DNA of 64,000 nucleotides from a virus. Below are positions 1 to 64,000 of the stretch, piece by piece. The stretch is from positions 64,001 through 128,000 of the IMG/VR virus record IMGVR_UViG_3300027708_000026, one strand, 5' to 3'. The notes under the pieces are model-generated. The model saw only the letters and a program-made list of their open reading frames with translations, was not told the DNA's origin and ran no database searches. How positions within the stretch are numbered: position 1 is the first letter of the stretch; the number at the start of each line of letters is the position of its first letter. Position numbers and translations under genes: made by a program.

Positions 1-14
1 TCAAGGAGACATAA

Positions 15-1187
15 ATGTCACAACTATTAAATGAAAGATGGTCAGAGACCAAAGAAGCTCTGCTTGAAGGCCTACAAGGTACCCGTCGTAGTTCTATGCA
101 GGTTTGCTTAGAAAATACACGTAGGTATTTGGCTGAAAGCGCAACAGCTGGTGCAACCAGCTCTGGAAACATTGCTACACTAAACCGTGTGATTCTTCCA
201 GTTATCCGTCGTGTTATGCCAACCGTTATCGCTAACGAAATCATCGGTGTTCAACCAATGACTGGCCCAGTAGCACAAATTCACACTCTACGTGTTCGCT
301 ATGCTGATTCTTCAACTGAAGTCACAGCTGGTGAAGAGGCACTAAGTCCATTCAAGATTGCTAGCGCATACTCTGGTAATGATGGTTCACCTGCTAAAGC
401 TGCTGTAACAAGCCAGCTAGAAGGTCAACCAGGCAAGCGTATGTCCATTCAAATCTTGAAGACACCAGTCGAAGCTAAGTCTCGTAAACTAAGCGCTCGC
501 TGGACGTTTGAAGCTGCTCAAGATGCACAAGCCCAACAAGGTATTGACATCGAAGCAGAAATCATGGCTGCACTAGCACAAGAAATCACAACTGAAATCG
601 ACCAAGAAATCCTAGGAAGCCTACGCTCACTAGCCAACGTCGAACAGACATATGACCAGTCTCTAGTATCTGGTACTGCTACATTCGTAGGTGACGAGCA
701 CGCTGCTCTAGCGATTCTAATCAATCGTACAGCTAACTTGATCGCTCAACGTACACGTCGCGGTGCAGCTAACTGGGCTGTTATCTCTAACCAAGCACTG
801 ACAATTCTACAATCTGCTACTACCAGCGCTTTTGCTCGTACAACAGAAGGTACATTTGAAGCTCCTACAAACACCAAGTTTGTTGGTACATTGAATGGCG
901 CTATGCGTGTTTATGTTGACGCTTATCTAAGTGATGCAAGCGATGCAAACCAAGTTCTAGTTGGATACAAAGGTTCTAGCGAAGCAGATGCTGCTGCGTT
1001 CTATTGCCCATACATTCCTCTAATGAGCTCTGGTGTTGTTCTAGATCCAGCAACCTTCGAGCCAGTCGTTGGCTTCTTGACACGCTACGGCTATGTTGAG
1101 TTGACCAATGCAGCTAGCTCACTAGGTAACGCTGCTGACTATCTAGGCCGTGTTGCTATCACTAGCGCAAACGTTTCCTTCCAATAA
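15..1187 (+). CDS. gp23: Major capsid protein (T4 gp23-like)
   Basis: Motifs IIGVQPMTGP, AKSRKLSARWTFEAAQD, EITTEIDQEIL, AAFYCPYIPL and TRYG; Shine-Dalgarno (SD) AAGGAG upstream; likely prohead-protease site LAE/S near the N-terminus. Confidence 0.97.
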   Translation: MSQLLNERWSETKEALLEGLQGTRRSSMQVCLENTRRYLAESATAGATSSGNIATLNRVILPVIRRVMPTVIANEIIGVQPMTGPVAQIHTLRVRYADSSTEVTAGEEALSPFKIASAYSGNDGSPAKAAVTSQLEGQPGKRMSIQILKTPVEAKSRKLSARWTFEAAQDAQAQQGIDIEAEIMAALAQEITTEIDQEILGSLRSLANVEQTYDQSLVSGTATFVGDEHAALAILINRTANLIAQRTRRGAANWAVISNQALTILQSATTSAFARTTEGTFEAPTNTKFVGTLNGAMRVYVDAYLSDASDANQVLVGYKGSSEADAAAFYCPYIPLMSSGVVLDPATFEPVVGFLTRYGYVELTNAASSLGNAADYLGRVAITSANVSFQ

Positions 1188-1210
1188 TCCATTATTGGCG
1201 TAAACAACAG

Positions 1211-1233
1211 AAGCCCACTTCGGTGGGCTTTTT
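1211..1233 (+). terminator. Rho-independent terminator after gp23
   Basis: AAGCCCAC-TTCG-GTGGGCTT followed by a T run. Confidence 0.9.
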
Positions 1234-1246
1234 GTTGACTGAAAAC

Positions 1247-1252
1247 TAAATA
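1247..1252 (+). promoter_or_regulatory. T4-late-like promoter core (TAAATA)
   Basis: TAAATA lies just after the terminator, and the same hexamer recurs upstream of many structural genes. The T4 late consensus is TATAAATA. Confidence 0.65.
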
Positions 1253-1260
1253 CTCTGTAC

Positions 1261-1317
1261 AGCTTGCATTGGGCAAGTTTTATGCAGAAATCCAACTGCG
1301 TACGGCCTAGAACGCCG
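1261..1317 (+). ncRNA. Candidate structured cis-regulatory leader RNA (three hairpins with a possible kissing loop)
   Basis: Stems 1261-1267/1273-1279, 1281-1287/1296-1302 and 1303-1306/1314-1317. Loop TTGG (1269-1272) is complementary to loop CCAA (1292-1295). Confidence 0.5.
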
Positions 1318-1343
1318 TGTTTACTTATTTTAGGAGAAACAAA

Positions 1344-2255
1344 ATGGGACGTCCAATTAAAAAGAAATTCTTTGGTAGTTTAACTACCCCTTACCAAAAT
1401 CATGCTACTGGCGGCAAAACTGGCGTTGGTGGTGAAGGTGTAGCATCAGTCACTATTTCAAACAGCGGTACATTTTATTCACAAGGCGCAGCCGTAACAT
1501 TTGGAGCACCAAATATTACTGGCGGCATCCGTGCAACTGGTACACCAATCGTGGGTACAGGCATCAATGTTGGTAAAATCATGGGATTCAATATCACTAA
1601 TGCTGGTTCTGGTTATACAGGAACTGTTAGCATATCTGTTACCACTGCAACCGGTGTTACAAGTGCAACAACAGGTACAAGCGGCGCTCAATCAGTTTAT
1701 CCAGCAACTACTACCGGCATTCAAGTTGGTATGCAAGTGTTTGGTGCTAACATCAGTGCAAGTGCTACATATGTCACTAGCATTTCAGGTAGCGTAGTCA
1801 ACATAACATGGCCAAATGCAGGAACAGTTAGTACCAGCGTTTTATTCCGTGATGTAGGTGCAAGTTTCGCAAGCTCAGCAGTTGGGTTAACTAGTAATCG
1901 TCAAGATGCAATCACTATCGTTTCTTACTTGTCAACAGCTAGTCAATCACGTAGCGGCGGCGATATTATGAAACAAGAATCTAGCCGTAGATATCTAGTT
2001 CAAAATTCTGATGGTAAAGGTATTTGTACATTGAGTACTGGTACACTGACAGCAGGTAAAATGCATATTATTGCTACAGACTTTGGCGGTGCAACTTATT
2101 ATGTAACCAAGCTAACTGCTCATAAAGCCACTGTTGCTAACAGAACCAGCACTAGTACAGCTTATCTATCCACTGGTAGAGTCGCTAAGTGGACGCTTGG
2201 CGCTGCAACTGGTACAGGTGTCAACACCGTGATCAGTCTAGCTCATACTATCTAA
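1344..2255 (+). CDS. Putative virion structural/decoration protein
   Basis: Start moved to ATG 1344 because SD TAGGAG precedes it. Thr/Gly/Ser-rich beta protein with TISNSGTFY and ITNAGSGY repeats typical of T4-like structural proteins; directly downstream of gp23. Confidence 0.6.
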   Translation: MGRPIKKKFFGSLTTPYQNHATGGKTGVGGEGVASVTISNSGTFYSQGAAVTFGAPNITGGIRATGTPIVGTGINVGKIMGFNITNAGSGYTGTVSISVTTATGVTSATTGTSGAQSVYPATTTGIQVGMQVFGANISASATYVTSISGSVVNITWPNAGTVSTSVLFRDVGASFASSAVGLTSNRQDAITIVSYLSTASQSRSGGDIMKQESSRRYLVQNSDGKGICTLSTGTLTAGKMHIIATDFGGATYYVTKLTAHKATVANRTSTSTAYLSTGRVAKWTLGAATGTGVNTVISLAHTI

Positions 2256-2278
2256 AATATTTTTAATTTTAGAAGAAC

Positions 2279-2300
2279 GGGGCTCTTAGGAGCCCTTTTC
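2279..2300 (+). terminator. Rho-independent terminator
   Basis: GGGGCTC-TTAG-GAGCCCT-TTTC. Confidence 0.75.
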
Positions 2301-2338
2301 ATTTAGTATGCATAATTCTGAATTAGGTAAATACTGGT

Positions 2339-2869
2339 ATGACTACCGAGTGGACTACACCTACAATCTTTTCACAATATGTTGAATCTGGGGCAGAAAC
2401 TGCACATGTTTCGTGGAACGATTCTAATGGTTGGGCTGCATTATTAAATCGTAATGTTAATGAAAGAATTGGTACCAATGGTACACTAGCACATATTGCA
2501 CGAAGTCCTAAACATGATATATTGACTAAAACTTATTATGTGAAATGTCGGGGTTTTAATTTTGTCAATTTACCAGATTCGCCCTCTGGTATAGAACTTA
2601 AATTAACCACACAACGTCGAGGCAGAGTAACTGATGACACAATACAGTTATGTTTTGATGATAGAACAATTGGTGATAATCAAGCAAATTTAATTGTAGA
2701 TCCAGTTAAAATATATGGCAGTAGTACAAGTTTATGGAGTGTAGAAAATTTATCTATGTCAACAATACAAGATTTAAAATTTGGAGTAGTAGTAAGATTG
2801 CAGTCTCATCCCAATTACCCTCATCGTGATGAGGCGTATATCAATGCTGTTGAATTGAGAATCCATTAA
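2339..2869 (+). CDS. Hypothetical protein, probably structural
   Basis: 176-aa ORF in the structural cluster; TAAATA (2328-2333) lies 5 nt before the ATG and there is no SD. Confidence 0.55.
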   Translation: MTTEWTTPTIFSQYVESGAETAHVSWNDSNGWAALLNRNVNERIGTNGTLAHIARSPKHDILTKTYYVKCRGFNFVNLPDSPSGIELKLTTQRRGRVTDDTIQLCFDDRTIGDNQANLIVDPVKIYGSSTSLWSVENLSMSTIQDLKFGVVVRLQSHPNYPHRDEAYINAVELRIH

Positions 2870-2897
2870 TCAAATAAATACTCTAAAGGAATAAGAA

Positions 2898-5800
2898 ATG
2901 GCTACTATCACAGTATCAGGAACAAGATCACAAACTCCCGGCGGTCCAAGTGCAGTATCAGCGCCTACTGGTAGCATCAACTTAAATTCCACGATTACTA
3001 ATGTTTCCGGGCAATTGAATGTTGGCAGCAATTCGACTATAGGCGGAAGTTCATCAGTTGGTGGAAATTTTTATGTCACCGGTAGCAGTTCCTTAACAAA
3101 TCAAGTTGTTATATCGAGTACACTTAGTTCAGTTAGTACTACCACAGGTGCATTGGTAGTTGGTGGTGGAGTTGGAATTGGACAGAATTTAAATGTTGGT
3201 GGTAATGCAGTAATAACAGGTACTGTAGTAGTTTACAATAATGTATCTATCACAGGAACTATCGCAGTTCTAGGAAGTACTACAACTGTCATTATCAACG
3301 CAAATGATAATAATGTAGGTAACCCATTAGGTGTTGAATACACCACTACAAATGTTTATGGAACTATCGATCAAAGATTAAAAGGTGCAGTATATGTTGG
3401 TGGTGGTGTTGGTATTGAAAAAGATTTGAATGTTGGCGGATACATCTATGGTCGAGTAGCCAAATCAGATCAAACTGCTCAAACACTAGTCACATCTACT
3501 AATGTAGACGAAGTATTTTATCCTACATTCGTTAACAAATTAGGTATTAGTACAGCAACATTTAGCTATACTTATATTGATAACATAAACACCGGCACCG
3601 GAGGTACTACTAGTACTGGTGGGTTAACATATAATCCTTATTCTGGATTATTGACAACATTTAATGCAAATATATCTGGCCCACAAAATAGTGTCAGTAC
3701 TGAAACCGGAGCACTTACCGTAGCCGGCGGTGTCGGTATTGCTAAAGATACTCACATTGGTGGCAAGGCCTATGTCGCTGAACTAATTACCAATTTAATA
3801 TCTAGCCAAACCGGTCCAATAGCTATCAAACCTGAAGGTGGTGAGACTGATATCTATGGTGAAATTAATGTTCGCGGCGGCAAAAAGCCTCTTGGAACTG
3901 CACCGGTTGTTACAAATACATTGTACGTAACTATGGACGGGGATGACACCAATGACGGTCGTGCCCAAGATCCAAGCCGGGCTTGTCGTACAATCGGCGG
4001 AGCAATGAAAAGCTCGTACTACCAACCTGGCACACAAATTAGAGTAAGCGCCGGTCATTATTTTGAAGATAATCCATTACCGATGAAACCATATACATCG
4101 GTAATGGGTAGTGATATTCGTACGACAGAGATTGAGCCAATTAATAAAACTCAAGACTTGTTTCATGTTAATTCTGGATGCTACCTAGCGTTCATGCAAT
4201 TCTGTCAAGGACGTAGCGGATTGCTTCCTGGTGATTATTATACATCAGATACTAATAGGGGAGCATATGCCACAGCATTCCCGCCCCAAACTGGTGACAA
4301 TAGAATTGATTTATTCCATAGCCCATACATTCAAAACTGTACAAATTTAAGCGGCCCGTGGTTAAAAGATGGTAGTTTGTTTCAACCCAATGGGACTGTT
4401 CAAATTCCTATCGTAGTGGGAACTGCTACTTGGGTTGCGAATACATCAAGCATGTTAGTCACATTGAATACTAGCCTAAGTACTAGTACAGTATTACAGG
4501 GAATGAGTGTTAATCAAGGACAACAAAACTTAGGATTTTTTAACGCACGTTCTTTATTGTTAGCAAATAAGCCATTCTTGCAATCACAAGTAGTCAGCTT
4601 TGTTGATCAAACTTTCAATAGTGGAAGTTTTGTTTACAACGCTGCCAGTTGCAGAAGAGATCTTGCGTTAATAGTTGATAGTGTTGCATTGGATTTAATT
4701 TATAATACTACCAGCGAAAGTATCTTTGCCGGTTTACAATATTGGAATCAAAATGGTTATACCGGTAGTATACTAAATCAATTAACAACTACGACCGCAG
4801 CAATATCACATGTAAGATCTTTAGCCTATAGTGTGGTCAATGCAATTGACGGTGCTTCGGCACTGATTGTGGATGCGGATTTTCAAGTTATATTAGATAT
4901 AATAAACAACGGAACTGCCGGTGTTTCTAACATCATTGTTACAAATGGTGAGAAAACTGCCAATACAACATTGTTAAATTGTTACAATGCATTGATTGCT
5001 GCAAAGCCTACGATTGCTAGTCAAACTGTAGCATGGATTACAGCAAACAATCCAACTTTTACATTTAATACTTCGACATGCTATCGAGATATTCAATACA
5101 TGATTGACAGTGTGGCATTTGATTTAAGCCACCCTAATAATATCAGCGGGGCACCAAGTAATAAACAAGCAGTTAAGTCAGGTGTATATTATTACAATTT
5201 TGATTCAACGTCTACGGCTGTGCCCAACGAAGTTCCACAAGTTGTGTCAGCTTACAATTATCTAAGATCTATAATACCAAATATTGTCACTGGTGTCGAA
5301 CTACCTAAAAAATACAGCTTATCAACACAAAGCACTACTGGATATACATCGGCAACAATTTACGAATCTGGATTGATACAAGACAAACTAGATCTAATCA
5401 CTAACATTATTAGAAATGGTCCAAGTGCAGTTTCTGATAAAATTCCAATGCCACTAACTCAGAGTGGGAACATTGTATTACTTAATGCCTATAGATTATT
5501 AGAGGCGAACATAACATTCTTACAAGATGAAATTATAGCATATATTGATAGTCAGTTTAATAATTTTGATTATAACAGGCAAATTTGTTACAGGGATGTT
5601 GGCATTTTAGTAGAGAATGTCTCTTACGATGCAACATTTGGCGGTAACGAAAAATCTATTGAAGCAGGCCTGGCATATTGGAACGGTGCTATCAGCAAAA
5701 TATCTGGACAAGAAACACAGACCATAAGTGCTATTGATTATCTAAATAGCCTATGTCAACGAGTCATCACTAATACTACATGTACTGTACTGTCTCCAGT

Positions 5801-8800
5801 TGTAGGTATCAAACCAGGTGTGCAGGTAATAAACACTGTGTTGATAGGTGGAGAAGTTTCTAGTACAAGTATTGGCAATCTGTTTAATATTATCACTAGA
5901 CTCATACAAACTGGTAGCGGAGATGAATTCATCAAACAAGGTAGCTCTGCAATTGATGCAGCATATCTAAGTGCTGAAGTACTAATGCAGGCCAACAGGG
6001 CATTTATACAAGAAGACACAATCAATTGGATCAATAACAATTACCAAACTTTTCCTTACAATGCTATCAAGTGCAAGAGGGATACTGGCGTAATTATTGA
6101 TTCTGTTGTCACAGATTTATTATTTCCCACACCTGAATACAGTCAAAGCACATTCGCAGGTTTACAATATTACATACAGAGCAATTTGGTCGGGGCAGTC
6201 CCAGATCAATATCATCAAACAGTACAAGCAGTTGAGTACCTAAAAGAATTAAGTGCCAAGGTTATACAAAATATCACACCAGCTGACGATTTAGTCAGCC
6301 GATATCAAACAGCTGAGCCTCAAATTACTAATTTAGAACCAGGAACCTATTCTGATGCTAAAAAAGTTATGGCAAATTATGACATCATACTTGAAATATT
6401 AAACGGTAATATCACTGGCTGGACTGATAAACTTATATTTGGGTTTACTGCTAGTAAATTCTTAAGTGTACAAAATGCTTATGCAGTTTTACAGGCCAAC
6501 GCTACATATTTGGCCAAAGAAGTGGTTGCTTACATTAATGCAACTAACCCAGGTTTTGCTGCTACATATGATAATGCAAAATGTGAAAGAGATGTTGGGT
6601 ATATGAATACCAGTGTTTGTTTCGACTTGCTATACGGCGGAAATAAACAAAGTATCCAGTCGGGATTAAACTACTATGGATATGTAGGAAATATATCTAA
6701 CATCGTTAACGAAACTACTGCTACAATCGCAGCGTTTAATCACCTATCTATCATAGCTTCAGACATCATACAAAATATTTTAATTACGCCACTACAAACA
6801 ACTGTACAGCAAGTAATAACAACAACTACATCAACCGTTGGCGTAGCCAATCTTTTTGCCCGAGCAATTAGTACAGTTACAGATATCATCAGTAATGGAA
6901 CAACAGTTGCAGCTACTAGACTAGTACCTGTTAGCTTAACGAGATCTACAACACCGGCGACATTGGTTGGGGCAGACAATATTTTAGCCAATAAAGACTT
7001 TTTAAAAGCAGAAGTAATCGCCTACATAAATCAAACTTTTGAAGGCCCATCGTCATTCTTCTATGATCAAGAAAAGTGTTATAGAGACACTGGATTAATT
7101 GTCGATGCAGTTAGTCAAGATATACTATTAGGCGGGAATCAAAAGTCTGTTGAGGCAGGACTGTCCTATTGGTCCGCAGGTTATAACTATGTAACTGGAC
7201 AGGAAACTACTACAACCGCAGCAATTAACCATGCACGGGACATTGCATTACAAATTATTGCCAATCAGACAGTTACTCCTCAGCTACAAACTGAAGCAAC
7301 GCAAATCATTAACACTTTCTATGACTATGGTCAGGATTACATGCCACAACAGGCCATAAGACGTAATTTTGGCATCATTACAAATATAATTGAAAAAGGT
7401 CCGTTATATGCTCCGTCTATATATCCAGGCAGCGCACTGGCTAATACGACTGGATTAAATGCTCTAGATGTTCAAATTGCTCCGTTGGTTACAAGTGTAA
7501 AATTAGTAAACACTGCAACAAACACCTACCTAATTGGATTAGATATTGTCACTGTTGGATTTGCCAATAATGCTACTTTATATTTTGGTGATAGTTCTAT
7601 ATACCCAATGCAAGATTATCAAGTTGAAGAACTTTCTTTAGAATATACCGGAAATGCTAACACATGGGATATGCGTAAAGTTGATTCTATTGGCGGTATG
7701 GGAGGCAGTTTAGTTGATGGTGCTGTTATATCTGAACGTAGTCCGATCAATTCTTTTGTTTACGATGCATATACTCAGCTGACCCAGGGCGGGCGCGGAG
7801 TACGTATTACTAATAATGGTTATGCACAGTTAGTTTCTGTATTCACAATTTTCTCAAGTGTTGGTGTACAAGTTGATAATGGCGGCATTGCTAGTATTGT
7901 TAACAGTAATGCCAATTTTGGTGATCTGTGCCTAGTTGCTAAAGGTTATGGTACCAGAAAGTTCAGCGGTACCGTTTACAATCCTAAATTTAAAGCATAT
8001 CCAGATAGCCCGGGAGTTAACGGATATAATCAATATTATCCAAATGGATTCTGGCCAAACAATGCCCGAGTAGAAATTTTTGTTCCTGATTTAGATAATA
8101 GACCACACATCAGTTTGGTAATGGAAGTTGTACCAGATGAAGGTCATATCAATGAGCAAGGGTTCCCCGGGTTCTTAACAGCCCAGCCCAATCTTGCTAC
8201 ATTAACAACTGGATCTATTACGATTACTGGTATCGATACAGCTGGAATTTCTATAGGAAACTTTGTATATATTAGAGATCAATTTGCATCTACATTTGAT
8301 AAGTTTCAGTATGTACATGATCAAATTGGAAATTATTTAGATATAAATGGTAATATCACTACAGACCCCGCCCAATATATCGTCAATGCTAACTATGGAA
8401 TACCATATATTGCCACTGGGACATATGTTACGAATGTTAGTTATGCATCTGTCACATTAAACTATGCATTGCCAACTGGCGGCGGATTCCCTGGTAATGA
8501 TAATTATTTCACATTCTATTTCTGCGGTAACGCCTATTATACTGTATTAAGCAGCACAGTTGCTAACAATCCAAAAACTCCTAATACTAATATTATCGGA
8601 AGTGCCAACACATCAACTGATCAAGTGGCTGCACATATCGATTCTTTACAATATTTGAATAGTTTAATAGATAAAGTTATTGGAAATGTTACAGTTGCAG
8701 TACAACCACTAAACTCTACTAGCATACAAACTTTCTTACCTTTAGTGGTAGGTGGTGCTAACGCAGCATCGTTTATTGATTTACGATTTGGAGAGATGAC

Positions 8801-9485
8801 TTCTATAATAGGTGCTACTCCTAGCACCTATGCAACCATAGTGCCACCTAAACTGATCAAGAAAACTGGAACAGTTCCTTTGGGATCTGGCAATGCGATA
8901 GAACTAATCAATGCAAACAAAACTTTCCTAGCTGATCAAGTGACAGCATATGTTATGAATGTTTATAGAAATCCAGGAGTGTTTGATTATGATGAGGCTA
9001 AATGCCGACGAGACGTATTCTTAATACTACAAGAACTAATATATGATCTAGAGTCTGGTGGAAATTACCACAGTGTATTCTCAGGTTTAAGTTACTGGTC
9101 TAGGGACGGTACACATCATATCGTACAGATGGGCGAGAACGTAACAAGGAACGATTTATTCCCTGATGGTGCTACTGTTAATTTCTATCAACGTAGTTAC
9201 ATCAGCGCAAGCGGATATGTTTTTGAATATGTGGGAGCAGGCACCAATTATGGAGCATTGCCGCAATTTGGAGTCGCTGATCCGGTACAAGGTAAAGAAG
9301 TTGTACAGTTAGACAACGGAGCGGTGTTCTTTACATCAACAGATCAAAACGGTGACTTCCGTATTGGTCCTGGATTAGTTATCAGTCAAGCAACAGGTGT
9401 TCTAAGCGGTAGAACATTTACCAAGTCGCTGTTTGCCAATATGACACCATTTATATTGGCAATTGAAGGCGGCGGCGGATTTTAA
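2898..9485 (+). CDS. Giant virion protein: fibre-repeat N-terminus, pectin-lyase-like beta-helix, seven helical CxRD repeats
   Basis: TGALxVxGGVGI repeats; beta-helix motifs LYVTMDGDDTNDG, SPYIQNCT and DAYTQLTQGGRGVRITNNGYAQLVS; C-terminal VFFTSTDQNGDFRIG motif; TAAATA 2875-2880 plus SD. Confidence 0.75.
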   Translation: MATITVSGTRSQTPGGPSAVSAPTGSINLNSTITNVSGQLNVGSNSTIGGSSSVGGNFYVTGSSSLTNQVVISSTLSSVSTTTGALVVGGGVGIGQNLNVGGNAVITGTVVVYNNVSITGTIAVLGSTTTVIINANDNNVGNPLGVEYTTTNVYGTIDQRLKGAVYVGGGVGIEKDLNVGGYIYGRVAKSDQTAQTLVTSTNVDEVFYPTFVNKLGISTATFSYTYIDNINTGTGGTTSTGGLTYNPYSGLLTTFNANISGPQNSVSTETGALTVAGGVGIAKDTHIGGKAYVAELITNLISSQTGPIAIKPEGGETDIYGEINVRGGKKPLGTAPVVTNTLYVTMDGDDTNDGRAQDPSRACRTIGGAMKSSYYQPGTQIRVSAGHYFEDNPLPMKPYTSVMGSDIRTTEIEPINKTQDLFHVNSGCYLAFMQFCQGRSGLLPGDYYTSDTNRGAYATAFPPQTGDNRIDLFHSPYIQNCTNLSGPWLKDGSLFQPNGTVQIPIVVGTATWVANTSSMLVTLNTSLSTSTVLQGMSVNQGQQNLGFFNARSLLLANKPFLQSQVVSFVDQTFNSGSFVYNAASCRRDLALIVDSVALDLIYNTTSESIFAGLQYWNQNGYTGSILNQLTTTTAAISHVRSLAYSVVNAIDGASALIVDADFQVILDIINNGTAGVSNIIVTNGEKTANTTLLNCYNALIAAKPTIASQTVAWITANNPTFTFNTSTCYRDIQYMIDSVAFDLSHPNNISGAPSNKQAVKSGVYYYNFDSTSTAVPNEVPQVVSAYNYLRSIIPNIVTGVELPKKYSLSTQSTTGYTSATIYESGLIQDKLDLITNIIRNGPSAVSDKIPMPLTQSGNIVLLNAYRLLEANITFLQDEIIAYIDSQFNNFDYNRQICYRDVGILVENVSYDATFGGNEKSIEAGLAYWNGAISKISGQETQTISAIDYLNSLCQRVITNTTCTVLSPVVGIKPGVQVINTVLIGGEVSSTSIGNLFNIITRLIQTGSGDEFIKQGSSAIDAAYLSAEVLMQANRAFIQEDTINWINNNYQTFPYNAIKCKRDTGVIIDSVVTDLLFPTPEYSQSTFAGLQYYIQSNLVGAVPDQYHQTVQAVEYLKELSAKVIQNITPADDLVSRYQTAEPQITNLEPGTYSDAKKVMANYDIILEILNGNITGWTDKLIFGFTASKFLSVQNAYAVLQANATYLAKEVVAYINATNPGFAATYDNAKCERDVGYMNTSVCFDLLYGGNKQSIQSGLNYYGYVGNISNIVNETTATIAAFNHLSIIASDIIQNILITPLQTTVQQVITTTTSTVGVANLFARAISTVTDIISNGTTVAATRLVPVSLTRSTTPATLVGADNILANKDFLKAEVIAYINQTFEGPSSFFYDQEKCYRDTGLIVDAVSQDILLGGNQKSVEAGLSYWSAGYNYVTGQETTTTAAINHARDIALQIIANQTVTPQLQTEATQIINTFYDYGQDYMPQQAIRRNFGIITNIIEKGPLYAPSIYPGSALANTTGLNALDVQIAPLVTSVKLVNTATNTYLIGLDIVTVGFANNATLYFGDSSIYPMQDYQVEELSLEYTGNANTWDMRKVDSIGGMGGSLVDGAVISERSPINSFVYDAYTQLTQGGRGVRITNNGYAQLVSVFTIFSSVGVQVDNGGIASIVNSNANFGDLCLVAKGYGTRKFSGTVYNPKFKAYPDSPGVNGYNQYYPNGFWPNNARVEIFVPDLDNRPHISLVMEVVPDEGHINEQGFPGFLTAQPNLATLTTGSITITGIDTAGISIGNFVYIRDQFASTFDKFQYVHDQIGNYLDINGNITTDPAQYIVNANYGIPYIATGTYVTNVSYASVTLNYALPTGGGFPGNDNYFTFYFCGNAYYTVLSSTVANNPKTPNTNIIGSANTSTDQVAAHIDSLQYLNSLIDKVIGNVTVAVQPLNSTSIQTFLPLVVGGANAASFIDLRFGEMTSIIGATPSTYATIVPPKLIKKTGTVPLGSGNAIELINANKTFLADQVTAYVMNVYRNPGVFDYDEAKCRRDVFLILQELIYDLESGGNYHSVFSGLSYWSRDGTHHIVQMGENVTRNDLFPDGATVNFYQRSYISASGYVFEYVGAGTNYGALPQFGVADPVQGKEVVQLDNGAVFFTSTDQNGDFRIGPGLVISQATGVLSGRTFTKSLFANMTPFILAIEGGGGF
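4650..9100 (+). repeat. Seven helical protein repeats with consensus (Y/F)xxxxCxRDxxxxxxxVxxDxxxGGNxxSxxxGLxYW
   Basis: Cys codons at 4650, 5079, 5586, 6072, 6582, 7077 and 9003. Confidence 0.9.
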
Positions 9486-9497
9486 AAAGGATAAATC

Positions 9498-9878
9498 ATG
9501 GCGTTAATTCCATTAAATCAGTTTAGGACAATGACAGCTGTCTTAACTACAAGTACCTCGACAACAATTTATACATCACCTGTTGGAGTCACTAGTATTG
9601 TTCTCATGGCACAAGTTTCAAATAGGGGAACACAAACAAATGCTATAAGTTTTATACATAGTAGAAACATTCCTATACAACAAAATGCGCAGGGTAAGAA
9701 TGGGCAACCTATTGGCGACAGCTATCTAGTAGAAGAATATGGGTTACCGCCCCATGATGCAGTTAATTTATTGAGCGGTAAATTAGTTATAGAAACATTG
9801 GACAGTGTCAAAGCATATGCTTCTAAGGCAGGCGAATGTACACTTGTGCTAAGTATACTTGAAAGCTCTAATCAATAA
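9498..9878 (+). CDS. Small putative structural protein
   Basis: 126 aa, IYTSPVGVTSIVLMAQVSN beta-sandwich-like pattern, SD AAGGA, within the fibre cluster. Confidence 0.55.
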   Translation: MALIPLNQFRTMTAVLTTSTSTTIYTSPVGVTSIVLMAQVSNRGTQTNAISFIHSRNIPIQQNAQGKNGQPIGDSYLVEEYGLPPHDAVNLLSGKLVIETLDSVKAYASKAGECTLVLSILESSNQ

Positions 9879-9896
9879 AAATAAGTGAGATAACAC

Positions 9897-12023
9897 ATGC
9901 CAGCATTACTAAGCGGATCCTCATTAATCGCCGGGGCTTCAAACAGCTATATTACTCTTGCGACTGCGCAACCGCAATTACCCGCTACGCCATCTACTAA
10001 TACTGGTTTTACTGTAATAACGGACATAGTTTACCCATCACAATTAGTCACTAGATATGCTTCTAGCTTGGGAAATATTCAATTTACTACAGGTACGATG
10101 CAGGCAAACTTGCCTAATTTAAATATCAATATTGTTGGTACGGGAACAGGTACAGTTATTATATCGGGATCAGTAGCCAATACTAGTTCTGACACAGGTG
10201 TACTAGTAGTAAAAGGCGGAGTCGGTATTTCTGAAGGAATACGTACAGGAAAAGATATTGTAGTCAATGGATTGACTATGGGGCAGGGATATAGTAATCA
10301 AATTGGTGGGGTTAACAATATCGTTATCACCGGGACTGCTAGTCCACAACTAAATGCATTTCCTGTTGGGCAGGAAAGTATAGTAATTGGATACGATGCT
10401 CTTAAAGGTATCGATACTTCTTATAAAGTTATTGCTATTGGTAGGTATGCAGCAAGTACTGGTACTCAATTAGAAAATGTGATAGCAATTGGCGATAGTG
10501 CTTTAAAAAATATCGGAACTACTCAAACAGAATTTGCTGGATTTATATCGGCAGTTACTGCGGCAAATACATTAACACTAACAGTATTGAATCACACGCT
10601 GTCTACAGGCACAGAAGTATTAATCAAAGATGTAGTTGGCATGACAGAGTTAAATGGTCAGACTTATTTTGTTGGTGTAATGTCTACATCATCTATAAGA
10701 TTATATACTGATATTAATTTACAAACTGGTGTTGATGCCAGCACCTATAATGGCTATGTTAGTGGCGGCAAAATATATAAAACATTATTATGGAATGGCA
10801 ATTTTGCTATTGGAAATAATGCCGGTAAAAATTTAATCAACGGCGAACAAAACTTTTTCTTAGGTTATAATCCTGCCCCTAATTTTACCACAGGTAGTTA
10901 TAACTTCTTCATGGGCCATGATATCGCCCAAAATATGATAACCGGTAATGCTAATATTTCCATTGGCGGCGACAACATGGTCGATGCCAAAGATAATCAG
11001 GTTAATATTGGATCGGTATTTTACTACAACGGCTCTGGTTATTTAGAATTAAATGCAGATACTGGATTAGGCTTGGGTACTGAATCAACATCAACAGTTA
11101 GTGGCGCATTTAATGTAGATGGCGGTGCGGGCATAAGCGGTAACCTATATGTTGGCGGAGAAATTCATGTAGTCAGTGCTAGAAATGCAACTACCACTAC
11201 TGATGGGGCACTAGTGGTAACTGGGGGTGCTGGCATCGGCGGCGACTTATATGTTGGCGGCACATTACATGCAACTGCTTTATCGTCATTAGTTTCCGGA
11301 TCTAGCCAACGTGCTGATGAAATTTTAGTAACTCCTACATCGTCAACTAATTATTATCTAGCATTGACACCTAATATATCCGGATATAATTCAATTTATT
11401 CACCTAGCGATATTGAGTACGACGGTTTAAACGATGTACTAATAGTGGGATCTAGGATTGATGTTACAAATACAACCCCGTCAGCAAATACTTATTCAGG
11501 ATCACTGACCGTATATGGTGGTGTTGGTATTGGCGGATCACTAAATGTAGAAAATGGTATTACGACACAAAATGGTGATATTGGTATTGGCATACAAACC
11601 TTAGCTGGTCATGAATATTTTGCAATTCATGTTAATAAATTTACCGGGGCTTTAGAATTCCATCCTAATAGAGTTACTGTAACTACTTCGACGACCGCAG
11701 TGTTTGTAATCGATGACGACGGCGGCCCAACAGTATCTGTTAATCCTTTTAAGGTTACAAATACAACAGCATCTACTAGTACCACTACTGGTGCGCTGCA
11801 AGTATCAGGTGGTGTAGGTATAACTGGCAGTGTATACAGCCGAGATGGAAATCCGGAACAAAATTATCTGCTGTATACACCTAAAGTTACTATTACTAAT
11901 ACTGGGTTGCCACCAACAAATCCTAAGCCTGGTGATTTCTGGATAGACACGCAAATACTAGCCGAGCTTCAATTTATTCAGGACGGTACTAGTACATTCT
12001 GGATACAAATTACATCACTATAA
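9897..12023 (+). CDS. Tail fibre/appendage protein
   Basis: TGALxVxGGVGI repeats, autotransporter-head-like (N/V)xAIGxxA repeats, a DVVGMTELNG domain and a C-terminal PPTNPKPGDFW module. Confidence 0.7.
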   Translation: MPALLSGSSLIAGASNSYITLATAQPQLPATPSTNTGFTVITDIVYPSQLVTRYASSLGNIQFTTGTMQANLPNLNINIVGTGTGTVIISGSVANTSSDTGVLVVKGGVGISEGIRTGKDIVVNGLTMGQGYSNQIGGVNNIVITGTASPQLNAFPVGQESIVIGYDALKGIDTSYKVIAIGRYAASTGTQLENVIAIGDSALKNIGTTQTEFAGFISAVTAANTLTLTVLNHTLSTGTEVLIKDVVGMTELNGQTYFVGVMSTSSIRLYTDINLQTGVDASTYNGYVSGGKIYKTLLWNGNFAIGNNAGKNLINGEQNFFLGYNPAPNFTTGSYNFFMGHDIAQNMITGNANISIGGDNMVDAKDNQVNIGSVFYYNGSGYLELNADTGLGLGTESTSTVSGAFNVDGGAGISGNLYVGGEIHVVSARNATTTTDGALVVTGGAGIGGDLYVGGTLHATALSSLVSGSSQRADEILVTPTSSTNYYLALTPNISGYNSIYSPSDIEYDGLNDVLIVGSRIDVTNTTPSANTYSGSLTVYGGVGIGGSLNVENGITTQNGDIGIGIQTLAGHEYFAIHVNKFTGALEFHPNRVTVTTSTTAVFVIDDDGGPTVSVNPFKVTNTTASTSTTTGALQVSGGVGITGSVYSRDGNPEQNYLLYTPKVTITNTGLPPTNPKPGDFWIDTQILAELQFIQDGTSTFWIQITSL

Positions 12024-12035
12024 AGAGTTAAAAAT

Positions 12036-12782
12036 ATGGCGTTATTAAATTTCCCCGCAAATCCATATGTAGGACAACAGTACACGCTTGGCGGAAAAAC
12101 TTATCAATGGACGGGGTATGCCTGGACCATAGTCAGTCAAGGGTCTGGTAATTTTGATGGCATAACTATAGGAACAGGTACAGGGGCAGTGTCAATTACT
12201 ACAGGTACTATTACAATTGGCGGTATTCCTATATTGACAACTGCATCTTTAGCAACCATTACATTACAGGCAGTTACTGATAACGGTTCTACAACTACAA
12301 ATAAAGTATATCTAACTAACACTACAAATTCTACAAGCACTACCACTGGAGCATTACAGGTAAAGGGTGGTGTAGGTATTGGTGGAGATATAAATGTAGG
12401 TGGTACTGTATATTCTGAACACTTACAAATTGCTGATTCAGTATTTGACAGTACTGCGACACCGGTTAATACAGCAGTGGCGACCGTGATTGATTCTTAT
12501 CCAGTTACACAATTTAGAACGTCTAAATACTTGGTGCAAATAGACGACCCATCCACTAATAGTTATCAAGCCAGTGAATTATTAATGTTGGTTGCAAATA
12601 CTGCAAGTGTTTACACTACTTGGGTGACTGAGTATGCTACGGTAAAAAATAATACATTGCTTGGTCAATTTCAAAGCCAAGTGGTATCACTTATTGGAAT
12701 TCCGACTGCGCAGTTATTATTCCAAGCAAATGGTGCAACTAGTAAAACAGTAAAAGTATTACGTATTGGCATGACACCTTAA
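12036..12782 (+). CDS. Short fibre/adaptor protein
   Basis: N-terminal FPANPYVGQQY...YQWTGYAW module, one TGAL repeat and a C-terminal IDS..FRTSKYLVQI domain. Confidence 0.6.
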   Translation: MALLNFPANPYVGQQYTLGGKTYQWTGYAWTIVSQGSGNFDGITIGTGTGAVSITTGTITIGGIPILTTASLATITLQAVTDNGSTTTNKVYLTNTTNSTSTTTGALQVKGGVGIGGDINVGGTVYSEHLQIADSVFDSTATPVNTAVATVIDSYPVTQFRTSKYLVQIDDPSTNSYQASELLMLVANTASVYTTWVTEYATVKNNTLLGQFQSQVVSLIGIPTAQLLFQANGATSKTVKVLRIGMTP

Positions 12783-12797
12783 CGGGAAGAAACCAAC

Positions 12798-15700
12798 GTG
12801 GCACTAACTCCAGTAAATCAGGATTTTAATGTAAACAACGGACTCGTTGTTTTAGGCACAAGTGCGGTTACAAGTTCAACTGATCAGACTAATGCACTAC
12901 AGGTTAATAGTGGCGCTGCTGTTGCCCAAAATTTAATTGTTGGCACTGACGGAAAAATTTACGGAAATTTTGAAGTAGTTGGTACTACCACACTAGGCAA
13001 TACAGTTCTTAGTACATCTACTGTCAGCGGTGATTTAACTGTGACAGGCGAGATAATTGCAACACGATTAACAATACAATACACTACAGTTACTACCGCA
13101 TTAGTCACTACTGATGATATAATATCAACTTATAACACTACATCATCTACTGGTACGACTACCGGCGCATTGGTCATTGCCGGCGGTGTGGGCATTGGCA
13201 AAGATGTATTTGTTGGTGGTAATGTTACTGCTCCTAGATTTTTAGGAACTGCTACTACAGCAAAAAATTTAGAAGGCGGCAGCACCAATAGTATACCATA
13301 TCAATCTACTGCCGGATCTACGGTATTTTTACCTGTTGGTTTAGACGGTACTATACTTGGAGTAGTCGGGCAACAACTGACATGGACTAGCTCTGCAGGT
13401 GCGACAGTCGGCAATGCAAACACTGCAACAAACTTAGCAGGCGGAACCAAAGGAGCAATACCTTATCAATCCGATGTTGGCCAAACAGCTTTTGATGCTT
13501 CTGGATTGAAATATGTCAGCTCGTTGACACAACTAGTAACCAATAATATTTTAGTAACCAGTTCAGCATCTGGAACCACTATTGGTGGCGGGGCAATATC
13601 AGTCACAGGCGGCGCATATTTTGGAAAAGATGTTTACATCGCAGAGACTGGCATGGGTGCATTTACTGTAGCAGGTTATGCGGCTATCGGTAAAAGATTA
13701 ACTATATTAGATTATACAGATGCATCAAGCACTGGCACAGGGGCTTTGATCGTATCTAATGGCGGTGCATACATATCTCAGAATGTATATATTGGTAGTA
13801 CGGTAACTGCTGCCAACGCACGTATTACTTCTTTGGGCAATAATCGGTTAATTTATTCAGATACTTCCGGAAATTTACAAAATACAGTAGTTACCTATAG
13901 CACACAAACGCTACAATTATCTGGAACTATAACCAATGCTCTATATGCAGGTACTGCCACTTACGCGATTACCAGTGCATTTGCGACTACTAGCGGATAC
14001 ACATTATCTTTTAATACTGGCACACTAGTAACAAATGCTCTATATGCAGATACTGCCACTTACTCGATTACCAGTGCATTTGCGACTACTAGCGGATACA
14101 CATTATCTTTTAATACTGGCACACTAGTAACAAATGCATTATATTCAGTCACTGCTACTTATGCAACTATAGCATTGGGGTTTAATACTAATACATTGGT
14201 ATCATCAGCGGTCACAGCATCTTATGCAACAAATGTACTCGGCGGCTCATATGGAAGTGTATTATATCAAACAGCAACTAATCAGACTGCTGCATTACCT
14301 ATAGGCGGCGAAGGTACAATATTAGCGATTGTCAATGGTATATTGGGTTGGGGAAATCCTTCAGGATTTACAGTAAGTACCGCGACTAATTTTAATGGTG
14401 GTCAGGCTGGATCGATACCATTTCAAACGGGCTCTGGACAAACATCATTTGACGATCTAAACTTAAACTTCCATCTTCCTTATACACCAGATGCGATTTT
14501 ATCCGCAAATAAATTAGCAGTAACTAGTACTACAAATAGTATTTCATCAATAACTGGTGCATTAGTAGTATCTGGCGGTGTCGGAGTAAAAGGTGATATC
14601 TATGTAGGCGGTGCTATATATTCTAACGGTCAAGCAGTATTAACTGGCGGGACTGGTACTGGTTTCGTTAGCAACATAGTTGCAGGTACTGGAATAAGTG
14701 TATCCTCATCAACTGGTGCTATCACCATTTCCAATACAGGTGTACTGACGTTAACAGCTGGTACTGACACATCATTGAGTACTTCGACTGGTAATATTAC
14801 AGTATGGAATAATAGCACATTACAGAGTGTAACTTCTAGAGGATCAAGTACCAATAGAATTATTACAATATCTAATAATACCACTGCATCATCTACACAG
14901 TCTGCGGCATTGGTAGTAACTGGCGGAGTTGGTATTGGGCAAAATGTTTATATCGGTGGCAAGATAAATGTTGGTGGAAACATATTGCCAACAACTAGCA
15001 CAGTTAGTTTAGGAACATTAGAAAATCCGTTCGCAGATTTATATTTAGGATCTAATTCTTTAAACATTGATACTGTTAGATTTTCTGGAATTGGATCAAC
15101 ACTAACTATAACAGTAATACCTACTCCACCTACCTATGCTACTATCCCGGCTACATTAAATATTGGGAATATTTTAATTACGGGTGCGACTAATTCAACA
15201 TCAACAAATACTGGATCACTACAGGTTGCTGGTGGCGCCGGTATTGCTAAAGATATTCAGGTTGGCGGCAGTGCGATAATTGCGAATACATTATCTATAT
15301 TCAGCACACTATCTAGCACAACAACTATATTCCAAAATGCGTTATACGTAGCAGGTGGTGTTGGTGTTGGTAAAAACTTACTCGTTACTGGTGAAGCGGT
15401 ATTCCAAAATAATGTAACATTTAACGGCACAACGACCTATGTGTTGAGTACAAATAGTGTTTACACTGACAATATTATTGAGTTACATTATCCTAACACT
15501 CCGGGAAATACATGGACAGTCAATGATAATAATGATATTGGATTACGATTCCATTATTATGATACACAAGATCGAAATGCATTCCTAGGTCGAGATAATG
15601 CCACTGGCTATTTAGAATGGCTAGTTAACGCCGGCCCTGATAATACAGCAAACGTCACAGGTACTAATGGGATATTTAGATTAGGCAGTATTATTTTAAC

Positions 15701-18700
15701 AAATACCACTGCATCAACAAATACAGCTACTGGGGCGCTAACAGTCGTAGGCGGAGTTGGAATAGGCGGAGATTTACAAGTTGGTGGCACGATTTATAGA
15801 AATGGAATATCTGTAGGTTATGGATATACTGGTAGCGTCGGTCCGCAGGGACCTATAGGATATGCAGGAAGTTCCGGTGCAGGTGGTGGCACTGGTTATA
15901 CCGGATCAATCGGCCCACAAGGACCGCAGGGATATTCGGGATCGGTTGGACCACAGGGACCGCAGGGGGTAACAGGCCCGCAAGGACCTCAGGGATATTC
16001 GGGATCGATTGGACCGCAAGGCGCAACTGGATATGCGGGTTCAACTGGCACACAAGGAATTACTGGTTATACTGGTTCAATTGGATCTACTGGTACACAA
16101 GGACCTATAGGATATGCAGGAAGTTCTGGTGCAGGTGGCGGCACTGGTTATACTGGTTCAATTGGATCTACTGGTACACAAGGACCTATTGGATATGCTG
16201 GATCTATTGGCCCACAAGGGCCGCAGGGATATTCTGGATCAGTTGGATCTACTGGTACACAAGGACCTATTGGATATGCTGGATCTATTGGTCCACAGGG
16301 GATACGCGGGTATGATGGAAGCCGCGGGCCGCAAGGGCCACAGGGCGTAACCGGACCACAGGGCCCGGTTGGATACACTGGTTCAATTGGATCCACTGGT
16401 ACCATAGGATATTCTGGATCAGTTGGATCCACTGGTACTATAGGCTATTCGGGTTCAGTTGGCGCACAGGGACCTATCGGATACACTGGATCAGTTGGAT
16501 CTACTGGTACTACAGGTTATGCTGGCTCAGTCGGATCCACTGGTACTATAGGCTATTCGGGTTCAGTTGGATCTACTGGTACTACAGGGTATGCTGGTTC
16601 AATTGGATCCACTGGTACACAAGGACCTATTGGATACGCTGGATCTATTGGCCCACAAGGGCCGCAGGGATATTCTGGATCAGTTGGATCTACTGGTACA
16701 CAGGGACCTATTGGATATGCTGGATCTATTGGATATGCTGGGTCAGTCGGATCCACTGGTACTATAGGCTATTCGGGTTCAGTTGGATCTACTGGTACTA
16801 CGGGGTATGCTGGTTCAGTTGGCTTAACTGGATCGTTTACAGGTACAACTACATCAACAGTTTTTATCAATAACACGACTACATCAGTCAGTACAAATAC
16901 CGGCGCTCTGACCGTAGCAGGTGGTGTTGGCATAGGCGGTGCTGTTTATATTGGGACATCTTCCTATATTGCTGGCGCACAGATCATTACCACTGCCACT
17001 ATTGGAAATTACGCTAGCGGCGGCAGTACTAGTTCAAGTGGTATATCAATATACGATGAAGGTATTCAAATAGCATCGACAGTGACTGCTCTTAACTTTG
17101 TTGGAGACGGCGTTATAGCTACAACTTCAACTGCTGGAGCTATAAAGTTTGTTGGAAATACTCAATGGTTAAGTATTCCATCTGTCGCAGGATTAAATTT
17201 AGGCGATCCTAGTTACCCCGGCGCCCTAGACGGGCCAAACTTTACAATTGAATTTTGGATGTACGCCACTAGTTCTGCTACCGATGTGTACATAATGGAT
17301 AAAGATGGGATTGCAGGCCTATCATATGCTGAATACGGATTTAAGTTATCGACCTTAAGAGTAGTAACATTTTATGTTGGGCATGGTGATAATGCCGGCA
17401 CCCAGTATGGTGGGGAGCAAAATTTCACAGTAGGCACAGTCGCATTGAATACCTGGTATCATGTGGCTGCAACACAATCGGCCACAAATCAAATTAAAAC
17501 ATTCCTTAATGGCACATTAACTGGCACTACTACAAGAAATCAAAGGATGGTTGATGGCGGTAAAGCGTTATTAATAGGCTGGTGTCAAGATCAAGCAACT
17601 AATACTCGATTTACTGGATATCTAACTAACATTCGAATTGTCAAAGGCACAGCACTTTATACGAATACCTTTCCATTGCCCGCCGCCGCACTGACCACAG
17701 TCACAAGCACTGCACTTTTATTAAATGCCGCCAGTCCTGCATCTTTTCTCGCAGATGGTAGCACAAATAACGCCAGCATAACCAACAACGGAACAGTCTC
17801 GTTTGTCAGCAGCTCGCCACTCTTTGCAGGTGTAACAGTTACTATACCAAGTTTTTCAGTATCGAGTGTTTCGTCAAATACACCAAGATATCTAACATTC
17901 GTCTCCACTACCACTGGATCTGCAAGTGCAGAAACAACAGCTACCGGATTATTATATGTTGCAAATAGAGGTATAGCTATTGGCACAAGCACAATAACAG
18001 CATTAGCTGATCCAATGGGATTGGCCGGAGGTTATATTAGGGGCAAAGTTTTAGATCTCTACGGTGGTTTATATATTAGACAAGTGGGCTCTAGCATTAT
18101 TTCGTCAAATTATCTGGGTCAAGGTGTTTACGACAATACCACTTACATTAATGCAGGCGGCACTAACAATAATTTTATTTGGCAGATAAATGGCGGCCAA
18201 AAGATGTACCTATCAAATGCTGGATATTTTGGCATTGGGACATCTCCAATATCCGATTTACATTTACAAGGCTCACAATTTAGACACAATGATGTCAGCG
18301 GGTGGAACACTTATACATTTACTGTATTACCAGGAGTGGTACAACTAGCATCGACTGCCAGTATTTCAATTCAGTCAGCTAATGTTTCCATCACTTCAAC
18401 TGCATCAAGCACCGGTACTACAACAGGAGCATTACAAGTTGTGGGCGGCGTTGGCATTGGTGGAGATTTATATTTTGGTGGAATAATTTCTGGAGGTGGA
18501 GTTAGAACAAGTACTACCACAACTACACCAAATCCTGCAAGCGTAGGAGACGTTTGGTATTATCAAGGCACTGATGTAGTTTATAGATACCAATATGATG
18601 GAACAACCAGTACATGGGTAGATGTAACTGGACCTAATCTCATTGGATTGTATCAATATCAAGGCAATGCTGCATCAACTCCTGCCTATCTATCTGCTGC

Positions 18701-19070
18701 TTCAGGTAATAATTTTATAACACCATCAGTAGCATGGGCAGCAGCAGCACCTGTAGCATTAACTGATGCAGCGACAATACCTGTGGATTTAAGTGCGGGA
18801 ATGAATTTTACCTGCCTGTTAACCAGCGGAGTTGGCACAACAAGAAAGTTAGATAATTTTGTAAATCCTAAACCAGGACAAACTGGATGGATAATGTTTA
18901 CACAGGGTGCAACTGGAAACAATAATGTCACATTTGGTAATAACTGGCATTGGCCTCTAGGAACCACTGGAACATTTTCTACATCAACTGCCAACGCCGT
19001 AGATATTTTATTTTATACAGTTCTAACACCAACATACTATTTAGGTAATATGGCCAATAGGGTGGTATAA
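12798..19070 (+). CDS. Long fibre protein with collagen-like and LamG/concanavalin-like domains
   Basis: GTG start; many TGAL repeats; 113 Gly-X-Y triplets; LamG-like motifs [16 protein letters not shown] and [11 protein letters not shown]. Confidence 0.8.
13935..14137 (+). repeat. 99-bp in-frame tandem duplication (33 aa)
   Basis: Copies start at 13935 and 14034 and differ at only two positions; a degenerate third copy follows. Confidence 0.92.
15822..16838 (+). repeat. Collagen-like (Gly-X-Y)113 coding repeat
   Basis: Uninterrupted triplets such as GYT/GYA/GYS, GSI/GSV, GPQ, GST and GTQ, with many internal near-exact DNA repeats. Confidence 0.95.
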
Positions 19071-19071
19071 C

Positions 19072-21054
19072 GTGTTTCCCGGAATCAATCCTAATGCAGT
19101 ATCTGGTAGCAAGCGGCCCGGCGCTCCTTGTAGTCCAATTGTAACCTCTGTAGTATTCACTGCAACTAGTGCCACAGTCACAGTTTCTCCCCCGGATCAT
19201 AATGGCGGAGCATATATTAGATCATATGTAGTCGTTAGCAATCCGGGAAATTTAATAGGAGCCGGTTCAAATCCTAATAATATCATAGTTTCAGGCCTGA
19301 CTCCAAATACAAATTATAATTTCACAGCATATGCGGTAAATGAAATTAGTTCAGGGACTGTTTCTATTCCTTCGGGAACAATAAAAACTTTGACTGATAT
19401 ACCGACAGCCCCAACAGGAATAATTGCTGCTGCCTCCGGCAGTACTAGTGCGACTGTAAGTTATACACAATCTTCTAGAGATAATGGTTTAACTATAACC
19501 TCATATACTGCGGTCAGCACACCTGGAGGAATTACAGCATCAACCAGCACATCTGTATCAAGCACGATATATGTTACCGGACTAAATGTTACTACCGGAT
19601 ATACATTTCAAGTGTATGCAACTAACAGCAAAGGCAACAGCCCATATAGTGCCGCAAGCAATTCGATAACAACATTTGCAGTGGTGCCAAATGCACCAAC
19701 TATCGGTACAGCAAGTATTGTAAGTGGTAATCAAATCAGTGTAAGTTATACGCCGCCCGCATACAATGGCGGATCTGCAATCACATCGTATACTGCAATT
19801 AGCAACCCCGGTGGCGTCACAGCATCTGCTGCTTCTGGAAATATTGTGTTCAGTATCAGTAATCTAATCAAGGTAACTACATATACCTTTACGGTGTATG
19901 CAACAAACGCCATTGGCAACAGTGCAGTCAGTGGGGCTAGTAATTCAGTAACAACCCCTGCAGCAGTGCCAGGAGCACCTACCATCTCATCGGTATCATT
20001 GACTGCTCCCACATCTATCACTGTGGCATATAATGCTCCGGCTGACGATGGTGGGGCAGCAATTACTTCTTATACCGCAATCAGCACACCTGGATCAATC
20101 TCGGCAACAGCTGCTCGCGCTGGAGGGGGTACGATTGTGGTCACCGGACTGTCCTATAATACCAGCTATTATTTTAGGGTATATGCTACTAATAGTATTG
20201 GGGCAGGCGCAAACAGTTCAACATCAAGTTATGTAGCCACATGGGGAAGTGCAATATATGCTACGTCAGGTAAGAGTGATCTACCTAATACATACAGCTG
20301 GGTTGCTCCCCAGGGCGTTGCTTCAGTGAGCGTAGTTGCTGTGGGCGCAGGTGGTGGCGGCAGGCTGCGAATTGATGGAAATAGTTGGTTCTGCAATGTT
20401 GATCTTGTCTCGGGCAAAGGGCCAGCAACGGGTACCAGTTTAGGAAGTTCCCGTTATCAGGATAACGGCGGCACCTATGTTGGTGACGGCGGCGGCCGTG
20501 GCGGAGTCGGTGGCTCTTATACAATTAATGCCAATCTCTTCCACGAGGGAGCAGGTGGTGGCGCAGGCGGATATACTGCTGCTGGCGGAGCTGGTGCAAA
20601 TGGGCGCAGCGGCTGCATCGGCGGCACTGGCTCTGACGCTGTCAGCGGAGGTGGCGGAGGTGGTGGAGGTGCAAATAACTATCCATCAGGCCGGAGAGAT
20701 GGTGGCGGCGGCGTTGGATTATATGGACTGGGTCTCACCGGCGCCGCCGGCGGCAAGGGTGGTAGTGGCGGGGGAGATACATATGGTACTTGTCTACAGG
20801 GATGCGGTGGTAATTACGGAGGCGGTGGTGGAGCATCTTTTGGCAAATTCGGCTGCGGCGCCGGTGGGGGTGGTGGACTAGGTTGGAAAAATAATATTAC
20901 AGTGACACCGGGACAAACATACACAGTCCAAGTCGGCGCTCGGGGCGCGGACGGACGGTGCAGGGGCGGAGCCGGTGCAGTACGCATAGTGTGGCCTGCT
21001 TCGAGTTCTGGCGGAAATCGCGAATTCCCGTCAACCAACGTGTCAGCTCCATAA
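19072..21054 (+). CDS. FN3-repeat, Gly-rich fibre/receptor-binding protein
   Basis: Four fibronectin-III-like repeats (P..P....A.....V.Y..P...GG..ITSYT...Y.F.V.A.N..G) followed by a Gly-rich domain ending GAVRIVWP; GTG start. Confidence 0.8.
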   Translation: MFPGINPNAVSGSKRPGAPCSPIVTSVVFTATSATVTVSPPDHNGGAYIRSYVVVSNPGNLIGAGSNPNNIIVSGLTPNTNYNFTAYAVNEISSGTVSIPSGTIKTLTDIPTAPTGIIAAASGSTSATVSYTQSSRDNGLTITSYTAVSTPGGITASTSTSVSSTIYVTGLNVTTGYTFQVYATNSKGNSPYSAASNSITTFAVVPNAPTIGTASIVSGNQISVSYTPPAYNGGSAITSYTAISNPGGVTASAASGNIVFSISNLIKVTTYTFTVYATNAIGNSAVSGASNSVTTPAAVPGAPTISSVSLTAPTSITVAYNAPADDGGAAITSYTAISTPGSISATAARAGGGTIVVTGLSYNTSYYFRVYATNSIGAGANSSTSSYVATWGSAIYATSGKSDLPNTYSWVAPQGVASVSVVAVGAGGGGRLRIDGNSWFCNVDLVSGKGPATGTSLGSSRYQDNGGTYVGDGGGRGGVGGSYTINANLFHEGAGGGAGGYTAAGGAGANGRSGCIGGTGSDAVSGGGGGGGGANNYPSGRRDGGGGVGLYGLGLTGAAGGKGGSGGGDTYGTCLQGCGGNYGGGGGASFGKFGCGAGGGGGLGWKNNITVTPGQTYTVQVGARGADGRCRGGAGAVRIVWPASSSGGNREFPSTNVSAP

Positions 21055-21082
21055 TAAATAGTATGGTAATCAAAGGATTTAA

Positions 21083-24000
21083 ATGTCATTCCCAGTAAAC
21101 CCAACCAGTGGACAGATCGCTGTAGTTAATAATATTGTATATTCTTATAACTCTTCAGGTACCGGTTATTGGACTAGAGTAGCAGCAAATACCAGTACAC
21201 TTGCGATCACTGTTGCATCTTTAAACATTGCAAATACATCTAGCAGCACGTCAACTACAACCGGAGCATTGATAGTTTCTGGCGGCGTGGGCATTGGTGG
21301 CGCCGTTTATATCGGAACATCTTCTTATATTGCTGGCGCACAGATCATTACCACTGCTACCATTGGATTGTATGCTGCGGCATCCTCAGCCAGTACTGGT
21401 ACAACTAGCACATTCACTATTTTAAGTACAGCAAATAGTTTTAGTACCACTACAGGCGCATTGCAGGTGCGTGGCGGTGCAGGCATTGGCGGTAACTTAT
21501 ATGTCGGCGGAGCACTAAATGTTGTTGGAGTCAGCACATTAACTGGCAATTTATACACGTCAATCATTTATGATATTGCTGATACAAATTACCAAACATA
21601 TCTATGGCCCACTGATACCAGTAAAATAGTCGGACTTTCAGCCAGGGGATCTGAGGTGGGCACCGGAAATGACACGCAGATTGGTTCTATATCAGTAACT
21701 CGAGGAGCAATTACTGCCGCGAATACTGCAACATTCTATGGGTTGTATAATAGGTCACTCAGTTATGCCGCAGGTATTGGTATAGATTTCAACGGCAATT
21801 TATGGTTTGGTAAAGTATCTGGTGGCGGTTCTGCATCCACTAGACAAAGCAATTTATTTTATAGTGATAATTCCGGCAACGTATATGCAGGCAATTCTTT
21901 TAGATCAAATGTATTTTATGCCAACAACACTGCATACTTTTTAGATTTTGCCACCACTGCTACTAAACATACTATACTATCAAATGCAGTCAGCACTGAT
22001 TTGATTGGCTACGATCCTGCTATAGGAGTTTACATTGGCGGCACTGACAATAGGTACCTAACCAATGGTACGACATCGTCTGGCGGTCCACTATGGGTGA
22101 TGACCGGCACCACTTATAATCTAATACATTCAGGAAATATTTCACAATATGCAGGAGCTTCAAGTACTACAACATTTACTAACCCTGTAATAATTAGATT
22201 AAACACTGTTGATACCATTGGCTCTACAGCTTCTACTCATTTAACATTAATTAACCCCAATACCGGCGCTGCCAGTTCTGGAATTTATTGGAGATTTGCC
22301 AATCAGTCTGAGATACGTGCTAGCCTGCGTGTGAATGACTCTGGCGATATTATACATAATTCTTTGAGCGGGAATTATAGATTCCAGCAAGATTCTGGTT
22401 CAAGTGCAACTAATTTTTTAAATTCTACAACATCATTTATGAGCGTCGATGGCGCAGGAAATGTATCGTTCCCTAAAAATATCACTGCTGCAAAATTAAT
22501 CGACTACGATGATAATACATATTATCTAGATCCTAACTCTACTTCAACTATCAATCAGTTAACAATGAAAGGATTGTTTACAGCCACTGTTGTAGGCACA
22601 GCTAATACCTGGACTGATGTAGTTCTTGCCACTTCAAATCAAGGCGGAACATATATCACTGCCAATAGACCAACTGTAGCCACTGGGGATGTGGGATATA
22701 AATGGTCAACTGGAAACTCTGCAATTTGGACCAATTACATACCAGCAAACGATGCGTATACATTGACATGGGGATTGCTCGGCGTCAAACAGTTCACTAT
22801 GAATAGTGCTGGCAACATGTCAACACAGGTTCAAGGAGCAGCAATAGGGTCTCCTCAATTTTATGATGCCAACAATTCCAGTTACTATATAAAACCTTCG
22901 GGATATTCATACTTAAACTCTTTAAACTTAGGCGGCTTGATCACCGGAATTAGCACAGGTACGGGCATACGTGTATTCAACAACGGTTCAAATAGTTTCA
23001 CCAGCACGGTATTCTGGGGAGTCCCAACGTTAAATTATTATTGGAACTGGCAAACCGACGCCGGCGGCAATGCAGCGTTATGGGGTTATCCATTTAACAA
23101 TACTTCTACAAGAGTATTAACAGTAACTCCATCAGGCAATTGGGGATTCAATCAATCGACATTACCTGGTGATGTTGACATGATCGGCGGTATATCAGTC
23201 ACTGGTACTGGAACTACGCAAGTCAGTGTTATGAAAGGTTCGACGTCCGGATTCTCATTGAGAGTTTCAGATACAGTCTTTGGTGATTTTTCACTTTATG
23301 ATAAGGCCCAGGGTAGTTGGAAATTGGCAATCAATGCGGCCAGGGGATCGGTTGGTGTTAATGCCACTGCCAATGCCGCATATGGATTGAATGTCGGCGG
23401 TGATATTAACATCGGCGGCAACATTTATCAAAACGGATCTGCCCTTACCAACAATGTCAACACTGGCACATTTTCTGCAAATCAATATGCATGGTATGGA
23501 ACTACTGGTGCAGGTGTTAGTCTTACACAAAATAATACATTTGAGACCAGTGCTATTTTTGGTGCGGATCATGTATTGGGTAGCGGATCTTTATATGATT
23601 TATTAGCATGGAATCCACCGAACACCACTGAATATTATAATTTTAATGGATTTACATTTGCATGGATCTCTGATGCAACAGATGTTAAACCTCTGTTCAA
23701 CGGACAAAACTCTCAGATATCAGTCAGTAATAACTATACGCTTACCGGCGCAACTAAACAAGGTGTTAGATTTACTTGGAGTACCTTTAGTAATAGATTC
23801 TGGGATGCATTATTGATCACTGGAAATACCGCAGGTGTAGCCTTAGATGTAACTATAGAAAGTTCTAATGACGGCGGGACAACCATCGTTACTCATGTTA
23901 GTCGAGCATCTATCGGATCTACAGCAGTAAATGGTATGCACTACTTGAGAAATCAAGCAACCAATGCTAGTACTGGACAATGGTTTAGATTGACCATTAG

Positions 24001-26959
24001 AGAAACAACTGCTGTCACGGCTAGTGTTAATTTATACAACATAAGTCTTCTAGGAACTAAAGGCGCTGCTAACAGATTACTCAACTGGGATAATCAAAGA
24101 AATATAACTACCTACGGTAATTTAACAACCAATGTAGTTTATGATACAAATAATACTAGTTATTATCTCTCTCCTTCCAAGACTTCTAATCTGTTTACTG
24201 CAACACTGGCAGGTGACTTACTGACACAGGGACAGGGTAGATTTACTGGCTGGCAAAATAATGTCGCCACTGCCACTAGAACTGCTGGATTAGGCGTTGA
24301 AGTGGGAGTTAATGCAGGTGCTGCATCGATATCAGCGTACAATAGAACTTCTGGGTTATATGACACACTGGGGATTTACGGAAGTCCGATCAAAATAATT
24401 CCCCAAACAACTGCTTCAGTATATATTGGCGGAACATGGTACGATAACGATGATCCTAGATATTATGTTAAACCTGCCACCGGCACCGTAATCACCAATT
24501 TGAAAGCATTTGGATTGGTACAGGTTGTCAATACGGGCGGCAGCAGTTATAATGAGAATATTAGACTACCTAGGGCAGCCGATGGTATTGCCATGGTTTC
24601 GATGGCCACCGATCTTTCTGGAACTGGAAATATTTTAGGCCAATGGAATATTGTTGTACAACCGACTACTGGCGGTGTTAATCAAGGTCAATTTAGCATA
24701 CTCAACGGAAGTACAGCGTCATTCAGCATTGCCACTGCAACCAGCACAGCAACATTTGCGGCCAATGTGTATGCTCCAAAATATCTACAGGTAGGTGCAG
24801 ATCAAACCTTTTTTATACAACAGGGACAAACATCCTATTTAAATGCACTACAGGTTGGTCCAATTGGCGGGTTGTTTGATGTATTGACAAAAGGTCCGTT
24901 GGATGATTACGCAAATACATTCACGTATGTGCATACTTCCTTAGGGGGAATTGGTGACCCTTTAAGAGATTTCAACACCGCAACATTGAGCTATGCATCT
25001 TATTCGGGATCTTTTTACGCAAATGCCAATACACCGGCATCGACTAATAACTGGTATACACTGTATCAAGCTGCCCATCGCGGAGGATCAGCTCCTAATG
25101 GTCCAGATTATAGTAGTCAAATCGCACTGCCAATGACCAGTGCGGATGCTCGTGATTATACTAGAATGTTTTTTAGGGTAAAAAATAATACCTCTTGGAA
25201 ATCTTGGGCAGAAGTTTTTACTGTGGGCGCAACAAATCAGTCACAGGGATATACAATATACGCTCAAACGCTTTATGATTATGCCGATACTCGTTACAGT
25301 ATATCCCCTAGTGGAACGTCGACGCTGTTAAATCTAAAGACTTATGGGTCTATCTCTGGATACCTATCAGGTACACCTACCGCTGCTAGTTCTGGCGTCG
25401 TAGGCCCTCCCGATACTCGCGTGCCTGCACTACCTAGATTGGGATCTGCTGAATGGATATTCCCTAGCACTACAGATGCCAATATTGGAACAAGTATAGG
25501 TGATTCTGGGTTGCCGGCCGGAAATAGAACCGTATATAGAGAGGGCTTATATACTTGGAAAAGTGCAACTAGTGCATTGGGTCCCACTGGATCGACCACT
25601 CCGTACTATGCAGCAGTTGGATTTGGCGCCGGCAGTAATGGTGCAGCAGAAATTGCAGCGTATCTGATATCCGGCGGTGCAGCCAACGATCAAGCAGTTG
25701 GACTACACTTTAGGACCTTGCGTGATAATGGTGCTGCTCCTTGGTCCAAGTGGACACAAATATTAAATTCGACCACGCACGTATACGCAGCCAATTTAAA
25801 TCAAAATTTAAGAACCACTGACAGCCCAACATTTAGTAGCATAACATTAACCAATACTCCAACATTTAACCAAATAAAAGCTGGTTCTTACTGGATCACC
25901 GGTGGCGACAATAATCAAGCCAAGTTCATAATGCCATGGAATGGCAATAATCAAGGCGGCATTGGTCCTTACTATGCTCCGGCCAACCCTCCAATAACAA
26001 CTAGTCCTAGCGATCTTCAGAGTTTTAGATTTGATGAAGTATCATTATCTGGAACTTCACCTACTTATCAATCAGCATATCAAGGCAGTACAGCAGTTTG
26101 TATATATTTAGGCGCTAAAAAGATATTTGGCTCGTCCGGTGCCGCCGCCTGGCACGATACTGTAACTGGACTGAATGATTCCAATTTCCTCCTCAGCCTC
26201 ATAGCCTCCGGTGTTACTAGACTCGGTGCAGCAGAATTTAAAAACGGTATCACACTAACTGGCGATAATATAACCGCAAATCAAAGCGGCCGACTTAATC
26301 TCACACCGGGTCGCGGTATATTTGATGCGAGCTACTCATTTAATAAATCGACTGTAAACGTATCTTCATTCGGTACTGTTGCAACTTTTGGACCTGGTTT
26401 ATTTGGTTGGGATGGGTACGTAATTGGCGGAAATGCTTCTGCATATGATGCATCTTTTATTAAGCAAAGTACAGGTCCAGAATTTGCTCTACGCGGCGGC
26501 GGTAGCCATTGGGCGATATATGCAAATGGTGCGGATGCCGGCGGCATAAGACGGATATCTTTGAATTCTGATACTGGAGGATTGATAAATGGTTCCTATT
26601 CAGTATCTGTTGGAGGAACACTCTATTGTACGCAGAACATATACGCTTACTCAGATAGGCGTAAAAAAACTAATATTGCCACTATTGACAACGCCTTGGG
26701 TAAAGTGCTGCAACTTAGGGGAGTCTACTATAATAGAATTGACCCTGAACCTGAAGACATTGGTCGAAGAGATATAGGGGTTATCGCACAGGAAGTATTA
26801 GAAGTATTGCCAGAAGCTGTAAAACATTCTGAGCACACTGATGAATACAGCGTTAACTACGGTAATATGGCAGGAATTTTCATCGAGGCTATAAAAGATC
26901 TTAAGAAAGAACTTGATGAATTAAAAGCAGAATTAAATATGCTCAAGGGCAATAAATAA
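21083..26959 (+). CDS. Long tail fibre with C-terminal intramolecular chaperone (Peptidase S74-like)
   Basis: Repeated YD..N..YY..P...S.L motifs; C-terminal YSDRRKKTNI...GVIAQEV...VNYG followed by a coiled coil; TAAATA 21055-21060 plus SD. Confidence 0.85.
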   Translation: MSFPVNPTSGQIAVVNNIVYSYNSSGTGYWTRVAANTSTLAITVASLNIANTSSSTSTTTGALIVSGGVGIGGAVYIGTSSYIAGAQIITTATIGLYAAASSASTGTTSTFTILSTANSFSTTTGALQVRGGAGIGGNLYVGGALNVVGVSTLTGNLYTSIIYDIADTNYQTYLWPTDTSKIVGLSARGSEVGTGNDTQIGSISVTRGAITAANTATFYGLYNRSLSYAAGIGIDFNGNLWFGKVSGGGSASTRQSNLFYSDNSGNVYAGNSFRSNVFYANNTAYFLDFATTATKHTILSNAVSTDLIGYDPAIGVYIGGTDNRYLTNGTTSSGGPLWVMTGTTYNLIHSGNISQYAGASSTTTFTNPVIIRLNTVDTIGSTASTHLTLINPNTGAASSGIYWRFANQSEIRASLRVNDSGDIIHNSLSGNYRFQQDSGSSATNFLNSTTSFMSVDGAGNVSFPKNITAAKLIDYDDNTYYLDPNSTSTINQLTMKGLFTATVVGTANTWTDVVLATSNQGGTYITANRPTVATGDVGYKWSTGNSAIWTNYIPANDAYTLTWGLLGVKQFTMNSAGNMSTQVQGAAIGSPQFYDANNSSYYIKPSGYSYLNSLNLGGLITGISTGTGIRVFNNGSNSFTSTVFWGVPTLNYYWNWQTDAGGNAALWGYPFNNTSTRVLTVTPSGNWGFNQSTLPGDVDMIGGISVTGTGTTQVSVMKGSTSGFSLRVSDTVFGDFSLYDKAQGSWKLAINAARGSVGVNATANAAYGLNVGGDINIGGNIYQNGSALTNNVNTGTFSANQYAWYGTTGAGVSLTQNNTFETSAIFGADHVLGSGSLYDLLAWNPPNTTEYYNFNGFTFAWISDATDVKPLFNGQNSQISVSNNYTLTGATKQGVRFTWSTFSNRFWDALLITGNTAGVALDVTIESSNDGGTTIVTHVSRASIGSTAVNGMHYLRNQATNASTGQWFRLTIRETTAVTASVNLYNISLLGTKGAANRLLNWDNQRNITTYGNLTTNVVYDTNNTSYYLSPSKTSNLFTATLAGDLLTQGQGRFTGWQNNVATATRTAGLGVEVGVNAGAASISAYNRTSGLYDTLGIYGSPIKIIPQTTASVYIGGTWYDNDDPRYYVKPATGTVITNLKAFGLVQVVNTGGSSYNENIRLPRAADGIAMVSMATDLSGTGNILGQWNIVVQPTTGGVNQGQFSILNGSTASFSIATATSTATFAANVYAPKYLQVGADQTFFIQQGQTSYLNALQVGPIGGLFDVLTKGPLDDYANTFTYVHTSLGGIGDPLRDFNTATLSYASYSGSFYANANTPASTNNWYTLYQAAHRGGSAPNGPDYSSQIALPMTSADARDYTRMFFRVKNNTSWKSWAEVFTVGATNQSQGYTIYAQTLYDYADTRYSISPSGTSTLLNLKTYGSISGYLSGTPTAASSGVVGPPDTRVPALPRLGSAEWIFPSTTDANIGTSIGDSGLPAGNRTVYREGLYTWKSATSALGPTGSTTPYYAAVGFGAGSNGAAEIAAYLISGGAANDQAVGLHFRTLRDNGAAPWSKWTQILNSTTHVYAANLNQNLRTTDSPTFSSITLTNTPTFNQIKAGSYWITGGDNNQAKFIMPWNGNNQGGIGPYYAPANPPITTSPSDLQSFRFDEVSLSGTSPTYQSAYQGSTAVCIYLGAKKIFGSSGAAAWHDTVTGLNDSNFLLSLIASGVTRLGAAEFKNGITLTGDNITANQSGRLNLTPGRGIFDASYSFNKSTVNVSSFGTVATFGPGLFGWDGYVIGGNASAYDASFIKQSTGPEFALRGGGSHWAIYANGADAGGIRRISLNSDTGGLINGSYSVSVGGTLYCTQNIYAYSDRRKKTNIATIDNALGKVLQLRGVYYNRIDPEPEDIGRRDIGVIAQEVLEVLPEAVKHSEHTDEYSVNYGNMAGIFIEAIKDLKKELDELKAELNMLKGNK

Positions 26960-26975
26960 AGTTAGGAGAATAACA

Positions 26976-27371
26976 ATGTCAACATCCATTCCAGAACGAG
27001 TAGGAGTAGTCTATACAGACGGCACACCTACTGAGATTACATTTACTTGGAGAATCAAAAGCCTTAGTACCAAGAAAGAAGGCAGTTATAATAATGCGGT
27101 GGTGCAAACCTACTGGAATGTCATCGGCACAGATAGTCAAAATAAAACGGGGATATTTGATGGGGCAACACCATTTACTACATCGGGACAATCTGGATTC
27201 ATCGAATTTGCAGATTTACAAGAAGCTGATGTATTAGGTTGGATCAAGGACCAAGTGGTTGGTTCGTATGCTGATCATATTATGGAGCAAATACATCAGA
27301 AGCTTGATGCTCAGTATAATAGCATTTCTGATGCTGCTCTGCCATGGGCGCCCCCGGCTGAAACTGTCTAA
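26976..27371 (+). CDS. Putative tail-fibre-associated small protein/chaperone
   Basis: Follows the fibre gene; FTWRIKSL...FIEFADLQEADVLGWIK...LPW pattern; SD AGGAG. Confidence 0.55.
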   Translation: MSTSIPERVGVVYTDGTPTEITFTWRIKSLSTKKEGSYNNAVVQTYWNVIGTDSQNKTGIFDGATPFTTSGQSGFIEFADLQEADVLGWIKDQVVGSYADHIMEQIHQKLDAQYNSISDAALPWAPPAETV

Positions 27372-27823
27372 TTAGTTTTAAAAATATCTAATAAAACTTC
27401 TAATTTAGCCTTGACGACTTTATTGTTAAGGCTATTTTTTACGCCCTGATGAAGTGGTTTGGGCCAGCAGTCATAATTACACCATGCGTATCCGCTATGT
27501 TCAAAATTTAATACAGGGATAAACTCTTTTTCCACGATTAGAACATAGGTATTGTACTGGAAATTATTGTCATTGGATATAAAGAGTTCTAGGGGAATGA
27601 CCTTTTTTATTTTAGGTGTAGCACCAACTTCTTCCTGAATTTCTCGATACAGTGAATCTACTACAGTAGTATCAGTGGGTTCTTTTTTGCCGCCCACTAG
27701 TCCCCAAGTGCCTAAAGTTTTTTCGTGTGTACGCATCAGCAGTAAAAATCTGCGGGTATCTTCGGCTAAAAATAATCCGCCACTGCAAATGATTTGATTT
27801 ATAGGACTAAACGCCATGACCAA
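27368..27823 (-). CDS. Nudix hydrolase
   Basis: Nudix box WGLVGGKKE...REIQEEVG plus LNFEHSGYAW; exact start uncertain. Confidence 0.9.
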   Translation of the reverse strand: MVMAFSPINQIICSGGLFLAEDTRRFLLLMRTHEKTLGTWGLVGGKKEPTDTTVVDSLYREIQEEVGATPKIKKVIPLELFISNDNNFQYNTYVLIVEKEFIPVLNFEHSGYAWCNYDCWPKPLHQGVKNSLNNKVVKAKLEVLLDIFKTN

Positions 27824-29184
27824 TTACTATACAATCCTTCAAAACTCTTACTCCAATTTCCGTTATCCCACTTATACTGGATACCTGTATATGAATTAGT
27901 TATGTAGGTTGTTGTGTCAACTGATGAAGAACTGAATATTACAGACCAATCAGTTCCGTTGTATTCAATAATATCGTTAGCATAAGCAATGAAGTCAGTA
28001 CCGGTACTATTTTTCCAAGCAGTAGGCCCACTGTAGTTGGGTAATGCATGATCCGGATTTATGTCTTCCAATATTAGATATCTTGTGCCGCTGACTTTAC
28101 CAGATGGATTGAATGTGTCTGGGTTAATGATAGCATCAACCGTGCCACGGCCATTAATTACATCATTGCCGGGAATAGTATCAACATCGAAGGTCAACAT
28201 CATTTGCGTTTCGTTGTTTGGGTCAAGTCTCATAAATGCGACGATTTCATTACCGTTAGGTGTAGTTAACCGTAACTGGCTTAATCCGGCAGTGAATTTT
28301 CCTGGATATCTATCTAAAATAGCCAACCAAGATACTGGTGGTTGATTGACATCATCCCCCTGTGACTCATACGATAACGCTTCTAACTTTGCAACACCGT
28401 TCAATACCAGCAAATTAAAGTTATTAAGAGTGACCACTACTTCAGTAGTTGGCTCAGTAAATATTTGGGCAGCATATCCAGATTTTAAATCATCGAGAGC
28501 AGTGTCAGTAGTGATGGGTAAAAACACATTAGTGATAATTTTAGTGATCACATTCATCTGTTTGACCTTGGCCGGCGGTGTGATCCAAACTGGAGCCTCA
28601 AATATTAGGCTGGCAATTTCCAAGTTTTCATCCATGCCTTGCGGAACAGTCCTAGTACTCCACTGACCCTGATCTGTCAGCGACAGCATACTTAAACTGG
28701 TCCAGTCGATATAGTTGTCAGTAGTCTGTAGATCTAAAGCAGGATTAAAAATATAAGCAATCTGTTCTACTATCTGAAATTTTTGATCGCTGTTCATGGT
28801 CCATATATCTGCAGAGAATGTTATTTTATATGGACTAGGCATGATACGCTCTACAGTATAATTGCCGCCCTGTGTATTAAGTAAATTTCCGTTGGCATCA
28901 ACATCGCGTTCTCTTATCTGAACCTTACTGACAAAAGTAGGATCTTGTAATCTAGAACGATCGTATCTAAAATCTTTTATATAACAGGCAATAAATGGTG
29001 CAGACGATAGGACATTTTCGCTGCCTTTCTTCAATATTTGTGCAGTCTGTCTACTGAGATCTCCGTACCTAACTGGAATTTGTATTAAGTTTCCCTTGCC
29101 GTCCTTGTAGCTAAAGTTACTCATGACTCGTATAAACTGAGTCACGTACCTTCTTATTTGACCGTCGTAAAAATAATCACTCAT
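27799..29184 (-). CDS. gp15: Tail terminator/sheath stabiliser (T4 gp15-like) with C-terminal extension
   Basis: YFYDGQIRRY, IPVRYGD, PSPYKITF and QIVEQIAYIFNP motifs; adjacent to gp14 and gp13. Confidence 0.75.
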   Translation of the reverse strand: MSDYFYDGQIRRYVTQFIRVMSNFSYKDGKGNLIQIPVRYGDLSRQTAQILKKGSENVLSSAPFIACYIKDFRYDRSRLQDPTFVSKVQIRERDVDANGNLLNTQGGNYTVERIMPSPYKITFSADIWTMNSDQKFQIVEQIAYIFNPALDLQTTDNYIDWTSLSMLSLTDQGQWSTRTVPQGMDENLEIASLIFEAPVWITPPAKVKQMNVITKIITNVFLPITTDTALDDLKSGYAAQIFTEPTTEVVVTLNNFNLLVLNGVAKLEALSYESQGDDVNQPPVSWLAILDRYPGKFTAGLSQLRLTTPNGNEIVAFMRLDPNNETQMMLTFDVDTIPGNDVINGRGTVDAIINPDTFNPSGKVSGTRYLILEDINPDHALPNYSGPTAWKNSTGTDFIAYANDIIEYNGTDWSVIFSSSSVDTTTYITNSYTGIQYKWDNGNWSKSFEGLYSNWSWRLVL

Positions 29185-29185
29185 A

Positions 29186-30400
29186 TTAGTTGTCCGCGTT
29201 GGGTTTTAAGGCTTTGCTCAATGCTTGGCGTTCATTTATAATCTTACCGCCCACTGTTGATGTTGTATTATTGTTAATGAAGCCAGTTTTTTGAGTTTTT
29301 CTAACCTGGGCACCCATTGTTATTGCAGCATAGTCATTAGCACCGGTGTTATCCATGGTCATCCTAACATTTTGTTCAAACATTTTCCAGTGTGTGCCTT
29401 CATATCTGAATAGTCTATTAGGCAAGTAGTCAGTACGCAAATAAAACTGTCCGTTCAAAGGGCTTGGTGGAAACGTAATACCTTGACTGAACGGAGAACC
29501 ATTTGCAGGTATCCCGTCACCAGTTAGATAGCCTACATATAAATCTCTAGAAGGACTTTGTAATACAATACTGGCATCGAATGTGGCATTGTCAATGCTA
29601 ACATCCATTCTATCATCAGATACATCAGCAATATTCATCAGCCCGTCATCTTTTAAAGGTAACACATAATATCCTGTGGTATCATATCCGCTTTTTGGTG
29701 CATCCAGCTCTGCCTGTGCGATGACCTGATTATTAATCTCAATACTTTTAGAATAGGTACTGAGTAAATCTCTGAGTGTGCTTCCATCTCCGTTACCGCT
29801 ATCAACATCTAGAATCTCTGCAAATTCTTGGCTATCAACTAGTGGTGAACATTTTGCTTTTAATAAATGAGGATACCAAGTAGGGCTAAATCCCGCTGCC
29901 GGCCTAGTTACTTCCTGTACTACATAAAATCTTTTTAGAGCTGTAATATTATTCTGATCTAATCCATAGTCATCTTGCAAGTGTGGCAACTCCAACACAT
30001 CTCCAGCCATGAGTTTTCGACTGAGTGCATCAACACTAGTTTTTATATGGAAATGCATCATGATATTATCGTTATTCAGCATTATGCCAAACTGTGTGAG
30101 ATTGAAATCTAAATCCTGCATGGTATAAATTCCACGAATTATGTACACATCGGGATCATATTTCCTATCTCGATTCTCCATCAATAATACATCTTGGATA
30201 CCTAATTCTGGAACAGTATTTCCGCTAGTATTAGGTTGAGCAGGTGAGGCTTCTCCCCCAACTTCGTCTGGGCTAACTGGACCTAAATATTTGTGGACAT
30301 ATATATCAGTGCCGCCAACTTGGAATTGTTCACCGATTATTCTATCTATGAATTTAAAATCATTGCCCTTTTCGGGTTTGTATAAACTGAGTCTTGGCAT
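29186..30400 (-). CDS. gp14: Neck protein (T4 gp14-like, head closure)
   Basis: LTQFGIML and AGDVLELPHL motifs; synteny with gp13 and gp15. Confidence 0.65.
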   Translation of the reverse strand: MPRLSLYKPEKGNDFKFIDRIIGEQFQVGGTDIYVHKYLGPVSPDEVGGEASPAQPNTSGNTVPELGIQDVLLMENRDRKYDPDVYIIRGIYTMQDLDFNLTQFGIMLNNDNIMMHFHIKTSVDALSRKLMAGDVLELPHLQDDYGLDQNNITALKRFYVVQEVTRPAAGFSPTWYPHLLKAKCSPLVDSQEFAEILDVDSGNGDGSTLRDLLSTYSKSIEINNQVIAQAELDAPKSGYDTTGYYVLPLKDDGLMNIADVSDDRMDVSIDNATFDASIVLQSPSRDLYVGYLTGDGIPANGSPFSQGITFPPSPLNGQFYLRTDYLPNRLFRYEGTHWKMFEQNVRMTMDNTGANDYAAITMGAQVRKTQKTGFINNNTTSTVGGKIINERQALSKALKPNADN

Positions 30401-30408
30401 AGTACTTG

Positions 30409-30422
30409 TATTTAACTAAATA
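30409..30422. promoter_or_regulatory. Back-to-back divergent late-promoter pair TATTTA-AC-TAAATA
   Basis: Two inverted TAAATA hexamers within the 27-bp gap between the divergent gp14 and gp13 genes. Confidence 0.7.
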
Positions 30423-30427
30423 ATCGT

Positions 30428-31186
30428 ATGACTGATACCGAAACCGCCCGACAAATAATCGTAGAATATGTTAAAACCATGCTAGGGTCTGGCATGATTG
30501 ACGTGGAATTAGACCCAGTTCATTACAATGTTGCTATTGATAAGTCACTAGCAAAATATCGCCAACGCAGTAGCAATGCTGTAGAGGAAAGTTTTGGATT
30601 TTTGACCCTAAACACCGATAATAATGAATATGTAATGCCCAAAGAAGTTGTCGAAGTTAGACAGCTATTTCGCAGAAGCATTGGCAGCAGAACTGGTGGG
30701 GGAGACGGCGGCAGTTTGTTCGAGCCATTTAACCTAGCCTATAGTAATACATATTTGTTAGCTTCTACTAATATGGGCGGCCTTGCAACTTATTATGCAT
30801 TTGCCAGCTATCAAAAACAAGTCGGAAAAATGTTTGGCGGTGAGATCAATTTCACTTACAATAAAACCAGTAAAGTATTGAATATAATGCAACGCCCTAG
30901 AGCGGGTGAAGAAGTGCTAGTTTGGATGTACAACTATCGTCCAGATTTTAATCTGTTGGATGATATGTATGCCGGACAGTGGATCAAAGATTATGCTTTG
31001 GCCAATGCTAAGGTAATCCTAGGCGAAGCAAGGGAGAAATTTGGGACTATTGCTAGCCCACAAGGCGGAACACAGTTAAATGGCACCACCTTGAAAACCG
31101 AAGGCAAAGCTGAAATGGAAATTTTAGAGCAAGATCTAATCAATTACAAAGAGGGCGGAACACCGCTAACCTGGGTAACTGGATAA
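30428..31186 (+). CDS. gp13: Neck protein (T4 gp13-like head-tail adaptor)
   Basis: LGSGMIDVELD, WIKDYALANAK, REKF...PQGGTQLNG and terminal PLTWVTG motifs. Confidence 0.85.
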   Translation: MTDTETARQIIVEYVKTMLGSGMIDVELDPVHYNVAIDKSLAKYRQRSSNAVEESFGFLTLNTDNNEYVMPKEVVEVRQLFRRSIGSRTGGGDGGSLFEPFNLAYSNTYLLASTNMGGLATYYAFASYQKQVGKMFGGEINFTYNKTSKVLNIMQRPRAGEEVLVWMYNYRPDFNLLDDMYAGQWIKDYALANAKVILGEAREKFGTIASPQGGTQLNGTTLKTEGKAEMEILEQDLINYKEGGTPLTWVTG

Positions 31187-31189
31187 AGG

Positions 31190-31218
31190 TTGACTTACAG
31201 GCAAAGATCCTGTAGACT
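31190..31218 (+). promoter_or_regulatory. Sigma70-like promoter
   Basis: TTGACT-17 bp-TAGACT, with the ATG 6 nt downstream. Confidence 0.55.
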
Positions 31219-31224
31219 TTATCT

Positions 31225-31998
31225 ATGCGTCAAATTGAAGTATTCTATCATGTATTAATCCCTTCAGATATAAGGGCAGCTCATTGGCCCTGGTTGATAG
31301 ATTTGCAATTATCTTTGATAAGAGATAGTCAGTTGTCATCTATTGCTAAAATTAACATGGCCATTACAATGCCCAAGCATTGGGCATTTATTCATTCACC
31401 CTCATTAACTTTTAGAAAAAACAAAGAGATAACTGCTGAAATTAGTTTTGAACACAAAGTCAGAGAATATATAAATCTAAGATATCCATTTGTTAGCATA
31501 TTAGACATTCGTGACAGTGGGGAACCTAATTTATGTGAGGGTCAGACGCTAAAACTATTATGGGATAGGTGCAATGATGTCGATGTAGATGTGCTCTACA
31601 TTCACGGTAAAGGAGTAATTAGTTCATCCGCACCTGTAGCAAATTGGCGAGATATTCTAAACCATTATTTTATTACTAAATGGCCCAAAGCTATCGTAAA
31701 TTTATCCCATTCAGATGTAGTGGGTATTAGAGATGCCACTCCGGAGACTGAAAGACTCATGACCAGCGGTAATTTTTGGTGGTCAAAATCTAGTCATATT
31801 CGAACTCTACCTGACCCAACCCAATCACAGCATTACATGTCAGACCCAGTATTTCATCCCGGCGGTCCAAGTTACAGATGGGCTATGGAATATTGGGTTA
31901 GATTAAACGATCCATCGTTTCATTGTTTAGTAGATACTAAAACTTGTCATTTTGATGATTATTGCTTCTTGGAAGATTTATTAAAATTAAATCCTTGA
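31225..31998 (+). CDS. Putative glycosyltransferase-like protein
   Basis: VLYIHGKG and SGNFWW motifs, seen in predicted glycan-synthesis proteins of large viruses; function inferred. Confidence 0.45.
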   Translation: MRQIEVFYHVLIPSDIRAAHWPWLIDLQLSLIRDSQLSSIAKINMAITMPKHWAFIHSPSLTFRKNKEITAEISFEHKVREYINLRYPFVSILDIRDSGEPNLCEGQTLKLLWDRCNDVDVDVLYIHGKGVISSSAPVANWRDILNHYFITKWPKAIVNLSHSDVVGIRDATPETERLMTSGNFWWSKSSHIRTLPDPTQSQHYMSDPVFHPGGPSYRWAMEYWVRLNDPSFHCLVDTKTCHFDDYCFLEDLLKLNP

Positions 31999-32023
31999 CA
32001 CTGTAATTTGATTGTAATAAACT
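31995..32023 (+). promoter_or_regulatory. Sigma70-like promoter for the dNMP kinase gene
   Basis: TTGACA-17 bp-TAAACT; SD CAGGAG follows. Confidence 0.65.
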
Positions 32024-32043
32024 AATACTGTTCAGGAGAGATT

Positions 32044-32694
32044 ATGATTATCGGAGTTTGTGGGTTTATTGGTTCGGGAAAAGATACTGTGGCAGACTAT
32101 CTAACTAACTTTCACGGTTTTAGACGAGAGAGTTTTGCTAATAGTCTCAAAGATGCAGTGGCGCATGTATTTGGTTGGGATAGGACCATGTTAGAAGGGC
32201 GTACTAAACAAGCTCGTGAATGGCGAGAACAATTGGACCTGTGGTGGAGTGAACGATTGGGAATACCTGAACTAACTCCACGTTGGGTGCTACAAAATTG
32301 GGGTACAGAGGTTTGTCGCAAAGGATTCCACGATGATATCTGGATTGCCAGTTTAGAAAACAAATTGCGTAACAGCAAAGACGATATTGTTATTAGTGAT
32401 TGTCGCTTTCCTAATGAGATTAAATCCATTAAAAATGCTGGTGGAATAGTAGTTCGCGTAATACGTGGGCCGGAGCCCAAATGGTATGATGCGGCATTAA
32501 GTGCGAATAAAGGTGAACAAGGTAACACTTCCTGGTCCCTAAGTAAGAAGAAATTAGAACAACTCAAAATACACGCCAGTGAAACTGCTTGGGTTGGTAC
32601 TAAATTTGATGCGATATTAGACAATAATCATAGCATTGATGACCTATATGCCCAAGTTATAAGTCTGGTACCAAATCCCCTTGCCGCCACTTGA
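32044..32694 (+). CDS. gp1: Deoxynucleoside monophosphate kinase (T4 gp1-like)
   Basis: P-loop GFIGSGKDT, SFANSLKD, TPRWVLQNWGTE and ISDCRFPNE motifs. Confidence 0.93.
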   Translation: MIIGVCGFIGSGKDTVADYLTNFHGFRRESFANSLKDAVAHVFGWDRTMLEGRTKQAREWREQLDLWWSERLGIPELTPRWVLQNWGTEVCRKGFHDDIWIASLENKLRNSKDDIVISDCRFPNEIKSIKNAGGIVVRVIRGPEPKWYDAALSANKGEQGNTSWSLSKKKLEQLKIHASETAWVGTKFDAILDNNHSIDDLYAQVISLVPNPLAAT

Positions 32695-32992
32695 CGCCAT
32701 CCTTGTGTAATGTGCGTTGACAGTTGGCACATATCGTCTTTAGATTTGAATGACGGTGGTTTGTTAAATTGCCGTCGATGTAAAACACATTAAACTGCTC
32801 GGGAAATTTCGAAGTAAAACTGCACTTTTCACAAGTTAATTTTTTCTTGTATCCAGCCAAGGCCCATAGGGGCCTTGTTTCTTTTCTACCCTTGCTACAA
32901 TGGTCGCATTTGGACCTATAAAAAGGCAGTCCTTCCTTATAGTAGTTAATAGCTGCCGGTCTCTGTCCACATTCTTTACATAATTTTCTCAT
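32657..32992 (-). CDS. Zn-binding, degenerate HNH-like protein
   Basis: Start moved to ATG 32992, downstream of a minus-strand TAAATA at 33024-33029. Four CxxC pairs and an HNH scaffold IDGNLTN...NLKTICANC lacking the catalytic His. Confidence 0.65.
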   Translation of the reverse strand: MRKLCKECGQRPAAINYYKEGLPFYRSKCDHCSKGRKETRPLWALAGYKKKLTCEKCSFTSKFPEQFNVFYIDGNLTNHRHSNLKTICANCQRTLHKDGVKWRQGDLVPDL

Positions 32993-33092
32993 ATCCGCCC
33001 TTTTTGGTACCTTTTCATACCAGTATTTAACCGCTATTTTTTTGGGTATACTGCTAAATAAAACAAAGTAATCCATTAAGGAGATTTTACTC

Positions 33093-36000
33093 ATGGCAAA
33101 TTTAAGTTCACCAGGAATTCAAGTTAAAGTTATCGACGAGAGTTTTTATACTCCTGCTGCGCCTGGAAGCACACCGCTTATTTTCATTGCGTCGGCTGAA
33201 AATAAATCCAATGCATCCGCGACTGGTACTGCACAAGGTACGCTAAAAGCCAATGCGGGATCTGTGTATGTAATCACAAGTCAACGAGACTTAACAAATA
33301 CTTTCGGAAGTCCAACTTTCCAAGCAGACAATTCCGGAAATCCAATACACGGCGACGAAAGAAACGAATACGGCTTACAAGCTGCTTATAGTCTGCTAGG
33401 CATTAGTTCACGTGCGTATGTAACACGTGCCGATGTAGACTTGGCACAATTGGTTCCAACATCGGTGATTCCTACAGGTACACCAGAAGCAGGTGCTTAC
33501 TGGATCGTTCCTAGTCAAAGCAAGTTTGGAATCAATGTTTGGTCCACTGCAACTAGCCAATTTACGCTAGCAACTCCACTAATTATCAATGATGATAATA
33601 TGGATACAGCGATGAATGCTCTTGCTACAGCTCCAGCAGATGCATTTGGTCAACAAGGCGATTATGCAGTAGTTGTAACAAAATACAACGGCTGGGACTC
33701 AACACCCAACGCAGTCTATTATAAAACTACAGCAGGAACAAATTCTTGGGTAGCAGTTGAGGGCGGATTTGATGGCGGCAAACAGGTAAAAATGTCCGCA
33801 CACACTGACTACCCAGATTTCACTGCAAGTGGAACTTCTGCAAAAACTGGCAGTGTTTGGATTAAAACAACTAGTCCCGGCAATGGAGCAAATTGGACTG
33901 TAAAATTCTATAATGGTGGTACTAAATCATGGACTACGAAACTAGCACCAATTTATAACAGCACCGTACAAGCCCTTTACTCATATGATTCTGCTGGCGG
34001 CGGCGCAAACATTGCAACTGGCACACTATTCGTAGAATCGGATCCCGATCACTACGGAATCACCACTGCCACAAATGCTGCCGCAGAGTTCCGTGTTTGG
34101 AGATATAATGGAGCAGGATCTACCAGTATCACTGGTGCTGCATCAAACACTATCAGCTCTAGTACAGCGTCAACATTCTATATCAGAGAAACAGTCAAAG
34201 GCAGCAATGCATGGGGTACTACAAAACTAGTGACTGTAGCTGCTGATCCATTAAACCCAATAGCTGCTGGCGTTCCAGCAGCATTGAGCGCAGCTGGACT
34301 CACTAACGTGACTGGATCATTTGATGCTGTTACTAAAGAATTGACAATCAAACATAAAACAGGCGGTGATTTTGAATTGGCTGCGGGAACAGGTCCAGGA
34401 ACATTTACAGCATTGGGATTCAGTGCTCACACATATGACCCAGCAACGGAGATGTCCAGCGGTATTACAAATCTCTATACTGCACCTAAAGCTGACTACA
34501 GTGGCCGAGCGTTTGATTTTATTGCATCTAGCTGGATGCCGTTAGACTATCATTCAACTGGAACTACACCATCAACGACCCCAGCTGATGGAAGACTGTG
34601 GTTCGACAGCGATATAAAATCAGTGGATATCATGTATCACGACGGCAGCAAGTGGGTTGGCTATAGGAATCAATTTCCTGCTGCTGATCCAAACGGACCT
34701 ATTATCTCCGCAACTGCTCCGCCAAAGATTGGTGGACAGAGTGATGGCACCGATCTAGTAACTGGTGATATTTGGATCAGCACAGAAAACGCAGACAATT
34801 ATGGTCAGGACATTTATGTATGGGACGGTGTCACAAACGAATGGGTTAAACAGGATCCAACTGATAACCATAGTCCAAATGGATGGGTATTTGCAGATGC
34901 TCGATGGAGTGGTGCAGGTGATGATATAGTTCCTGATTCTACGAAAAAATTGTTAACATACAATTATGTAGATCCAGATGCTCCCGATCCTGCACTATAT
35001 CCACGTGGTACACGCTTATGGAATACACGCCGTAGCGGTAACAACGTCAAGCAGTATCATAGATCATATATTGATAAAATGGCCACTAACCCACGCATGG
35101 GCGATGCGAGCATGAGTGGATATTTTGCAGATCGTTGGGTATCTGTCCACAACCGTAAAGAAGACGGATCAGGCAATTTTGGTCGTTATTCTCAACGTGC
35201 TCAGATTATCGCAGCATTCAAGTCATTAATTGATACTAATAGTGCTATCCGTGATACTGAAACACTGAGATTTAATCTAATTGCTTGCCCTGGATATCCA
35301 GAGGCGATCGCTAACATGGTCAATTTCAATACAGACATTGGACAGACAGCATTTGTTATTGGAGATACACCGTTTAGATTATCACCAACAGGTACTGCAT
35401 TAAGTGCATGGTCAAACAATTCAAACAATGCATTAGACAATGGAGATATTGGCACTGTCACTGCCGACAGTTATTTGGCATTATTCTATCCAAGCGGTTT
35501 CACAAATGACAACACTGGAAAGAACATTGTTGTTCCTCCAAGTCACATGATGTTGAGCACTATGATCAATAGTGACAGTCTAAGCTACGAATGGTTTGCT
35601 CCGGCAGGTATCCGTAGAGGTGGCATTATCAATGCAACATCTGTAGGCTATATCAATGACATGGGTGAATTCCAAAAAGTAAGTTTATATCAAGGTTTAA
35701 GAGATGTATGCTCACAGGTTAAATTAAATCCACTATCTACTATGGTGGGTGTTGGAACAATTAACATGGGTCAGTACACAAGGTCAGCTGGTGCAAGTGC
35801 ATTAGATAGAATCAATGTTTCTAGACTAGTAGCATATCTACGCAGACAACTAAACGTATTGGCTAAACCATACTTGTTCGAACCTAACGACACAGCAACT
35901 CGTAATGAAATACGTGGTGCCGTTGAAAGTCTACTATTAGAGCTAGTTGGTCAACGAGCACTAAATGACTTCGTTGTAGTATGCGACACTTCAAACAATA

Positions 36001-36155
36001 CTCCTGCAAGAATTGATAGAAGCGAGTTATACGTGGATATTGCTATTGAGCCAGTTAAGGCAGTGGAATTCATTTACATTCCATTGCGCATACTTAACAC
36101 AGGCGCAATAGCATCTGGTAATTTGGGAGCAGGTTTCCCAGGTTCAACTAATTAA
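33093..36155 (+). CDS. gp18: Contractile tail sheath protein with large insertion
   Basis: LSSPGIQVKVIDES N-terminus; VPPSHM, WFAPAG.RRG, ALDRINVSRL, FEPND and IEPVKAVEFIYIP motifs; TAAATA 33055 plus SD. Confidence 0.95.
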   Translation: MANLSSPGIQVKVIDESFYTPAAPGSTPLIFIASAENKSNASATGTAQGTLKANAGSVYVITSQRDLTNTFGSPTFQADNSGNPIHGDERNEYGLQAAYSLLGISSRAYVTRADVDLAQLVPTSVIPTGTPEAGAYWIVPSQSKFGINVWSTATSQFTLATPLIINDDNMDTAMNALATAPADAFGQQGDYAVVVTKYNGWDSTPNAVYYKTTAGTNSWVAVEGGFDGGKQVKMSAHTDYPDFTASGTSAKTGSVWIKTTSPGNGANWTVKFYNGGTKSWTTKLAPIYNSTVQALYSYDSAGGGANIATGTLFVESDPDHYGITTATNAAAEFRVWRYNGAGSTSITGAASNTISSSTASTFYIRETVKGSNAWGTTKLVTVAADPLNPIAAGVPAALSAAGLTNVTGSFDAVTKELTIKHKTGGDFELAAGTGPGTFTALGFSAHTYDPATEMSSGITNLYTAPKADYSGRAFDFIASSWMPLDYHSTGTTPSTTPADGRLWFDSDIKSVDIMYHDGSKWVGYRNQFPAADPNGPIISATAPPKIGGQSDGTDLVTGDIWISTENADNYGQDIYVWDGVTNEWVKQDPTDNHSPNGWVFADARWSGAGDDIVPDSTKKLLTYNYVDPDAPDPALYPRGTRLWNTRRSGNNVKQYHRSYIDKMATNPRMGDASMSGYFADRWVSVHNRKEDGSGNFGRYSQRAQIIAAFKSLIDTNSAIRDTETLRFNLIACPGYPEAIANMVNFNTDIGQTAFVIGDTPFRLSPTGTALSAWSNNSNNALDNGDIGTVTADSYLALFYPSGFTNDNTGKNIVVPPSHMMLSTMINSDSLSYEWFAPAGIRRGGIINATSVGYINDMGEFQKVSLYQGLRDVCSQVKLNPLSTMVGVGTINMGQYTRSAGASALDRINVSRLVAYLRRQLNVLAKPYLFEPNDTATRNEIRGAVESLLLELVGQRALNDFVVVCDTSNNTPARIDRSELYVDIAIEPVKAVEFIYIPLRILNTGAIASGNLGAGFPGSTN

Positions 36156-36171
36156 TCAAGGGAGCATTTAA

Positions 36172-36807
36172 ATGCCAGTTTCAAGTTTAAGTAATTTTAC
36201 AGTTCCATTATCATCCAATCAGGGATCCAGTTCCCAGGGATTGTTAATGCCAAAATTAAAGTTTCGCTTCCGCGTTACTTTAACAGGTTTTGGTGTGGCA
36301 GGAACACCAAGTACAGAACTAACCAAACAGGTTATGAATGTAACACGTCCTGAAATTAGTTTTGAAGAAATCAAACTAGCGGTGTATAACAGCACGGTCA
36401 AGTTAGCAGGCAAGCATAGTTTTGCTGATATTAAACTTACCCTTCGTGATGATGTATCTAATGCAGTTTCTCATAAAGTTGCTGAACAGATGCAGAAGCA
36501 ATTCGACTTCTTTGAACAAGCAAGTGCAGCATCTGGCATTGACTATAAATTCAAAACTATCATTGAAATCCTAGACGGCGGCAACGGTGCTACATCAGTA
36601 GGAGTTTTAGAAATATTTGAGTTAGAAGGTTGCTGGATCAAGCAGGTAACATATCAGGGCGGCGACTATAGTAGCGCAACTGATCCGTTAGACATCGCGC
36701 TAACAATCTGCTACGATAACGCAATGCAAATGGATCAATCAGGAAACCCAAGCGGACTAGGCGAGAATATTGGACGCACTATACGTACACTCGCACTAGG
36801 TGGTTAA
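36172..36807 (+). CDS. gp19: Tail tube protein (gp19-like)
   Basis: Follows the sheath gene; PKLKFRFRV, VTRPEISF, LAGKHSFADI.LTLRDD, LEGCWI and YDNA motifs. Confidence 0.88.
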   Translation: MPVSSLSNFTVPLSSNQGSSSQGLLMPKLKFRFRVTLTGFGVAGTPSTELTKQVMNVTRPEISFEEIKLAVYNSTVKLAGKHSFADIKLTLRDDVSNAVSHKVAEQMQKQFDFFEQASAASGIDYKFKTIIEILDGGNGATSVGVLEIFELEGCWIKQVTYQGGDYSSATDPLDIALTICYDNAMQMDQSGNPSGLGENIGRTIRTLALGG

Positions 36808-36829
36808 TCAACAACTCCGTTAAAACATT

Positions 36830-36853
36830 AAACCGGGAATTACCCGGTTTTTT
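36830..36853 (+). terminator. Rho-independent terminator
   Basis: AAACCGGG-AATTA-CCCGGTTT-TTT. Confidence 0.85.
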
Positions 36854-36870
36854 GTTGGATAAATAATCAT

Positions 36871-39800
36871 ATGAATCAGGCTTTTAATGATTTCTTAAGC
36901 AGTGTGGGCGGTGGTCTATCAGGAGACGGCGGCCCAAACATGAAAAACTACCAACATGCATCTAAGTTGTATGTTGAGGGTGGCTATGCACGAGCACCAA
37001 AATTTAATCATTTATATTTTGTAGCATTCAACATCAACGATGGTGTGGTAAGGGATCGAAGCTGGCTACAAAATGGGTATAACACAGTGGGACTACTGGT
37101 CAAAAGTACATCATTGCCCAAGTTCAAGATTACTTCTGAACAACTAAATCAGTACAATAGGAAAACACAAGTACAAACTAAGTTGACCTACGAGCCAGTG
37201 ACCATGGAATTCCATGATGATAATAGTGAAATCACTAATGGACTTTGGAAAAATTATTATCGATATTATTACACAGATAGTATTTACGGCGGCAAGGACG
37301 ACACAGTAGCACCAACGCCTAGTCAAGTGAGTTTAGGAAAAAAATTGTTTGGTGGGCTGTTGTCTCCGGGACGCAAAAGAATAAAAGCAAGGGAAAATAA
37401 TATTTTTCCCGATGCATACACTGATAACAAATACAAGAAACATAATTACCCTTACGGACTAGATAATTTTCAAACGGTGCCGTTTTTTAAAAGTATCGAT
37501 ATTTTTGTATTGCATCAACAAAAGTTCACGCAAATAACCTTAATCAATCCTAAAATTACCAGCTGGGATCACGACGATGTTGGACAAAGTGACTCTACCA
37601 AACTCATGAGAAGTAAAATGTCGCTGGTTTATGAAAATGTTTTGTACAACGACGGTAGGATAGGCAAGGGTAGTAAGTCTGGGGTATTCGCAGAAGCATT
37701 TTATGATACATCGCCAAGTCCTCTCAGTATCGCAGGTAAGGGATCAAAATCACTGTTTGGCCCCGGCGGCCTCATTGGTGGAGTCGAAGATGTATTTGGA
37801 GAGAATGGATCATTAGCCCAGGGCGATTATCTAGCGGCTGCACTACAGGCCGCAACATTGATTAAAAACGCAGGACAGATCACTGAACAGCAATTGAGCG
37901 CTGAAGGATACAGTATGTTAGGTGCTGCTGTAGGAATCGCCGTGTCTTCTAGAAATGGTGAAATTGCACAGAATCTCGAGAATTATTTTTCAAACGGTAT
38001 TGGAGTATACACTAATCAGTATTCAAAAAACAATTTGGAAGATATCCCGACTACCCCGAATGCTCTGACTCCGGATCAATATCGAAAATTTATTTTAGAT
38101 CAAGAAGCAGCCGCGTATGCTCAGGAAGTTGCCGATACACGGGCTAGGCAAGCACAACAAGAGAGAGAACTTGCCCAGCGTACCAATGCCGAATTAGATG
38201 CACTAACTGAACAAAAAAATGCCATTGGAACACAAATATCGAATAATTTGAAAGTTGCGGAAAAAGCACTTAACACGATAAACGAGTGGAACGAAAAAAT
38301 AGTCGATCCCACTGATACAAATTTGTTATATTCTTCACCTGTATACATAGCTGCTAGAGCCCTCGGTGATTCCGAGTCAGTGGCTTTGGGAAAAGCTAAA
38401 GCCGATGCAGTAACAGCCAATGAAGGTGCTATAGCTATCATAGAGTCGGCTAATAGACAAAAAGAATCAGTCTATGCCATTAACAAGTTATTGGTCGCAA
38501 ATCAAGAGTCTCTTACCCAGCAAGCTCAATTAATAAAAGATTATGGCCCTGATTACGCAGCTAAAATATCTAGGGATTCTCTAGACTATATACAGAAATA
38601 TGGTGCTGTTGTTGCGCAAGAAAATACATTAGACACCAGCGCTCTTCCAAATCCTTTCTTGGATCACGAAATTGCCACAAAAACCTATCTAGCCGCACTT
38701 AATTCTGGAAGAATTTCATCCGTAAGTCAAGCTGCCGCAGATCTGCAAACCAGTGAGAATCTAGTTAAGGTGGAACGGCAAGCTGCCGTAAGCCAAGCAA
38801 TTGGTAAGATCACAGAAAATTATGGTAATTTAACATTAGATAAGGCCCAAACTAATGTTGAGATAGCAGTCTTATTAGCAGAACAATCTAGGATCGATGG
38901 TGAGAGAACTGAGTTGACTGATCGGTATCGAGCATGGCAGGTTGACCAAACCTTGGGTAATATAGTGGAAGATGCTAAGTATGTTGGATTGAAAAACATA
39001 GAGGACATAGAAAAGCTGGTTATTGAGAAAGCGTTATTTCAGAAGGCCGCTTCTAATTTATTCACTGAGAAAAAGTTATTGCAAGCAGAATATGCCGATA
39101 AAGTTGGTGCGTATCCCGACACAGCATCAGCTAGAGAATTTTTTCTAGGATTAGCTAAAAAATATGATCCAACGAATCCAGATGCTGGTTTGATAACTAA
39201 ACAAGATTTTATCGACAAATACTCGGGTGCATCGTATATTGATCCAGAAAGTGGAAACACATATAAATGGACCGAAGATCAAGCTGTCCTTAAATATTAT
39301 GCAGCAGGGGAAAAAGCCCCGGCACTGTATGAAAAAGCTATCGCTAGTTTTGATATTGCTATTAGTAAGGTAAACAACACGATAGTATTAAACAGTTTCG
39401 AATTGAGCAATATTAAAGGTCAAATTGGCGATGCTTATGTCACTTTGTTAAAGTCAAAATCTGCAACAGGTGATGAATATACAAATCTAACAACATCTAT
39501 CGAGAATAAAATCATAGATCTTGGAAAAACACAAGAAAAAATAACAGCTAGCGAACTACTATCACAGAGAATGGTTATAGTCAATACTGAACTTGCCTCA
39601 GCGCAGGCAGTTGTAGTAAAAGAATTGGCATATAATAAAAACCCCGATAAACCCTATGTTGTCATGGTCGACACTAGATCGGCCGAACAAATACAGTCCG
39701 ATAGCAAACCCGCCGCAACGAGTGAGTCTAAATCATTTATGGCCAAAACTACGATATCGATGGAGGTATCGGTGCAGCAAGCAATCCTTACATTACAGCA

Positions 39801-40155
39801 ACAATTAGGGACAACTAATATTTACGGATTAACCATTGAGAAACAGGAAACTTTCGATGACATCGGTCGAAGAATATATACTGCAACAGCCACAGGTGTT
39901 GCTGTACCGATACCGACAGATTTAGTGACTACTGTTAGGGTTACCTATAAGAATCAGTTTGGTGATATTGTTACTGATAATAGATACTACTCCGGAAGCA
40001 CTTATCTCAGCCAATCACAAGCCGCTGCTGCAACACTGGCAGAATTTAAATCCATTAAAAATACAAAAGTTTTAGGCCTAGCCGTGGGTACAAGAAATAA
40101 TAATACTAGCAGTACTAATACCAATGGAAAACGCTATACTGCCAACAAGAGCTAA
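36871..40155 (+). CDS. Tube-like (gp48/gp54-type) baseplate-tube protein with long helical C-terminal extension
   Basis: N-terminal tube-fold motifs LVKSTSLPKF, NQYNRK, YEPVTMEFHDD, LINPKITSWDH and LVYENV, followed by about 700 aa of Ala/Glu/Lys-rich helical sequence. Confidence 0.6.
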   Translation: MNQAFNDFLSSVGGGLSGDGGPNMKNYQHASKLYVEGGYARAPKFNHLYFVAFNINDGVVRDRSWLQNGYNTVGLLVKSTSLPKFKITSEQLNQYNRKTQVQTKLTYEPVTMEFHDDNSEITNGLWKNYYRYYYTDSIYGGKDDTVAPTPSQVSLGKKLFGGLLSPGRKRIKARENNIFPDAYTDNKYKKHNYPYGLDNFQTVPFFKSIDIFVLHQQKFTQITLINPKITSWDHDDVGQSDSTKLMRSKMSLVYENVLYNDGRIGKGSKSGVFAEAFYDTSPSPLSIAGKGSKSLFGPGGLIGGVEDVFGENGSLAQGDYLAAALQAATLIKNAGQITEQQLSAEGYSMLGAAVGIAVSSRNGEIAQNLENYFSNGIGVYTNQYSKNNLEDIPTTPNALTPDQYRKFILDQEAAAYAQEVADTRARQAQQERELAQRTNAELDALTEQKNAIGTQISNNLKVAEKALNTINEWNEKIVDPTDTNLLYSSPVYIAARALGDSESVALGKAKADAVTANEGAIAIIESANRQKESVYAINKLLVANQESLTQQAQLIKDYGPDYAAKISRDSLDYIQKYGAVVAQENTLDTSALPNPFLDHEIATKTYLAALNSGRISSVSQAAADLQTSENLVKVERQAAVSQAIGKITENYGNLTLDKAQTNVEIAVLLAEQSRIDGERTELTDRYRAWQVDQTLGNIVEDAKYVGLKNIEDIEKLVIEKALFQKAASNLFTEKKLLQAEYADKVGAYPDTASAREFFLGLAKKYDPTNPDAGLITKQDFIDKYSGASYIDPESGNTYKWTEDQAVLKYYAAGEKAPALYEKAIASFDIAISKVNNTIVLNSFELSNIKGQIGDAYVTLLKSKSATGDEYTNLTTSIENKIIDLGKTQEKITASELLSQRMVIVNTELASAQAVVVKELAYNKNPDKPYVVMVDTRSAEQIQSDSKPAATSESKSFMAKTTISMEVSVQQAILTLQQQLGTTNIYGLTIEKQETFDDIGRRIYTATATGVAVPIPTDLVTTVRVTYKNQFGDIVTDNRYYSGSTYLSQSQAAAATLAEFKSIKNTKVLGLAVGTRNNNTSSTNTNGKRYTANKS

Positions 40156-40167
40156 TTAAACATAATC

Positions 40168-40542
40168 ATGACCACAGCATTAACCAACATACCCTACGGC
40201 AACATTAAATCGTCTGACGCAACAGTCCAGGCATTCAATAACTATTTTGCCAATCCCATAGAGCTACATTCAGGCACACTAAATGCCATAACTGGATTTT
40301 TTACCGCAAGAGGGTTTGAACAAAATGCTGCTCAGACCATAGCAGTCATCATCATGACACAGTCAAAGAAAGATAGGTTAAACCCCATGTCTGTATTAGA
40401 TACACTGGGCGGTTATGATGCAGTTGAAATCAGCGCATTTGCCACTACACTATTAAATTACAACAGATATAAAACTAGTTTCTTAGGATTTTCTCTAGCT
40501 TTTAGTCCTAAAGATGTAGCGGCAAGAAACGTTCTAGCATAG
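40168..40542 (+). CDS. Hypothetical protein
   Basis: 124-aa ORF in the morphogenesis operon. Confidence 0.6.
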   Translation: MTTALTNIPYGNIKSSDATVQAFNNYFANPIELHSGTLNAITGFFTARGFEQNAAQTIAVIIMTQSKKDRLNPMSVLDTLGGYDAVEISAFATTLLNYNRYKTSFLGFSLAFSPKDVAARNVLA

Positions 40543-40543
40543 C

Positions 40544-40987
40544 ATGAGCTTAAAATTCAGTCAAGGCGTCTATAAAATAAAAAATCCCGACAAATATGTT
40601 GGACTAGGCGAGCCTAGATTTAGAAGCAGCTGGGAATTCACTTTCATGAACTTCTGTGATACTAATGAAAGCGTCAAAAAATGGTCCAGCGAACCGGTGA
40701 AAATTCCCTACAAGGATCCATTGACTGGCAAGCAGACAGTTTACATTCCGGACTTTCTAATCACTTACATTGATAAGTCCAAGAAAGAAATGGTAGAGAT
40801 GATTGAGATCAAGCCTGCCAATCAAACGCTGATAGAAAAGGTAGGAAAAAATCCCTACAATCAAGCACAGTATGTCAAGAATATAGCCAAATGGTCTGCT
40901 GCCAGCAAATGGTGCGGCGAAAAAGGTATCAAATTTCGTATCATAAATGAATCCGATATATACCACAATCCCAAAAGAAAGAAATAA
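40544..40987 (+). CDS. gp4: Head completion nuclease (T4 gp4-like)
   Basis: NPDKYVG, FRSSWE, WSSE, YIPDF, IEIKP, N.AKW.AA and FRIINE motifs (PD-(D/E)xK fold). Confidence 0.9.
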   Translation: MSLKFSQGVYKIKNPDKYVGLGEPRFRSSWEFTFMNFCDTNESVKKWSSEPVKIPYKDPLTGKQTVYIPDFLITYIDKSKKEMVEMIEIKPANQTLIEKVGKNPYNQAQYVKNIAKWSAASKWCGEKGIKFRIINESDIYHNPKRKK

Positions 40988-40995
40988 GTAAGTTT

Positions 40996-41481
40996 ATGAC
41001 CAAACGACTTAATGAAATTTTTGACTTGCCTGAGGACAAAGACCCTCTAGTAATACCCAAGGTTGAGGAAACAGCCGCAACTCCTATAATCGATCTACAG
41101 GATCAGCTGGAAGAATTTGATAAAATTGCAGCAGCATTGCCTAGAGTAAAAGGACTAGGTGATATGAGTGATATGGAGCTCGACGGACTTGCCAGCAAGG
41201 CCGAACAGGCCTACGATGACTTAATGGATCTAGGCATGAATGTAGAACCAAAATACGGCGCTAGGATGTTTGAAATCGCAGCACAGATGATGACTGCTGC
41301 CATCGCTGCCAAGACCAACAAGATCGACAAGAAGTTGAAAATGGTTGATCTACAGCTGAAGAAGCTGGCAATTGAAAAGAAAAACGGTAACCAAGAGAGT
41401 GGAAATACTGTAGAAGGGCAGGGATACATCCTAACAGATCGCAATAGTATCCTAGAAAGATTAAAGAAATTGGATAAATAA
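40996..41481 (+). CDS. Putative terminase small subunit
   Basis: Helical 161-aa protein with a C-terminal ILTDRNSILERL motif, upstream of the large terminase; assignment from pattern and position. Confidence 0.5.
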   Translation: MTKRLNEIFDLPEDKDPLVIPKVEETAATPIIDLQDQLEEFDKIAAALPRVKGLGDMSDMELDGLASKAEQAYDDLMDLGMNVEPKYGARMFEIAAQMMTAAIAAKTNKIDKKLKMVDLQLKKLAIEKKNGNQESGNTVEGQGYILTDRNSILERLKKLDK

Positions 41482-41487
41482 AGTATC

Positions 41488-42051
41488 ATGAAAAATTTTA
41501 AAGAATATCTATCAGAATCTATCGCTGACAAAAAATACAATTTTCGTGTCAAGGTAGCAGGCGATTTCTCTGCCGATCAAGAAACTAAATTACAGACTAT
41601 GCTTGAGAAATTTCAAGTAGATGCTTTTAAAAAGTTAAGCGTGACGCCAGTACAAAAGTTTCCTCTGGACTTTCCACAAATTAGAAACTGCGAAGTTTCT
41701 ATTTTTGAAGTCACAGTAAACTATCCCACTACCCCACAAGAATTGAAAGAGTATTTGGGCTCAGGATTAGCAGTCAATCCATCCATGTTGGCAGTAGTAA
41801 CTCCTGGCATGCCTAGCGAAGAATACCAGCGTGAAGAACCCAAACGCGAAGGCGCACTATTAAATGACAGTGAATACAAAGAGGCACCAAATGCAAATTT
41901 TGATGACTACTACGGTTCAAAATATAATAGTGGGTTTGTCAAAGAACTCAACGATATCTTAAAATTGCAACGCAGAGCACGCGGCGAAATCATACCAGAA
42001 ACTGCTCCTGCTAGTTATATGCAAAGCGCCGAAAACGATACAAGGAAATAA
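41488..42051 (+). CDS. Hypothetical protein, possibly an internal head protein
   Basis: N-terminus MKNFKEYLSES resembles T4 capsid-targeting sequences. Confidence 0.5.
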   Translation: MKNFKEYLSESIADKKYNFRVKVAGDFSADQETKLQTMLEKFQVDAFKKLSVTPVQKFPLDFPQIRNCEVSIFEVTVNYPTTPQELKEYLGSGLAVNPSMLAVVTPGMPSEEYQREEPKREGALLNDSEYKEAPNANFDDYYGSKYNSGFVKELNDILKLQRRARGEIIPETAPASYMQSAENDTRK

Positions 42052-42055
42052 AATT

Positions 42056-42846
42056 ATGCAAATGATCGACGTAATGAAGCGTTTGGCTGAACTTGATTCA
42101 ACAAACCCCAATGTTATTAAAGAAAGCGCCGGTATAAAAGAATGCGGACCAATGGGCATGATGGGCAGCATGGGTGGAATGGAAAAGCCAAGCACACCTG
42201 CTAGCATGAACATTACAGCAGGCAGCGGCGATGAACTGGCAAACATGCTAGCCACCATTATGCAATTGGCAGGTGTTAAACAAGATGCACCGGGCGAAAT
42301 GGGCGATGCACCTGGCATTGAAATCATGACTGCTGAGCCAGAAGTTAAAGTTGAGCCAATGAGCGGCGGCGATACAATGCGTTCCATGATCGACAAGCTA
42401 AATCCAATGGATGACGAGGGCGGCGATGATGTAAGCAAAGCACACGGCGACTTTGATAATGACGGCGATCACGACATGGATGATCATGATAAAGAAAAAG
42501 ACGAAGAGGAGACTGACGAAAGTTACGATAATTCTCCAAATCCAGAAACTGAAAACTACGGTGCATTCCAAGCTCATGGAGACATGGATAAGAATCCAGC
42601 AGGTGGCGGCAATGTTCCAAAAGATCACGATGCCCGTCCACGTGTACGCACACAGCCAGTTGCTACATACGAATCTTTAATGTCAGAATACGAAAAATTC
42701 GTTAGCGAAGGCGAGGGCAAGACAATGAGCCGTGCAGCTAAGGTTATGAAAAGTATGGCAAGAAAGGTATGATGGCTTTGGCCAAGGCCGGACGTGACGG
42801 GGAAGATCTTGAGCCAATTCAAGATAAATTCAACAAGTACAAATAA
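42056..42846 (+). CDS. Acidic head-associated protein with an apparent frameshift near 42742
   Basis: Frame 0 stops at 42772. The -1 frame is open 42742-42846 (GYEKYGKKGMMALAKAGRDGEDLEPIQDKFNKYK*) and ends just before a terminator. Confidence 0.55.
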
Positions 42847-42864
42847 TTTACGATCTATTTGTCC

Positions 42865-42891
42865 AATAGCCTCTTCGGAGGCTATTTTTTT
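42865..42891 (+). terminator. Rho-independent terminator
   Basis: AATAGCCTC-TTCG-GAGGCTATT followed by a T run. Confidence 0.92.
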
Positions 42892-42905
42892 CAGTAAATA
42901 AAGAT

Positions 42906-44498
42906 ATGGCAAACAAAAATCTCGACGGCGTTCTAATTAAGAAAGCCAACACGACTCAGAAGTGGACTGAAAAAGACATTGAGGATCTATTGAAATGTCA
43001 AGATCCTGTTACAGGTCCTGAATATTTTTTAAAGAATTTTTTCTTTATACAGCATGCCACACTAGGTAGAATCAAATACGACGCATACGGATATCAAGAA
43101 GAACTGCTACACAGCTATCACACCAACAGATATAGCGTTAACATGTTAGGCAGGCAGATGGGTAAGACTACTACTGCTGTGGGATACTTGTTATGGTATG
43201 CGATGTTTATGCCCGACAGCACAATACTTATTTGTGCCCACAAATACACTGGCGCACAGGAAATCATGCAGCGTCTAAGGTATGCGTATGAGACTTGCCC
43301 AGACTGGATACGGGCAGGTGTTATTAACTACAACAAGCAAAGTATCGAATTTGAGAATGGGTCACGTATTGTAGCGCAGACAACTACTGAAACAACAGGT
43401 CGTGGTATGTCTGTATCATTACTATACTGTGACGAGTTTGCCTATGTTGAACCTAATATTGCTGTAGAGTTTTGGACATCTATCGCTCCTACACTGGCAA
43501 CTGGTGGTAAGGCCATTATTACCAGTACACCAAACAGTGACGAAGATCAGTTTGCACAAATTTGGAATGAAGCCAATAAGCGTATTGACGAGTATGGTAA
43601 TACCACCAAGTTAGGCAAAAACGGGTATTATCCCTATATGGCCATATGGAATCAACATCCGGATCGTGATGAAAAATGGGCTAGCGAAATGCGCAGTCAA
43701 TTGGGGGAAGATCGATTTGATCGTGAGCACGAATGCAAGTTCTTAATCTTTGATGAAACACTTATCAGCTCATCTTGTCTAATTGCCTTAGAGGGTCAAG
43801 AGCCCACTATGAAAATGGGCCAAGCACGTTGGTATAAAAAGATCAATCCCTCAAGCACCTACATCGTCAGCTTAGATCCCAGCTTGGGAACTGGCGGAGA
43901 TAACGCTGCTATCGAAGTGATAGAAGTGCCTAGCATGGATCAAGTAGCAGAGTGGCATCATAACCAAACGCCAGTGCAGTCACAGGTTAGAATATTAAGA
44001 GATATAGTGAATCACATTGAGGGGAAATGTCAAGCAGCGGGTGTAACATCTAGCATTTACTACAGTGTGGAAAATAATACCCTGGGAGAAAGCGCATTGA
44101 TTGCTATCGAAGCATTGGGCGAAGAATCATTTGCTGGCTTGTTTTTAAGCGAGCCAGTGAAGCGTGGTCATGTTAGAAGATTCCGTAAAGGATTTAATAC
44201 TACTCATAATAGTAAAATCTCAGCCTGCGCAAAATTAAAGCAGATGATCGAAACTAAAAAACTCAAAATACGTAGTAAATCCTTCATCAGCGAGTTAAAA
44301 ACCTACGTAGGCGAGGGTGTTACATTCAAAGCCAAAGCCGGACATACAGATGATCTAGTGGCATCTATGCTGCTGGCCGTGAGAATGATCATGACTTTGC
44401 AGGAATGGGATCCAACAGTTTACGATAAAATGCGGGATCAAGATGGATTAGAAGCGCACGATTTGCCCATGCCCATATATATCAGCACGCCGTTCTAA
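42906..44498 (+). CDS. gp17: Terminase large subunit
   Basis: Walker A GRQMGKT, Walker B LLYCDEFA, ITSTPN, nuclease LDPSLGTGGD and HTDDLV motifs. Confidence 0.97.
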   Translation: MANKNLDGVLIKKANTTQKWTEKDIEDLLKCQDPVTGPEYFLKNFFFIQHATLGRIKYDAYGYQEELLHSYHTNRYSVNMLGRQMGKTTTAVGYLLWYAMFMPDSTILICAHKYTGAQEIMQRLRYAYETCPDWIRAGVINYNKQSIEFENGSRIVAQTTTETTGRGMSVSLLYCDEFAYVEPNIAVEFWTSIAPTLATGGKAIITSTPNSDEDQFAQIWNEANKRIDEYGNTTKLGKNGYYPYMAIWNQHPDRDEKWASEMRSQLGEDRFDREHECKFLIFDETLISSSCLIALEGQEPTMKMGQARWYKKINPSSTYIVSLDPSLGTGGDNAAIEVIEVPSMDQVAEWHHNQTPVQSQVRILRDIVNHIEGKCQAAGVTSSIYYSVENNTLGESALIAIEALGEESFAGLFLSEPVKRGHVRRFRKGFNTTHNSKISACAKLKQMIETKKLKIRSKSFISELKTYVGEGVTFKAKAGHTDDLVASMLLAVRMIMTLQEWDPTVYDKMRDQDGLEAHDLPMPIYISTPF

Positions 44499-44522
44499 TG
44501 ACTCAAATTAACTAAATACAGT

Positions 44523-46874
44523 ATGGACGCTATTAAAATTATCTCCCAGGATCTTTTTGACAAGATCAGAAGCCGCTTCTCAAACCTAGAAATGGGCGAT
44601 GATGCAGGTGGTGTTACAATTGACCCCTCGAGTGCTTACTACTTTGATTTCGATTTTGTTGTAGAAGGCACAAATTTAGGACGAGTCAGCATCAGCTTAG
44701 GTGATCTAGGCAGCTTGAAAGTATATTACAGCCAAGGTATCACTGAAAATCAAGATGATCCTGTTAAGAAATATTGGTACAGTTTCTTGCGTGAAATGAG
44801 ATTTTTCGCCATGCGCAGAAAACTTAGATTTGATACAAGAGACATAACTAAAACGAATCTCGATAAAAACGATTTTCAACATTTGGCCGCTACACAAGGC
44901 CCTAAGGAAGAACCAGAAATGACCACTATGAACGAATCCCGTTGGAGCGAAAAAAGCTCACGTAAAACTAGCCGTGCTGTTCAAGGCAAGACTGAAGTTA
45001 TTGTGCGCCACGCAAATCCAGTAGACGAAACATACGCAGGCGCCCGTAGTCAGCGTAAAAATATCAAAGCAATTTTTATTCAAAATTGTGATGGCGAAAG
45101 ATTCAAATATCCATTTATTCATCCGGCAGGTGCGTTTGCCATGGCACAACATGTGGACCACGGCGGTACTCCTCATGATCCAGCAGGCAAGGCCATCATC
45201 GACATGAGCGAACAAATTGCCAAGTTAGGTGAATTTCATCGTAAAGTAAACTCAGCAACCCTACATCCTGATGCAACTGGCATCACTGAGCGTGCAATGG
45301 CACACCTGTCAGAATTAAAGAACCGTGTGGGCATGTTGAGCAAGCGTCATCACTATCAACAATGGATGTCGGAATTCCAAGAGCCGCAAGATGCAGCAGT
45401 GACTGAATTGGATGCCGTCACCATGGAAGATTACAAGAGCAAATTTACACAAACTAGTTTCCAAGAAGAACTATCGGGTTACTTCCCATTACTGCACAGA
45501 ATTATGGGTGAGGCTAATACCGTTGACCTCGAAGAATTTGTCAAAGAATCTAACGAAGACACGAATAGATTAGGAATTGGCCAACAAATGGCGCGTGATG
45601 GAATAAAATACAGTCCAGACAAAGAAAACGAACTTATTGATTTAATGGTTCAATACATGAAGAAAAATGGAATGAGTTCAAAAGAGATTCGATATCGTTT
45701 AAATTACGATGAGGATTACATTCCTGATCAACTCAGCGACTTGCCAAAAGAAGGTAGTAGTGAAGAACCACCGTTTGAACCAGACACAACATCCAACTTC
45801 AACAAACCAAACAATCCAAATCGTACAGGCATGGATTCTGCTCGAGCATTGGCACAGCGCGGAATGTCTCCAGCAGAAAGCATTAATGCTTTTGAAGAAT
45901 GGGCAACCGCCACAGAGAGTGGTGAGATCACCGATGACCAAATAGGACAATTGGCTGACGCAGTTGCCAAATTACCCACGGGAGATGATGGTAAGCCAGA
46001 ATTGAAGTTGGGTCAGGATGGCAGCGAAGCTATCATGTTCTTTAGTGACTATGGCTTAGACAACATGGATCTTCAGACTAAATTAAAAGATGCTGCCAGT
46101 GGCGATGAGAATGCAGACCCATTCCAAGTGTTGAAATCTTGGGCTGAGGATGATCATAACTATCCGGGACTAATGCAACGCATGGGAATGACTGACACCG
46201 AACAGCCGCCCGGTCAAGAACCAGCAGCAGAGCCTGCACCAGAGCCTGAAGCAGATCCAGCAGCAGCTCCTCCTGAGCAAGGTGAAGAAGATTCGGGAGA
46301 AGAGCCGGAGCAACCACAGGGCACTATGTTTGAAGAAATTGCCAAACTAGTCAGTGGACGCTTTAATAGAGACAACATGCAAGTTGGTGCATTCAACGGC
46401 AAGGAAAATATTGCTTTAGAAGTTAAGAAAGAAATTTCCGAAAAGTTTGGCGAGCAAGCTGGCGAAATGTCTGAACAACTGGCATTGCAGTTTATGGAAA
46501 AATTAAGTAAAGAACGAGACCACGGACCAGTGGGTGACGATGGATTGGCGCGTATTAGAGAAATCATGCGTCACATGGGCGCTAAGGTAGAAGCCATCGG
46601 TGATGTGACCACTAACGGTCATGCTCCTGGTAACAATATTATGACATCAGCAGAGGAAGGTATCCTAAGCAAAGCTAGAGAGATTGGTAAAAAAGTGCTA
46701 GATCGAGTTGCACCCGGCGATGATGAATTACTACGCCAATTGCAAAAAAGTGCAGGCGTTCCATCACATGCTCAACACGGCAAGCCGCCGATGGCTAGTC
46801 CAAATCGTAGACAGCAACAACAAGAAAGCGCCGAATTTGCAGATATTTTGAAGCTGTCCGGATTGGCAAAATAA
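44523..46874 (+). CDS. Large acidic hypothetical protein, probably head/prohead-associated
   Basis: 783 aa with a GERFKYPF..AMAQHV N-terminal domain, a Pro/Glu-rich low-complexity region and C-terminal EFADILKLSGL; TAAATA 4 nt before the ATG. Confidence 0.55.
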   Translation: MDAIKIISQDLFDKIRSRFSNLEMGDDAGGVTIDPSSAYYFDFDFVVEGTNLGRVSISLGDLGSLKVYYSQGITENQDDPVKKYWYSFLREMRFFAMRRKLRFDTRDITKTNLDKNDFQHLAATQGPKEEPEMTTMNESRWSEKSSRKTSRAVQGKTEVIVRHANPVDETYAGARSQRKNIKAIFIQNCDGERFKYPFIHPAGAFAMAQHVDHGGTPHDPAGKAIIDMSEQIAKLGEFHRKVNSATLHPDATGITERAMAHLSELKNRVGMLSKRHHYQQWMSEFQEPQDAAVTELDAVTMEDYKSKFTQTSFQEELSGYFPLLHRIMGEANTVDLEEFVKESNEDTNRLGIGQQMARDGIKYSPDKENELIDLMVQYMKKNGMSSKEIRYRLNYDEDYIPDQLSDLPKEGSSEEPPFEPDTTSNFNKPNNPNRTGMDSARALAQRGMSPAESINAFEEWATATESGEITDDQIGQLADAVAKLPTGDDGKPELKLGQDGSEAIMFFSDYGLDNMDLQTKLKDAASGDENADPFQVLKSWAEDDHNYPGLMQRMGMTDTEQPPGQEPAAEPAPEPEADPAAAPPEQGEEDSGEEPEQPQGTMFEEIAKLVSGRFNRDNMQVGAFNGKENIALEVKKEISEKFGEQAGEMSEQLALQFMEKLSKERDHGPVGDDGLARIREIMRHMGAKVEAIGDVTTNGHAPGNNIMTSAEEGILSKAREIGKKVLDRVAPGDDELLRQLQKSAGVPSHAQHGKPPMASPNRRQQQQESAEFADILKLSGLAK

Positions 46875-46898
46875 CCCAAATTATTGCACCTTTTTAGG

Positions 46899-46927
46899 TT
46901 GCAGGTATAAATAGATGTGTGTATACT
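46899..46927 (+). promoter_or_regulatory. Nested sigma70 and T4-late promoters for gp32
   Basis: TTGCAG-17 bp-TATACT, with a perfect TATAAATA (46906-46913) inside the spacer. Confidence 0.65.
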
Positions 46928-47009
46928 TAATGGTATGCACACATTTTTCTTTTTAGTCAGTTGGCTAGAAAGAAGAGGCATAATATAACATTTATTAAGG
47001 AAAAACATT

Positions 47010-48005
47010 ATGGCAACTTTAGCAGAAATTCGCGCGAAGCTACAAGCTTCTTCACAACAAAATACTGGCACAGGCGGTGGAGACAATGGCATATTTGCCC
47101 ATTGGAACATTGCAGAGGGACAAACAGCAACAGTTCGTTTCCTTCCAGACGCAGATACTAACAATACTTTTTTCTGGATTGAACGTGCAATGATCAAATT
47201 GCCCTTCGCCGGAGTCAAAGGTGACACCAACAGCAAACCCGTTACTGTGCAGGTTCCTTGTATGGAAATGTGGGGAGAGCAATGCCCAGTATTGACAGAA
47301 GTCCGTCCGTGGTTCAAAGACAAATCTTTGGAAGATATGGGTCGCAAGTACTGGAAAAAGAAAAGTTACTTGTTCCAAGGACTTGTAATCAATTCACAAA
47401 TGCAGGAAGACAAAGTTCCTGAAAATCCAATCCGTCGCTTTATCATGAGCAGCCAAATTTTTAACATTGTTAAGAATGCACTGATGGATAATGAGATTGA
47501 AGAAATGCCCACTGACTTTGTTCGTGGCTTGGATTTCAAGATCGCAAAAACATCTAAGGGTGGTTATGCTGACTATACAACATCCAGCTGGTCACGTCGT
47601 GAACGTGCATTGACTACTGACGAATTGGCAGCAGTCAAGCAGTATGGTTTGTTTGATTTGAAATCGTTCCTTCCTAAGAAGCCTAACGATGCAGAATTAA
47701 ACTGCATTAAAGAAATGTTCACAGCATCAGTGGATGGTGAAGCATTTGATATGGATCGTTGGGGACAATACTACAAACCCGATGGTATGAAAGGTAACTT
47801 CCAAGCACGTAACGAAGCGGCAGCGCCAGCAGCTCGTCCTGCTCCAGTAGCAGCACCAATTGAGGATGACGATATCCCTTTTGAACCTGCGGCAGCAACA
47901 CCCGCTAAAGTGGTTGCATCAGAAGCAGCCAAACCAGCAGGCGAAGCAGGTTCACGTGCAGCAGACATTATTGCAATGATTCGCAATCGTCAGCAAGCTC
48001 AATAA
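47010..48005 (+). CDS. gp32: Single-stranded DNA-binding protein (T4 gp32-like)
   Basis: VRFLPD, C...CPV, GLDFKIAKTSKGGYADYTTSSW motifs and an acidic DDDIPF tail. Confidence 0.9.
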   Translation: MATLAEIRAKLQASSQQNTGTGGGDNGIFAHWNIAEGQTATVRFLPDADTNNTFFWIERAMIKLPFAGVKGDTNSKPVTVQVPCMEMWGEQCPVLTEVRPWFKDKSLEDMGRKYWKKKSYLFQGLVINSQMQEDKVPENPIRRFIMSSQIFNIVKNALMDNEIEEMPTDFVRGLDFKIAKTSKGGYADYTTSSWSRRERALTTDELAAVKQYGLFDLKSFLPKKPNDAELNCIKEMFTASVDGEAFDMDRWGQYYKPDGMKGNFQARNEAAAPAARPAPVAAPIEDDDIPFEPAAATPAKVVASEAAKPAGEAGSRAADIIAMIRNRQQAQ

Positions 48006-48019
48006 TTAGGAGATAGACA

Positions 48020-49075
48020 ATGGGAAAGGCTTTTGATATAAGCAAGTTCCGGAAGTCTATCACTAAGTCTATTGATGGACTTGGTATTGGATTTAACGAT
48101 CCAACTGATTGGATTTCTACCGGAAACTATGCATTAAACTATCTCATCTCGGGGGACTTCTTTAGGGGAGTTCCTTTAGGTAAGGTTACGGTGTTCGCTG
48201 GCGAAAGTGGTGCTGGAAAGAGTTATATCTGTTCTGGAAACATTATTCGACATGCCCAAGAAGCGGGTATATTTGTTATCTTAGTTGATAGCGAAAATGC
48301 GCTAGACGAAAAATGGTTGATTGATTTAGGTGTTGATACTAATGAAGATAAACTGCTAAAACTTAACATGGCCATGATCGATGATGTAGCAAAAACTATA
48401 TCTGAATTCATGAAAGAATACAAATTGATGCCAGAAGAATCTCGTCCAAAGATTCTTTTTGTCATTGATAGTTTGGGTATGTTGTTGACTCCTACTGATG
48501 TGAATCAGTTCGAAGCAGGCGAGATGAAGGGTGATATGGGCCGCAAGCCCAAGGCACTGACAAGTCTCGTTCGTAACTGCGTGAACATGTTTGGCTCCTG
48601 GAATGTTGGTTTAGTTTGTACTAATCACACATACGCAAGTCAGGACATGTTTGATCCAGATGACAAAATCTCAGGTGGACAAGGTTTTATCTATGCTAGC
48701 TCTATTGTAGTTGCTATGCGTAAATTGAAATTGAAGACCGACGAAGATGGTAACAAAACTACCACCATAAATGGTATTCGTTCAGCCTGTAAGATTATGA
48801 AAACACGCTATGCTAAACCTTTTGAATCAGTACAAGTTGAGATTCCATATTCGACGGGTATGAGCCCATTTAGTGGTTTAGTTGATTTGTTTGAAGCCAA
48901 AGGCAAGTTGAAGAAAGAAGGCAACAGTCTTGTTTACACAACTAAGGATGGCGAAATCATCAAGCAATTCCGCAAAGCGTGGAACAGTAATGACAAAGAT
49001 GGACTAACTACAATTATGGCTGAGTGGGAAGAAACAGCAACACCAATAACTATAGAAGAAACAGAGGAAGCATAA
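48020..49075 (+). CDS. uvsX: RecA/UvsX recombinase
   Basis: ISTGNYALN, GESGAGKS, DSENA, IDSLG, NHTY and SGGQG motifs. Confidence 0.95.
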   Translation: MGKAFDISKFRKSITKSIDGLGIGFNDPTDWISTGNYALNYLISGDFFRGVPLGKVTVFAGESGAGKSYICSGNIIRHAQEAGIFVILVDSENALDEKWLIDLGVDTNEDKLLKLNMAMIDDVAKTISEFMKEYKLMPEESRPKILFVIDSLGMLLTPTDVNQFEAGEMKGDMGRKPKALTSLVRNCVNMFGSWNVGLVCTNHTYASQDMFDPDDKISGGQGFIYASSIVVAMRKLKLKTDEDGNKTTTINGIRSACKIMKTRYAKPFESVQVEIPYSTGMSPFSGLVDLFEAKGKLKKEGNSLVYTTKDGEIIKQFRKAWNSNDKDGLTTIMAEWEETATPITIEETEEA

Positions 49076-49317
49076 TGGAAGAAGATCTAATCATTGAAAT
49101 CTGGGATGTGTTCAAAGAATATATCTCTGATAAAAATAAGGACACCGCTGCAAATCATTTTGTAGATTTCTTATTAGGTAAGGATGTTGAAACTGATGTA
49201 CTGAAATCATTAGTGGGTTATGATTCATCCTTAGATGAAGCAATCGCATTGGTCATCGATGAGGGTGAAATCGATGATTACGAAGACGACGACGGTTACT
49301 ACGAAGAAGAGGACTAA
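49075..49317 (+). CDS. Small acidic hypothetical protein
   Basis: ATG 49075 overlaps the uvsX stop (TAATG); very acidic C-terminus. Confidence 0.65.
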   Translation: MEEDLIIEIWDVFKEYISDKNKDTAANHFVDFLLGKDVETDVLKSLVGYDSSLDEAIALVIDEGEIDDYEDDDGYYEEED

Positions 49318-49319
49318 CA

Positions 49320-49775
49320 ATGTCCTGGTATGCTAAAGTCAGCAAGGACATAGCACACCTTCCAGATTGTCTAGATCATTACTATAATGAAATAGAACTT
49401 GCGCGGCGAGAAGTTAAAATCCACGGCAGTGTGGAAAAAGCTTCTGCCGCCTTGCCTGGAATCGTTGAACAGAGATTTAATCAGCTTCAAGAAATTGAAG
49501 CTGTATTAGAATATCTTAACATCGAACTACGTCGAATCAAATCCAAAACTTTTAGAAAATATCTAGAAAACTATCAACGTGCGCTGAGTAGTAGAGACTG
49601 CGAAAAGTTTGCCGAAGGCGAGCCTGATGTTGTAGATATGGAAAAAGTTATCAACGAGTTTGCCATGTTGAGGAATCAATGGCTGGGCATCATCAAAGGC
49701 TTAGACATCAAACAATGGCAATTGAGCAATATTATCAAATTAAGGGCTGCGGGTCTTGAAGATATCTCATTATGA
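49320..49775 (+). CDS. uvsY: Recombination mediator (UvsY-like)
   Basis: Helical protein with IIKGLDIKQWQLSNIIKLRAAG, located between uvsX and uvsW. Confidence 0.75.
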   Translation: MSWYAKVSKDIAHLPDCLDHYYNEIELARREVKIHGSVEKASAALPGIVEQRFNQLQEIEAVLEYLNIELRRIKSKTFRKYLENYQRALSSRDCEKFAEGEPDVVDMEKVINEFAMLRNQWLGIIKGLDIKQWQLSNIIKLRAAGLEDISL

Positions 49776-49784
49776 GTGTATAAT
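49756..49784 (+). promoter_or_regulatory. Sigma70-like promoter
   Basis: TTGAAG-17 bp-TATAAT; ATG 49791 lies 6 nt downstream. Confidence 0.6.
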
Positions 49785-49790
49785 AGTGCT

Positions 49791-50975
49791 ATGTACATTG
49801 AAGACTTAATCATATCTCTAATACACAATCGTGTGCCAGTGAACGCATGGGATAAGGGTGTTGTTGTCAGCTTCTACACACAGATCCACGATCTTACCGG
49901 CTTCACTGAAAAGCAGTCGGCATTGGCTTTGAGAATATGTAAAAGATATGCTTCATCTCTTTCCTTACACGCCAAACAAGATGTTACGCCATTTTTAGAA
50001 AATCCAAAATTTCGTAATACAATTAGGAAATCAGTGAACAGTCGAATTATTAAAATAGTTGATGATGAATACTTACATCGAGTTATCGAAGTTAATTTTC
50101 CCTATGATGAGAAAATGATTGCAGAAATCAGAGAATTCAAAAATCAAAATCATGATAATCTTGTGGTATGGAGCAAGGAAAAGTCTTCATGGTCGTTCTG
50201 TTTGAATGAGCCAAACATTAAATTCTTATCAGATCATTTTAAAAATACTGGTGCTGATATTGATATGGAATTTCAAAATTACTCCGATCAGTTAGAACCA
50301 ATTGTTTCTAATCTTCAAAATCATATTCCCATGTTGACTGCTAGAGATGGGAGATTGGCTATTACTAACGCTCCTAAAACTATGCCAGAAATCAAAACTG
50401 GAAATATATTAGAAGCAGTATTTGCTGCTAGACAGTATGGTATTACCATGTGGGATGAAACGATTGATGATTTTATAAACAGCGATTATGTCGATGAATC
50501 CACTAGGGAATTCTTGAAATCAGATTATCGAGCTACAACTAAGTTATCAGCGGATGGAAATGGCATCTGTTGTTTAGGAAACATGGCGAGATTTTTAGGA
50601 CCAATGTTGTTTATCATTCCGGGCGGAAGCGAATACCGTAAGATACAGCAAATACATACTGTGCTAAGTGATATAGGAATAACCGATAAAAAAATGAGTG
50701 TTTTGTTCAGATTAAGCAGCGAAACCGGCAGAGAATTTAATGATTTTGTTAAAAATCATTCATTAAATAACCCTATTTCTGAAGAGACACAGGTAGTGTT
50801 TGTAAGTGGTAAGTTACCTAAACCATTGATTGAATCTGGAATACGATTCAACAGCGTGGTGAATGTTGGATTTAATAATGCCCATTATACCCTAAGAGAA
50901 TATGCAAAAAATCATCAAAATGTAGTATACTTTGAACTAGAAAAACAAAAGGGATCAGATTTTGGCCACATGTAA
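49791..50975 (+). CDS. Hypothetical protein with a HARP-like motif
   Basis: Start moved to ATG 49791. FPYDEKMIAEIREF...WSKEKSSW resembles HARP domains; overlaps the uvsW start. Confidence 0.5.
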   Translation: MYIEDLIISLIHNRVPVNAWDKGVVVSFYTQIHDLTGFTEKQSALALRICKRYASSLSLHAKQDVTPFLENPKFRNTIRKSVNSRIIKIVDDEYLHRVIEVNFPYDEKMIAEIREFKNQNHDNLVVWSKEKSSWSFCLNEPNIKFLSDHFKNTGADIDMEFQNYSDQLEPIVSNLQNHIPMLTARDGRLAITNAPKTMPEIKTGNILEAVFAARQYGITMWDETIDDFINSDYVDESTREFLKSDYRATTKLSADGNGICCLGNMARFLGPMLFIIPGGSEYRKIQQIHTVLSDIGITDKKMSVLFRLSSETGREFNDFVKNHSLNNPISEETQVVFVSGKLPKPLIESGIRFNSVVNVGFNNAHYTLREYAKNHQNVVYFELEKQKGSDFGHM

Positions 50976-52422
50976 AGTTGTTATTAAAGATGAAGTCAAT
51001 GTTAAGATAGAAAATCTAGACTTAGATACACGCAAGGCATTGGTCAAAAAATTCAAATATGAGGATCCATCTGCTCGATTTAGGCCCAGCTATAAACTAG
51101 GTAGGTGGGATGGTAGCATCAGCTTCTTTGGATTAGGCGGTACTACCTATATGAGTATGCTAGGTCCGGTGTTAGAATATCTAGAAAGCAAGAATTTTTA
51201 CATCGAAGTAGAAGATCATCGAACTAGTGAGCCCTTAGAATTTCCTGAAATCTTTGAGGACTTTTGGGGAGACCAAACATGGCCCGAAGGACATAGATTT
51301 GCCGGAGAGAAGATTGTGCTGCGCGATGACCAAGTGGATGTTATCAATAAATTTTTAGCCAATCCTCAATGCATTCAAGAAATTGCCACAGGATTTGGTA
51401 AAACTATTACTACTGCCACGCTGTCGAAGATTTGTGAAAAGTATGGACGCACTATAACTATCGTTCCAAACAAAAGTCTAGTGGAACAAACTGAAGAGGA
51501 TTTTGTCAACTGTCAATTAGATGTAGGTGTGTATTACGGTGATAGGAAAGATCTAGACAAGACGCATACAATTTGTACCTGGCAGAGTTTGAACATACTA
51601 GATAAAAATTCTAAAAATTGGGACGAAGCGGCGTGTGCTCGATTAGAAATGTTATTGGATAATGTACAATGCGTTATGGTCGATGAAGTGCATATGGCCA
51701 AAGCTGAAGTGTTAAAAAATCTACTGACTCGCAATCTTTCAAGGACACCAATTCGGTGGGGATTGACTGGCACTATACCCAAAGCCGAACATGAGTTCCA
51801 AAGCATCCGTGCAAGTTTGGGCGAGGTAGTTAATAGAGTTGCTGCACATACTCTACAAGAGGCCGGAGTGCTTAGTAACTGCCATGTCAATATTATACAA
51901 ACCGCTGAATGGAAAGAGTTCGGTAGTTATGCGGAAGAACTGAAATATCTAGTAACTGATCCAACTCGCATGAATTATTTGTGCTCATTGATACAGGGAA
52001 TTTCAGAAACGGGAAATACACTGGTCTTAGTCAATAGGATCGAGTCTGGCAAAACTATGGCAGAGAAATTAACTGATGCAGTATTTGTATCGGGCGAAGT
52101 TAAAACTAAAGATAGAAAAGCAGAATATGATGAAATTAAGACAGTTGACAATAAGATTATTGTGGCGACTTACGGTGTGGCCGCTGTGGGTATTAATATT
52201 CCTAGGATTTTTAATCTGGTTCTTCTGGAGCCCGGAAAGAGCTTTGTACGAGTTATACAGTCGATTGGGCGAGGTATTCGAAAAGCAGACGACAAAGATT
52301 TCGTAACTATCTGGGATGTAACAGCAGCCAGCAAATACGCCAAACGTCACCTGACAGAAAGAAAGAGATTTTATAAAGAAGCCAAATATCCATTTACGAT
52401 TGAAAAAGTAAAATATGTATAA
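50962..52422 (+). CDS. uvsW: SF2 DNA helicase (UvsW-like)
   Basis: GRWDG, ATGFGKT, DEVH, GLTGT, GINIP and QSIGRGIR motifs; TTG start. Confidence 0.93.
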   Translation: MATCKVVIKDEVNVKIENLDLDTRKALVKKFKYEDPSARFRPSYKLGRWDGSISFFGLGGTTYMSMLGPVLEYLESKNFYIEVEDHRTSEPLEFPEIFEDFWGDQTWPEGHRFAGEKIVLRDDQVDVINKFLANPQCIQEIATGFGKTITTATLSKICEKYGRTITIVPNKSLVEQTEEDFVNCQLDVGVYYGDRKDLDKTHTICTWQSLNILDKNSKNWDEAACARLEMLLDNVQCVMVDEVHMAKAEVLKNLLTRNLSRTPIRWGLTGTIPKAEHEFQSIRASLGEVVNRVAAHTLQEAGVLSNCHVNIIQTAEWKEFGSYAEELKYLVTDPTRMNYLCSLIQGISETGNTLVLVNRIESGKTMAEKLTDAVFVSGEVKTKDRKAEYDEIKTVDNKIIVATYGVAAVGINIPRIFNLVLLEPGKSFVRVIQSIGRGIRKADDKDFVTIWDVTAASKYAKRHLTERKRFYKEAKYPFTIEKVKYV

Positions 52423-53122
52423 CATCTTTAAGAAAAAAGAAAAACTAAAAATAGACATTTACGGACCGTGTGGCCAACTGATAGATATGTTTCCACCTAC
52501 CTTGATGAAGGAGTCGTTGCCAAAATGGTTTGGTAATTTGTCTAATAAACAGAAGCCATATAAAACTGTAAAGGGCTGTCCGGGGCTACATCATCTATAT
52601 GGCAAGGGTATTTCATTGCCCTTGTGGTCGGACTATTCTATAGAAATTGGAGAAACTAGTATTGAAAATATTGATTGGCCAAAAAAATCCAATCAGGTGG
52701 GTGCAACAGCGCATGACTTGGAATTACAAGCGCCCGGTGCTTGGCCCGGTTATAAGAGTATTAAATTTTCAAGCCCGTGGTTTTTCTCCTGCAAAGAACC
52801 TGTACCATTTGTATGGGTTCAGAATGTTTGGTCGTACGAAGACCCACAACAATTTACCGTAGTGCCGGGTATGACTGAATTTAAATATACACACCAAACA
52901 CATATCAATACATTATGGAAAACTGACGGGAAACCTAGAAAAGAAATATTAAAAGCAGGAACTCCGATGGTTCAACTGGTACCTTTAACTGAGCGTCCTA
53001 TCGAACTATCATTCAACGTGATGACCGAAGAAATTTTCAACCAAAAATTTATGGTTTGGGATTTTACATTCGCTGCATTCTATGCAAAATCAAAATTTGC
53101 AATTAACAAAAACGAAACATAA
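52415..53122 (+). CDS. Hypothetical protein (TVKGCPG...KAGTPMVQLVP family)
   Basis: Pattern common among accessory proteins of aquatic phages; function unknown. Confidence 0.55.
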   Translation: MYNIFKKKEKLKIDIYGPCGQLIDMFPPTLMKESLPKWFGNLSNKQKPYKTVKGCPGLHHLYGKGISLPLWSDYSIEIGETSIENIDWPKKSNQVGATAHDLELQAPGAWPGYKSIKFSSPWFFSCKEPVPFVWVQNVWSYEDPQQFTVVPGMTEFKYTHQTHINTLWKTDGKPRKEILKAGTPMVQLVPLTERPIELSFNVMTEEIFNQKFMVWDFTFAAFYAKSKFAINKNET

Positions 53123-53124
53123 CT

Positions 53125-53628
53125 ATGCAAATTTTAACCTTAGACAACAAGACCATGTTCTTAAACGATCTACCTAGCGAGATCGATGATGACCTTAGAT
53201 TTGCTATTCTTGATAACAGCGACAGCTCAAACCCCGATCACTTTTTTATACCTTTGATATTTTTAGAAAGTTTTACCGGTCCCGCGGTAGTCTTAAAAAT
53301 AGGCCCTCACGAACTCAGCATGCCATTAGATTGGTGTACTATCGTAGGTGATCCAGAGGGTCCTGATATGGAAGTACTACCGCTGACCAGTTTGAATGAT
53401 CGAGGTTTTAAAACTTTCTGTTTCAATCCTCGCGGCAGCTTCCGTCCAGAATTTTTAGATATCGACATCATTGATGTGTATCAAGATGTCAAATGGTATT
53501 TCCCTAAAATGCGTCCCGGACATTTGTTATGCACTCCATTAGAAGCCGGTGACAATCCTAGATGTGCTTATTTTGTCAAAGAAGTGAGCCGTCAAAATGA
53601 ACTCGTAGATTATACTAAGTGTTGGTAA
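53125..53628 (+). CDS. Hypothetical protein
   Basis: 167-aa beta-rich ORF in the replication operon. Confidence 0.65.
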   Translation: MQILTLDNKTMFLNDLPSEIDDDLRFAILDNSDSSNPDHFFIPLIFLESFTGPAVVLKIGPHELSMPLDWCTIVGDPEGPDMEVLPLTSLNDRGFKTFCFNPRGSFRPEFLDIDIIDVYQDVKWYFPKMRPGHLLCTPLEAGDNPRCAYFVKEVSRQNELVDYTKCW

Positions 53629-53895
53629 ATGACTCGAATATTTGAAAGCCCGGACAAGGGTGAAACCGTATATGCCAGAGATATGGGTTCAACTGAACGG
53701 GTCATTCATTCAGAGAGCGAAAAGAGAAAAAGTCTTCACGATGATATAAAAGAATCTCAGCTCTGGGGAAATATTCATCGTGCGGCAAAGACCAATCCTG
53801 CTTTACAAGAAGCATTAGATCGTGTTAAAATAACATACTACCTAACAGCAGATTACGAAAAACGATATGGCAACCGCAAAAACACCAAAACCTAA
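53629..53895 (+). CDS. Hypothetical protein
   Basis: IFESPDKGETVYAR N-terminal motif; abuts the upstream stop codon. Confidence 0.6.
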   Translation: MTRIFESPDKGETVYARDMGSTERVIHSESEKRKSLHDDIKESQLWGNIHRAAKTNPALQEALDRVKITYYLTADYEKRYGNRKNTKT

Positions 53896-54361
53896 AGCAA
53901 AGCCAAAACTTGACTTAACTAAGGTACTCAACGCCGTTGATTCTAGGAACTACGGATTCTATGATACTCTGACCGAGGAAGAGGTCAAAGGATTCAGTCC
54001 ATATGTGCTGATGAGATATACATCGAATGTCAGCTCTAGTGATAAAGGAGTTCATGAATGGTTTATAGAAAGGACCAATGAACGTGTAAATTTGAATCAC
54101 TGGGACTTGAGTAAGAATCATGAAGCATTGTTGTGGAAGCTGTGTGCTACAGTAGGTACAGGTGAAAAATACTATCATCAATATGCCAAGGCTCCTGGCA
54201 AAGAGTCAGCTAACAAGATTGAAAAATTGTTATGCGAACTACATCCAGCGATGAAAATGTCTGACATCAAGGTTATGGCAGGTATGATGAGCGATGAGGA
54301 TTGTAAAGAGCTATTCGATAAGATGGGATTTGATAAGAAACAAAGGAAGATCTACGAATAA
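53867..54361 (+). CDS. Clamp-loader small subunit-like protein (gp62-like)
   Basis: FSPYVLMRYTS...N..VN pattern resembles gp62-family proteins; replication context. Confidence 0.5.
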   Translation: MATAKTPKPKAKPKLDLTKVLNAVDSRNYGFYDTLTEEEVKGFSPYVLMRYTSNVSSSDKGVHEWFIERTNERVNLNHWDLSKNHEALLWKLCATVGTGEKYYHQYAKAPGKESANKIEKLLCELHPAMKMSDIKVMAGMMSDEDCKELFDKMGFDKKQRKIYE

Positions 54362-54567
54362 TGGAAAACTCTAAAGAAAATACCATGCGTGTACTAAAAG
54401 GACAGTTTCCCATACAGAAACTTCGTTGCCGTATGAATTGGCATAGGTGGACCAGTTGGGAAGTAATTACAAACCCTAATTTTGGAAATACATATGCCCA
54501 CTGTCATTGTGCAGACTGTGGTATGCCACGGCAAGAACTTCCGTACACCAAAAGTAGGAGAATATGA
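54361..54567 (+). CDS. Small Cys/His-rich hypothetical protein
   Basis: CRMNWHRW...HCHCADCG motif; translationally coupled to its neighbours. Confidence 0.55.
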   Translation: MENSKENTMRVLKGQFPIQKLRCRMNWHRWTSWEVITNPNFGNTYAHCHCADCGMPRQELPYTKSRRI

Positions 54568-55259
54568 TCGCATTAGTAGAACAACCTTATAATTGTGTAC
54601 ATTGCGGTAAGAGTTTTATGAAAGATAAAACTCTAGTAGCGCATATGTGTGAGCGCAAACGCCGCGCACTGCAAAAAGACGAGAAGCGTGTGCAAGCAGG
54701 CTTTATGGCATTCAATCGTTTTTGGCAACTGACACAAAATGCCAAGAAGTCTAAGACATATGACAACTTTGCCGACAGCAGTTATTACAATGCATTTGTT
54801 AAATTTGGTGGATTTGTCAATAACATAAATCCCCTGTACCCAGATAAGTTTATCGACTATGTGATCAAAAGTGGAGTCAAGTTGGATCACTGGTGTAGAG
54901 ATGAATTGTATGAGAAATATCTTTATGAGATGATCAAAGTCGAGCCAGTTGAAAGCGCAGTACAGCGTTCATTGAAAACAATGATGGAATGGGGAGACGA
55001 GCGCGATATGAATTTTTCAGAATACTTCTCTCAGGTCAGCTTAAACAAAGCAGTATATGATATACTAAACGGGAAGATAAGTCCTTGGATAATTTTAAAT
55101 TGTAACGCTGGACAGTCCATGGTCAAGGGAATGAGTGATGAGCAGCTGGACATGATTGCTCCGGCATTTGATGTGCCGTACTGGTTGCGTAAATTCCGTG
55201 AACTACCAGCTGATACTGCATTGGTAAAAGAGATATGTTCAGAGGCGGGAATAAAATGA
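54564..55259 (+). CDS. Zn-finger hypothetical protein
   Basis: N-terminal YNCVHCGKSFMKDKTLVAHMC (C2HC finger). Confidence 0.65.
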   Translation: MIALVEQPYNCVHCGKSFMKDKTLVAHMCERKRRALQKDEKRVQAGFMAFNRFWQLTQNAKKSKTYDNFADSSYYNAFVKFGGFVNNINPLYPDKFIDYVIKSGVKLDHWCRDELYEKYLYEMIKVEPVESAVQRSLKTMMEWGDERDMNFSEYFSQVSLNKAVYDILNGKISPWIILNCNAGQSMVKGMSDEQLDMIAPAFDVPYWLRKFRELPADTALVKEICSEAGIK

Positions 55260-55645
55260 GTCAGGAAAATGTTAAAAAATTTGTAGAGCATCATCGAATC
55301 AATGTTATTGATGATAACAAACGTGCCTATAAACATACACGCATGGATGTGAAATATTTTCAGTTTCCCGATGACTATAATAAGATGAATACGACACAGG
55401 CGATACAATACGAAACTGTAAAACTATTAACAGTGGAAATTACCGAAGATACATTAGAAAGAATAGCAGACTTTGAAACTGAAGTATTCAATAACATGCG
55501 AGATCAAGGTCATTATAGAATGTTTGAAACCTTGATGGAACAGAAGGAAAAAGAAAAATATCTAAGGTTCACATATCCAGCAGTGAAAAAGGCTTACGAA
55601 CATTATAGTCTTATGTTAAAACTAGCAGAAAGCGGGGAAATGTGA
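55256..55645 (+). CDS. Hypothetical protein
   Basis: ATG 55256 overlaps the upstream stop (ATGA); C-terminal YPAVKKAYEHY. Confidence 0.6.
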   Translation: MSQENVKKFVEHHRINVIDDNKRAYKHTRMDVKYFQFPDDYNKMNTTQAIQYETVKLLTVEITEDTLERIADFETEVFNNMRDQGHYRMFETLMEQKEKEKYLRFTYPAVKKAYEHYSLMLKLAESGEM

Positions 55646-56118
55646 CCAACATAGTTAAGGGTAGGACCAGTTATGACTCTACTTCTACTGGCGCCATAAT
55701 TCCTTTCCTTAATAGGAATGTCACACCTTATGCTACAGAATCTAGCGGACCAACATTTGATCTAATACCAGTCACTGAACAAAAGGATCTAATGATCAAT
55801 CATGCCAGGATGTATGCCCAGCAAGAATATGATCGTATCATGGAATTGGTTCGAGTACTAGAAGGTCAGGCTCGCCAAATTAAAAGAAGATTAGAAATAA
55901 CAGATGCAGTACATGCATCAGAATTTCAATTTAAACTGGTCATGGGCAAGTGCTATTGGCTAGTTTGGGACAAGAGAAAAGAAAAAACTCTGTTGGTGCT
56001 GCAAGGACCTGACGGGTGGAGCACCGGTGTGCCGGAGGATTATGTGTATCAAACCCAAGTTAAATATATGGGAGATCATACTTGGTTAGAAGTTGATGAA
56101 GAAGGGGAACCTATATGA
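55642..56118 (+). CDS. DUF2452-like protein
   Basis: QARQIKRRLEI...F..VMGKCYWL...P..W...V...DHTW pattern. Confidence 0.5.
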   Translation: MTNIVKGRTSYDSTSTGAIIPFLNRNVTPYATESSGPTFDLIPVTEQKDLMINHARMYAQQEYDRIMELVRVLEGQARQIKRRLEITDAVHASEFQFKLVMGKCYWLVWDKRKEKTLLVLQGPDGWSTGVPEDYVYQTQVKYMGDHTWLEVDEEGEPI

Positions 56119-56303
56119 ATAAGCCAAAACAAGGCAGTAGATGGATTGGTAGCGGGAGTCACGAAGTATTTCGAGTACTGAATACTATTGACATGAAAGA
56201 TGGACATACCTGGGTACACTACTGTAAAGAAAATGACGGGGATCAGAACTACAGTTGCTACTTAGAAAGTTTTTTAGAACGATTTACAGAAACCGTTAAT
56301 TAA
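56115..56303 (+). CDS. Small hypothetical protein
   Basis: 62 aa, SD GAAGGGG, WVHY...YSC..ESF..RF pattern. Confidence 0.6.
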   Translation: MNKPKQGSRWIGSGSHEVFRVLNTIDMKDGHTWVHYCKENDGDQNYSCYLESFLERFTETVN

Positions 56304-56312
56304 TGCTATAAT
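56283..56312 (+). promoter_or_regulatory. Sigma70 extended -10 promoter
   Basis: TTTACA...TGcTATAAT, with the ATG 5 nt downstream. Confidence 0.6.
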
Positions 56313-56317
56313 AATGT

Positions 56318-56905
56318 ATGCCTGATATCGATGTAGACTTTGCCAATCGTGATGATATTTTAAACATTATCAAACACATACCTGCGGCTATTCGTGATAA
56401 GGACACACTGAAAAAACATAACACTGGCGTATACTGTTCCACTATCCCCTATAATCCATTAACTGATACTGCCAGTATCGATTATAAAACTGCCGACGAA
56501 CGTGGATATTTTAAGATAGATTTTTTAAATGTTGGAGCATATCACGGAGTCAAGAACGAAGAACATTTGAAGCAGTTGCTTGACATTGAACCGCTATGGG
56601 ATTTGTTAGAATCTAAAGATGTGTGCGATCAATTATTTCACATCAACGGATATCATAACTTGTTGGCAGATTTAAAACCTAAAAGTATCGTTGAACTAGC
56701 CATGGTCCTGGCCATGATCAGACCCGGCAAAAAATATCTCGTCCCAGTATGCAAGGAACAAGGATTCCAGGCCATCAATGATGAAATATGGACTAAGACT
56801 GAGGATGCCTATTTCTTCAAGAAGGCCCACGCCATATCGTATGCGTCGGTTATTGTAGTTCAACTTAACCTCCTATGTGAGCGTATTAGCTGCGGGTACT
56901 CTTAA
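56318..56905 (+). CDS. Minimal DNA polymerase III alpha (DnaE)-like catalytic core
   Basis: MPDIDVDF, KHNTGVY, GYFKIDFL, AMIRPG and YFFKKAHAISYA match DnaE palm and finger motifs within only 195 aa. Confidence 0.85.
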   Translation: MPDIDVDFANRDDILNIIKHIPAAIRDKDTLKKHNTGVYCSTIPYNPLTDTASIDYKTADERGYFKIDFLNVGAYHGVKNEEHLKQLLDIEPLWDLLESKDVCDQLFHINGYHNLLADLKPKSIVELAMVLAMIRPGKKYLVPVCKEQGFQAINDEIWTKTEDAYFFKKAHAISYASVIVVQLNLLCERISCGYS

Positions 56906-57269
56906 CTGCCCTAACTAGTTGTATTGATTTTCTTTTTATTCTTTTTTCGGCAATTTCACTGAGATTAACAGTGGGGCCAAATACCACTTCGATATCTTTG
57001 CTGCTGAATGTTTTTATCGTATACCTAAATGCCTGCATTTCTTTTTTTAGGAAAATATTAATAGGTATTCGACGATTGCTCTCCCACCACCATATTTCAC
57101 CTAATTCTAAAAAAGCCAATCGATCTTCCTCAGTTTTAACAGTGGATATATCGTAGATACTAGTGATATAGTCATCGAAATTAATGACGATTCCCACATA
57201 TTCTATGTTATTTGATTTAACACAGGAGATGAAGGGATGATTTTCTTGGAAGGTATTGGGAACAGCCAT
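56886..57269 (-). CDS. Hypothetical protein
   Basis: Likely start ATG 57269 (MAVPNTF); WWWESNRRIPINIFL motif; minus-strand TATAAATA at 57305-57312. Confidence 0.6.
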   Translation of the reverse strand: MAVPNTFQENHPFISCVKSNNIEYVGIVINFDDYITSIYDISTVKTEEDRLAFLELGEIWWWESNRRIPINIFLKKEMQAFRYTIKTFSSKDIEVVFGPTVNLSEIAEKRIKRKSIQLVRAVKSTRS

Positions 57270-57286
57270 TATCAATAAATACTTGT

Positions 57287-58123
57287 ATGCAAAGTTTACC
57301 AATCTATTTATACGAAAATATTCTGGCTGTAACATTAGATTTGGATACAACAGTCCGGGGAGTCAATCAAGTCATGTATCAACGCGATTTACAAATACAA
57401 AAGGGCATCAAAAACGTAGTCCGAATACAGTTCAAAAACAGCAATCAAAAGCGAGTCCCGATAACAGACGCATCTGTTTTCATATTCTCCATGTTTGATG
57501 CTGTCAACAACCGATTGCTGGTAGAAAAGCAACTCACAATCTTAGATGACGGATCTACTCTAGCTTTAAAAGGTCTCGCAGAATTGACATTGACTGAAAG
57601 CGATACCATGGATCTACCAGTATCCAGTTATCAATTTGTGATCAAGCATCAAGATCCAACTGACGGAACTTACTTGCCAACTTACGCAGATACCTACTAT
57701 GGTGTCAGTGGCAGGCTTCATTTAAAACAAGATGCTTATCCAATTTTGCAGCCCAGTCAGGAAATCGTCAGCTTCAATCGCAGCTACAACTCATCGATTG
57801 CCAAATACGAACACTCTTCCGGTAGTGTGTATGCTTATCCAGAGTTCAATGGAAACCAAGCACTTCATACCATGGCTATCTACATGAAGAAATTTAAAGG
57901 TACGGTTTATATTCAAGGAACACTTTCTAATATTCCGGGATTCAACTATTCAACTATTAGCACCAAAGTATACAATGGATTTAGCGGAATTGATTACGTC
58001 AATTTCAACGGAGTATACACATACGTTCGGGCATACTATGTGCCCGCAACTGCCCCAGCAGAATCTATGAACGATAATACTGCTTTCTACGGATCACTTG
58101 ACAAAATACTGTATAGATGCTAA
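57287..58123 (+). CDS. Putative virion structural protein
   Basis: Beta-rich 278-aa protein; TAAATA (57276-57281) 5 nt before the ATG. Confidence 0.5.
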   Translation: MQSLPIYLYENILAVTLDLDTTVRGVNQVMYQRDLQIQKGIKNVVRIQFKNSNQKRVPITDASVFIFSMFDAVNNRLLVEKQLTILDDGSTLALKGLAELTLTESDTMDLPVSSYQFVIKHQDPTDGTYLPTYADTYYGVSGRLHLKQDAYPILQPSQEIVSFNRSYNSSIAKYEHSSGSVYAYPEFNGNQALHTMAIYMKKFKGTVYIQGTLSNIPGFNYSTISTKVYNGFSGIDYVNFNGVYTYVRAYYVPATAPAESMNDNTAFYGSLDKILYRC

Positions 58124-58126
58124 AAT
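58098..58126 (+). promoter_or_regulatory. Sigma70 promoter for primase-helicase
   Basis: TTGACA-17 bp-TAAAAT with TG extension; GTG start 5 nt downstream. Confidence 0.75.
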
Positions 58127-58131
58127 AAAGT

Positions 58132-59136
58132 GTGAACGAAATACAGTCAACACTTCAAGCATTACTGCCTTCCAAAAAGAAATCTACCCTAAGCGGTTGG
58201 GATTCTTTTAACGCACCCTGCTGTCACAATCGCGGAGAAACTCGCGACAAACATCAGCGCGGCGGTATACGCATAGAGAAGGATGGCTTCGTTTTCCATT
58301 GCTTTAACTGCGGATTTGCTGCTGGATGGACTCCCGGTAAATTACTGAGCAAAAATACCAAAGACTTATTCAAATGGCTGGGATTGGGTGAACTTGATAT
58401 AGGCAAACTTAATTTGGCAGCACTCAAGATCAAAGATGATCAACCAGTATTCAAAAAGCCTCTAAACTTTACATTGGAAGAACGACCTTTACCAGAAGGC
58501 GCTATGCTACTCAAAGAGTGGGCATTGGCGATTTGGCGTCCTGGCCAAGATGCAGACATGGTTCAAGTGTTTGAATACCTTGTCAGTAGAGGCATGGAAC
58601 TCGATTGGTATGATTGGATGTGGACTCCTGCTGCTGGATACAAGGATCGATTACTTATACCTTTCTATCACGATGGTAAAGTAGTTGGCTACACTGGTCG
58701 TAAGATAACTGAAGGCAAGCCAAAATATCTAACAGATGCTCAATCTGGTTATGTATTCAACTTGGATCGTCAGACTAGAGACAGGGAATTTGTCATAGTA
58801 GTTGAGGGTCAGTTTGATGCCATAGCAGTTGACGGATGTGCCATAATGCACAACGATCCCAATGACACACAGGTGACTAGGCTGAATGCCATGGGCAAAG
58901 AAGTAATAGTCGTACCGGACAAGGATCGCCCGGGTGCAAAACTTGTCGCCGCTGCCATAAAGAATAAATGGAGTGCCAGTTTGCCCCCGTGGGAAGATGA
59001 CATAAAAGATGTCGCCGATGCAGTCAAACGATATGGCAGAATATACACATTAACCACGATATTGAACTACAAGGTTAGTGGCGAGATAAATTTACATCTA
59101 CTTAAGAAGAAACTAGAGTCTATAACCAATGAATAA
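58132..59136 (+). CDS. DNA primase (DnaG/gp61-like)
   Basis: Zn-binding PCCH...HCFNCG, RLLIPF..GYTGR, PKYL, Toprim VEGQFDA and PDKD, and KDVAD motifs. Confidence 0.88.
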   Translation: MNEIQSTLQALLPSKKKSTLSGWDSFNAPCCHNRGETRDKHQRGGIRIEKDGFVFHCFNCGFAAGWTPGKLLSKNTKDLFKWLGLGELDIGKLNLAALKIKDDQPVFKKPLNFTLEERPLPEGAMLLKEWALAIWRPGQDADMVQVFEYLVSRGMELDWYDWMWTPAAGYKDRLLIPFYHDGKVVGYTGRKITEGKPKYLTDAQSGYVFNLDRQTRDREFVIVVEGQFDAIAVDGCAIMHNDPNDTQVTRLNAMGKEVIVVPDKDRPGAKLVAAAIKNKWSASLPPWEDDIKDVADAVKRYGRIYTLTTILNYKVSGEINLHLLKKKLESITNE

Positions 59137-60583
59137 AAAAGAAAAAACACCCAAGCCAAACTATGATTTGGCCATGCAAAAATTATATATCGAAATGTTT
59201 TTGTCCGATGGAGAAACATTCATGCGCTGTCAAAATATTTTCGATCCGTTAAACTTTGATCAAAGACTACAAACAGCAGCAGAATTTATCAACAAGTATG
59301 TCGATGACTACAAAGTCATGCCCGAGCCCAGTATCATTAATGCTGCAACTCGCAGCACCTTTGAGGGTATAGCATTGCCCAAGGAAAATTATGAATGGCT
59401 GATGGATGAGTTTGAAAACTTCAGCAGACATAAAGGATTAGAACGAGCAATCATTGCCAGCAGCGATTTACTTGAAGCTGGCGATTATGGTCCAGTGGAA
59501 AAGCTGATTAAAGATGCCATACAGATCAGTTTGAATAAAGACATGGGCACTGACTATTTTGCAGATCCCAGAGCTAGACTGATGGCATTGAAAGATGGCA
59601 ATGGTCAGATCAGCACAGGGTGGCCTAGTGTGGATAAGAAACTATATGGCGGATTCAATCGTGGAGAGTTGAATATCTTCTGTGCAGCATCAGGTGGTGG
59701 TAAGAGTTTGTTCTTGGCCAACCTAGGTGTGAATTGGGCACTGATGGGATTGAATGTTATCTATCTAACTTTTGAATTGAGTGAGCGATTAGTGGCCATG
59801 CGTGTGGACAGTATGACTACTGGCATTGGTACAAGGGACATTTTTAGAAATATCGATGATGTCGAACTCAAAGTAAAGACTTTGCAAAAACGCAGTGGAC
59901 ATCTGCAAATTAAGTATATGCCTAGTGGCAAAAATTGCAACGATATTCGAGCCTATTTAAAGGAATATCAGGTCAAATCAGGTGTGAAACCAGACGTTAT
60001 TTTAATAGATTACTTGGATTTAATGATGCCTTTGTCAGTGAAGGTAAGTCCCAGCGATTTGTTTGTTAAAGACAAATATGTGTCGGAAGAGATTAGAAAT
60101 TTGGCAATGGAAACACAATGTATCACAGTGACTGCCAGTCAGTTGAATCGTAGTGCGGTTGAGGAAATTGAATTTGATCACAGTCATATTAGTGGCGGAT
60201 TGAGTAAGATTATGACGGCGGATAATGTGATTGGTATTTTTACTAGTCGTGCAATGAAAGAGCGCGGACGCTATCAGATACAGTTTATGAAGACACGCTC
60301 CAGTAGCGGTGTGGGCCAAAAAGTTGATTTAGAATTCAACTTAGAAACTTTGCGAATAAGCGATTTGGATGAGGAAGAAGACGGCGGTATTAAAAAGCCC
60401 ACTTCAAATAGTGTATTGGATGGATTGAAAAGAACTAGCGTAGTTACCACAAGCACTGATAGTAACAAGTGGGAACGTGCAACTCCCAAGGAAGGGTTCG
60501 ATCTTGCCAAACCTCAACCCCCAAAAACTTCAGGCCCGTCAATTAGGACCATGCTTAATAATCTACATCCCGAAAAGGATTAG
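59129..60583 (+). CDS. gp41: Replicative DnaB-family helicase (gp41-like)
   Basis: ISTGW, ASGGGKS, TFELSE, IDYLDL, TASQLNR, TADNV and MKTRSS motifs. Confidence 0.95.
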   Translation: MNKKEKTPKPNYDLAMQKLYIEMFLSDGETFMRCQNIFDPLNFDQRLQTAAEFINKYVDDYKVMPEPSIINAATRSTFEGIALPKENYEWLMDEFENFSRHKGLERAIIASSDLLEAGDYGPVEKLIKDAIQISLNKDMGTDYFADPRARLMALKDGNGQISTGWPSVDKKLYGGFNRGELNIFCAASGGGKSLFLANLGVNWALMGLNVIYLTFELSERLVAMRVDSMTTGIGTRDIFRNIDDVELKVKTLQKRSGHLQIKYMPSGKNCNDIRAYLKEYQVKSGVKPDVILIDYLDLMMPLSVKVSPSDLFVKDKYVSEEIRNLAMETQCITVTASQLNRSAVEEIEFDHSHISGGLSKIMTADNVIGIFTSRAMKERGRYQIQFMKTRSSSGVGQKVDLEFNLETLRISDLDEEEDGGIKKPTSNSVLDGLKRTSVVTTSTDSNKWERATPKEGFDLAKPQPPKTSGPSIRTMLNNLHPEKD

Positions 60584-61152
60584 AACCATTGGGTAGATTG
60601 ATAGGTAGCACTGGCTTCTAAAGTCCTAAGCCACTGTTGATCACCGGGTTGATCGAAAAATGTCAACTCAATTGATGCAGGAACGATCTCCCAAGATGTT
60701 TGGCGAATCTTAACACTGGCGGACTTCACTCCTAAAGAATGCATTAGTTCGTCGTGACTCCAACTGAGAAAGCCGGCGCAGGCTTTAAACTGTTTGGGTC
60801 CCGCGCCCTTGCTCAATGCCATCAATATTGAAATATCATTGGTCACTGCGATATCATCAGTGACTTTTGCACTGGATATTCCCATCCAATCTGTAGTATG
60901 TATGATGTGTATTTTATCTCTACCTAAATTTCCGCCGTGCCAGATAGAATCAGATCCAGGGATCATGATACCCATCTTTCGTCCAATAGCCTGTAATGTT
61001 TGCCCAATCGCCTCTTGATTAATTTGTATTCCTATAGATAACTGATCAGTGTGGCTAATCAGTAGTATAACCTGCTGCTGAACATCATCTCGAAACATGG
61101 CAGGACTTGACGCCAATAAATTTCCAGCGAGTTTATCGTCATATGTAATCAT
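60580..61152 (-). CDS. yqgE: YqgE/AlgH family protein
   Basis: LLASSPAM..D...VILL...IGIQIN...WHGG...H...GFLSW....L..W pattern. Start set at ATG 61152, 5 nt after a minus-strand TAAATA. Confidence 0.75.
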   Translation of the reverse strand: MITYDDKLAGNLLASSPAMFRDDVQQQVILLISHTDQLSIGIQINQEAIGQTLQAIGRKMGIMIPGSDSIWHGGNLGRDKIHIIHTTDWMGISSAKVTDDIAVTNDISILMALSKGAGPKQFKACAGFLSWSHDELMHSLGVKSASVKIRQTSWEIVPASIELTFFDQPGDQQWLRTLEASATYQSTQWF

Positions 61153-61212
61153 AATAATATTTACCGACAAACAATATCTGTTAAAGATAAACGAACGATA
61201 AATATTATTTGT

Positions 61213-61896
61213 ATGAGAATTACCGATTTTATTAGTTATAACGACAGTCTAAATCCCAAGCTATGGGACGATAGTCATTTAAAAGAACCTGTTAGGGATG
61301 CCCTTTTGCGCATTGCCGCAGACTTTAAAGAATTCATCGATGTACCTTTTGACATAGTTGATGTTGTGATAACTGGCGGAAATGCCAATTATAATTACAC
61401 AGAGCATAGCGATATAGACCTGCATCTTATCGCCGATTTTGGATCAGTTACTTGTGATCGAGAAGCTGCCGAATTATTTGATACCAAAAGACATCTTTAT
61501 AAAAAAACATACGATGTTAACATATATGGAATTCCTGTAGAACTGTATGTTGAGGACAAGGATCATCCGGCAGTAAGCAGCGGTAGTTATAGCATACTTC
61601 ACGACAAATGGATGTCTGTACCAAATCCAGATCTTCCCGACTATGACGAAGATACTGTCGAAGAAATGGCAGAAGTATGGAAGGGTGTACTAGATCATGC
61701 TATGGATACTGAATCGTTGGATGCATGTAGGACCGCAGTTGATCTCTTGAGGAAATATAGAAAATTGGGGCTTGGAACAGATCAAGGAGAATTTAGTGTG
61801 CCTAACCTAGTGTATAAAAGTTTGCGCAATGACCATACGCTGGGCAACATCACTGAATTCATCGATCAATTACATGATCGAGAACTCAGCATTTAA
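61213..61896 (+). CDS. Pol-beta-superfamily nucleotidyltransferase
   Basis: TGGNANYNYTEHSDIDLHL (G[GS]...DxD) with a third carboxylate in PVELYVED. Confidence 0.8.
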   Translation: MRITDFISYNDSLNPKLWDDSHLKEPVRDALLRIAADFKEFIDVPFDIVDVVITGGNANYNYTEHSDIDLHLIADFGSVTCDREAAELFDTKRHLYKKTYDVNIYGIPVELYVEDKDHPAVSSGSYSILHDKWMSVPNPDLPDYDEDTVEEMAEVWKGVLDHAMDTESLDACRTAVDLLRKYRKLGLGTDQGEFSVPNLVYKSLRNDHTLGNITEFIDQLHDRELSI

Positions 61897-62141
61897 TTAC
61901 TTACATCAGAAATAACTGCGGTGGAGGTTTCTTTGTCGATGGACATGTATCCACTACACGCAAAGTTCCAATCATCATTACCCTGTCCATCTCCGGTAGT
62001 TTCATCGTTAACTGGCACTGTAATTTTGATATGTTTGAGAATATACTCGCGCCCGTTTTCAAAAACTCGCCAAACATGATCTTTAGAGCCGCGTCCTGGC
62101 TGACCGCGACTTTTGTTGAATCTAATATGGTACTTGTTCAT
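61893..62141 (-). CDS. Hypothetical protein
   Basis: YHIRFNKSRGQPGRG...HVWRVFE; last gene of the minus-strand cassette. Confidence 0.65.
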   Translation of the reverse strand: MNKYHIRFNKSRGQPGRGSKDHVWRVFENGREYILKHIKITVPVNDETTGDGQGNDDWNFACSGYMSIDKETSTAVISDVSN

Positions 62142-62142
62142 A

Positions 62143-62904
62143 TTATACTATAATTGGGCCATTTTCAGCATTAGTGGGTGCAGCTTGCTGTTGCGGAGGA
62201 GTTTGCCCGACACCCAGTGTAAAGTGTATAAACCTAATGGGTTTGGCAGATGCATGACGACTAAACGAATGTGGTATCCATGAATTGGCAAAAAACAGTA
62301 GTCCGGGTTCCGGCGTAAAGTTGATACTGTTACTGGCATAAGTCACATTGGCCATGTTAGCCTCTGGCAGATTAATCTGCTTTTTAGCAGGTCTCGGATC
62401 GTTGATTACGACTTTCGAACAATCGGCTGGCGTATCTAGGAAATAAAATCCCACCAACTGCGCTCCAAAACCATGAACATGTTCGTCCATGGCACTATGC
62501 CTGTGATGTTCTTGACACCACATCTCCATAAAGAATACATTTTTATTGGTCATATCGGAACCCTGAGATTGCAATATATTCCAACCAGTCGCACCTACAT
62601 AGTTTGCAAAGTCTGCTATTCTAGGATCGTTGAATAAATTTTCAGTTTGATACAATGGATAAATCGGATCTAATTTTGGCTGTTCTTTTTTTCTTTTGGT
62701 CAGCATATCCATAGATATAGATTTGACTGTGTGTAGAAATTCAGGCTTTTTAATCGTATATATTGTGCTGGGAAAATACGAAAACACTTCTAACTGATTT
62801 TCCGGCTTAGCTTGGGGCTCCGACGAATTTCCAACAATAGTCGGGTTATCTGATAATTCGATTCCCGAGCTCCCTACAATCACAGGGTTATTTTCTGTAT
62901 TCAT
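62143..62904 (-). CDS. Putative 2OG-Fe(II) oxygenase (TIGR02466-like)
   Basis: HxH motif HVH, GFYFL, DPRP, PEPG.L.F.NSWIPH and IRFIHF. Confidence 0.8.
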   Translation of the reverse strand: MNTENNPVIVGSSGIELSDNPTIVGNSSEPQAKPENQLEVFSYFPSTIYTIKKPEFLHTVKSISMDMLTKRKKEQPKLDPIYPLYQTENLFNDPRIADFANYVGATGWNILQSQGSDMTNKNVFFMEMWCQEHHRHSAMDEHVHGFGAQLVGFYFLDTPADCSKVVINDPRPAKKQINLPEANMANVTYASNSINFTPEPGLLFFANSWIPHSFSRHASAKPIRFIHFTLGVGQTPPQQQAAPTNAENGPIIV

Positions 62905-62912
62905 ATGTTCCT

Positions 62913-63386
62913 TTAAATTATTAGATCACCGTCTTCATCTACTCGGGGCATCATAGGCCAAGCTACATTAAACGGATCACTAGTATCTAAAGAGTTTAAC
63001 AAATTTGAATAAGTTTGCCAAGCATTTTGGACATCTCCGGTAGTATTTTCAATGCGATCAGTTGCAAATAATTTTAATGATTCTAACTGTTCAGCTACTG
63101 ATTTTTTCCGTGCTTTTGTAGTAACTCGCTTCTCATCATCATCCATTTCCCTAACGGTCCAGGTATCTTCATATACTCCATCACTGGCTAGTTCATAAGT
63201 GCATATAGGCACTTGAAAATTGCCCACTGGCATGACATCCGGGCCAGGCTGCTGGTGTCTTCGAAATCGTGCGAGGTTGGCGGGTAGATTATTCAAATCT
63301 ATCCCGGGCCAGGCTTGTAGTACATTATCCTCCAAAAGTGGATGTTGCCAGGGTTGTCCATCTTGCATTTGTATATATAAGTTCAT
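62913..63386 (-). CDS. Tail fibre assembly chaperone-like protein
   Basis: C-terminal WQTY..LL..L...DPFNVAWP (Tfa-like); follows a Gly-rich fibre gene; SD AAGGAG and TAAATA 63412-63417. Confidence 0.6.
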   Translation of the reverse strand: MNLYIQMQDGQPWQHPLLEDNVLQAWPGIDLNNLPANLARFRRHQQPGPDVMPVGNFQVPICTYELASDGVYEDTWTVREMDDDEKRVTTKARKKSVAEQLESLKLFATDRIENTTGDVQNAWQTYSNLLNSLDTSDPFNVAWPMMPRVDEDGDLII

Positions 63387-63461
63387 AAATATGATCTCCT
63401 TTAATTAAGTGTATTTAATATTTCACCGGATCCTAGATAAAAGATCTAGGGTCGTTGTATT

Positions 63462-64000
63462 TTAGAGGTTGCTCGAAGGCCCTGTTAGTGTGCTTGGGAA
63501 AGTTCGTATATTGCCCGGCCAGATGATTCGAACAGCGCCGCCGCCGGCTTGCGCAATCGTGGCCCCGCCGCCGCCTACTATGACTGCATAAGAAGTACCC
63601 GGGGATACATTATAATTATTCAGGTATCCTAAGCCTCCACCGCCGCCACCAGAACTGGCTCGAGGCCCGTTGGAGCCGCTGCCCCCGCCATAAGCGCCAC
63701 CCAATCTGTCGCTGTCCGATGCAGTGGCACCACCTGATCCGCCGCCGCCACCACTGCCAGTACCAGAATAGCTAGAAGTTCCGCCAGCACCGGAACTGCC
63801 CTGACCGTAAACACCAACGCCGCCGCCACCGCCGTGATTGAGCGTATATTTAAAGCCACCACCACCACCAGCTCCACCAGTTCCAGCTGCACCATCAGCA
63901 GCATATACACCAGAACTATTTGATCCAGTACCACCAGCACCACCGGCGCCGCTATATCCACCAGCGCCACCACCACCACCAGAGCCAGCGCTATTGTTGC
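63462..64000 (-). CDS. 3' end of a Gly-rich fibre-type protein (start lies outside the window)
   Basis: The frame is open from 63998 (NNSAGSGGGGGAGGYSG...) to the stop at 63462 and ends GGGGGLGYLNN..VSPG...GAVRIIWPG..RTFPST, paralogous to 19072-21054. Confidence 0.8.
   Translation of the reverse strand, partial: NNSAGSGGGGGAGGYSGAGGAGGTGSNSSGVYAADGAAGTGGAGGGGGFKYTLNHGGGGGVGVYGQGSSGAGGTSSYSGTGSGGGGGSGGATASDSDRLGGAYGGGSGSNGPRASSGGGGGGLGYLNNYNVSPGTSYAVIVGGGGATIAQAGGGAVRIIWPGNIRTFPSTLTGPSSNL

Follow-up and report, generated by a model that had tools for sequence, protein, structure and literature searches.

In an uncultured jumbo phage, one giant protein of the tail-fibre type contains seven domains that are very probably homologues of phycobiliproteins (PBPs) and other bilin-binding globins, each carrying a Cys-x-Arg-Asp motif aligned with the bilin-attachment position of phycocyanin. 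The analysis supports both the fold and the motif, and a role for these domains in bilin binding is put forward here as a proposal.

A repeat array in a predicted tail-fibre protein

The gene (P0001) lies within the window, the 64,000-nucleotide stretch of DNA analyzed here, which forms part of a 145-kb record (41% complete) of a phage with a genome of ~350 kb. It belongs to a structural gene block, with the major capsid gene (15-1187) upstream and further fibre genes downstream. Searches against PHROG tail-fibre families matched P0001 to phrog_5342 (E 8e-72), phrog_17885, and phrog_4527, with E-values from 8e-72 to 2e-48, and its C-terminal part also aligns with phrog_17885 and phrog_3442 at their C-terminal ends. 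The capsid protein of the phage shares 70% identity with Rak2-like (121Q/PBECO4-type) phages, which infect heterotrophs. On these sequence matches, P0001 is taken to be a structural protein of the tail-fibre type from a jumbo phage of the Rak2-like group. With a capsid so close to those of phages infecting heterotrophs, a cyanobacterial host can be regarded only as a possibility. Its parts are as follows, with domain E-values for the repeats from hmmsearch with a profile built from the units:

2898..9485, + strand: whole gene P0001, single open frame of 2195 aa, predicted tail-fibre-type virion protein
2898..3908, + strand: N-terminal region, rich in Gly, Ser, and Thr, containing three GGVGI..(D/N)(L/T)(N/H)(V/I)GG motifs (regular expression) at aa 90, 169, and 277
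3909..4517, + strand: fibre core part 1, DUF1565/right-handed beta-helix-like, aa 338-540, 41% identity to S-SRM01 aa 58-182
4521..4970, + strand: PBP-like repeat 1, aa 542-691, SCRRD, Cys585 at nt 4650, domain E 2.7e-54
4956..5450, + strand: PBP-like repeat 2, aa 687-851, TCYRD, Cys728 at nt 5079, domain E 2.9e-61
5463..5963, + strand: PBP-like repeat 3, aa 856-1022, ICYRD, Cys897 at nt 5586, domain E 5.4e-61
5949..6440, + strand: PBP-like repeat 4, aa 1018-1181, KCKRD, Cys1059 at nt 6072, domain E 8.3e-63
6453..6953, + strand: PBP-like repeat 5, aa 1186-1352, KCERD, Cys1229 at nt 6582, domain E 2e-64
6948..7451, + strand: PBP-like repeat 6 (the unit modelled), aa 1351-1518, KCYRD, Cys1394 at nt 7077, domain E 8.7e-64
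7455..8597, + strand: fibre core part 2, aa 1520-1900, of which aa 1619-1695 have 49% identity to S-SRM01 aa 202-278
8607..9200, + strand: PBP-like unit 7, circularly permuted, G/H-like half at aa 1904-1985, then A-B-E-F half at aa 1992-2101
9003, + strand: Cys2036 of the unit 7 motif KCRRD, within the A-B-E-F half
9168..9482, + strand: conserved domain at the C-terminal end of the fibre protein, aa 2091-2195, with 52% identity to the C-terminus of the S-SRM01 protein

The first-pass annotation had described seven C-x-R-D motifs set in helical repeats, and both observations were borne out. The motifs stand at aa 585, 728, 897, 1059, 1229, 1394, and 2036 (spacings of 143, 169, 162, 170, 165, and 642 aa), with the Cys codon starts as annotated; 0.019 such motifs are expected from composition, and at most two appeared in any of 20,000 shuffles. 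Between aa 542 and 1518, the unit profile recovers six complete units of ~165 aa (domain E-values from 1e-54 to 1e-64) with pairwise identities of 22-36% (~29% overall); it also recovers a split seventh and finds no further match in the rest of the 145-kb record. In unit 7, profile positions 83-162 match aa 1904-1985 (E 3e-5) and positions 2-120 match aa 1992-2101 (E 7.8e-35), so the suggestion that the array might be permuted holds for this unit, whose G/H-like half comes first, and not for units 1-6. The helices of unit 7 were modelled by AF2 at pLDDT 54-92 inside an otherwise poor model of aa 1500-2195 (pLDDT 37.6), in which fibre core part 2 is unreliable (pLDDT <50).

A repeat-free homologue from S-SRM01 (619 aa) aligns collinearly with P0001 aa 338-484, 1619-1695, and 2091-2191, and six of the repeats do lie between two halves of one domain, as the annotation had stated for the first six. 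By this alignment, six PBP-like repeats are inserted into a fibre core that resembles DUF1565 and beta-helix proteins. ESM-Atlas features place the core nearest to DUF1565 clusters (0.93) and also to beta-helix clusters, making a right-handed beta-helix a candidate fold, and a Pfam search of P0001 returned no match to such a family for the core and no family for the N-terminal region.

Likeness of the repeats to phycobiliproteins

To place the repeats among known families, we searched with a profile (A2) built from 46 repeats. In an HMM search of the PDB, phycocyanin alpha chains make up eight of the ten best matches, the best being 6jpr_A (E 0.0015), where repeat positions 4-65 align with phycocyanin 33-104 and the repeat Cys falls on Cys84. 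Similarly, hhalign of A2 against 30 CpcA/CpcB sequences gave a probability of 84.5% (E 6.9e-6) across helices E-G (phycocyanin 77-144), again with the repeat Cys on Cys84, so that the annotation's reading of this residue as the bilin-attachment position stands as an alignment equivalence. PF00502 is the only Pfam family matched by many repeats (12 of the 46, best single repeat E 0.0017, with at most two for any other family); its match in P0001 itself, at aa 1391-1459, has E 0.011 and 16.2 bits, below the gathering threshold of 22.2 bits, and many homologues of P0001 carry precomputed PF00502 matches.

Structure prediction for a single repeat, followed by a fold search, as the annotation had recommended, placed only PBPs on top. 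The AF2 model of repeat 6 (pLDDT 86.3, pTM 0.84) has six helices, in keeping with the A, B, E, F, G, and H helices of the globin-like PBP fold, and all of its top Foldseek matches in the PDB are PBPs (TM 0.63-0.67, E ~1e-2). In an exhaustive VIA-align search, the top eight rows are PBPs or ApcE, the best having Z 14.6 at an rmsd of 2.8 A over 145 residues, a score to be read beside VIA-align's own note that helical models often reach Z ~13-14 by chance. Across the Foldseek top rows and the VIA-align top eight, PBP matches align 115-145 residues at 2.2-3.0 A. With VIA-align, PBPs score Z 12-14.6 and other globins at most 11.4, those next after the PBPs being two globin-coupled sensor domains that bind heme (Z 11.4 and 11.2) and, at Z 10.8, a photocobilin protein.

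Because single statistics such as the Pfam, PDB, and Foldseek E-values are modest, and chance VIA scores are high, an unrelated helical bundle might have converged on a K-C-x-R-D-x-G helix, with AF2 drawn to the PBP fold by local likeness. We regard this as very improbable, as independent lines agree on family and register, the matches reach beyond the motif to share Asn47 and an aromatic residue at position 74, and PBPs fill the top rows of both fold searches. Homology of the repeats with PBPs and bilin globins, the fold that the annotation had suggested, is thus the reading we hold with high confidence.

The nearest PBP (PF00502) by sequence is C-phycocyanin alpha (CpcA), and the nearest by fold are phycoerythrin, allophycocyanin, and the ApcE PB domain. 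In common with these proteins, the phage repeats have a globin-type fold with helices A-H, a unit length of ~165 aa, and a helix E reading K-C-x-R-D-x-G in register, with equivalents of Cys84, Arg86, and Asp87 in all seven units, followed by a Gly-Gly turn and the G-L of helix F. They differ in lacking the X-Y hairpin with its Asp13, starting at about PBP position 30, and in having Asp55 in place of Arg93, a position at which 91% of repeats carry Asp or Glu. In PBPs, the alpha-beta monomer forms through this hairpin with Asp13 and through Arg93; with these features missing or replaced, PBP-type alpha-beta assembly appears to have been lost and the phage domains are unlikely to pair in that manner. 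Moreover, whereas PBPs are free-standing subunits of ~160-175 aa that build the (alpha-beta)3 discs of phycobilisomes in the thylakoid antenna, the phage domains are fused, seven in a 2195-aa fibre protein and tens in relatives, and their predicted setting is the virion.

Conservation and possible chemistry of the Cys-Arg-Asp site

Across 1263 repeats from 121 homologues, the motif Cys is kept in 98.6%, the Arg in 99%, and the Asp in 100%, with C-x-R-D intact in 1243, a degree of conservation that shows very strong selection on the equivalent of Cys84-x-Arg86-Asp87. In 78% of the repeats the motif Cys is the sole Cys, so an intradomain disulfide is impossible there, and the disulfide-paired Cys that the annotation had named as the case against its reading is excluded within those domains. 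Among the 16 positions invariant in CpcA/CpcB, the repeats keep only Cys84, Arg86, and Asp87, plus Gly102 and Gly114 in part; Asp13 is absent, Arg93 is Asp or Glu, Tyr97 is variable, and Glu117 is Tyr. Two residues that are not PBP features, Asp60 and Tyr76, show 100% conservation across the phage repeats, so the pocket may differ from that of PBPs or the conserved set may be a purely structural network.

The fibre core has thus been enlarged by seven inserted homologues of the PBP globin core (helices A-H, without the X-Y hairpin), and we propose that each of these domains would acquire a linear tetrapyrrole from the host cell during infection and link it to its single Cys. Candidate chromophores are phycocyanobilin, phycoerythrobilin, and biliverdin, and attachment might be autocatalytic, as reported for bilin biosynthesis-associated globins (BBAGs), or carried out by host lyases. 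Such a fibre would resemble beads on a string, each bead bearing a chromophore and none assembling into PBP-type (alpha-beta) discs. The role of the pigment is the least certain step and could be adsorption-gating light sensing, photoprotection, or stabilization of the domains. That the domains carry covalent bilin in virions is a serious possibility, to which we give a little less than an even chance.

The repeats may also be scaffolds devoid of chromophore, in which a PBP-derived globin serves only to extend or adorn the fibre as a rigid helical spacer and the C-x-R-D motif, Asp60, and Tyr76 are joined by hydrogen bonds and salt bridges into an internal network needed by the fold, an explanation that is tenable but clearly short of even. 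A search for bilin genes elsewhere in the genome, which the annotation had called for, came back empty: the 145-kb record yielded no heme oxygenase, FDBR/bilin reductase, CpeT, psbA, NblA, or hli, and 33 related viral contigs (~1.7 Mb in total, each 3-58% complete) yielded no FDBR, heme oxygenase, CpeT, or psbA. This lack of bilin-synthesis or lyase genes in the partial genomes favors a scaffold, as do the capsid nearest to phages of heterotrophs, the phage-specific invariants adjoining the triad, and a copy number that varies widely among homologues, reaching ~42 matched stretches in a single protein, a common trait of spacer domains. Against it, packing alone hardly accounts for a lone unpaired Cys kept throughout repeats that have otherwise diverged, and of the side chains invariant in PBPs, only those of the three bilin-site residues survive. 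In addition, a repeats-only query of 50,697 cultured-phage records matched 160, all of them cyanophages, the hosts of which are rich in bilins.

A different chemistry at the site, involving heme or another cyclic tetrapyrrole, a metal, a host surface molecule, or a Cys link between chains or domains, seems to us quite unlikely. The rank of heme-binding sensors and photocobilin directly after PBPs in the fold search is in its favor, as are the altered surroundings of the triad (Arg93 to Asp, Glu117 to Tyr, and the new Asp60) and the same lack of nearby bilin genes, but in both sequence and fold the repeats match bilin-binding PBPs best, ahead of heme globins, the conserved repeat columns include no His, which is needed as a heme iron ligand, and the C-x-R-D triad is a bilin signature of PBPs and BBAGs (PMC10151467).

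Related globins and cyanophage fibre proteins

BBAGs (Rockwell, Martin and Lagarias, 2023; PMC10151467) offer a parallel by published description, as PBP paralogues outside the light-harvesting antenna that share the globin fold with the phage repeats. BBAG-1 and BBAG-3 of non-photosynthetic bacteria also have the CXRD motif and bind bilins without lyases (PMC10151467), a mode of attachment that, by analogy, may apply to the phage repeats. BBAGs are single-domain proteins encoded beside heme oxygenase and pre-PcyA reductases, whereas the phage domains stand in tandem in a structural protein and such enzymes were not found in the partial genomes.

Further relatives are giant fibre or baseplate proteins of T4-like cyanophages (S-PM2 p091; P-HM1, annotated as gp7; PHROGs 5342, 4527, and 701), which share the repeat family, the C-x-R-D motif, the fibre core, and the C-terminal domain with P0001 of the Rak2-like phage. 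We found no paper describing the PBP likeness of these cyanophage proteins, and likewise no literature report of pigmented virions. Adsorption of cyanomyoviruses such as S-PM2 and P-HM1/2 is light-dependent and independent of host photosynthesis. Fibres with covalent bilins could in principle serve the phage as a photoreceptor of its own or as a device for light-gated adsorption, and be the missing substrate of phage bilin genes; although we consider this unlikely, it would explain such adsorption and give a substrate to the unexplained phage genes ho1, pebS/pcyA/pcyX, and cpeT. S-PM2 also encodes CpeT, and its p091 ('tail fiber protein', T4-GC 830), whose virion role as a tail fibre or structural protein is by annotation, has five C-x-R-D repeats, at aa 728, 1020, 1151, 1282, and 1413, with a period of 131 aa rather than the 162-170 aa of P0001.

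A repeat array inserted into a giant fibre protein

The fibre gene P0001 (window 2898-9485, + strand) encodes a 2195-aa protein that PHROGs place in tail-fibre families and in which seven C-x-R-D motifs lie at aa 585, 728, 897, 1059, 1229, 1394 and 2036, with spacings of 143, 169, 162, 170, 165 and 642 aa. The composition of the protein predicts 0.019 such motifs, and 20,000 shuffles produced at most two; positions, spacings and flanking residues are as the first-pass annotation had read them. A profile built from the seven units recovers six full units across aa 542-1518 (domain E-values 1e-54 to 1e-64) together with a split seventh, showing that the motifs belong to real repeats, and mutual identity among the six full units is only 22-36%. 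No further units were found with this profile in the rest of the 145-kb record, and the gene had no megablast match among cultured phages. The setting of the gene is as follows:

Window 15-1187, + strand: major capsid gene, upstream of P0001
Window 3165-3203, 3402-3440 and 3726-3764 (aa 90, 169 and 277): three copies of GGVGI-x(2,3)-(D/N)(L/T)(N/H)(V/I)GG in the Gly/Ser/Thr-rich N-terminal ~335 aa of P0001, with no family assignment
Window 9498-9878, + strand: 126-aa protein matching phrog_1276 (function unknown)
Window 9897-12023, + strand: 708-aa protein with a tail-spike family match
Window 12036-12782, + strand: 248-aa protein with weak likeness to a baseplate-wedge/tail-fibre connector
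Window 12798-19070, + strand: giant fibre-type protein of 2090 aa matching many tail-fibre PHROG families, including collagen-like minor tail
Window 21083-26959, + strand: giant fibre-type protein of 1958 aa whose terminal domain matches long-tail-fibre distal-subunit families

The 126-, 708- and 248-aa proteins encoded 3' of the fibre gene may partner the fibres in attachment, and the repeat is absent from the 2090- and 1958-aa giants in a search with the P0001 profile.

A repeat-free version of the fibre core is encoded by the Synechococcus phage S-SRM01 (QPX48294; L035:2830-4689; 619 aa). The two proteins are collinear, with S-SRM01 aa 58-182, 202-278 and 518-618 corresponding to P0001 aa 338-484, 1619-1695 and 2091-2191, so that a conserved fibre core contains an insertion of ~1135 aa in which the six-repeat array lies. 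Unit 7 sits in a second expanded region of that core and is circularly permuted, as profile positions 83-162 (aa 1904-1985) precede positions 2-120 (aa 1992-2101). The earlier suggestion of a permuted array thus holds only for unit 7, the other six units being full-length. For the C-terminal 696 aa (aa 1500-2195), AF2 with an 11-row alignment gives a poor model (pLDDT 37.6), usable only for the unit 7 helices, the sole part modelled with confidence. In ESM-Atlas feature searches the nearest clusters to aa 330-545 are DUF1565 (0.93) and right-handed beta-helix families, in agreement with the beta-helix proposed for the regions flanking the array; the AF2 model gives that fold no confirmation.

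Relationship of the repeat to phycobiliproteins

Pfam yields a single weak match over the whole of P0001, to PF00502 (Phycobilisome; E 0.011, with 16.2 bits falling below the cut-off of 22.2), pairing aa 1391-1459 with profile positions 73-141, and a search of the 145-kb record with the PF00502 profile was empty. Scanned singly, 12 of 46 diverse repeats drawn from 33 related IMG/VR contigs match PF00502 at E <=0.1, and any other family is matched by at most two. A profile from the alignment of these 46 repeats, searched against all PDB sequences, places phycocyanin alpha chains in eight of its ten best matches, the best of which (6jpr_A, E 0.0015) covers phycocyanin residues 33-104 and sets the repeat Cys on Cys84. 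Similarly, hhalign of the same alignment against 15 CpcA and 15 CpcB sequences, from cpcA/cpcB loci picked from cyanobacterial genomes by a degenerate DNA pattern, gives a probability of 84.5% (E 6.9e-6) with repeat positions 43-112 on phycocyanin 77-144, corresponding to helices E to G.

Repeat 6, modelled by AF2 from the 46-repeat alignment with no templates (pLDDT 86.3, pTM 0.84), forms six helices (5-16, 18-33, 43-63, 67-74, 88-106 and 134-152). The top Foldseek matches of this model in the PDB are all phycobiliproteins (TM 0.63-0.67 over ~150 columns). In an exhaustive VIA-align search, phycobiliproteins and the ApcE bilin domain fill the first eight rows, and the best match, 5aqd_M, aligns 145 residues (chain residues 27-184) at an rmsd of 2.8 A and a Z of 14.6, to be read with the tool's own warning that a Z of ~13-14 is common for helical models; the next matches, to heme-binding sensor globins and photocobilin proteins, have Z <=11.4. 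ESM-Atlas returned no usable feature match for repeat 6, and its structure search gave only unrelated families at TM <0.5, neither result being informative. These Foldseek and VIA-align matches describe the repeat as a phycobiliprotein globin core that lacks the N-terminal X-Y hairpin.

The single statistics are not overwhelming, but since independent methods converge on one family and one register, we regard homology of the phage repeats to phycobiliproteins as highly probable; in the face of that convergence, a non-homologous repeat is very improbable. As to fold and motif, the original interpretation is thereby supported by the phycocyanin alpha, hhalign and structural matches alike.

Among 1263 full repeats taken from 121 homologous proteins, the triad is conserved at 98.6% (Cys), 99% (Arg) and 100% (Asp), with C.RD in 1243; Asp60 and Tyr76 are likewise 100% conserved, and Asn18, Ala96 and Gly152 exceed 90%. 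The motif Cys is the only Cys in 78% of these repeats, which excludes an intradomain disulfide, and a search for a second conserved Cys found at most 8% Cys in every other column. In a merged alignment with CpcA and CpcB, only C84, R86 and D87 are kept of the 16 positions invariant in the phycocyanin set, with G102 and G114 kept in part. By contrast, D13 of the phycobiliproteins has no counterpart in the phage repeats, R93 is replaced by Asp or Glu, Y97 is variable and E117 is replaced by Tyr. Asp13 and Arg93 are conserved alpha-beta contacts in phycobiliproteins, and their change alongside a retained triad suggests that selection has preserved the bilin site but let go the features used in assembly.

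Distribution and phage lineage

To assess the distribution of the repeat, we searched 1.84 billion proteins with the 46-repeat profile, which matched 1575 cluster representatives at E <=1e-3; the best 150 of these are all long multi-repeat proteins, of up to 6382 aa and with up to ~42 matched stretches. When 50,697 cultured-phage records were searched with the repeats alone, 160 matched, every one of them from a cyanophage (139 Synechococcus, 14 Cyanophage and 6 Prochlorococcus records plus a marine single-cell virus), with zero matches in the many T4-like and Rak2-like phages of heterotrophs in that set. The capsid protein encoded upstream of P0001 is ~70% identical to those of the Rak2-like jumbo phages 121Q, PBECO4, Vibrio 2.275.O and Sinorhizobium Phosso, and from the parent record (144,907 bp, estimated 41% complete) the genome size works out at ~350 kb. 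A 71%-identical homologue, P0064, falls in a cluster whose longest recorded contig measures 378,694 bp. The particle lineage, with a capsid related to those of phages of heterotrophs, and the fibre domain, confined to cyanophages among cultured phages, point to different host worlds. The phage-type repeat profile found nothing at E <=1e-8 in 401 cyanobacterial genomes, nor at E <=1 in one picocyanobacterial MAG, and the searched cyanobacterial genomes thus provide no host link and no prophage or co-binned copy.

In the Synechococcus phage S-PM2, p091 (L034:3046-13062; 3338 aa, annotated as tail fibre) carries five C-x-R-D repeats with a period of 131 aa, shorter than that in P0001. In units 3-5 the match is confined to profile positions 41-153, so that from sequence they seem to be without the A and B helices. 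S-PM2 also encodes CpeT (E 1.8e-40), and a CpeT search of S-SRM01, whose fibre core is repeat-free, gave no match; with two genomes, this pairing is an anecdote.

Bilin attachment and its alternatives

The bilin biosynthesis-associated globins (BBAGs) of non-photosynthetic bacteria, paralogues of the phycobiliprotein fold recognised only in 2023, include the CXRD-bearing BBAG-1 and BBAG-3, in which bilin attachment is autocatalytic (Rockwell et al., PMC10151467). By analogy, and tentatively, we favor a reading in which, as assembly proceeds inside the infected cell, each phage domain would link its one Cys to a linear tetrapyrrole, either autocatalytically, as in these globins, or via host lyases, with the outcome that the fibre would become a string of chromophore-bearing beads. 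The main alternative, somewhat more doubtful, is that the domain serves as a spacer devoid of chromophore, with C-x-R-D, Asp60 and Tyr76 kept as parts of a structural network. The first-pass annotation had proposed looking for bilin-pathway genes in the rest of the genome; heme oxygenase, ferredoxin-dependent bilin reductase (FDBR), CpeT, Photo_RC, NblA and hli were all searched for and not found in the 145-kb record, a 41% complete fragment, nor were FDBR, heme oxygenase and Photo_RC in the 33 related contigs (~1.7 Mb in total, each 3-58% complete). These empty searches and the absent host link weigh against the pigment reading in the case of this phage; if its host is not a cyanobacterium, host-made biliverdin would be the only obvious bilin. 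On the other side stands the selective retention of the triad. Another ligand, or cross-link chemistry at the site of the Cys, appears improbable.

A phycobiliprotein fold chained many-fold in phage fibres, with its triad under near-absolute selection, suggests a pigment-carrier domain on the virus particle. What hemO and pcyA/pcyX are for in phages, some of them thought to infect heterotrophs, is "still enigmatic" (PMC11480375). Were the domains chromophorylated, a reason for the presence of genes for heme oxygenase, bilin reductase and CpeT in phages would become testable, as would one for the light-dependent adsorption of some cyanomyoviruses without host photosynthesis; were they apo, they would still be a clear case in which a fold from host photosynthesis has been put to structural use. 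Full-text searches of the published literature found no description of phycobiliprotein-like domains in phage structural proteins, and silent PF00502 matches, precomputed on many full-length homologues, are already in databases. The following points are new: the S-SRM01 core, which has no repeats and demonstrates the insertion; the permutation of unit 7; a triad that is retained where D13, R93, Y97 and E117 are lost; a spread restricted to cyanophages among cultured phages; and the empty bilin-gene searches over ~1.8 Mb of this phage's lineage. S-PM2, being cultured, light-dependent in adsorption and equipped with a cpeT gene and five p091 repeats, offers a ready test system. The last unit of p091 reads C-A-R-D, as in phycocyanin alpha.

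Follow-up and report, generated by a model that had tools for sequence, protein, structure and literature searches.

A 195-residue protein of an uncultured virus as the probable C-terminal unit of a split minimal DNA polymerase III alpha

The 195-aa protein analyzed here is best explained as the C-terminal subunit (hereafter the C-unit) of a two-gene miniature nucleotidyltransferase of the C family (Pol III alpha/DnaE type) of the group 2.2 (Rak2/121Q/PA5oct/Atu_ph07-like) jumbo phages, a reading to which we assign a probability of roughly 85%. Its gene lies in a 64,000-nucleotide stretch (the window), positions 64001-128000 of a 144,907-bp IMG/VR record judged by CheckV to be 41% complete. 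The C-unit supplies the metal-binding carboxylates D3, D5, and D68, the phosphate-contacting K66, and a trimmed finger module (RPG, KKxHA), and the first half of the Pol-beta-like palm, which bears the GRGS motif, is missing from it, as are the PHP, thumb, clamp-binding, and OB domains. In relatives the absent palm half is a separate protein of ~172 aa, the N-unit (PHROG 11127), and the window virus presumably encodes one as well.

A split “minimal DNA polymerase III alpha” of group 2.2 jumbo phages was described by Iyer, Anantharaman, Krishnan, Burroughs, and Aravind (2021, Viruses 13:63; PMC7824862), with an N-terminal NTP-binding unit and a C-terminal Mg2+/template-binding unit encoded by genes far apart and a family B polymerase alongside. 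The window protein is the C-terminal unit of this already published enzyme and a new uncultured member. It shares with the known members (PHROG 11778 for the C-unit and PHROG 11127 for the N-unit) the family assignment, a length of ~190 aa, the D-x-D start, the replication-gene neighborhood, and the partner architecture seen in its relatives. Nothing essential differs; the window copy is uncultured, the contig recovered does not carry its N-unit, and in its sub-clade the gene is preceded by two additional small ORFs as well as a promoter-like site. No biochemical or experimental work on any member of the family was found in the literature searched, and the polymerase goes unmentioned in the PA5oct omics paper. 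The features of the locus are given in Table 1.

Table 1 Features of the window in and around the gene block that holds the C-unit gene
Feature	Position	Strand	Basis or remark
SF2 DNA helicase, UvsW-like	50962-52422	+	phrog_16, E 1.1e-74; DEAD/ResIII/Helicase_C on orthologue
DUF2452 protein, 158 aa	55642-56118		PF10504, E 2.8e-8
Sigma-70-like promoter pattern, TTTACA-18 nt-(TG)TATAAT	56283-56312	+	11/12 positions match
C-terminal unit of split minimal DNA polymerase III alpha, 195 aa	56318-56905	+	PHROG 11778, fold, conserved residues, dN/dS
Convergent ORF, PHROG 11637	56886-57350	-	overlaps 3' end of C-unit gene by 20 nt
Virion structural protein	57287-58123		phrog_14467, E 1.7e-12
DNA primase	58132-59136	+	phrog_47, E 1.8e-38; Phosso gene at same relative position annotated DNA primase
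DnaB-like replicative helicase	59129-60583	+	phrog_19, E 4.9e-70; PF03796 DnaB_C on orthologues

Reading frame, conservation, and fold of the C-unit

The ATG of the 195-aa ORF is preceded two codons upstream by an in-frame TAA (56312-56314), which rules out an N-terminal extension of the C-unit and makes M1-P-D3-I-D5-V-D7-F the true start. A prior sequence-only reading had placed the initiator Met directly on the D-x-D catalytic motif, and the upstream stop bears this out. The motifs it quoted are also all present (GYFKIDFL at residues 63-70, IRPG at 134-137, and YFFKKAHAISYA at 165-176), whereas the start that it gave, 56283, belongs to the -35 hexamer of the promoter-like site, the gene beginning at 56318. 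In the related viral contigs that were examined, the reading frame opens at the D-x-D motif or at most 25 codons from it, sometimes with TTG or GTG as start codon.

Residues 3-189 of the C-unit aligned with positions 8-194 of PHROG 11778 (‘DNA polymerase’, 197 positions) at E 1.6e-63, and the match to PHROG 405, the full-length Pol III alpha family, was weak. In the Pfam scan of the 195-aa protein the finger domain PF17657 remained sub-threshold (15.7 bits versus a 22-bit cut-off), PF07733 gave no match, and PHP, thumb, clamp-binding, and OB domains were not found. Homologues of ~190 aa were detected by tblastn in 96 isolate phage genomes, all jumbo myoviruses, including Phosso (at 49% identity the best isolate match), the PA5oct group (47%), Atu_ph07, XacN1, SCTP-2, and the 121Q/PBECO4/Rak2 group. 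Megablast of the C-unit region against isolate phages gave no match, and a single-sequence PDB search returned a chance match only. Among metagenome proteins there are ~6,800 C-unit clusters of 107-342 residues, the best 120 of which are all 191-204 aa in length, and a 50%-identity library holds 415 representatives.

In an alignment of 86 sequences D3, D5, K66, D68, and P136 were invariant, and D7, I134, R135, K138, K168, H171, and A176 were at least 90% conserved; the finger-domain motifs RPG and KKxHA-Y are thus present in the C-unit and conserved at that level. Profile-to-PDB alignment on Taq Pol III alpha paired D3/D5 with D463/D465, K66/D68 with K616/D618, RPG with residues 698-700, KKxHA with 814-818, and KKxHA-Y with 814-821. 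The RPG/KKxHA finger module of Pol III alpha contacts nucleotide and template.

An AlphaFold2 model of the C-unit built from the same 86-sequence alignment had a mean pLDDT of 94.9 and a pTM of 0.87, and the best 15 Foldseek matches of the model in the PDB were without exception entries of Pol III alpha or of another replicative polymerase of bacteria. Alignment with VIA-align gave Z 10.2 (rmsd 3.6, 190 residues aligned) against residues 461-841 of Taq 3E0D, Z 9.9 against residues 400-781 of E. coli Pol III alpha (2HNH), and Z 9.5 against residues 419-811 of M. tuberculosis 5LEW, whereas the best unrelated chain gave Z 3.2. About 190 of the ~380 residues of the E. coli 400-781 stretch, namely the thumb and the finger inserts, are missing from the C-unit, which has nothing equivalent to E. 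coli Pol III alpha before residue 400 or after ~781. The modeled fold is that of a second palm half plus a reduced finger domain, with the three catalytic acidic residues (D3, D5, and D68) on Pol-beta-like palm strands; the GS nucleotide-binding motif and the first palm half are not in the polypeptide. The C-unit therefore has in common with bacterial DnaE (E. coli 2HNH, Taq 2HPI/3E0D, and M. tuberculosis 5LEW) the Pol-beta-like palm, the D-x-D...K-x-D, RPG, and (N/K)KSHA-Y motifs, and a structural alignment of Z ~10 over all 190 C-unit residues, but differs from it in the separate first palm half and in having no thumb, large finger inserts, PHP, beta-clamp-binding, OB, or tau-binding domains.

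The C-terminal tail (residues 192-195, window 56893-56902) reads ...ISCGYS, and in relatives ...ISYGYS; the last block of the model averages a pLDDT of 67. This type of tail is kept among close relatives and not in distant family members. The flexible tail could be a lineage-specific docking peptide.

The C-unit gene is under strong purifying selection. By the Nei-Gojobori method the window gene compared with its 91% identical homologue on contig L101 gave dN 0.052, dS 0.716, and omega 0.073, and an independent close pair (L031/L037) gave omega 0.09, more distant pairs being saturated at synonymous sites. We also considered a decaying remnant of a full-length DnaE, as a protein of 195 aa might be taken to be when its bacterial counterparts exceed 1000 aa. 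Against this stand the dN/dS of ~0.07, the ~6,800 homologues (107-342 residues, with those listed at 191-204 aa), the frames of related loci that begin at the D-x-D motif or within about 25 codons of it, and the lack of flanking DnaE fragments. The selection and length data refute a pseudogene, and we regard the chance of decay as negligible. The sequence-only reading had likewise argued for a functional product, and the best-matching homologues, which have the same length and start, agree with it.

The N-unit in relatives and the left end of the contig

PHROG 405 picked out a second piece in Phosso, at 97.2 kb, which is a gene for 177 aa annotated ‘DnaE-like’ by the depositors, the product of which ends ...GVGRGSSVASY...DFDEFLN and belongs to PHROG 11127. 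The Phosso C-unit gene is located at 321 kb, 224 kb from the N-unit gene. In the closest long relative, G001 (221 kb, 62% complete, C-unit 81% identical to that of the window), the N-unit of 172 aa is encoded at 50.2 kb and the C-unit at 202.7 kb; in G002 (374 kb, 100% complete) the respective positions are 145 kb and about 271 kb, and both units are present in the partial genomes G003 and G004. Four of five related long contigs carry the N-unit, the sole exception being only 24% complete, and the distance between the two genes in relatives is 126-224 kb. The two families are about equally abundant, the N-unit having at least 7,992 metagenome clusters compared with ~6,800 for the C-unit. Among isolates the counts by host genus are nearly identical for N-unit and C-unit: 34 and 34 for Escherichia, 11 and 11 for Pseudomonas, 10 and 11 for Klebsiella, 8 and 8 for both Salmonella and Erwinia, and 4 and 4 for Xanthomonas.

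The G001 N-unit matches Pfam PF07733 (43.7 bits, cut-off 23.9) and ends ...GVGRGSS...EFLK, where the GRGS nucleotide-binding motif lies. Its model superimposed on residues 271-393 of E. coli Pol III alpha with Z 7.5-8.0 and, as the C-unit matches from residue 400, the two units abut at E. coli ~393/400. By these models the palm itself is divided, the split point lying after the GS nucleotide-binding element and before the first catalytic strand. The N-unit modeled by itself had a pLDDT of 74.9 that was lowest, ~62, in the region of the GS motif; low confidence there would fit a need for the partner but does not demonstrate it. The N-unit profile had no match to PDB sequences at E <= 0.01, and thus its link to Pol III alpha is given by the Pfam match and the fold.

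The two units are also found as one natural protein. P0177, a called gene on the 2.4-kb metagenomic contig L100, encodes 375 aa that consist of an N-unit (36% identity to that of G001), a linker of ~10 aa, and a C-unit (39% identity to that of the window), with PF07733 running unbroken across the N/C junction. The gene 3' of P0177 on the opposite strand is a homologue of the window's reverse-strand ORF at 56886-57350 (E 7e-9), indicating that the fusion occupies the C-unit locus; the two loci differ in that P0177 is a single polypeptide. In a quick midpoint-rooted (in effect unrooted) tree the C-half of P0177 groups with two split forms (SH-aLRT 95), which hints that P0177 may be a secondary fusion. 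P0177 is the only N+C fusion seen; neither the viral contigs queried with it nor a search for longer proteins gave further fused forms, which is weak evidence.

A C-family polymerase made from two distant genes is also known from cyanobacteria, in which the dnaE-n and dnaE-c halves carry split-intein segments and are trans-spliced into a full-length enzyme. The jumbo-phage units differ from these in that Pfam scans detected no intein domain on either of them. In G001 a 225-aa HNH-type endonuclease ORF (L013:9321-9998; HHIIPRHMGG...NNIIELSVEEHSQAH) lies directly upstream of the C-unit gene, its last base being the first base of the C-unit ATG, and it is absent from the window. Although only sporadic in occurrence, a mobile nuclease located where the gene is split hints at how the break once came about.

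These findings bear on the proposal, made from the sequence, that the 195-aa protein is a stand-alone minimal enzyme which binds nucleotide and DNA and catalyzes without a second palm piece. Its catalytic carboxylates and finger motifs are all present and invariant, it folds confidently alone (pLDDT 94.9), and it possibly has its own promoter. However, the palm half with the GS motif (E. coli 271-393) is absent from it, relatives encode that half in a gene of its own (~172 codons) that is as abundant as the C-unit gene and co-occurs with it, and both halves are joined in P0177. From the Pol III alpha structures (Lamers 2006, cited in Iyer et al. 2021), no C-family polymerase is known to work without the GS-motif segment. 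We therefore consider a stand-alone polymerase very unlikely and the C-unit to be one of two subunits.

Neither the N-unit (PHROG 11127) nor any other DnaE piece (PF07733, phrog_405, phrog_11127) was found in the six frames of the 145-kb record, in agreement with the earlier statement that no upstream DnaE fragment accompanies the gene. A family B polymerase was likewise not found in the window, as had been noted before, or in the whole record. The latter absence is probably an effect of the contig end, and relatives G001-G003 carry a PolB of ~890 aa. G000, the window's record, runs colinear with G001, shifted by +82 to +84 kb, and its base 1 corresponds to G001 83,785. The 889-aa PolB of G001 lies at 80,687-83,356. 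Projected onto the G001 map, PolB would end ~430 bp to the left of the window's record, and the N-unit would be encoded ~34 kb to its left. By this colinearity both genes are probably missing from the record because of the contig boundary, and the N-unit gene of the window virus should be located beyond the left contig end, as extrapolated from its relatives.

Gene neighborhood and the promoter-like site

The C-unit gene is held in a conserved block headed by the SF2 helicase gene, with the same synteny in Phosso. The order is SF2 helicase, conserved proteins (PHROGs 11279, 11758, and 11058), DUF2452 protein, C-unit, PHROG 11637 ORF, virion structural protein, primase, and DnaB-like helicase. 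The DUF2452 protein and a 62-aa ORF (together 55642-56303) precede the C-unit only in the window's sub-clade, whereas homologues of 55235-55645 or 54564-55259 stand immediately before the C-unit in more distant relatives. Downstream, no terminator was found between the C-unit gene and the convergent PHROG 11637 ORF, and the convergent pairing of these two genes is kept even beside the fused form on L100. A virion structural gene sits between the C-unit and the primase and helicase genes, an arrangement that is the same in Phosso.

The sequence-only reading had suggested that the protein might be one piece of a multi-gene split replicase with the neighboring proteins at 53125-55645. It is a piece of a split C-family polymerase, but the partner is not among these neighbors. 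The adjacent ORFs are syntenic with the C-unit gene across relatives, Phosso included, and lie in a replication block, as missing polymerase pieces might. Profile, six-frame, and protein searches nevertheless gave no DnaE resemblance in any of them, and the true homologous N-terminal piece is located elsewhere in relatives, so that a polymerase assembled from the adjacent ORFs seems very unlikely. The only Pfam matches among the neighboring ORFs were DUF2452, just outside 53125-55645, and a sub-threshold zinc finger. The neighboring conserved ORFs may be accessory factors.

A third subunit, a DnaQ/epsilon-like exonuclease, was suggested in the Atu_ph07 paper. PF00929 is absent from the window's record, from G001, and from the complete G002, and by these scans an epsilon-like proofreader does not appear to be a conserved partner in this clade.

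The gene had been credited with its own promoter 5 nt upstream. The pattern is indeed present and stops 5 nt before the C-unit ATG, although the evidence is a pattern match only, and the plus strand of the 145-kb record has 10 such promoter-like sites including this one. The -10 element is retained in the two closest relatives (L101 and L102) and not in more distant ones, in which the C-unit start lies against the stop codon of the preceding gene or overlaps it. No Shine-Dalgarno sequence was found before the C-unit ATG, and thus the mRNA may be leaderless or nearly so. Outside the window, near the right end of the record (G000:C1:141500-144700), near-perfect sigma-70 consensus promoters are clustered on both strands and include three perfect 12/12 TTGACA-17-TATAAT sites. 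This cluster may mark an early-gene region.

Assembly, possible roles, and significance

The N-unit and the C-unit would associate non-covalently, as no intein domain was detected on either and native DnaE sequence runs up to the end of the N-unit and from the very start of the C-unit. Their joining would restore one palm at the place where bacterial DnaE reads ...FLN(PERVS)MPDFDVDF. Judging from the conserved residues, the heterodimer would perform templated DNA synthesis, probably with poor processivity, and it could act as an auxiliary polymerase beside the family B replicase in repair, gap filling, or primer extension. Lacking a thumb or clamp-binding element, such synthesis may be weak or need accessory proteins.

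The heterodimer might also be real and yet serve as a template-independent nucleotidyltransferase, a signaling-nucleotide synthase, or a non-catalytic replisome adaptor. It has no thumb, clamp-binding motif, PHP domain, or conserved epsilon-like proofreader (PF00929 being absent from G000, G001, and G002), many transferases other than polymerases have the Pol-beta-like fold, and relatives already have a family B replicase. The nearly invariant RPG and KKxHA-Y motifs are hard to explain without a nucleic-acid substrate, however, and the invariant catalytic triad speaks against a non-catalytic role. We regard this group of functions as unlikely, and a two-subunit C-family polymerase as the better account.

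A more ambitious version of the latter, which we put forward as a speculative possibility, is that the N+C mini Pol III is a true second polymerase of the replisome that elongates primase-made primers and then passes them on to the family B enzyme, in the manner of Pol alpha, or that copies one strand. The C-unit gene has primase and DnaB-type helicase genes beside it. Some residual activity of the C-unit when alone is less likely still.

In principle the window copy adds nothing to the 2021 description. The additions made here are the split point at E. coli ~393/400, the natural fused form of 375 aa, and the evidence of purifying selection. The main practical value of the analysis is corrective: annotating or pursuing the gene as a complete mini-polymerase would be a mistake, and the apparent lack of PolB probably reflects a contig boundary. 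The split mini Pol III family has thousands of strongly conserved metagenomic variants and is the smallest version known of the bacterial replicative polymerase core. If the reading as a second replisome polymerase is true, no known C-family polymerase would be smaller, and the pair would be a living model of the ancestral core of Pol III, an idea on which Iyer et al. (2021, PMC7824862) speculated.
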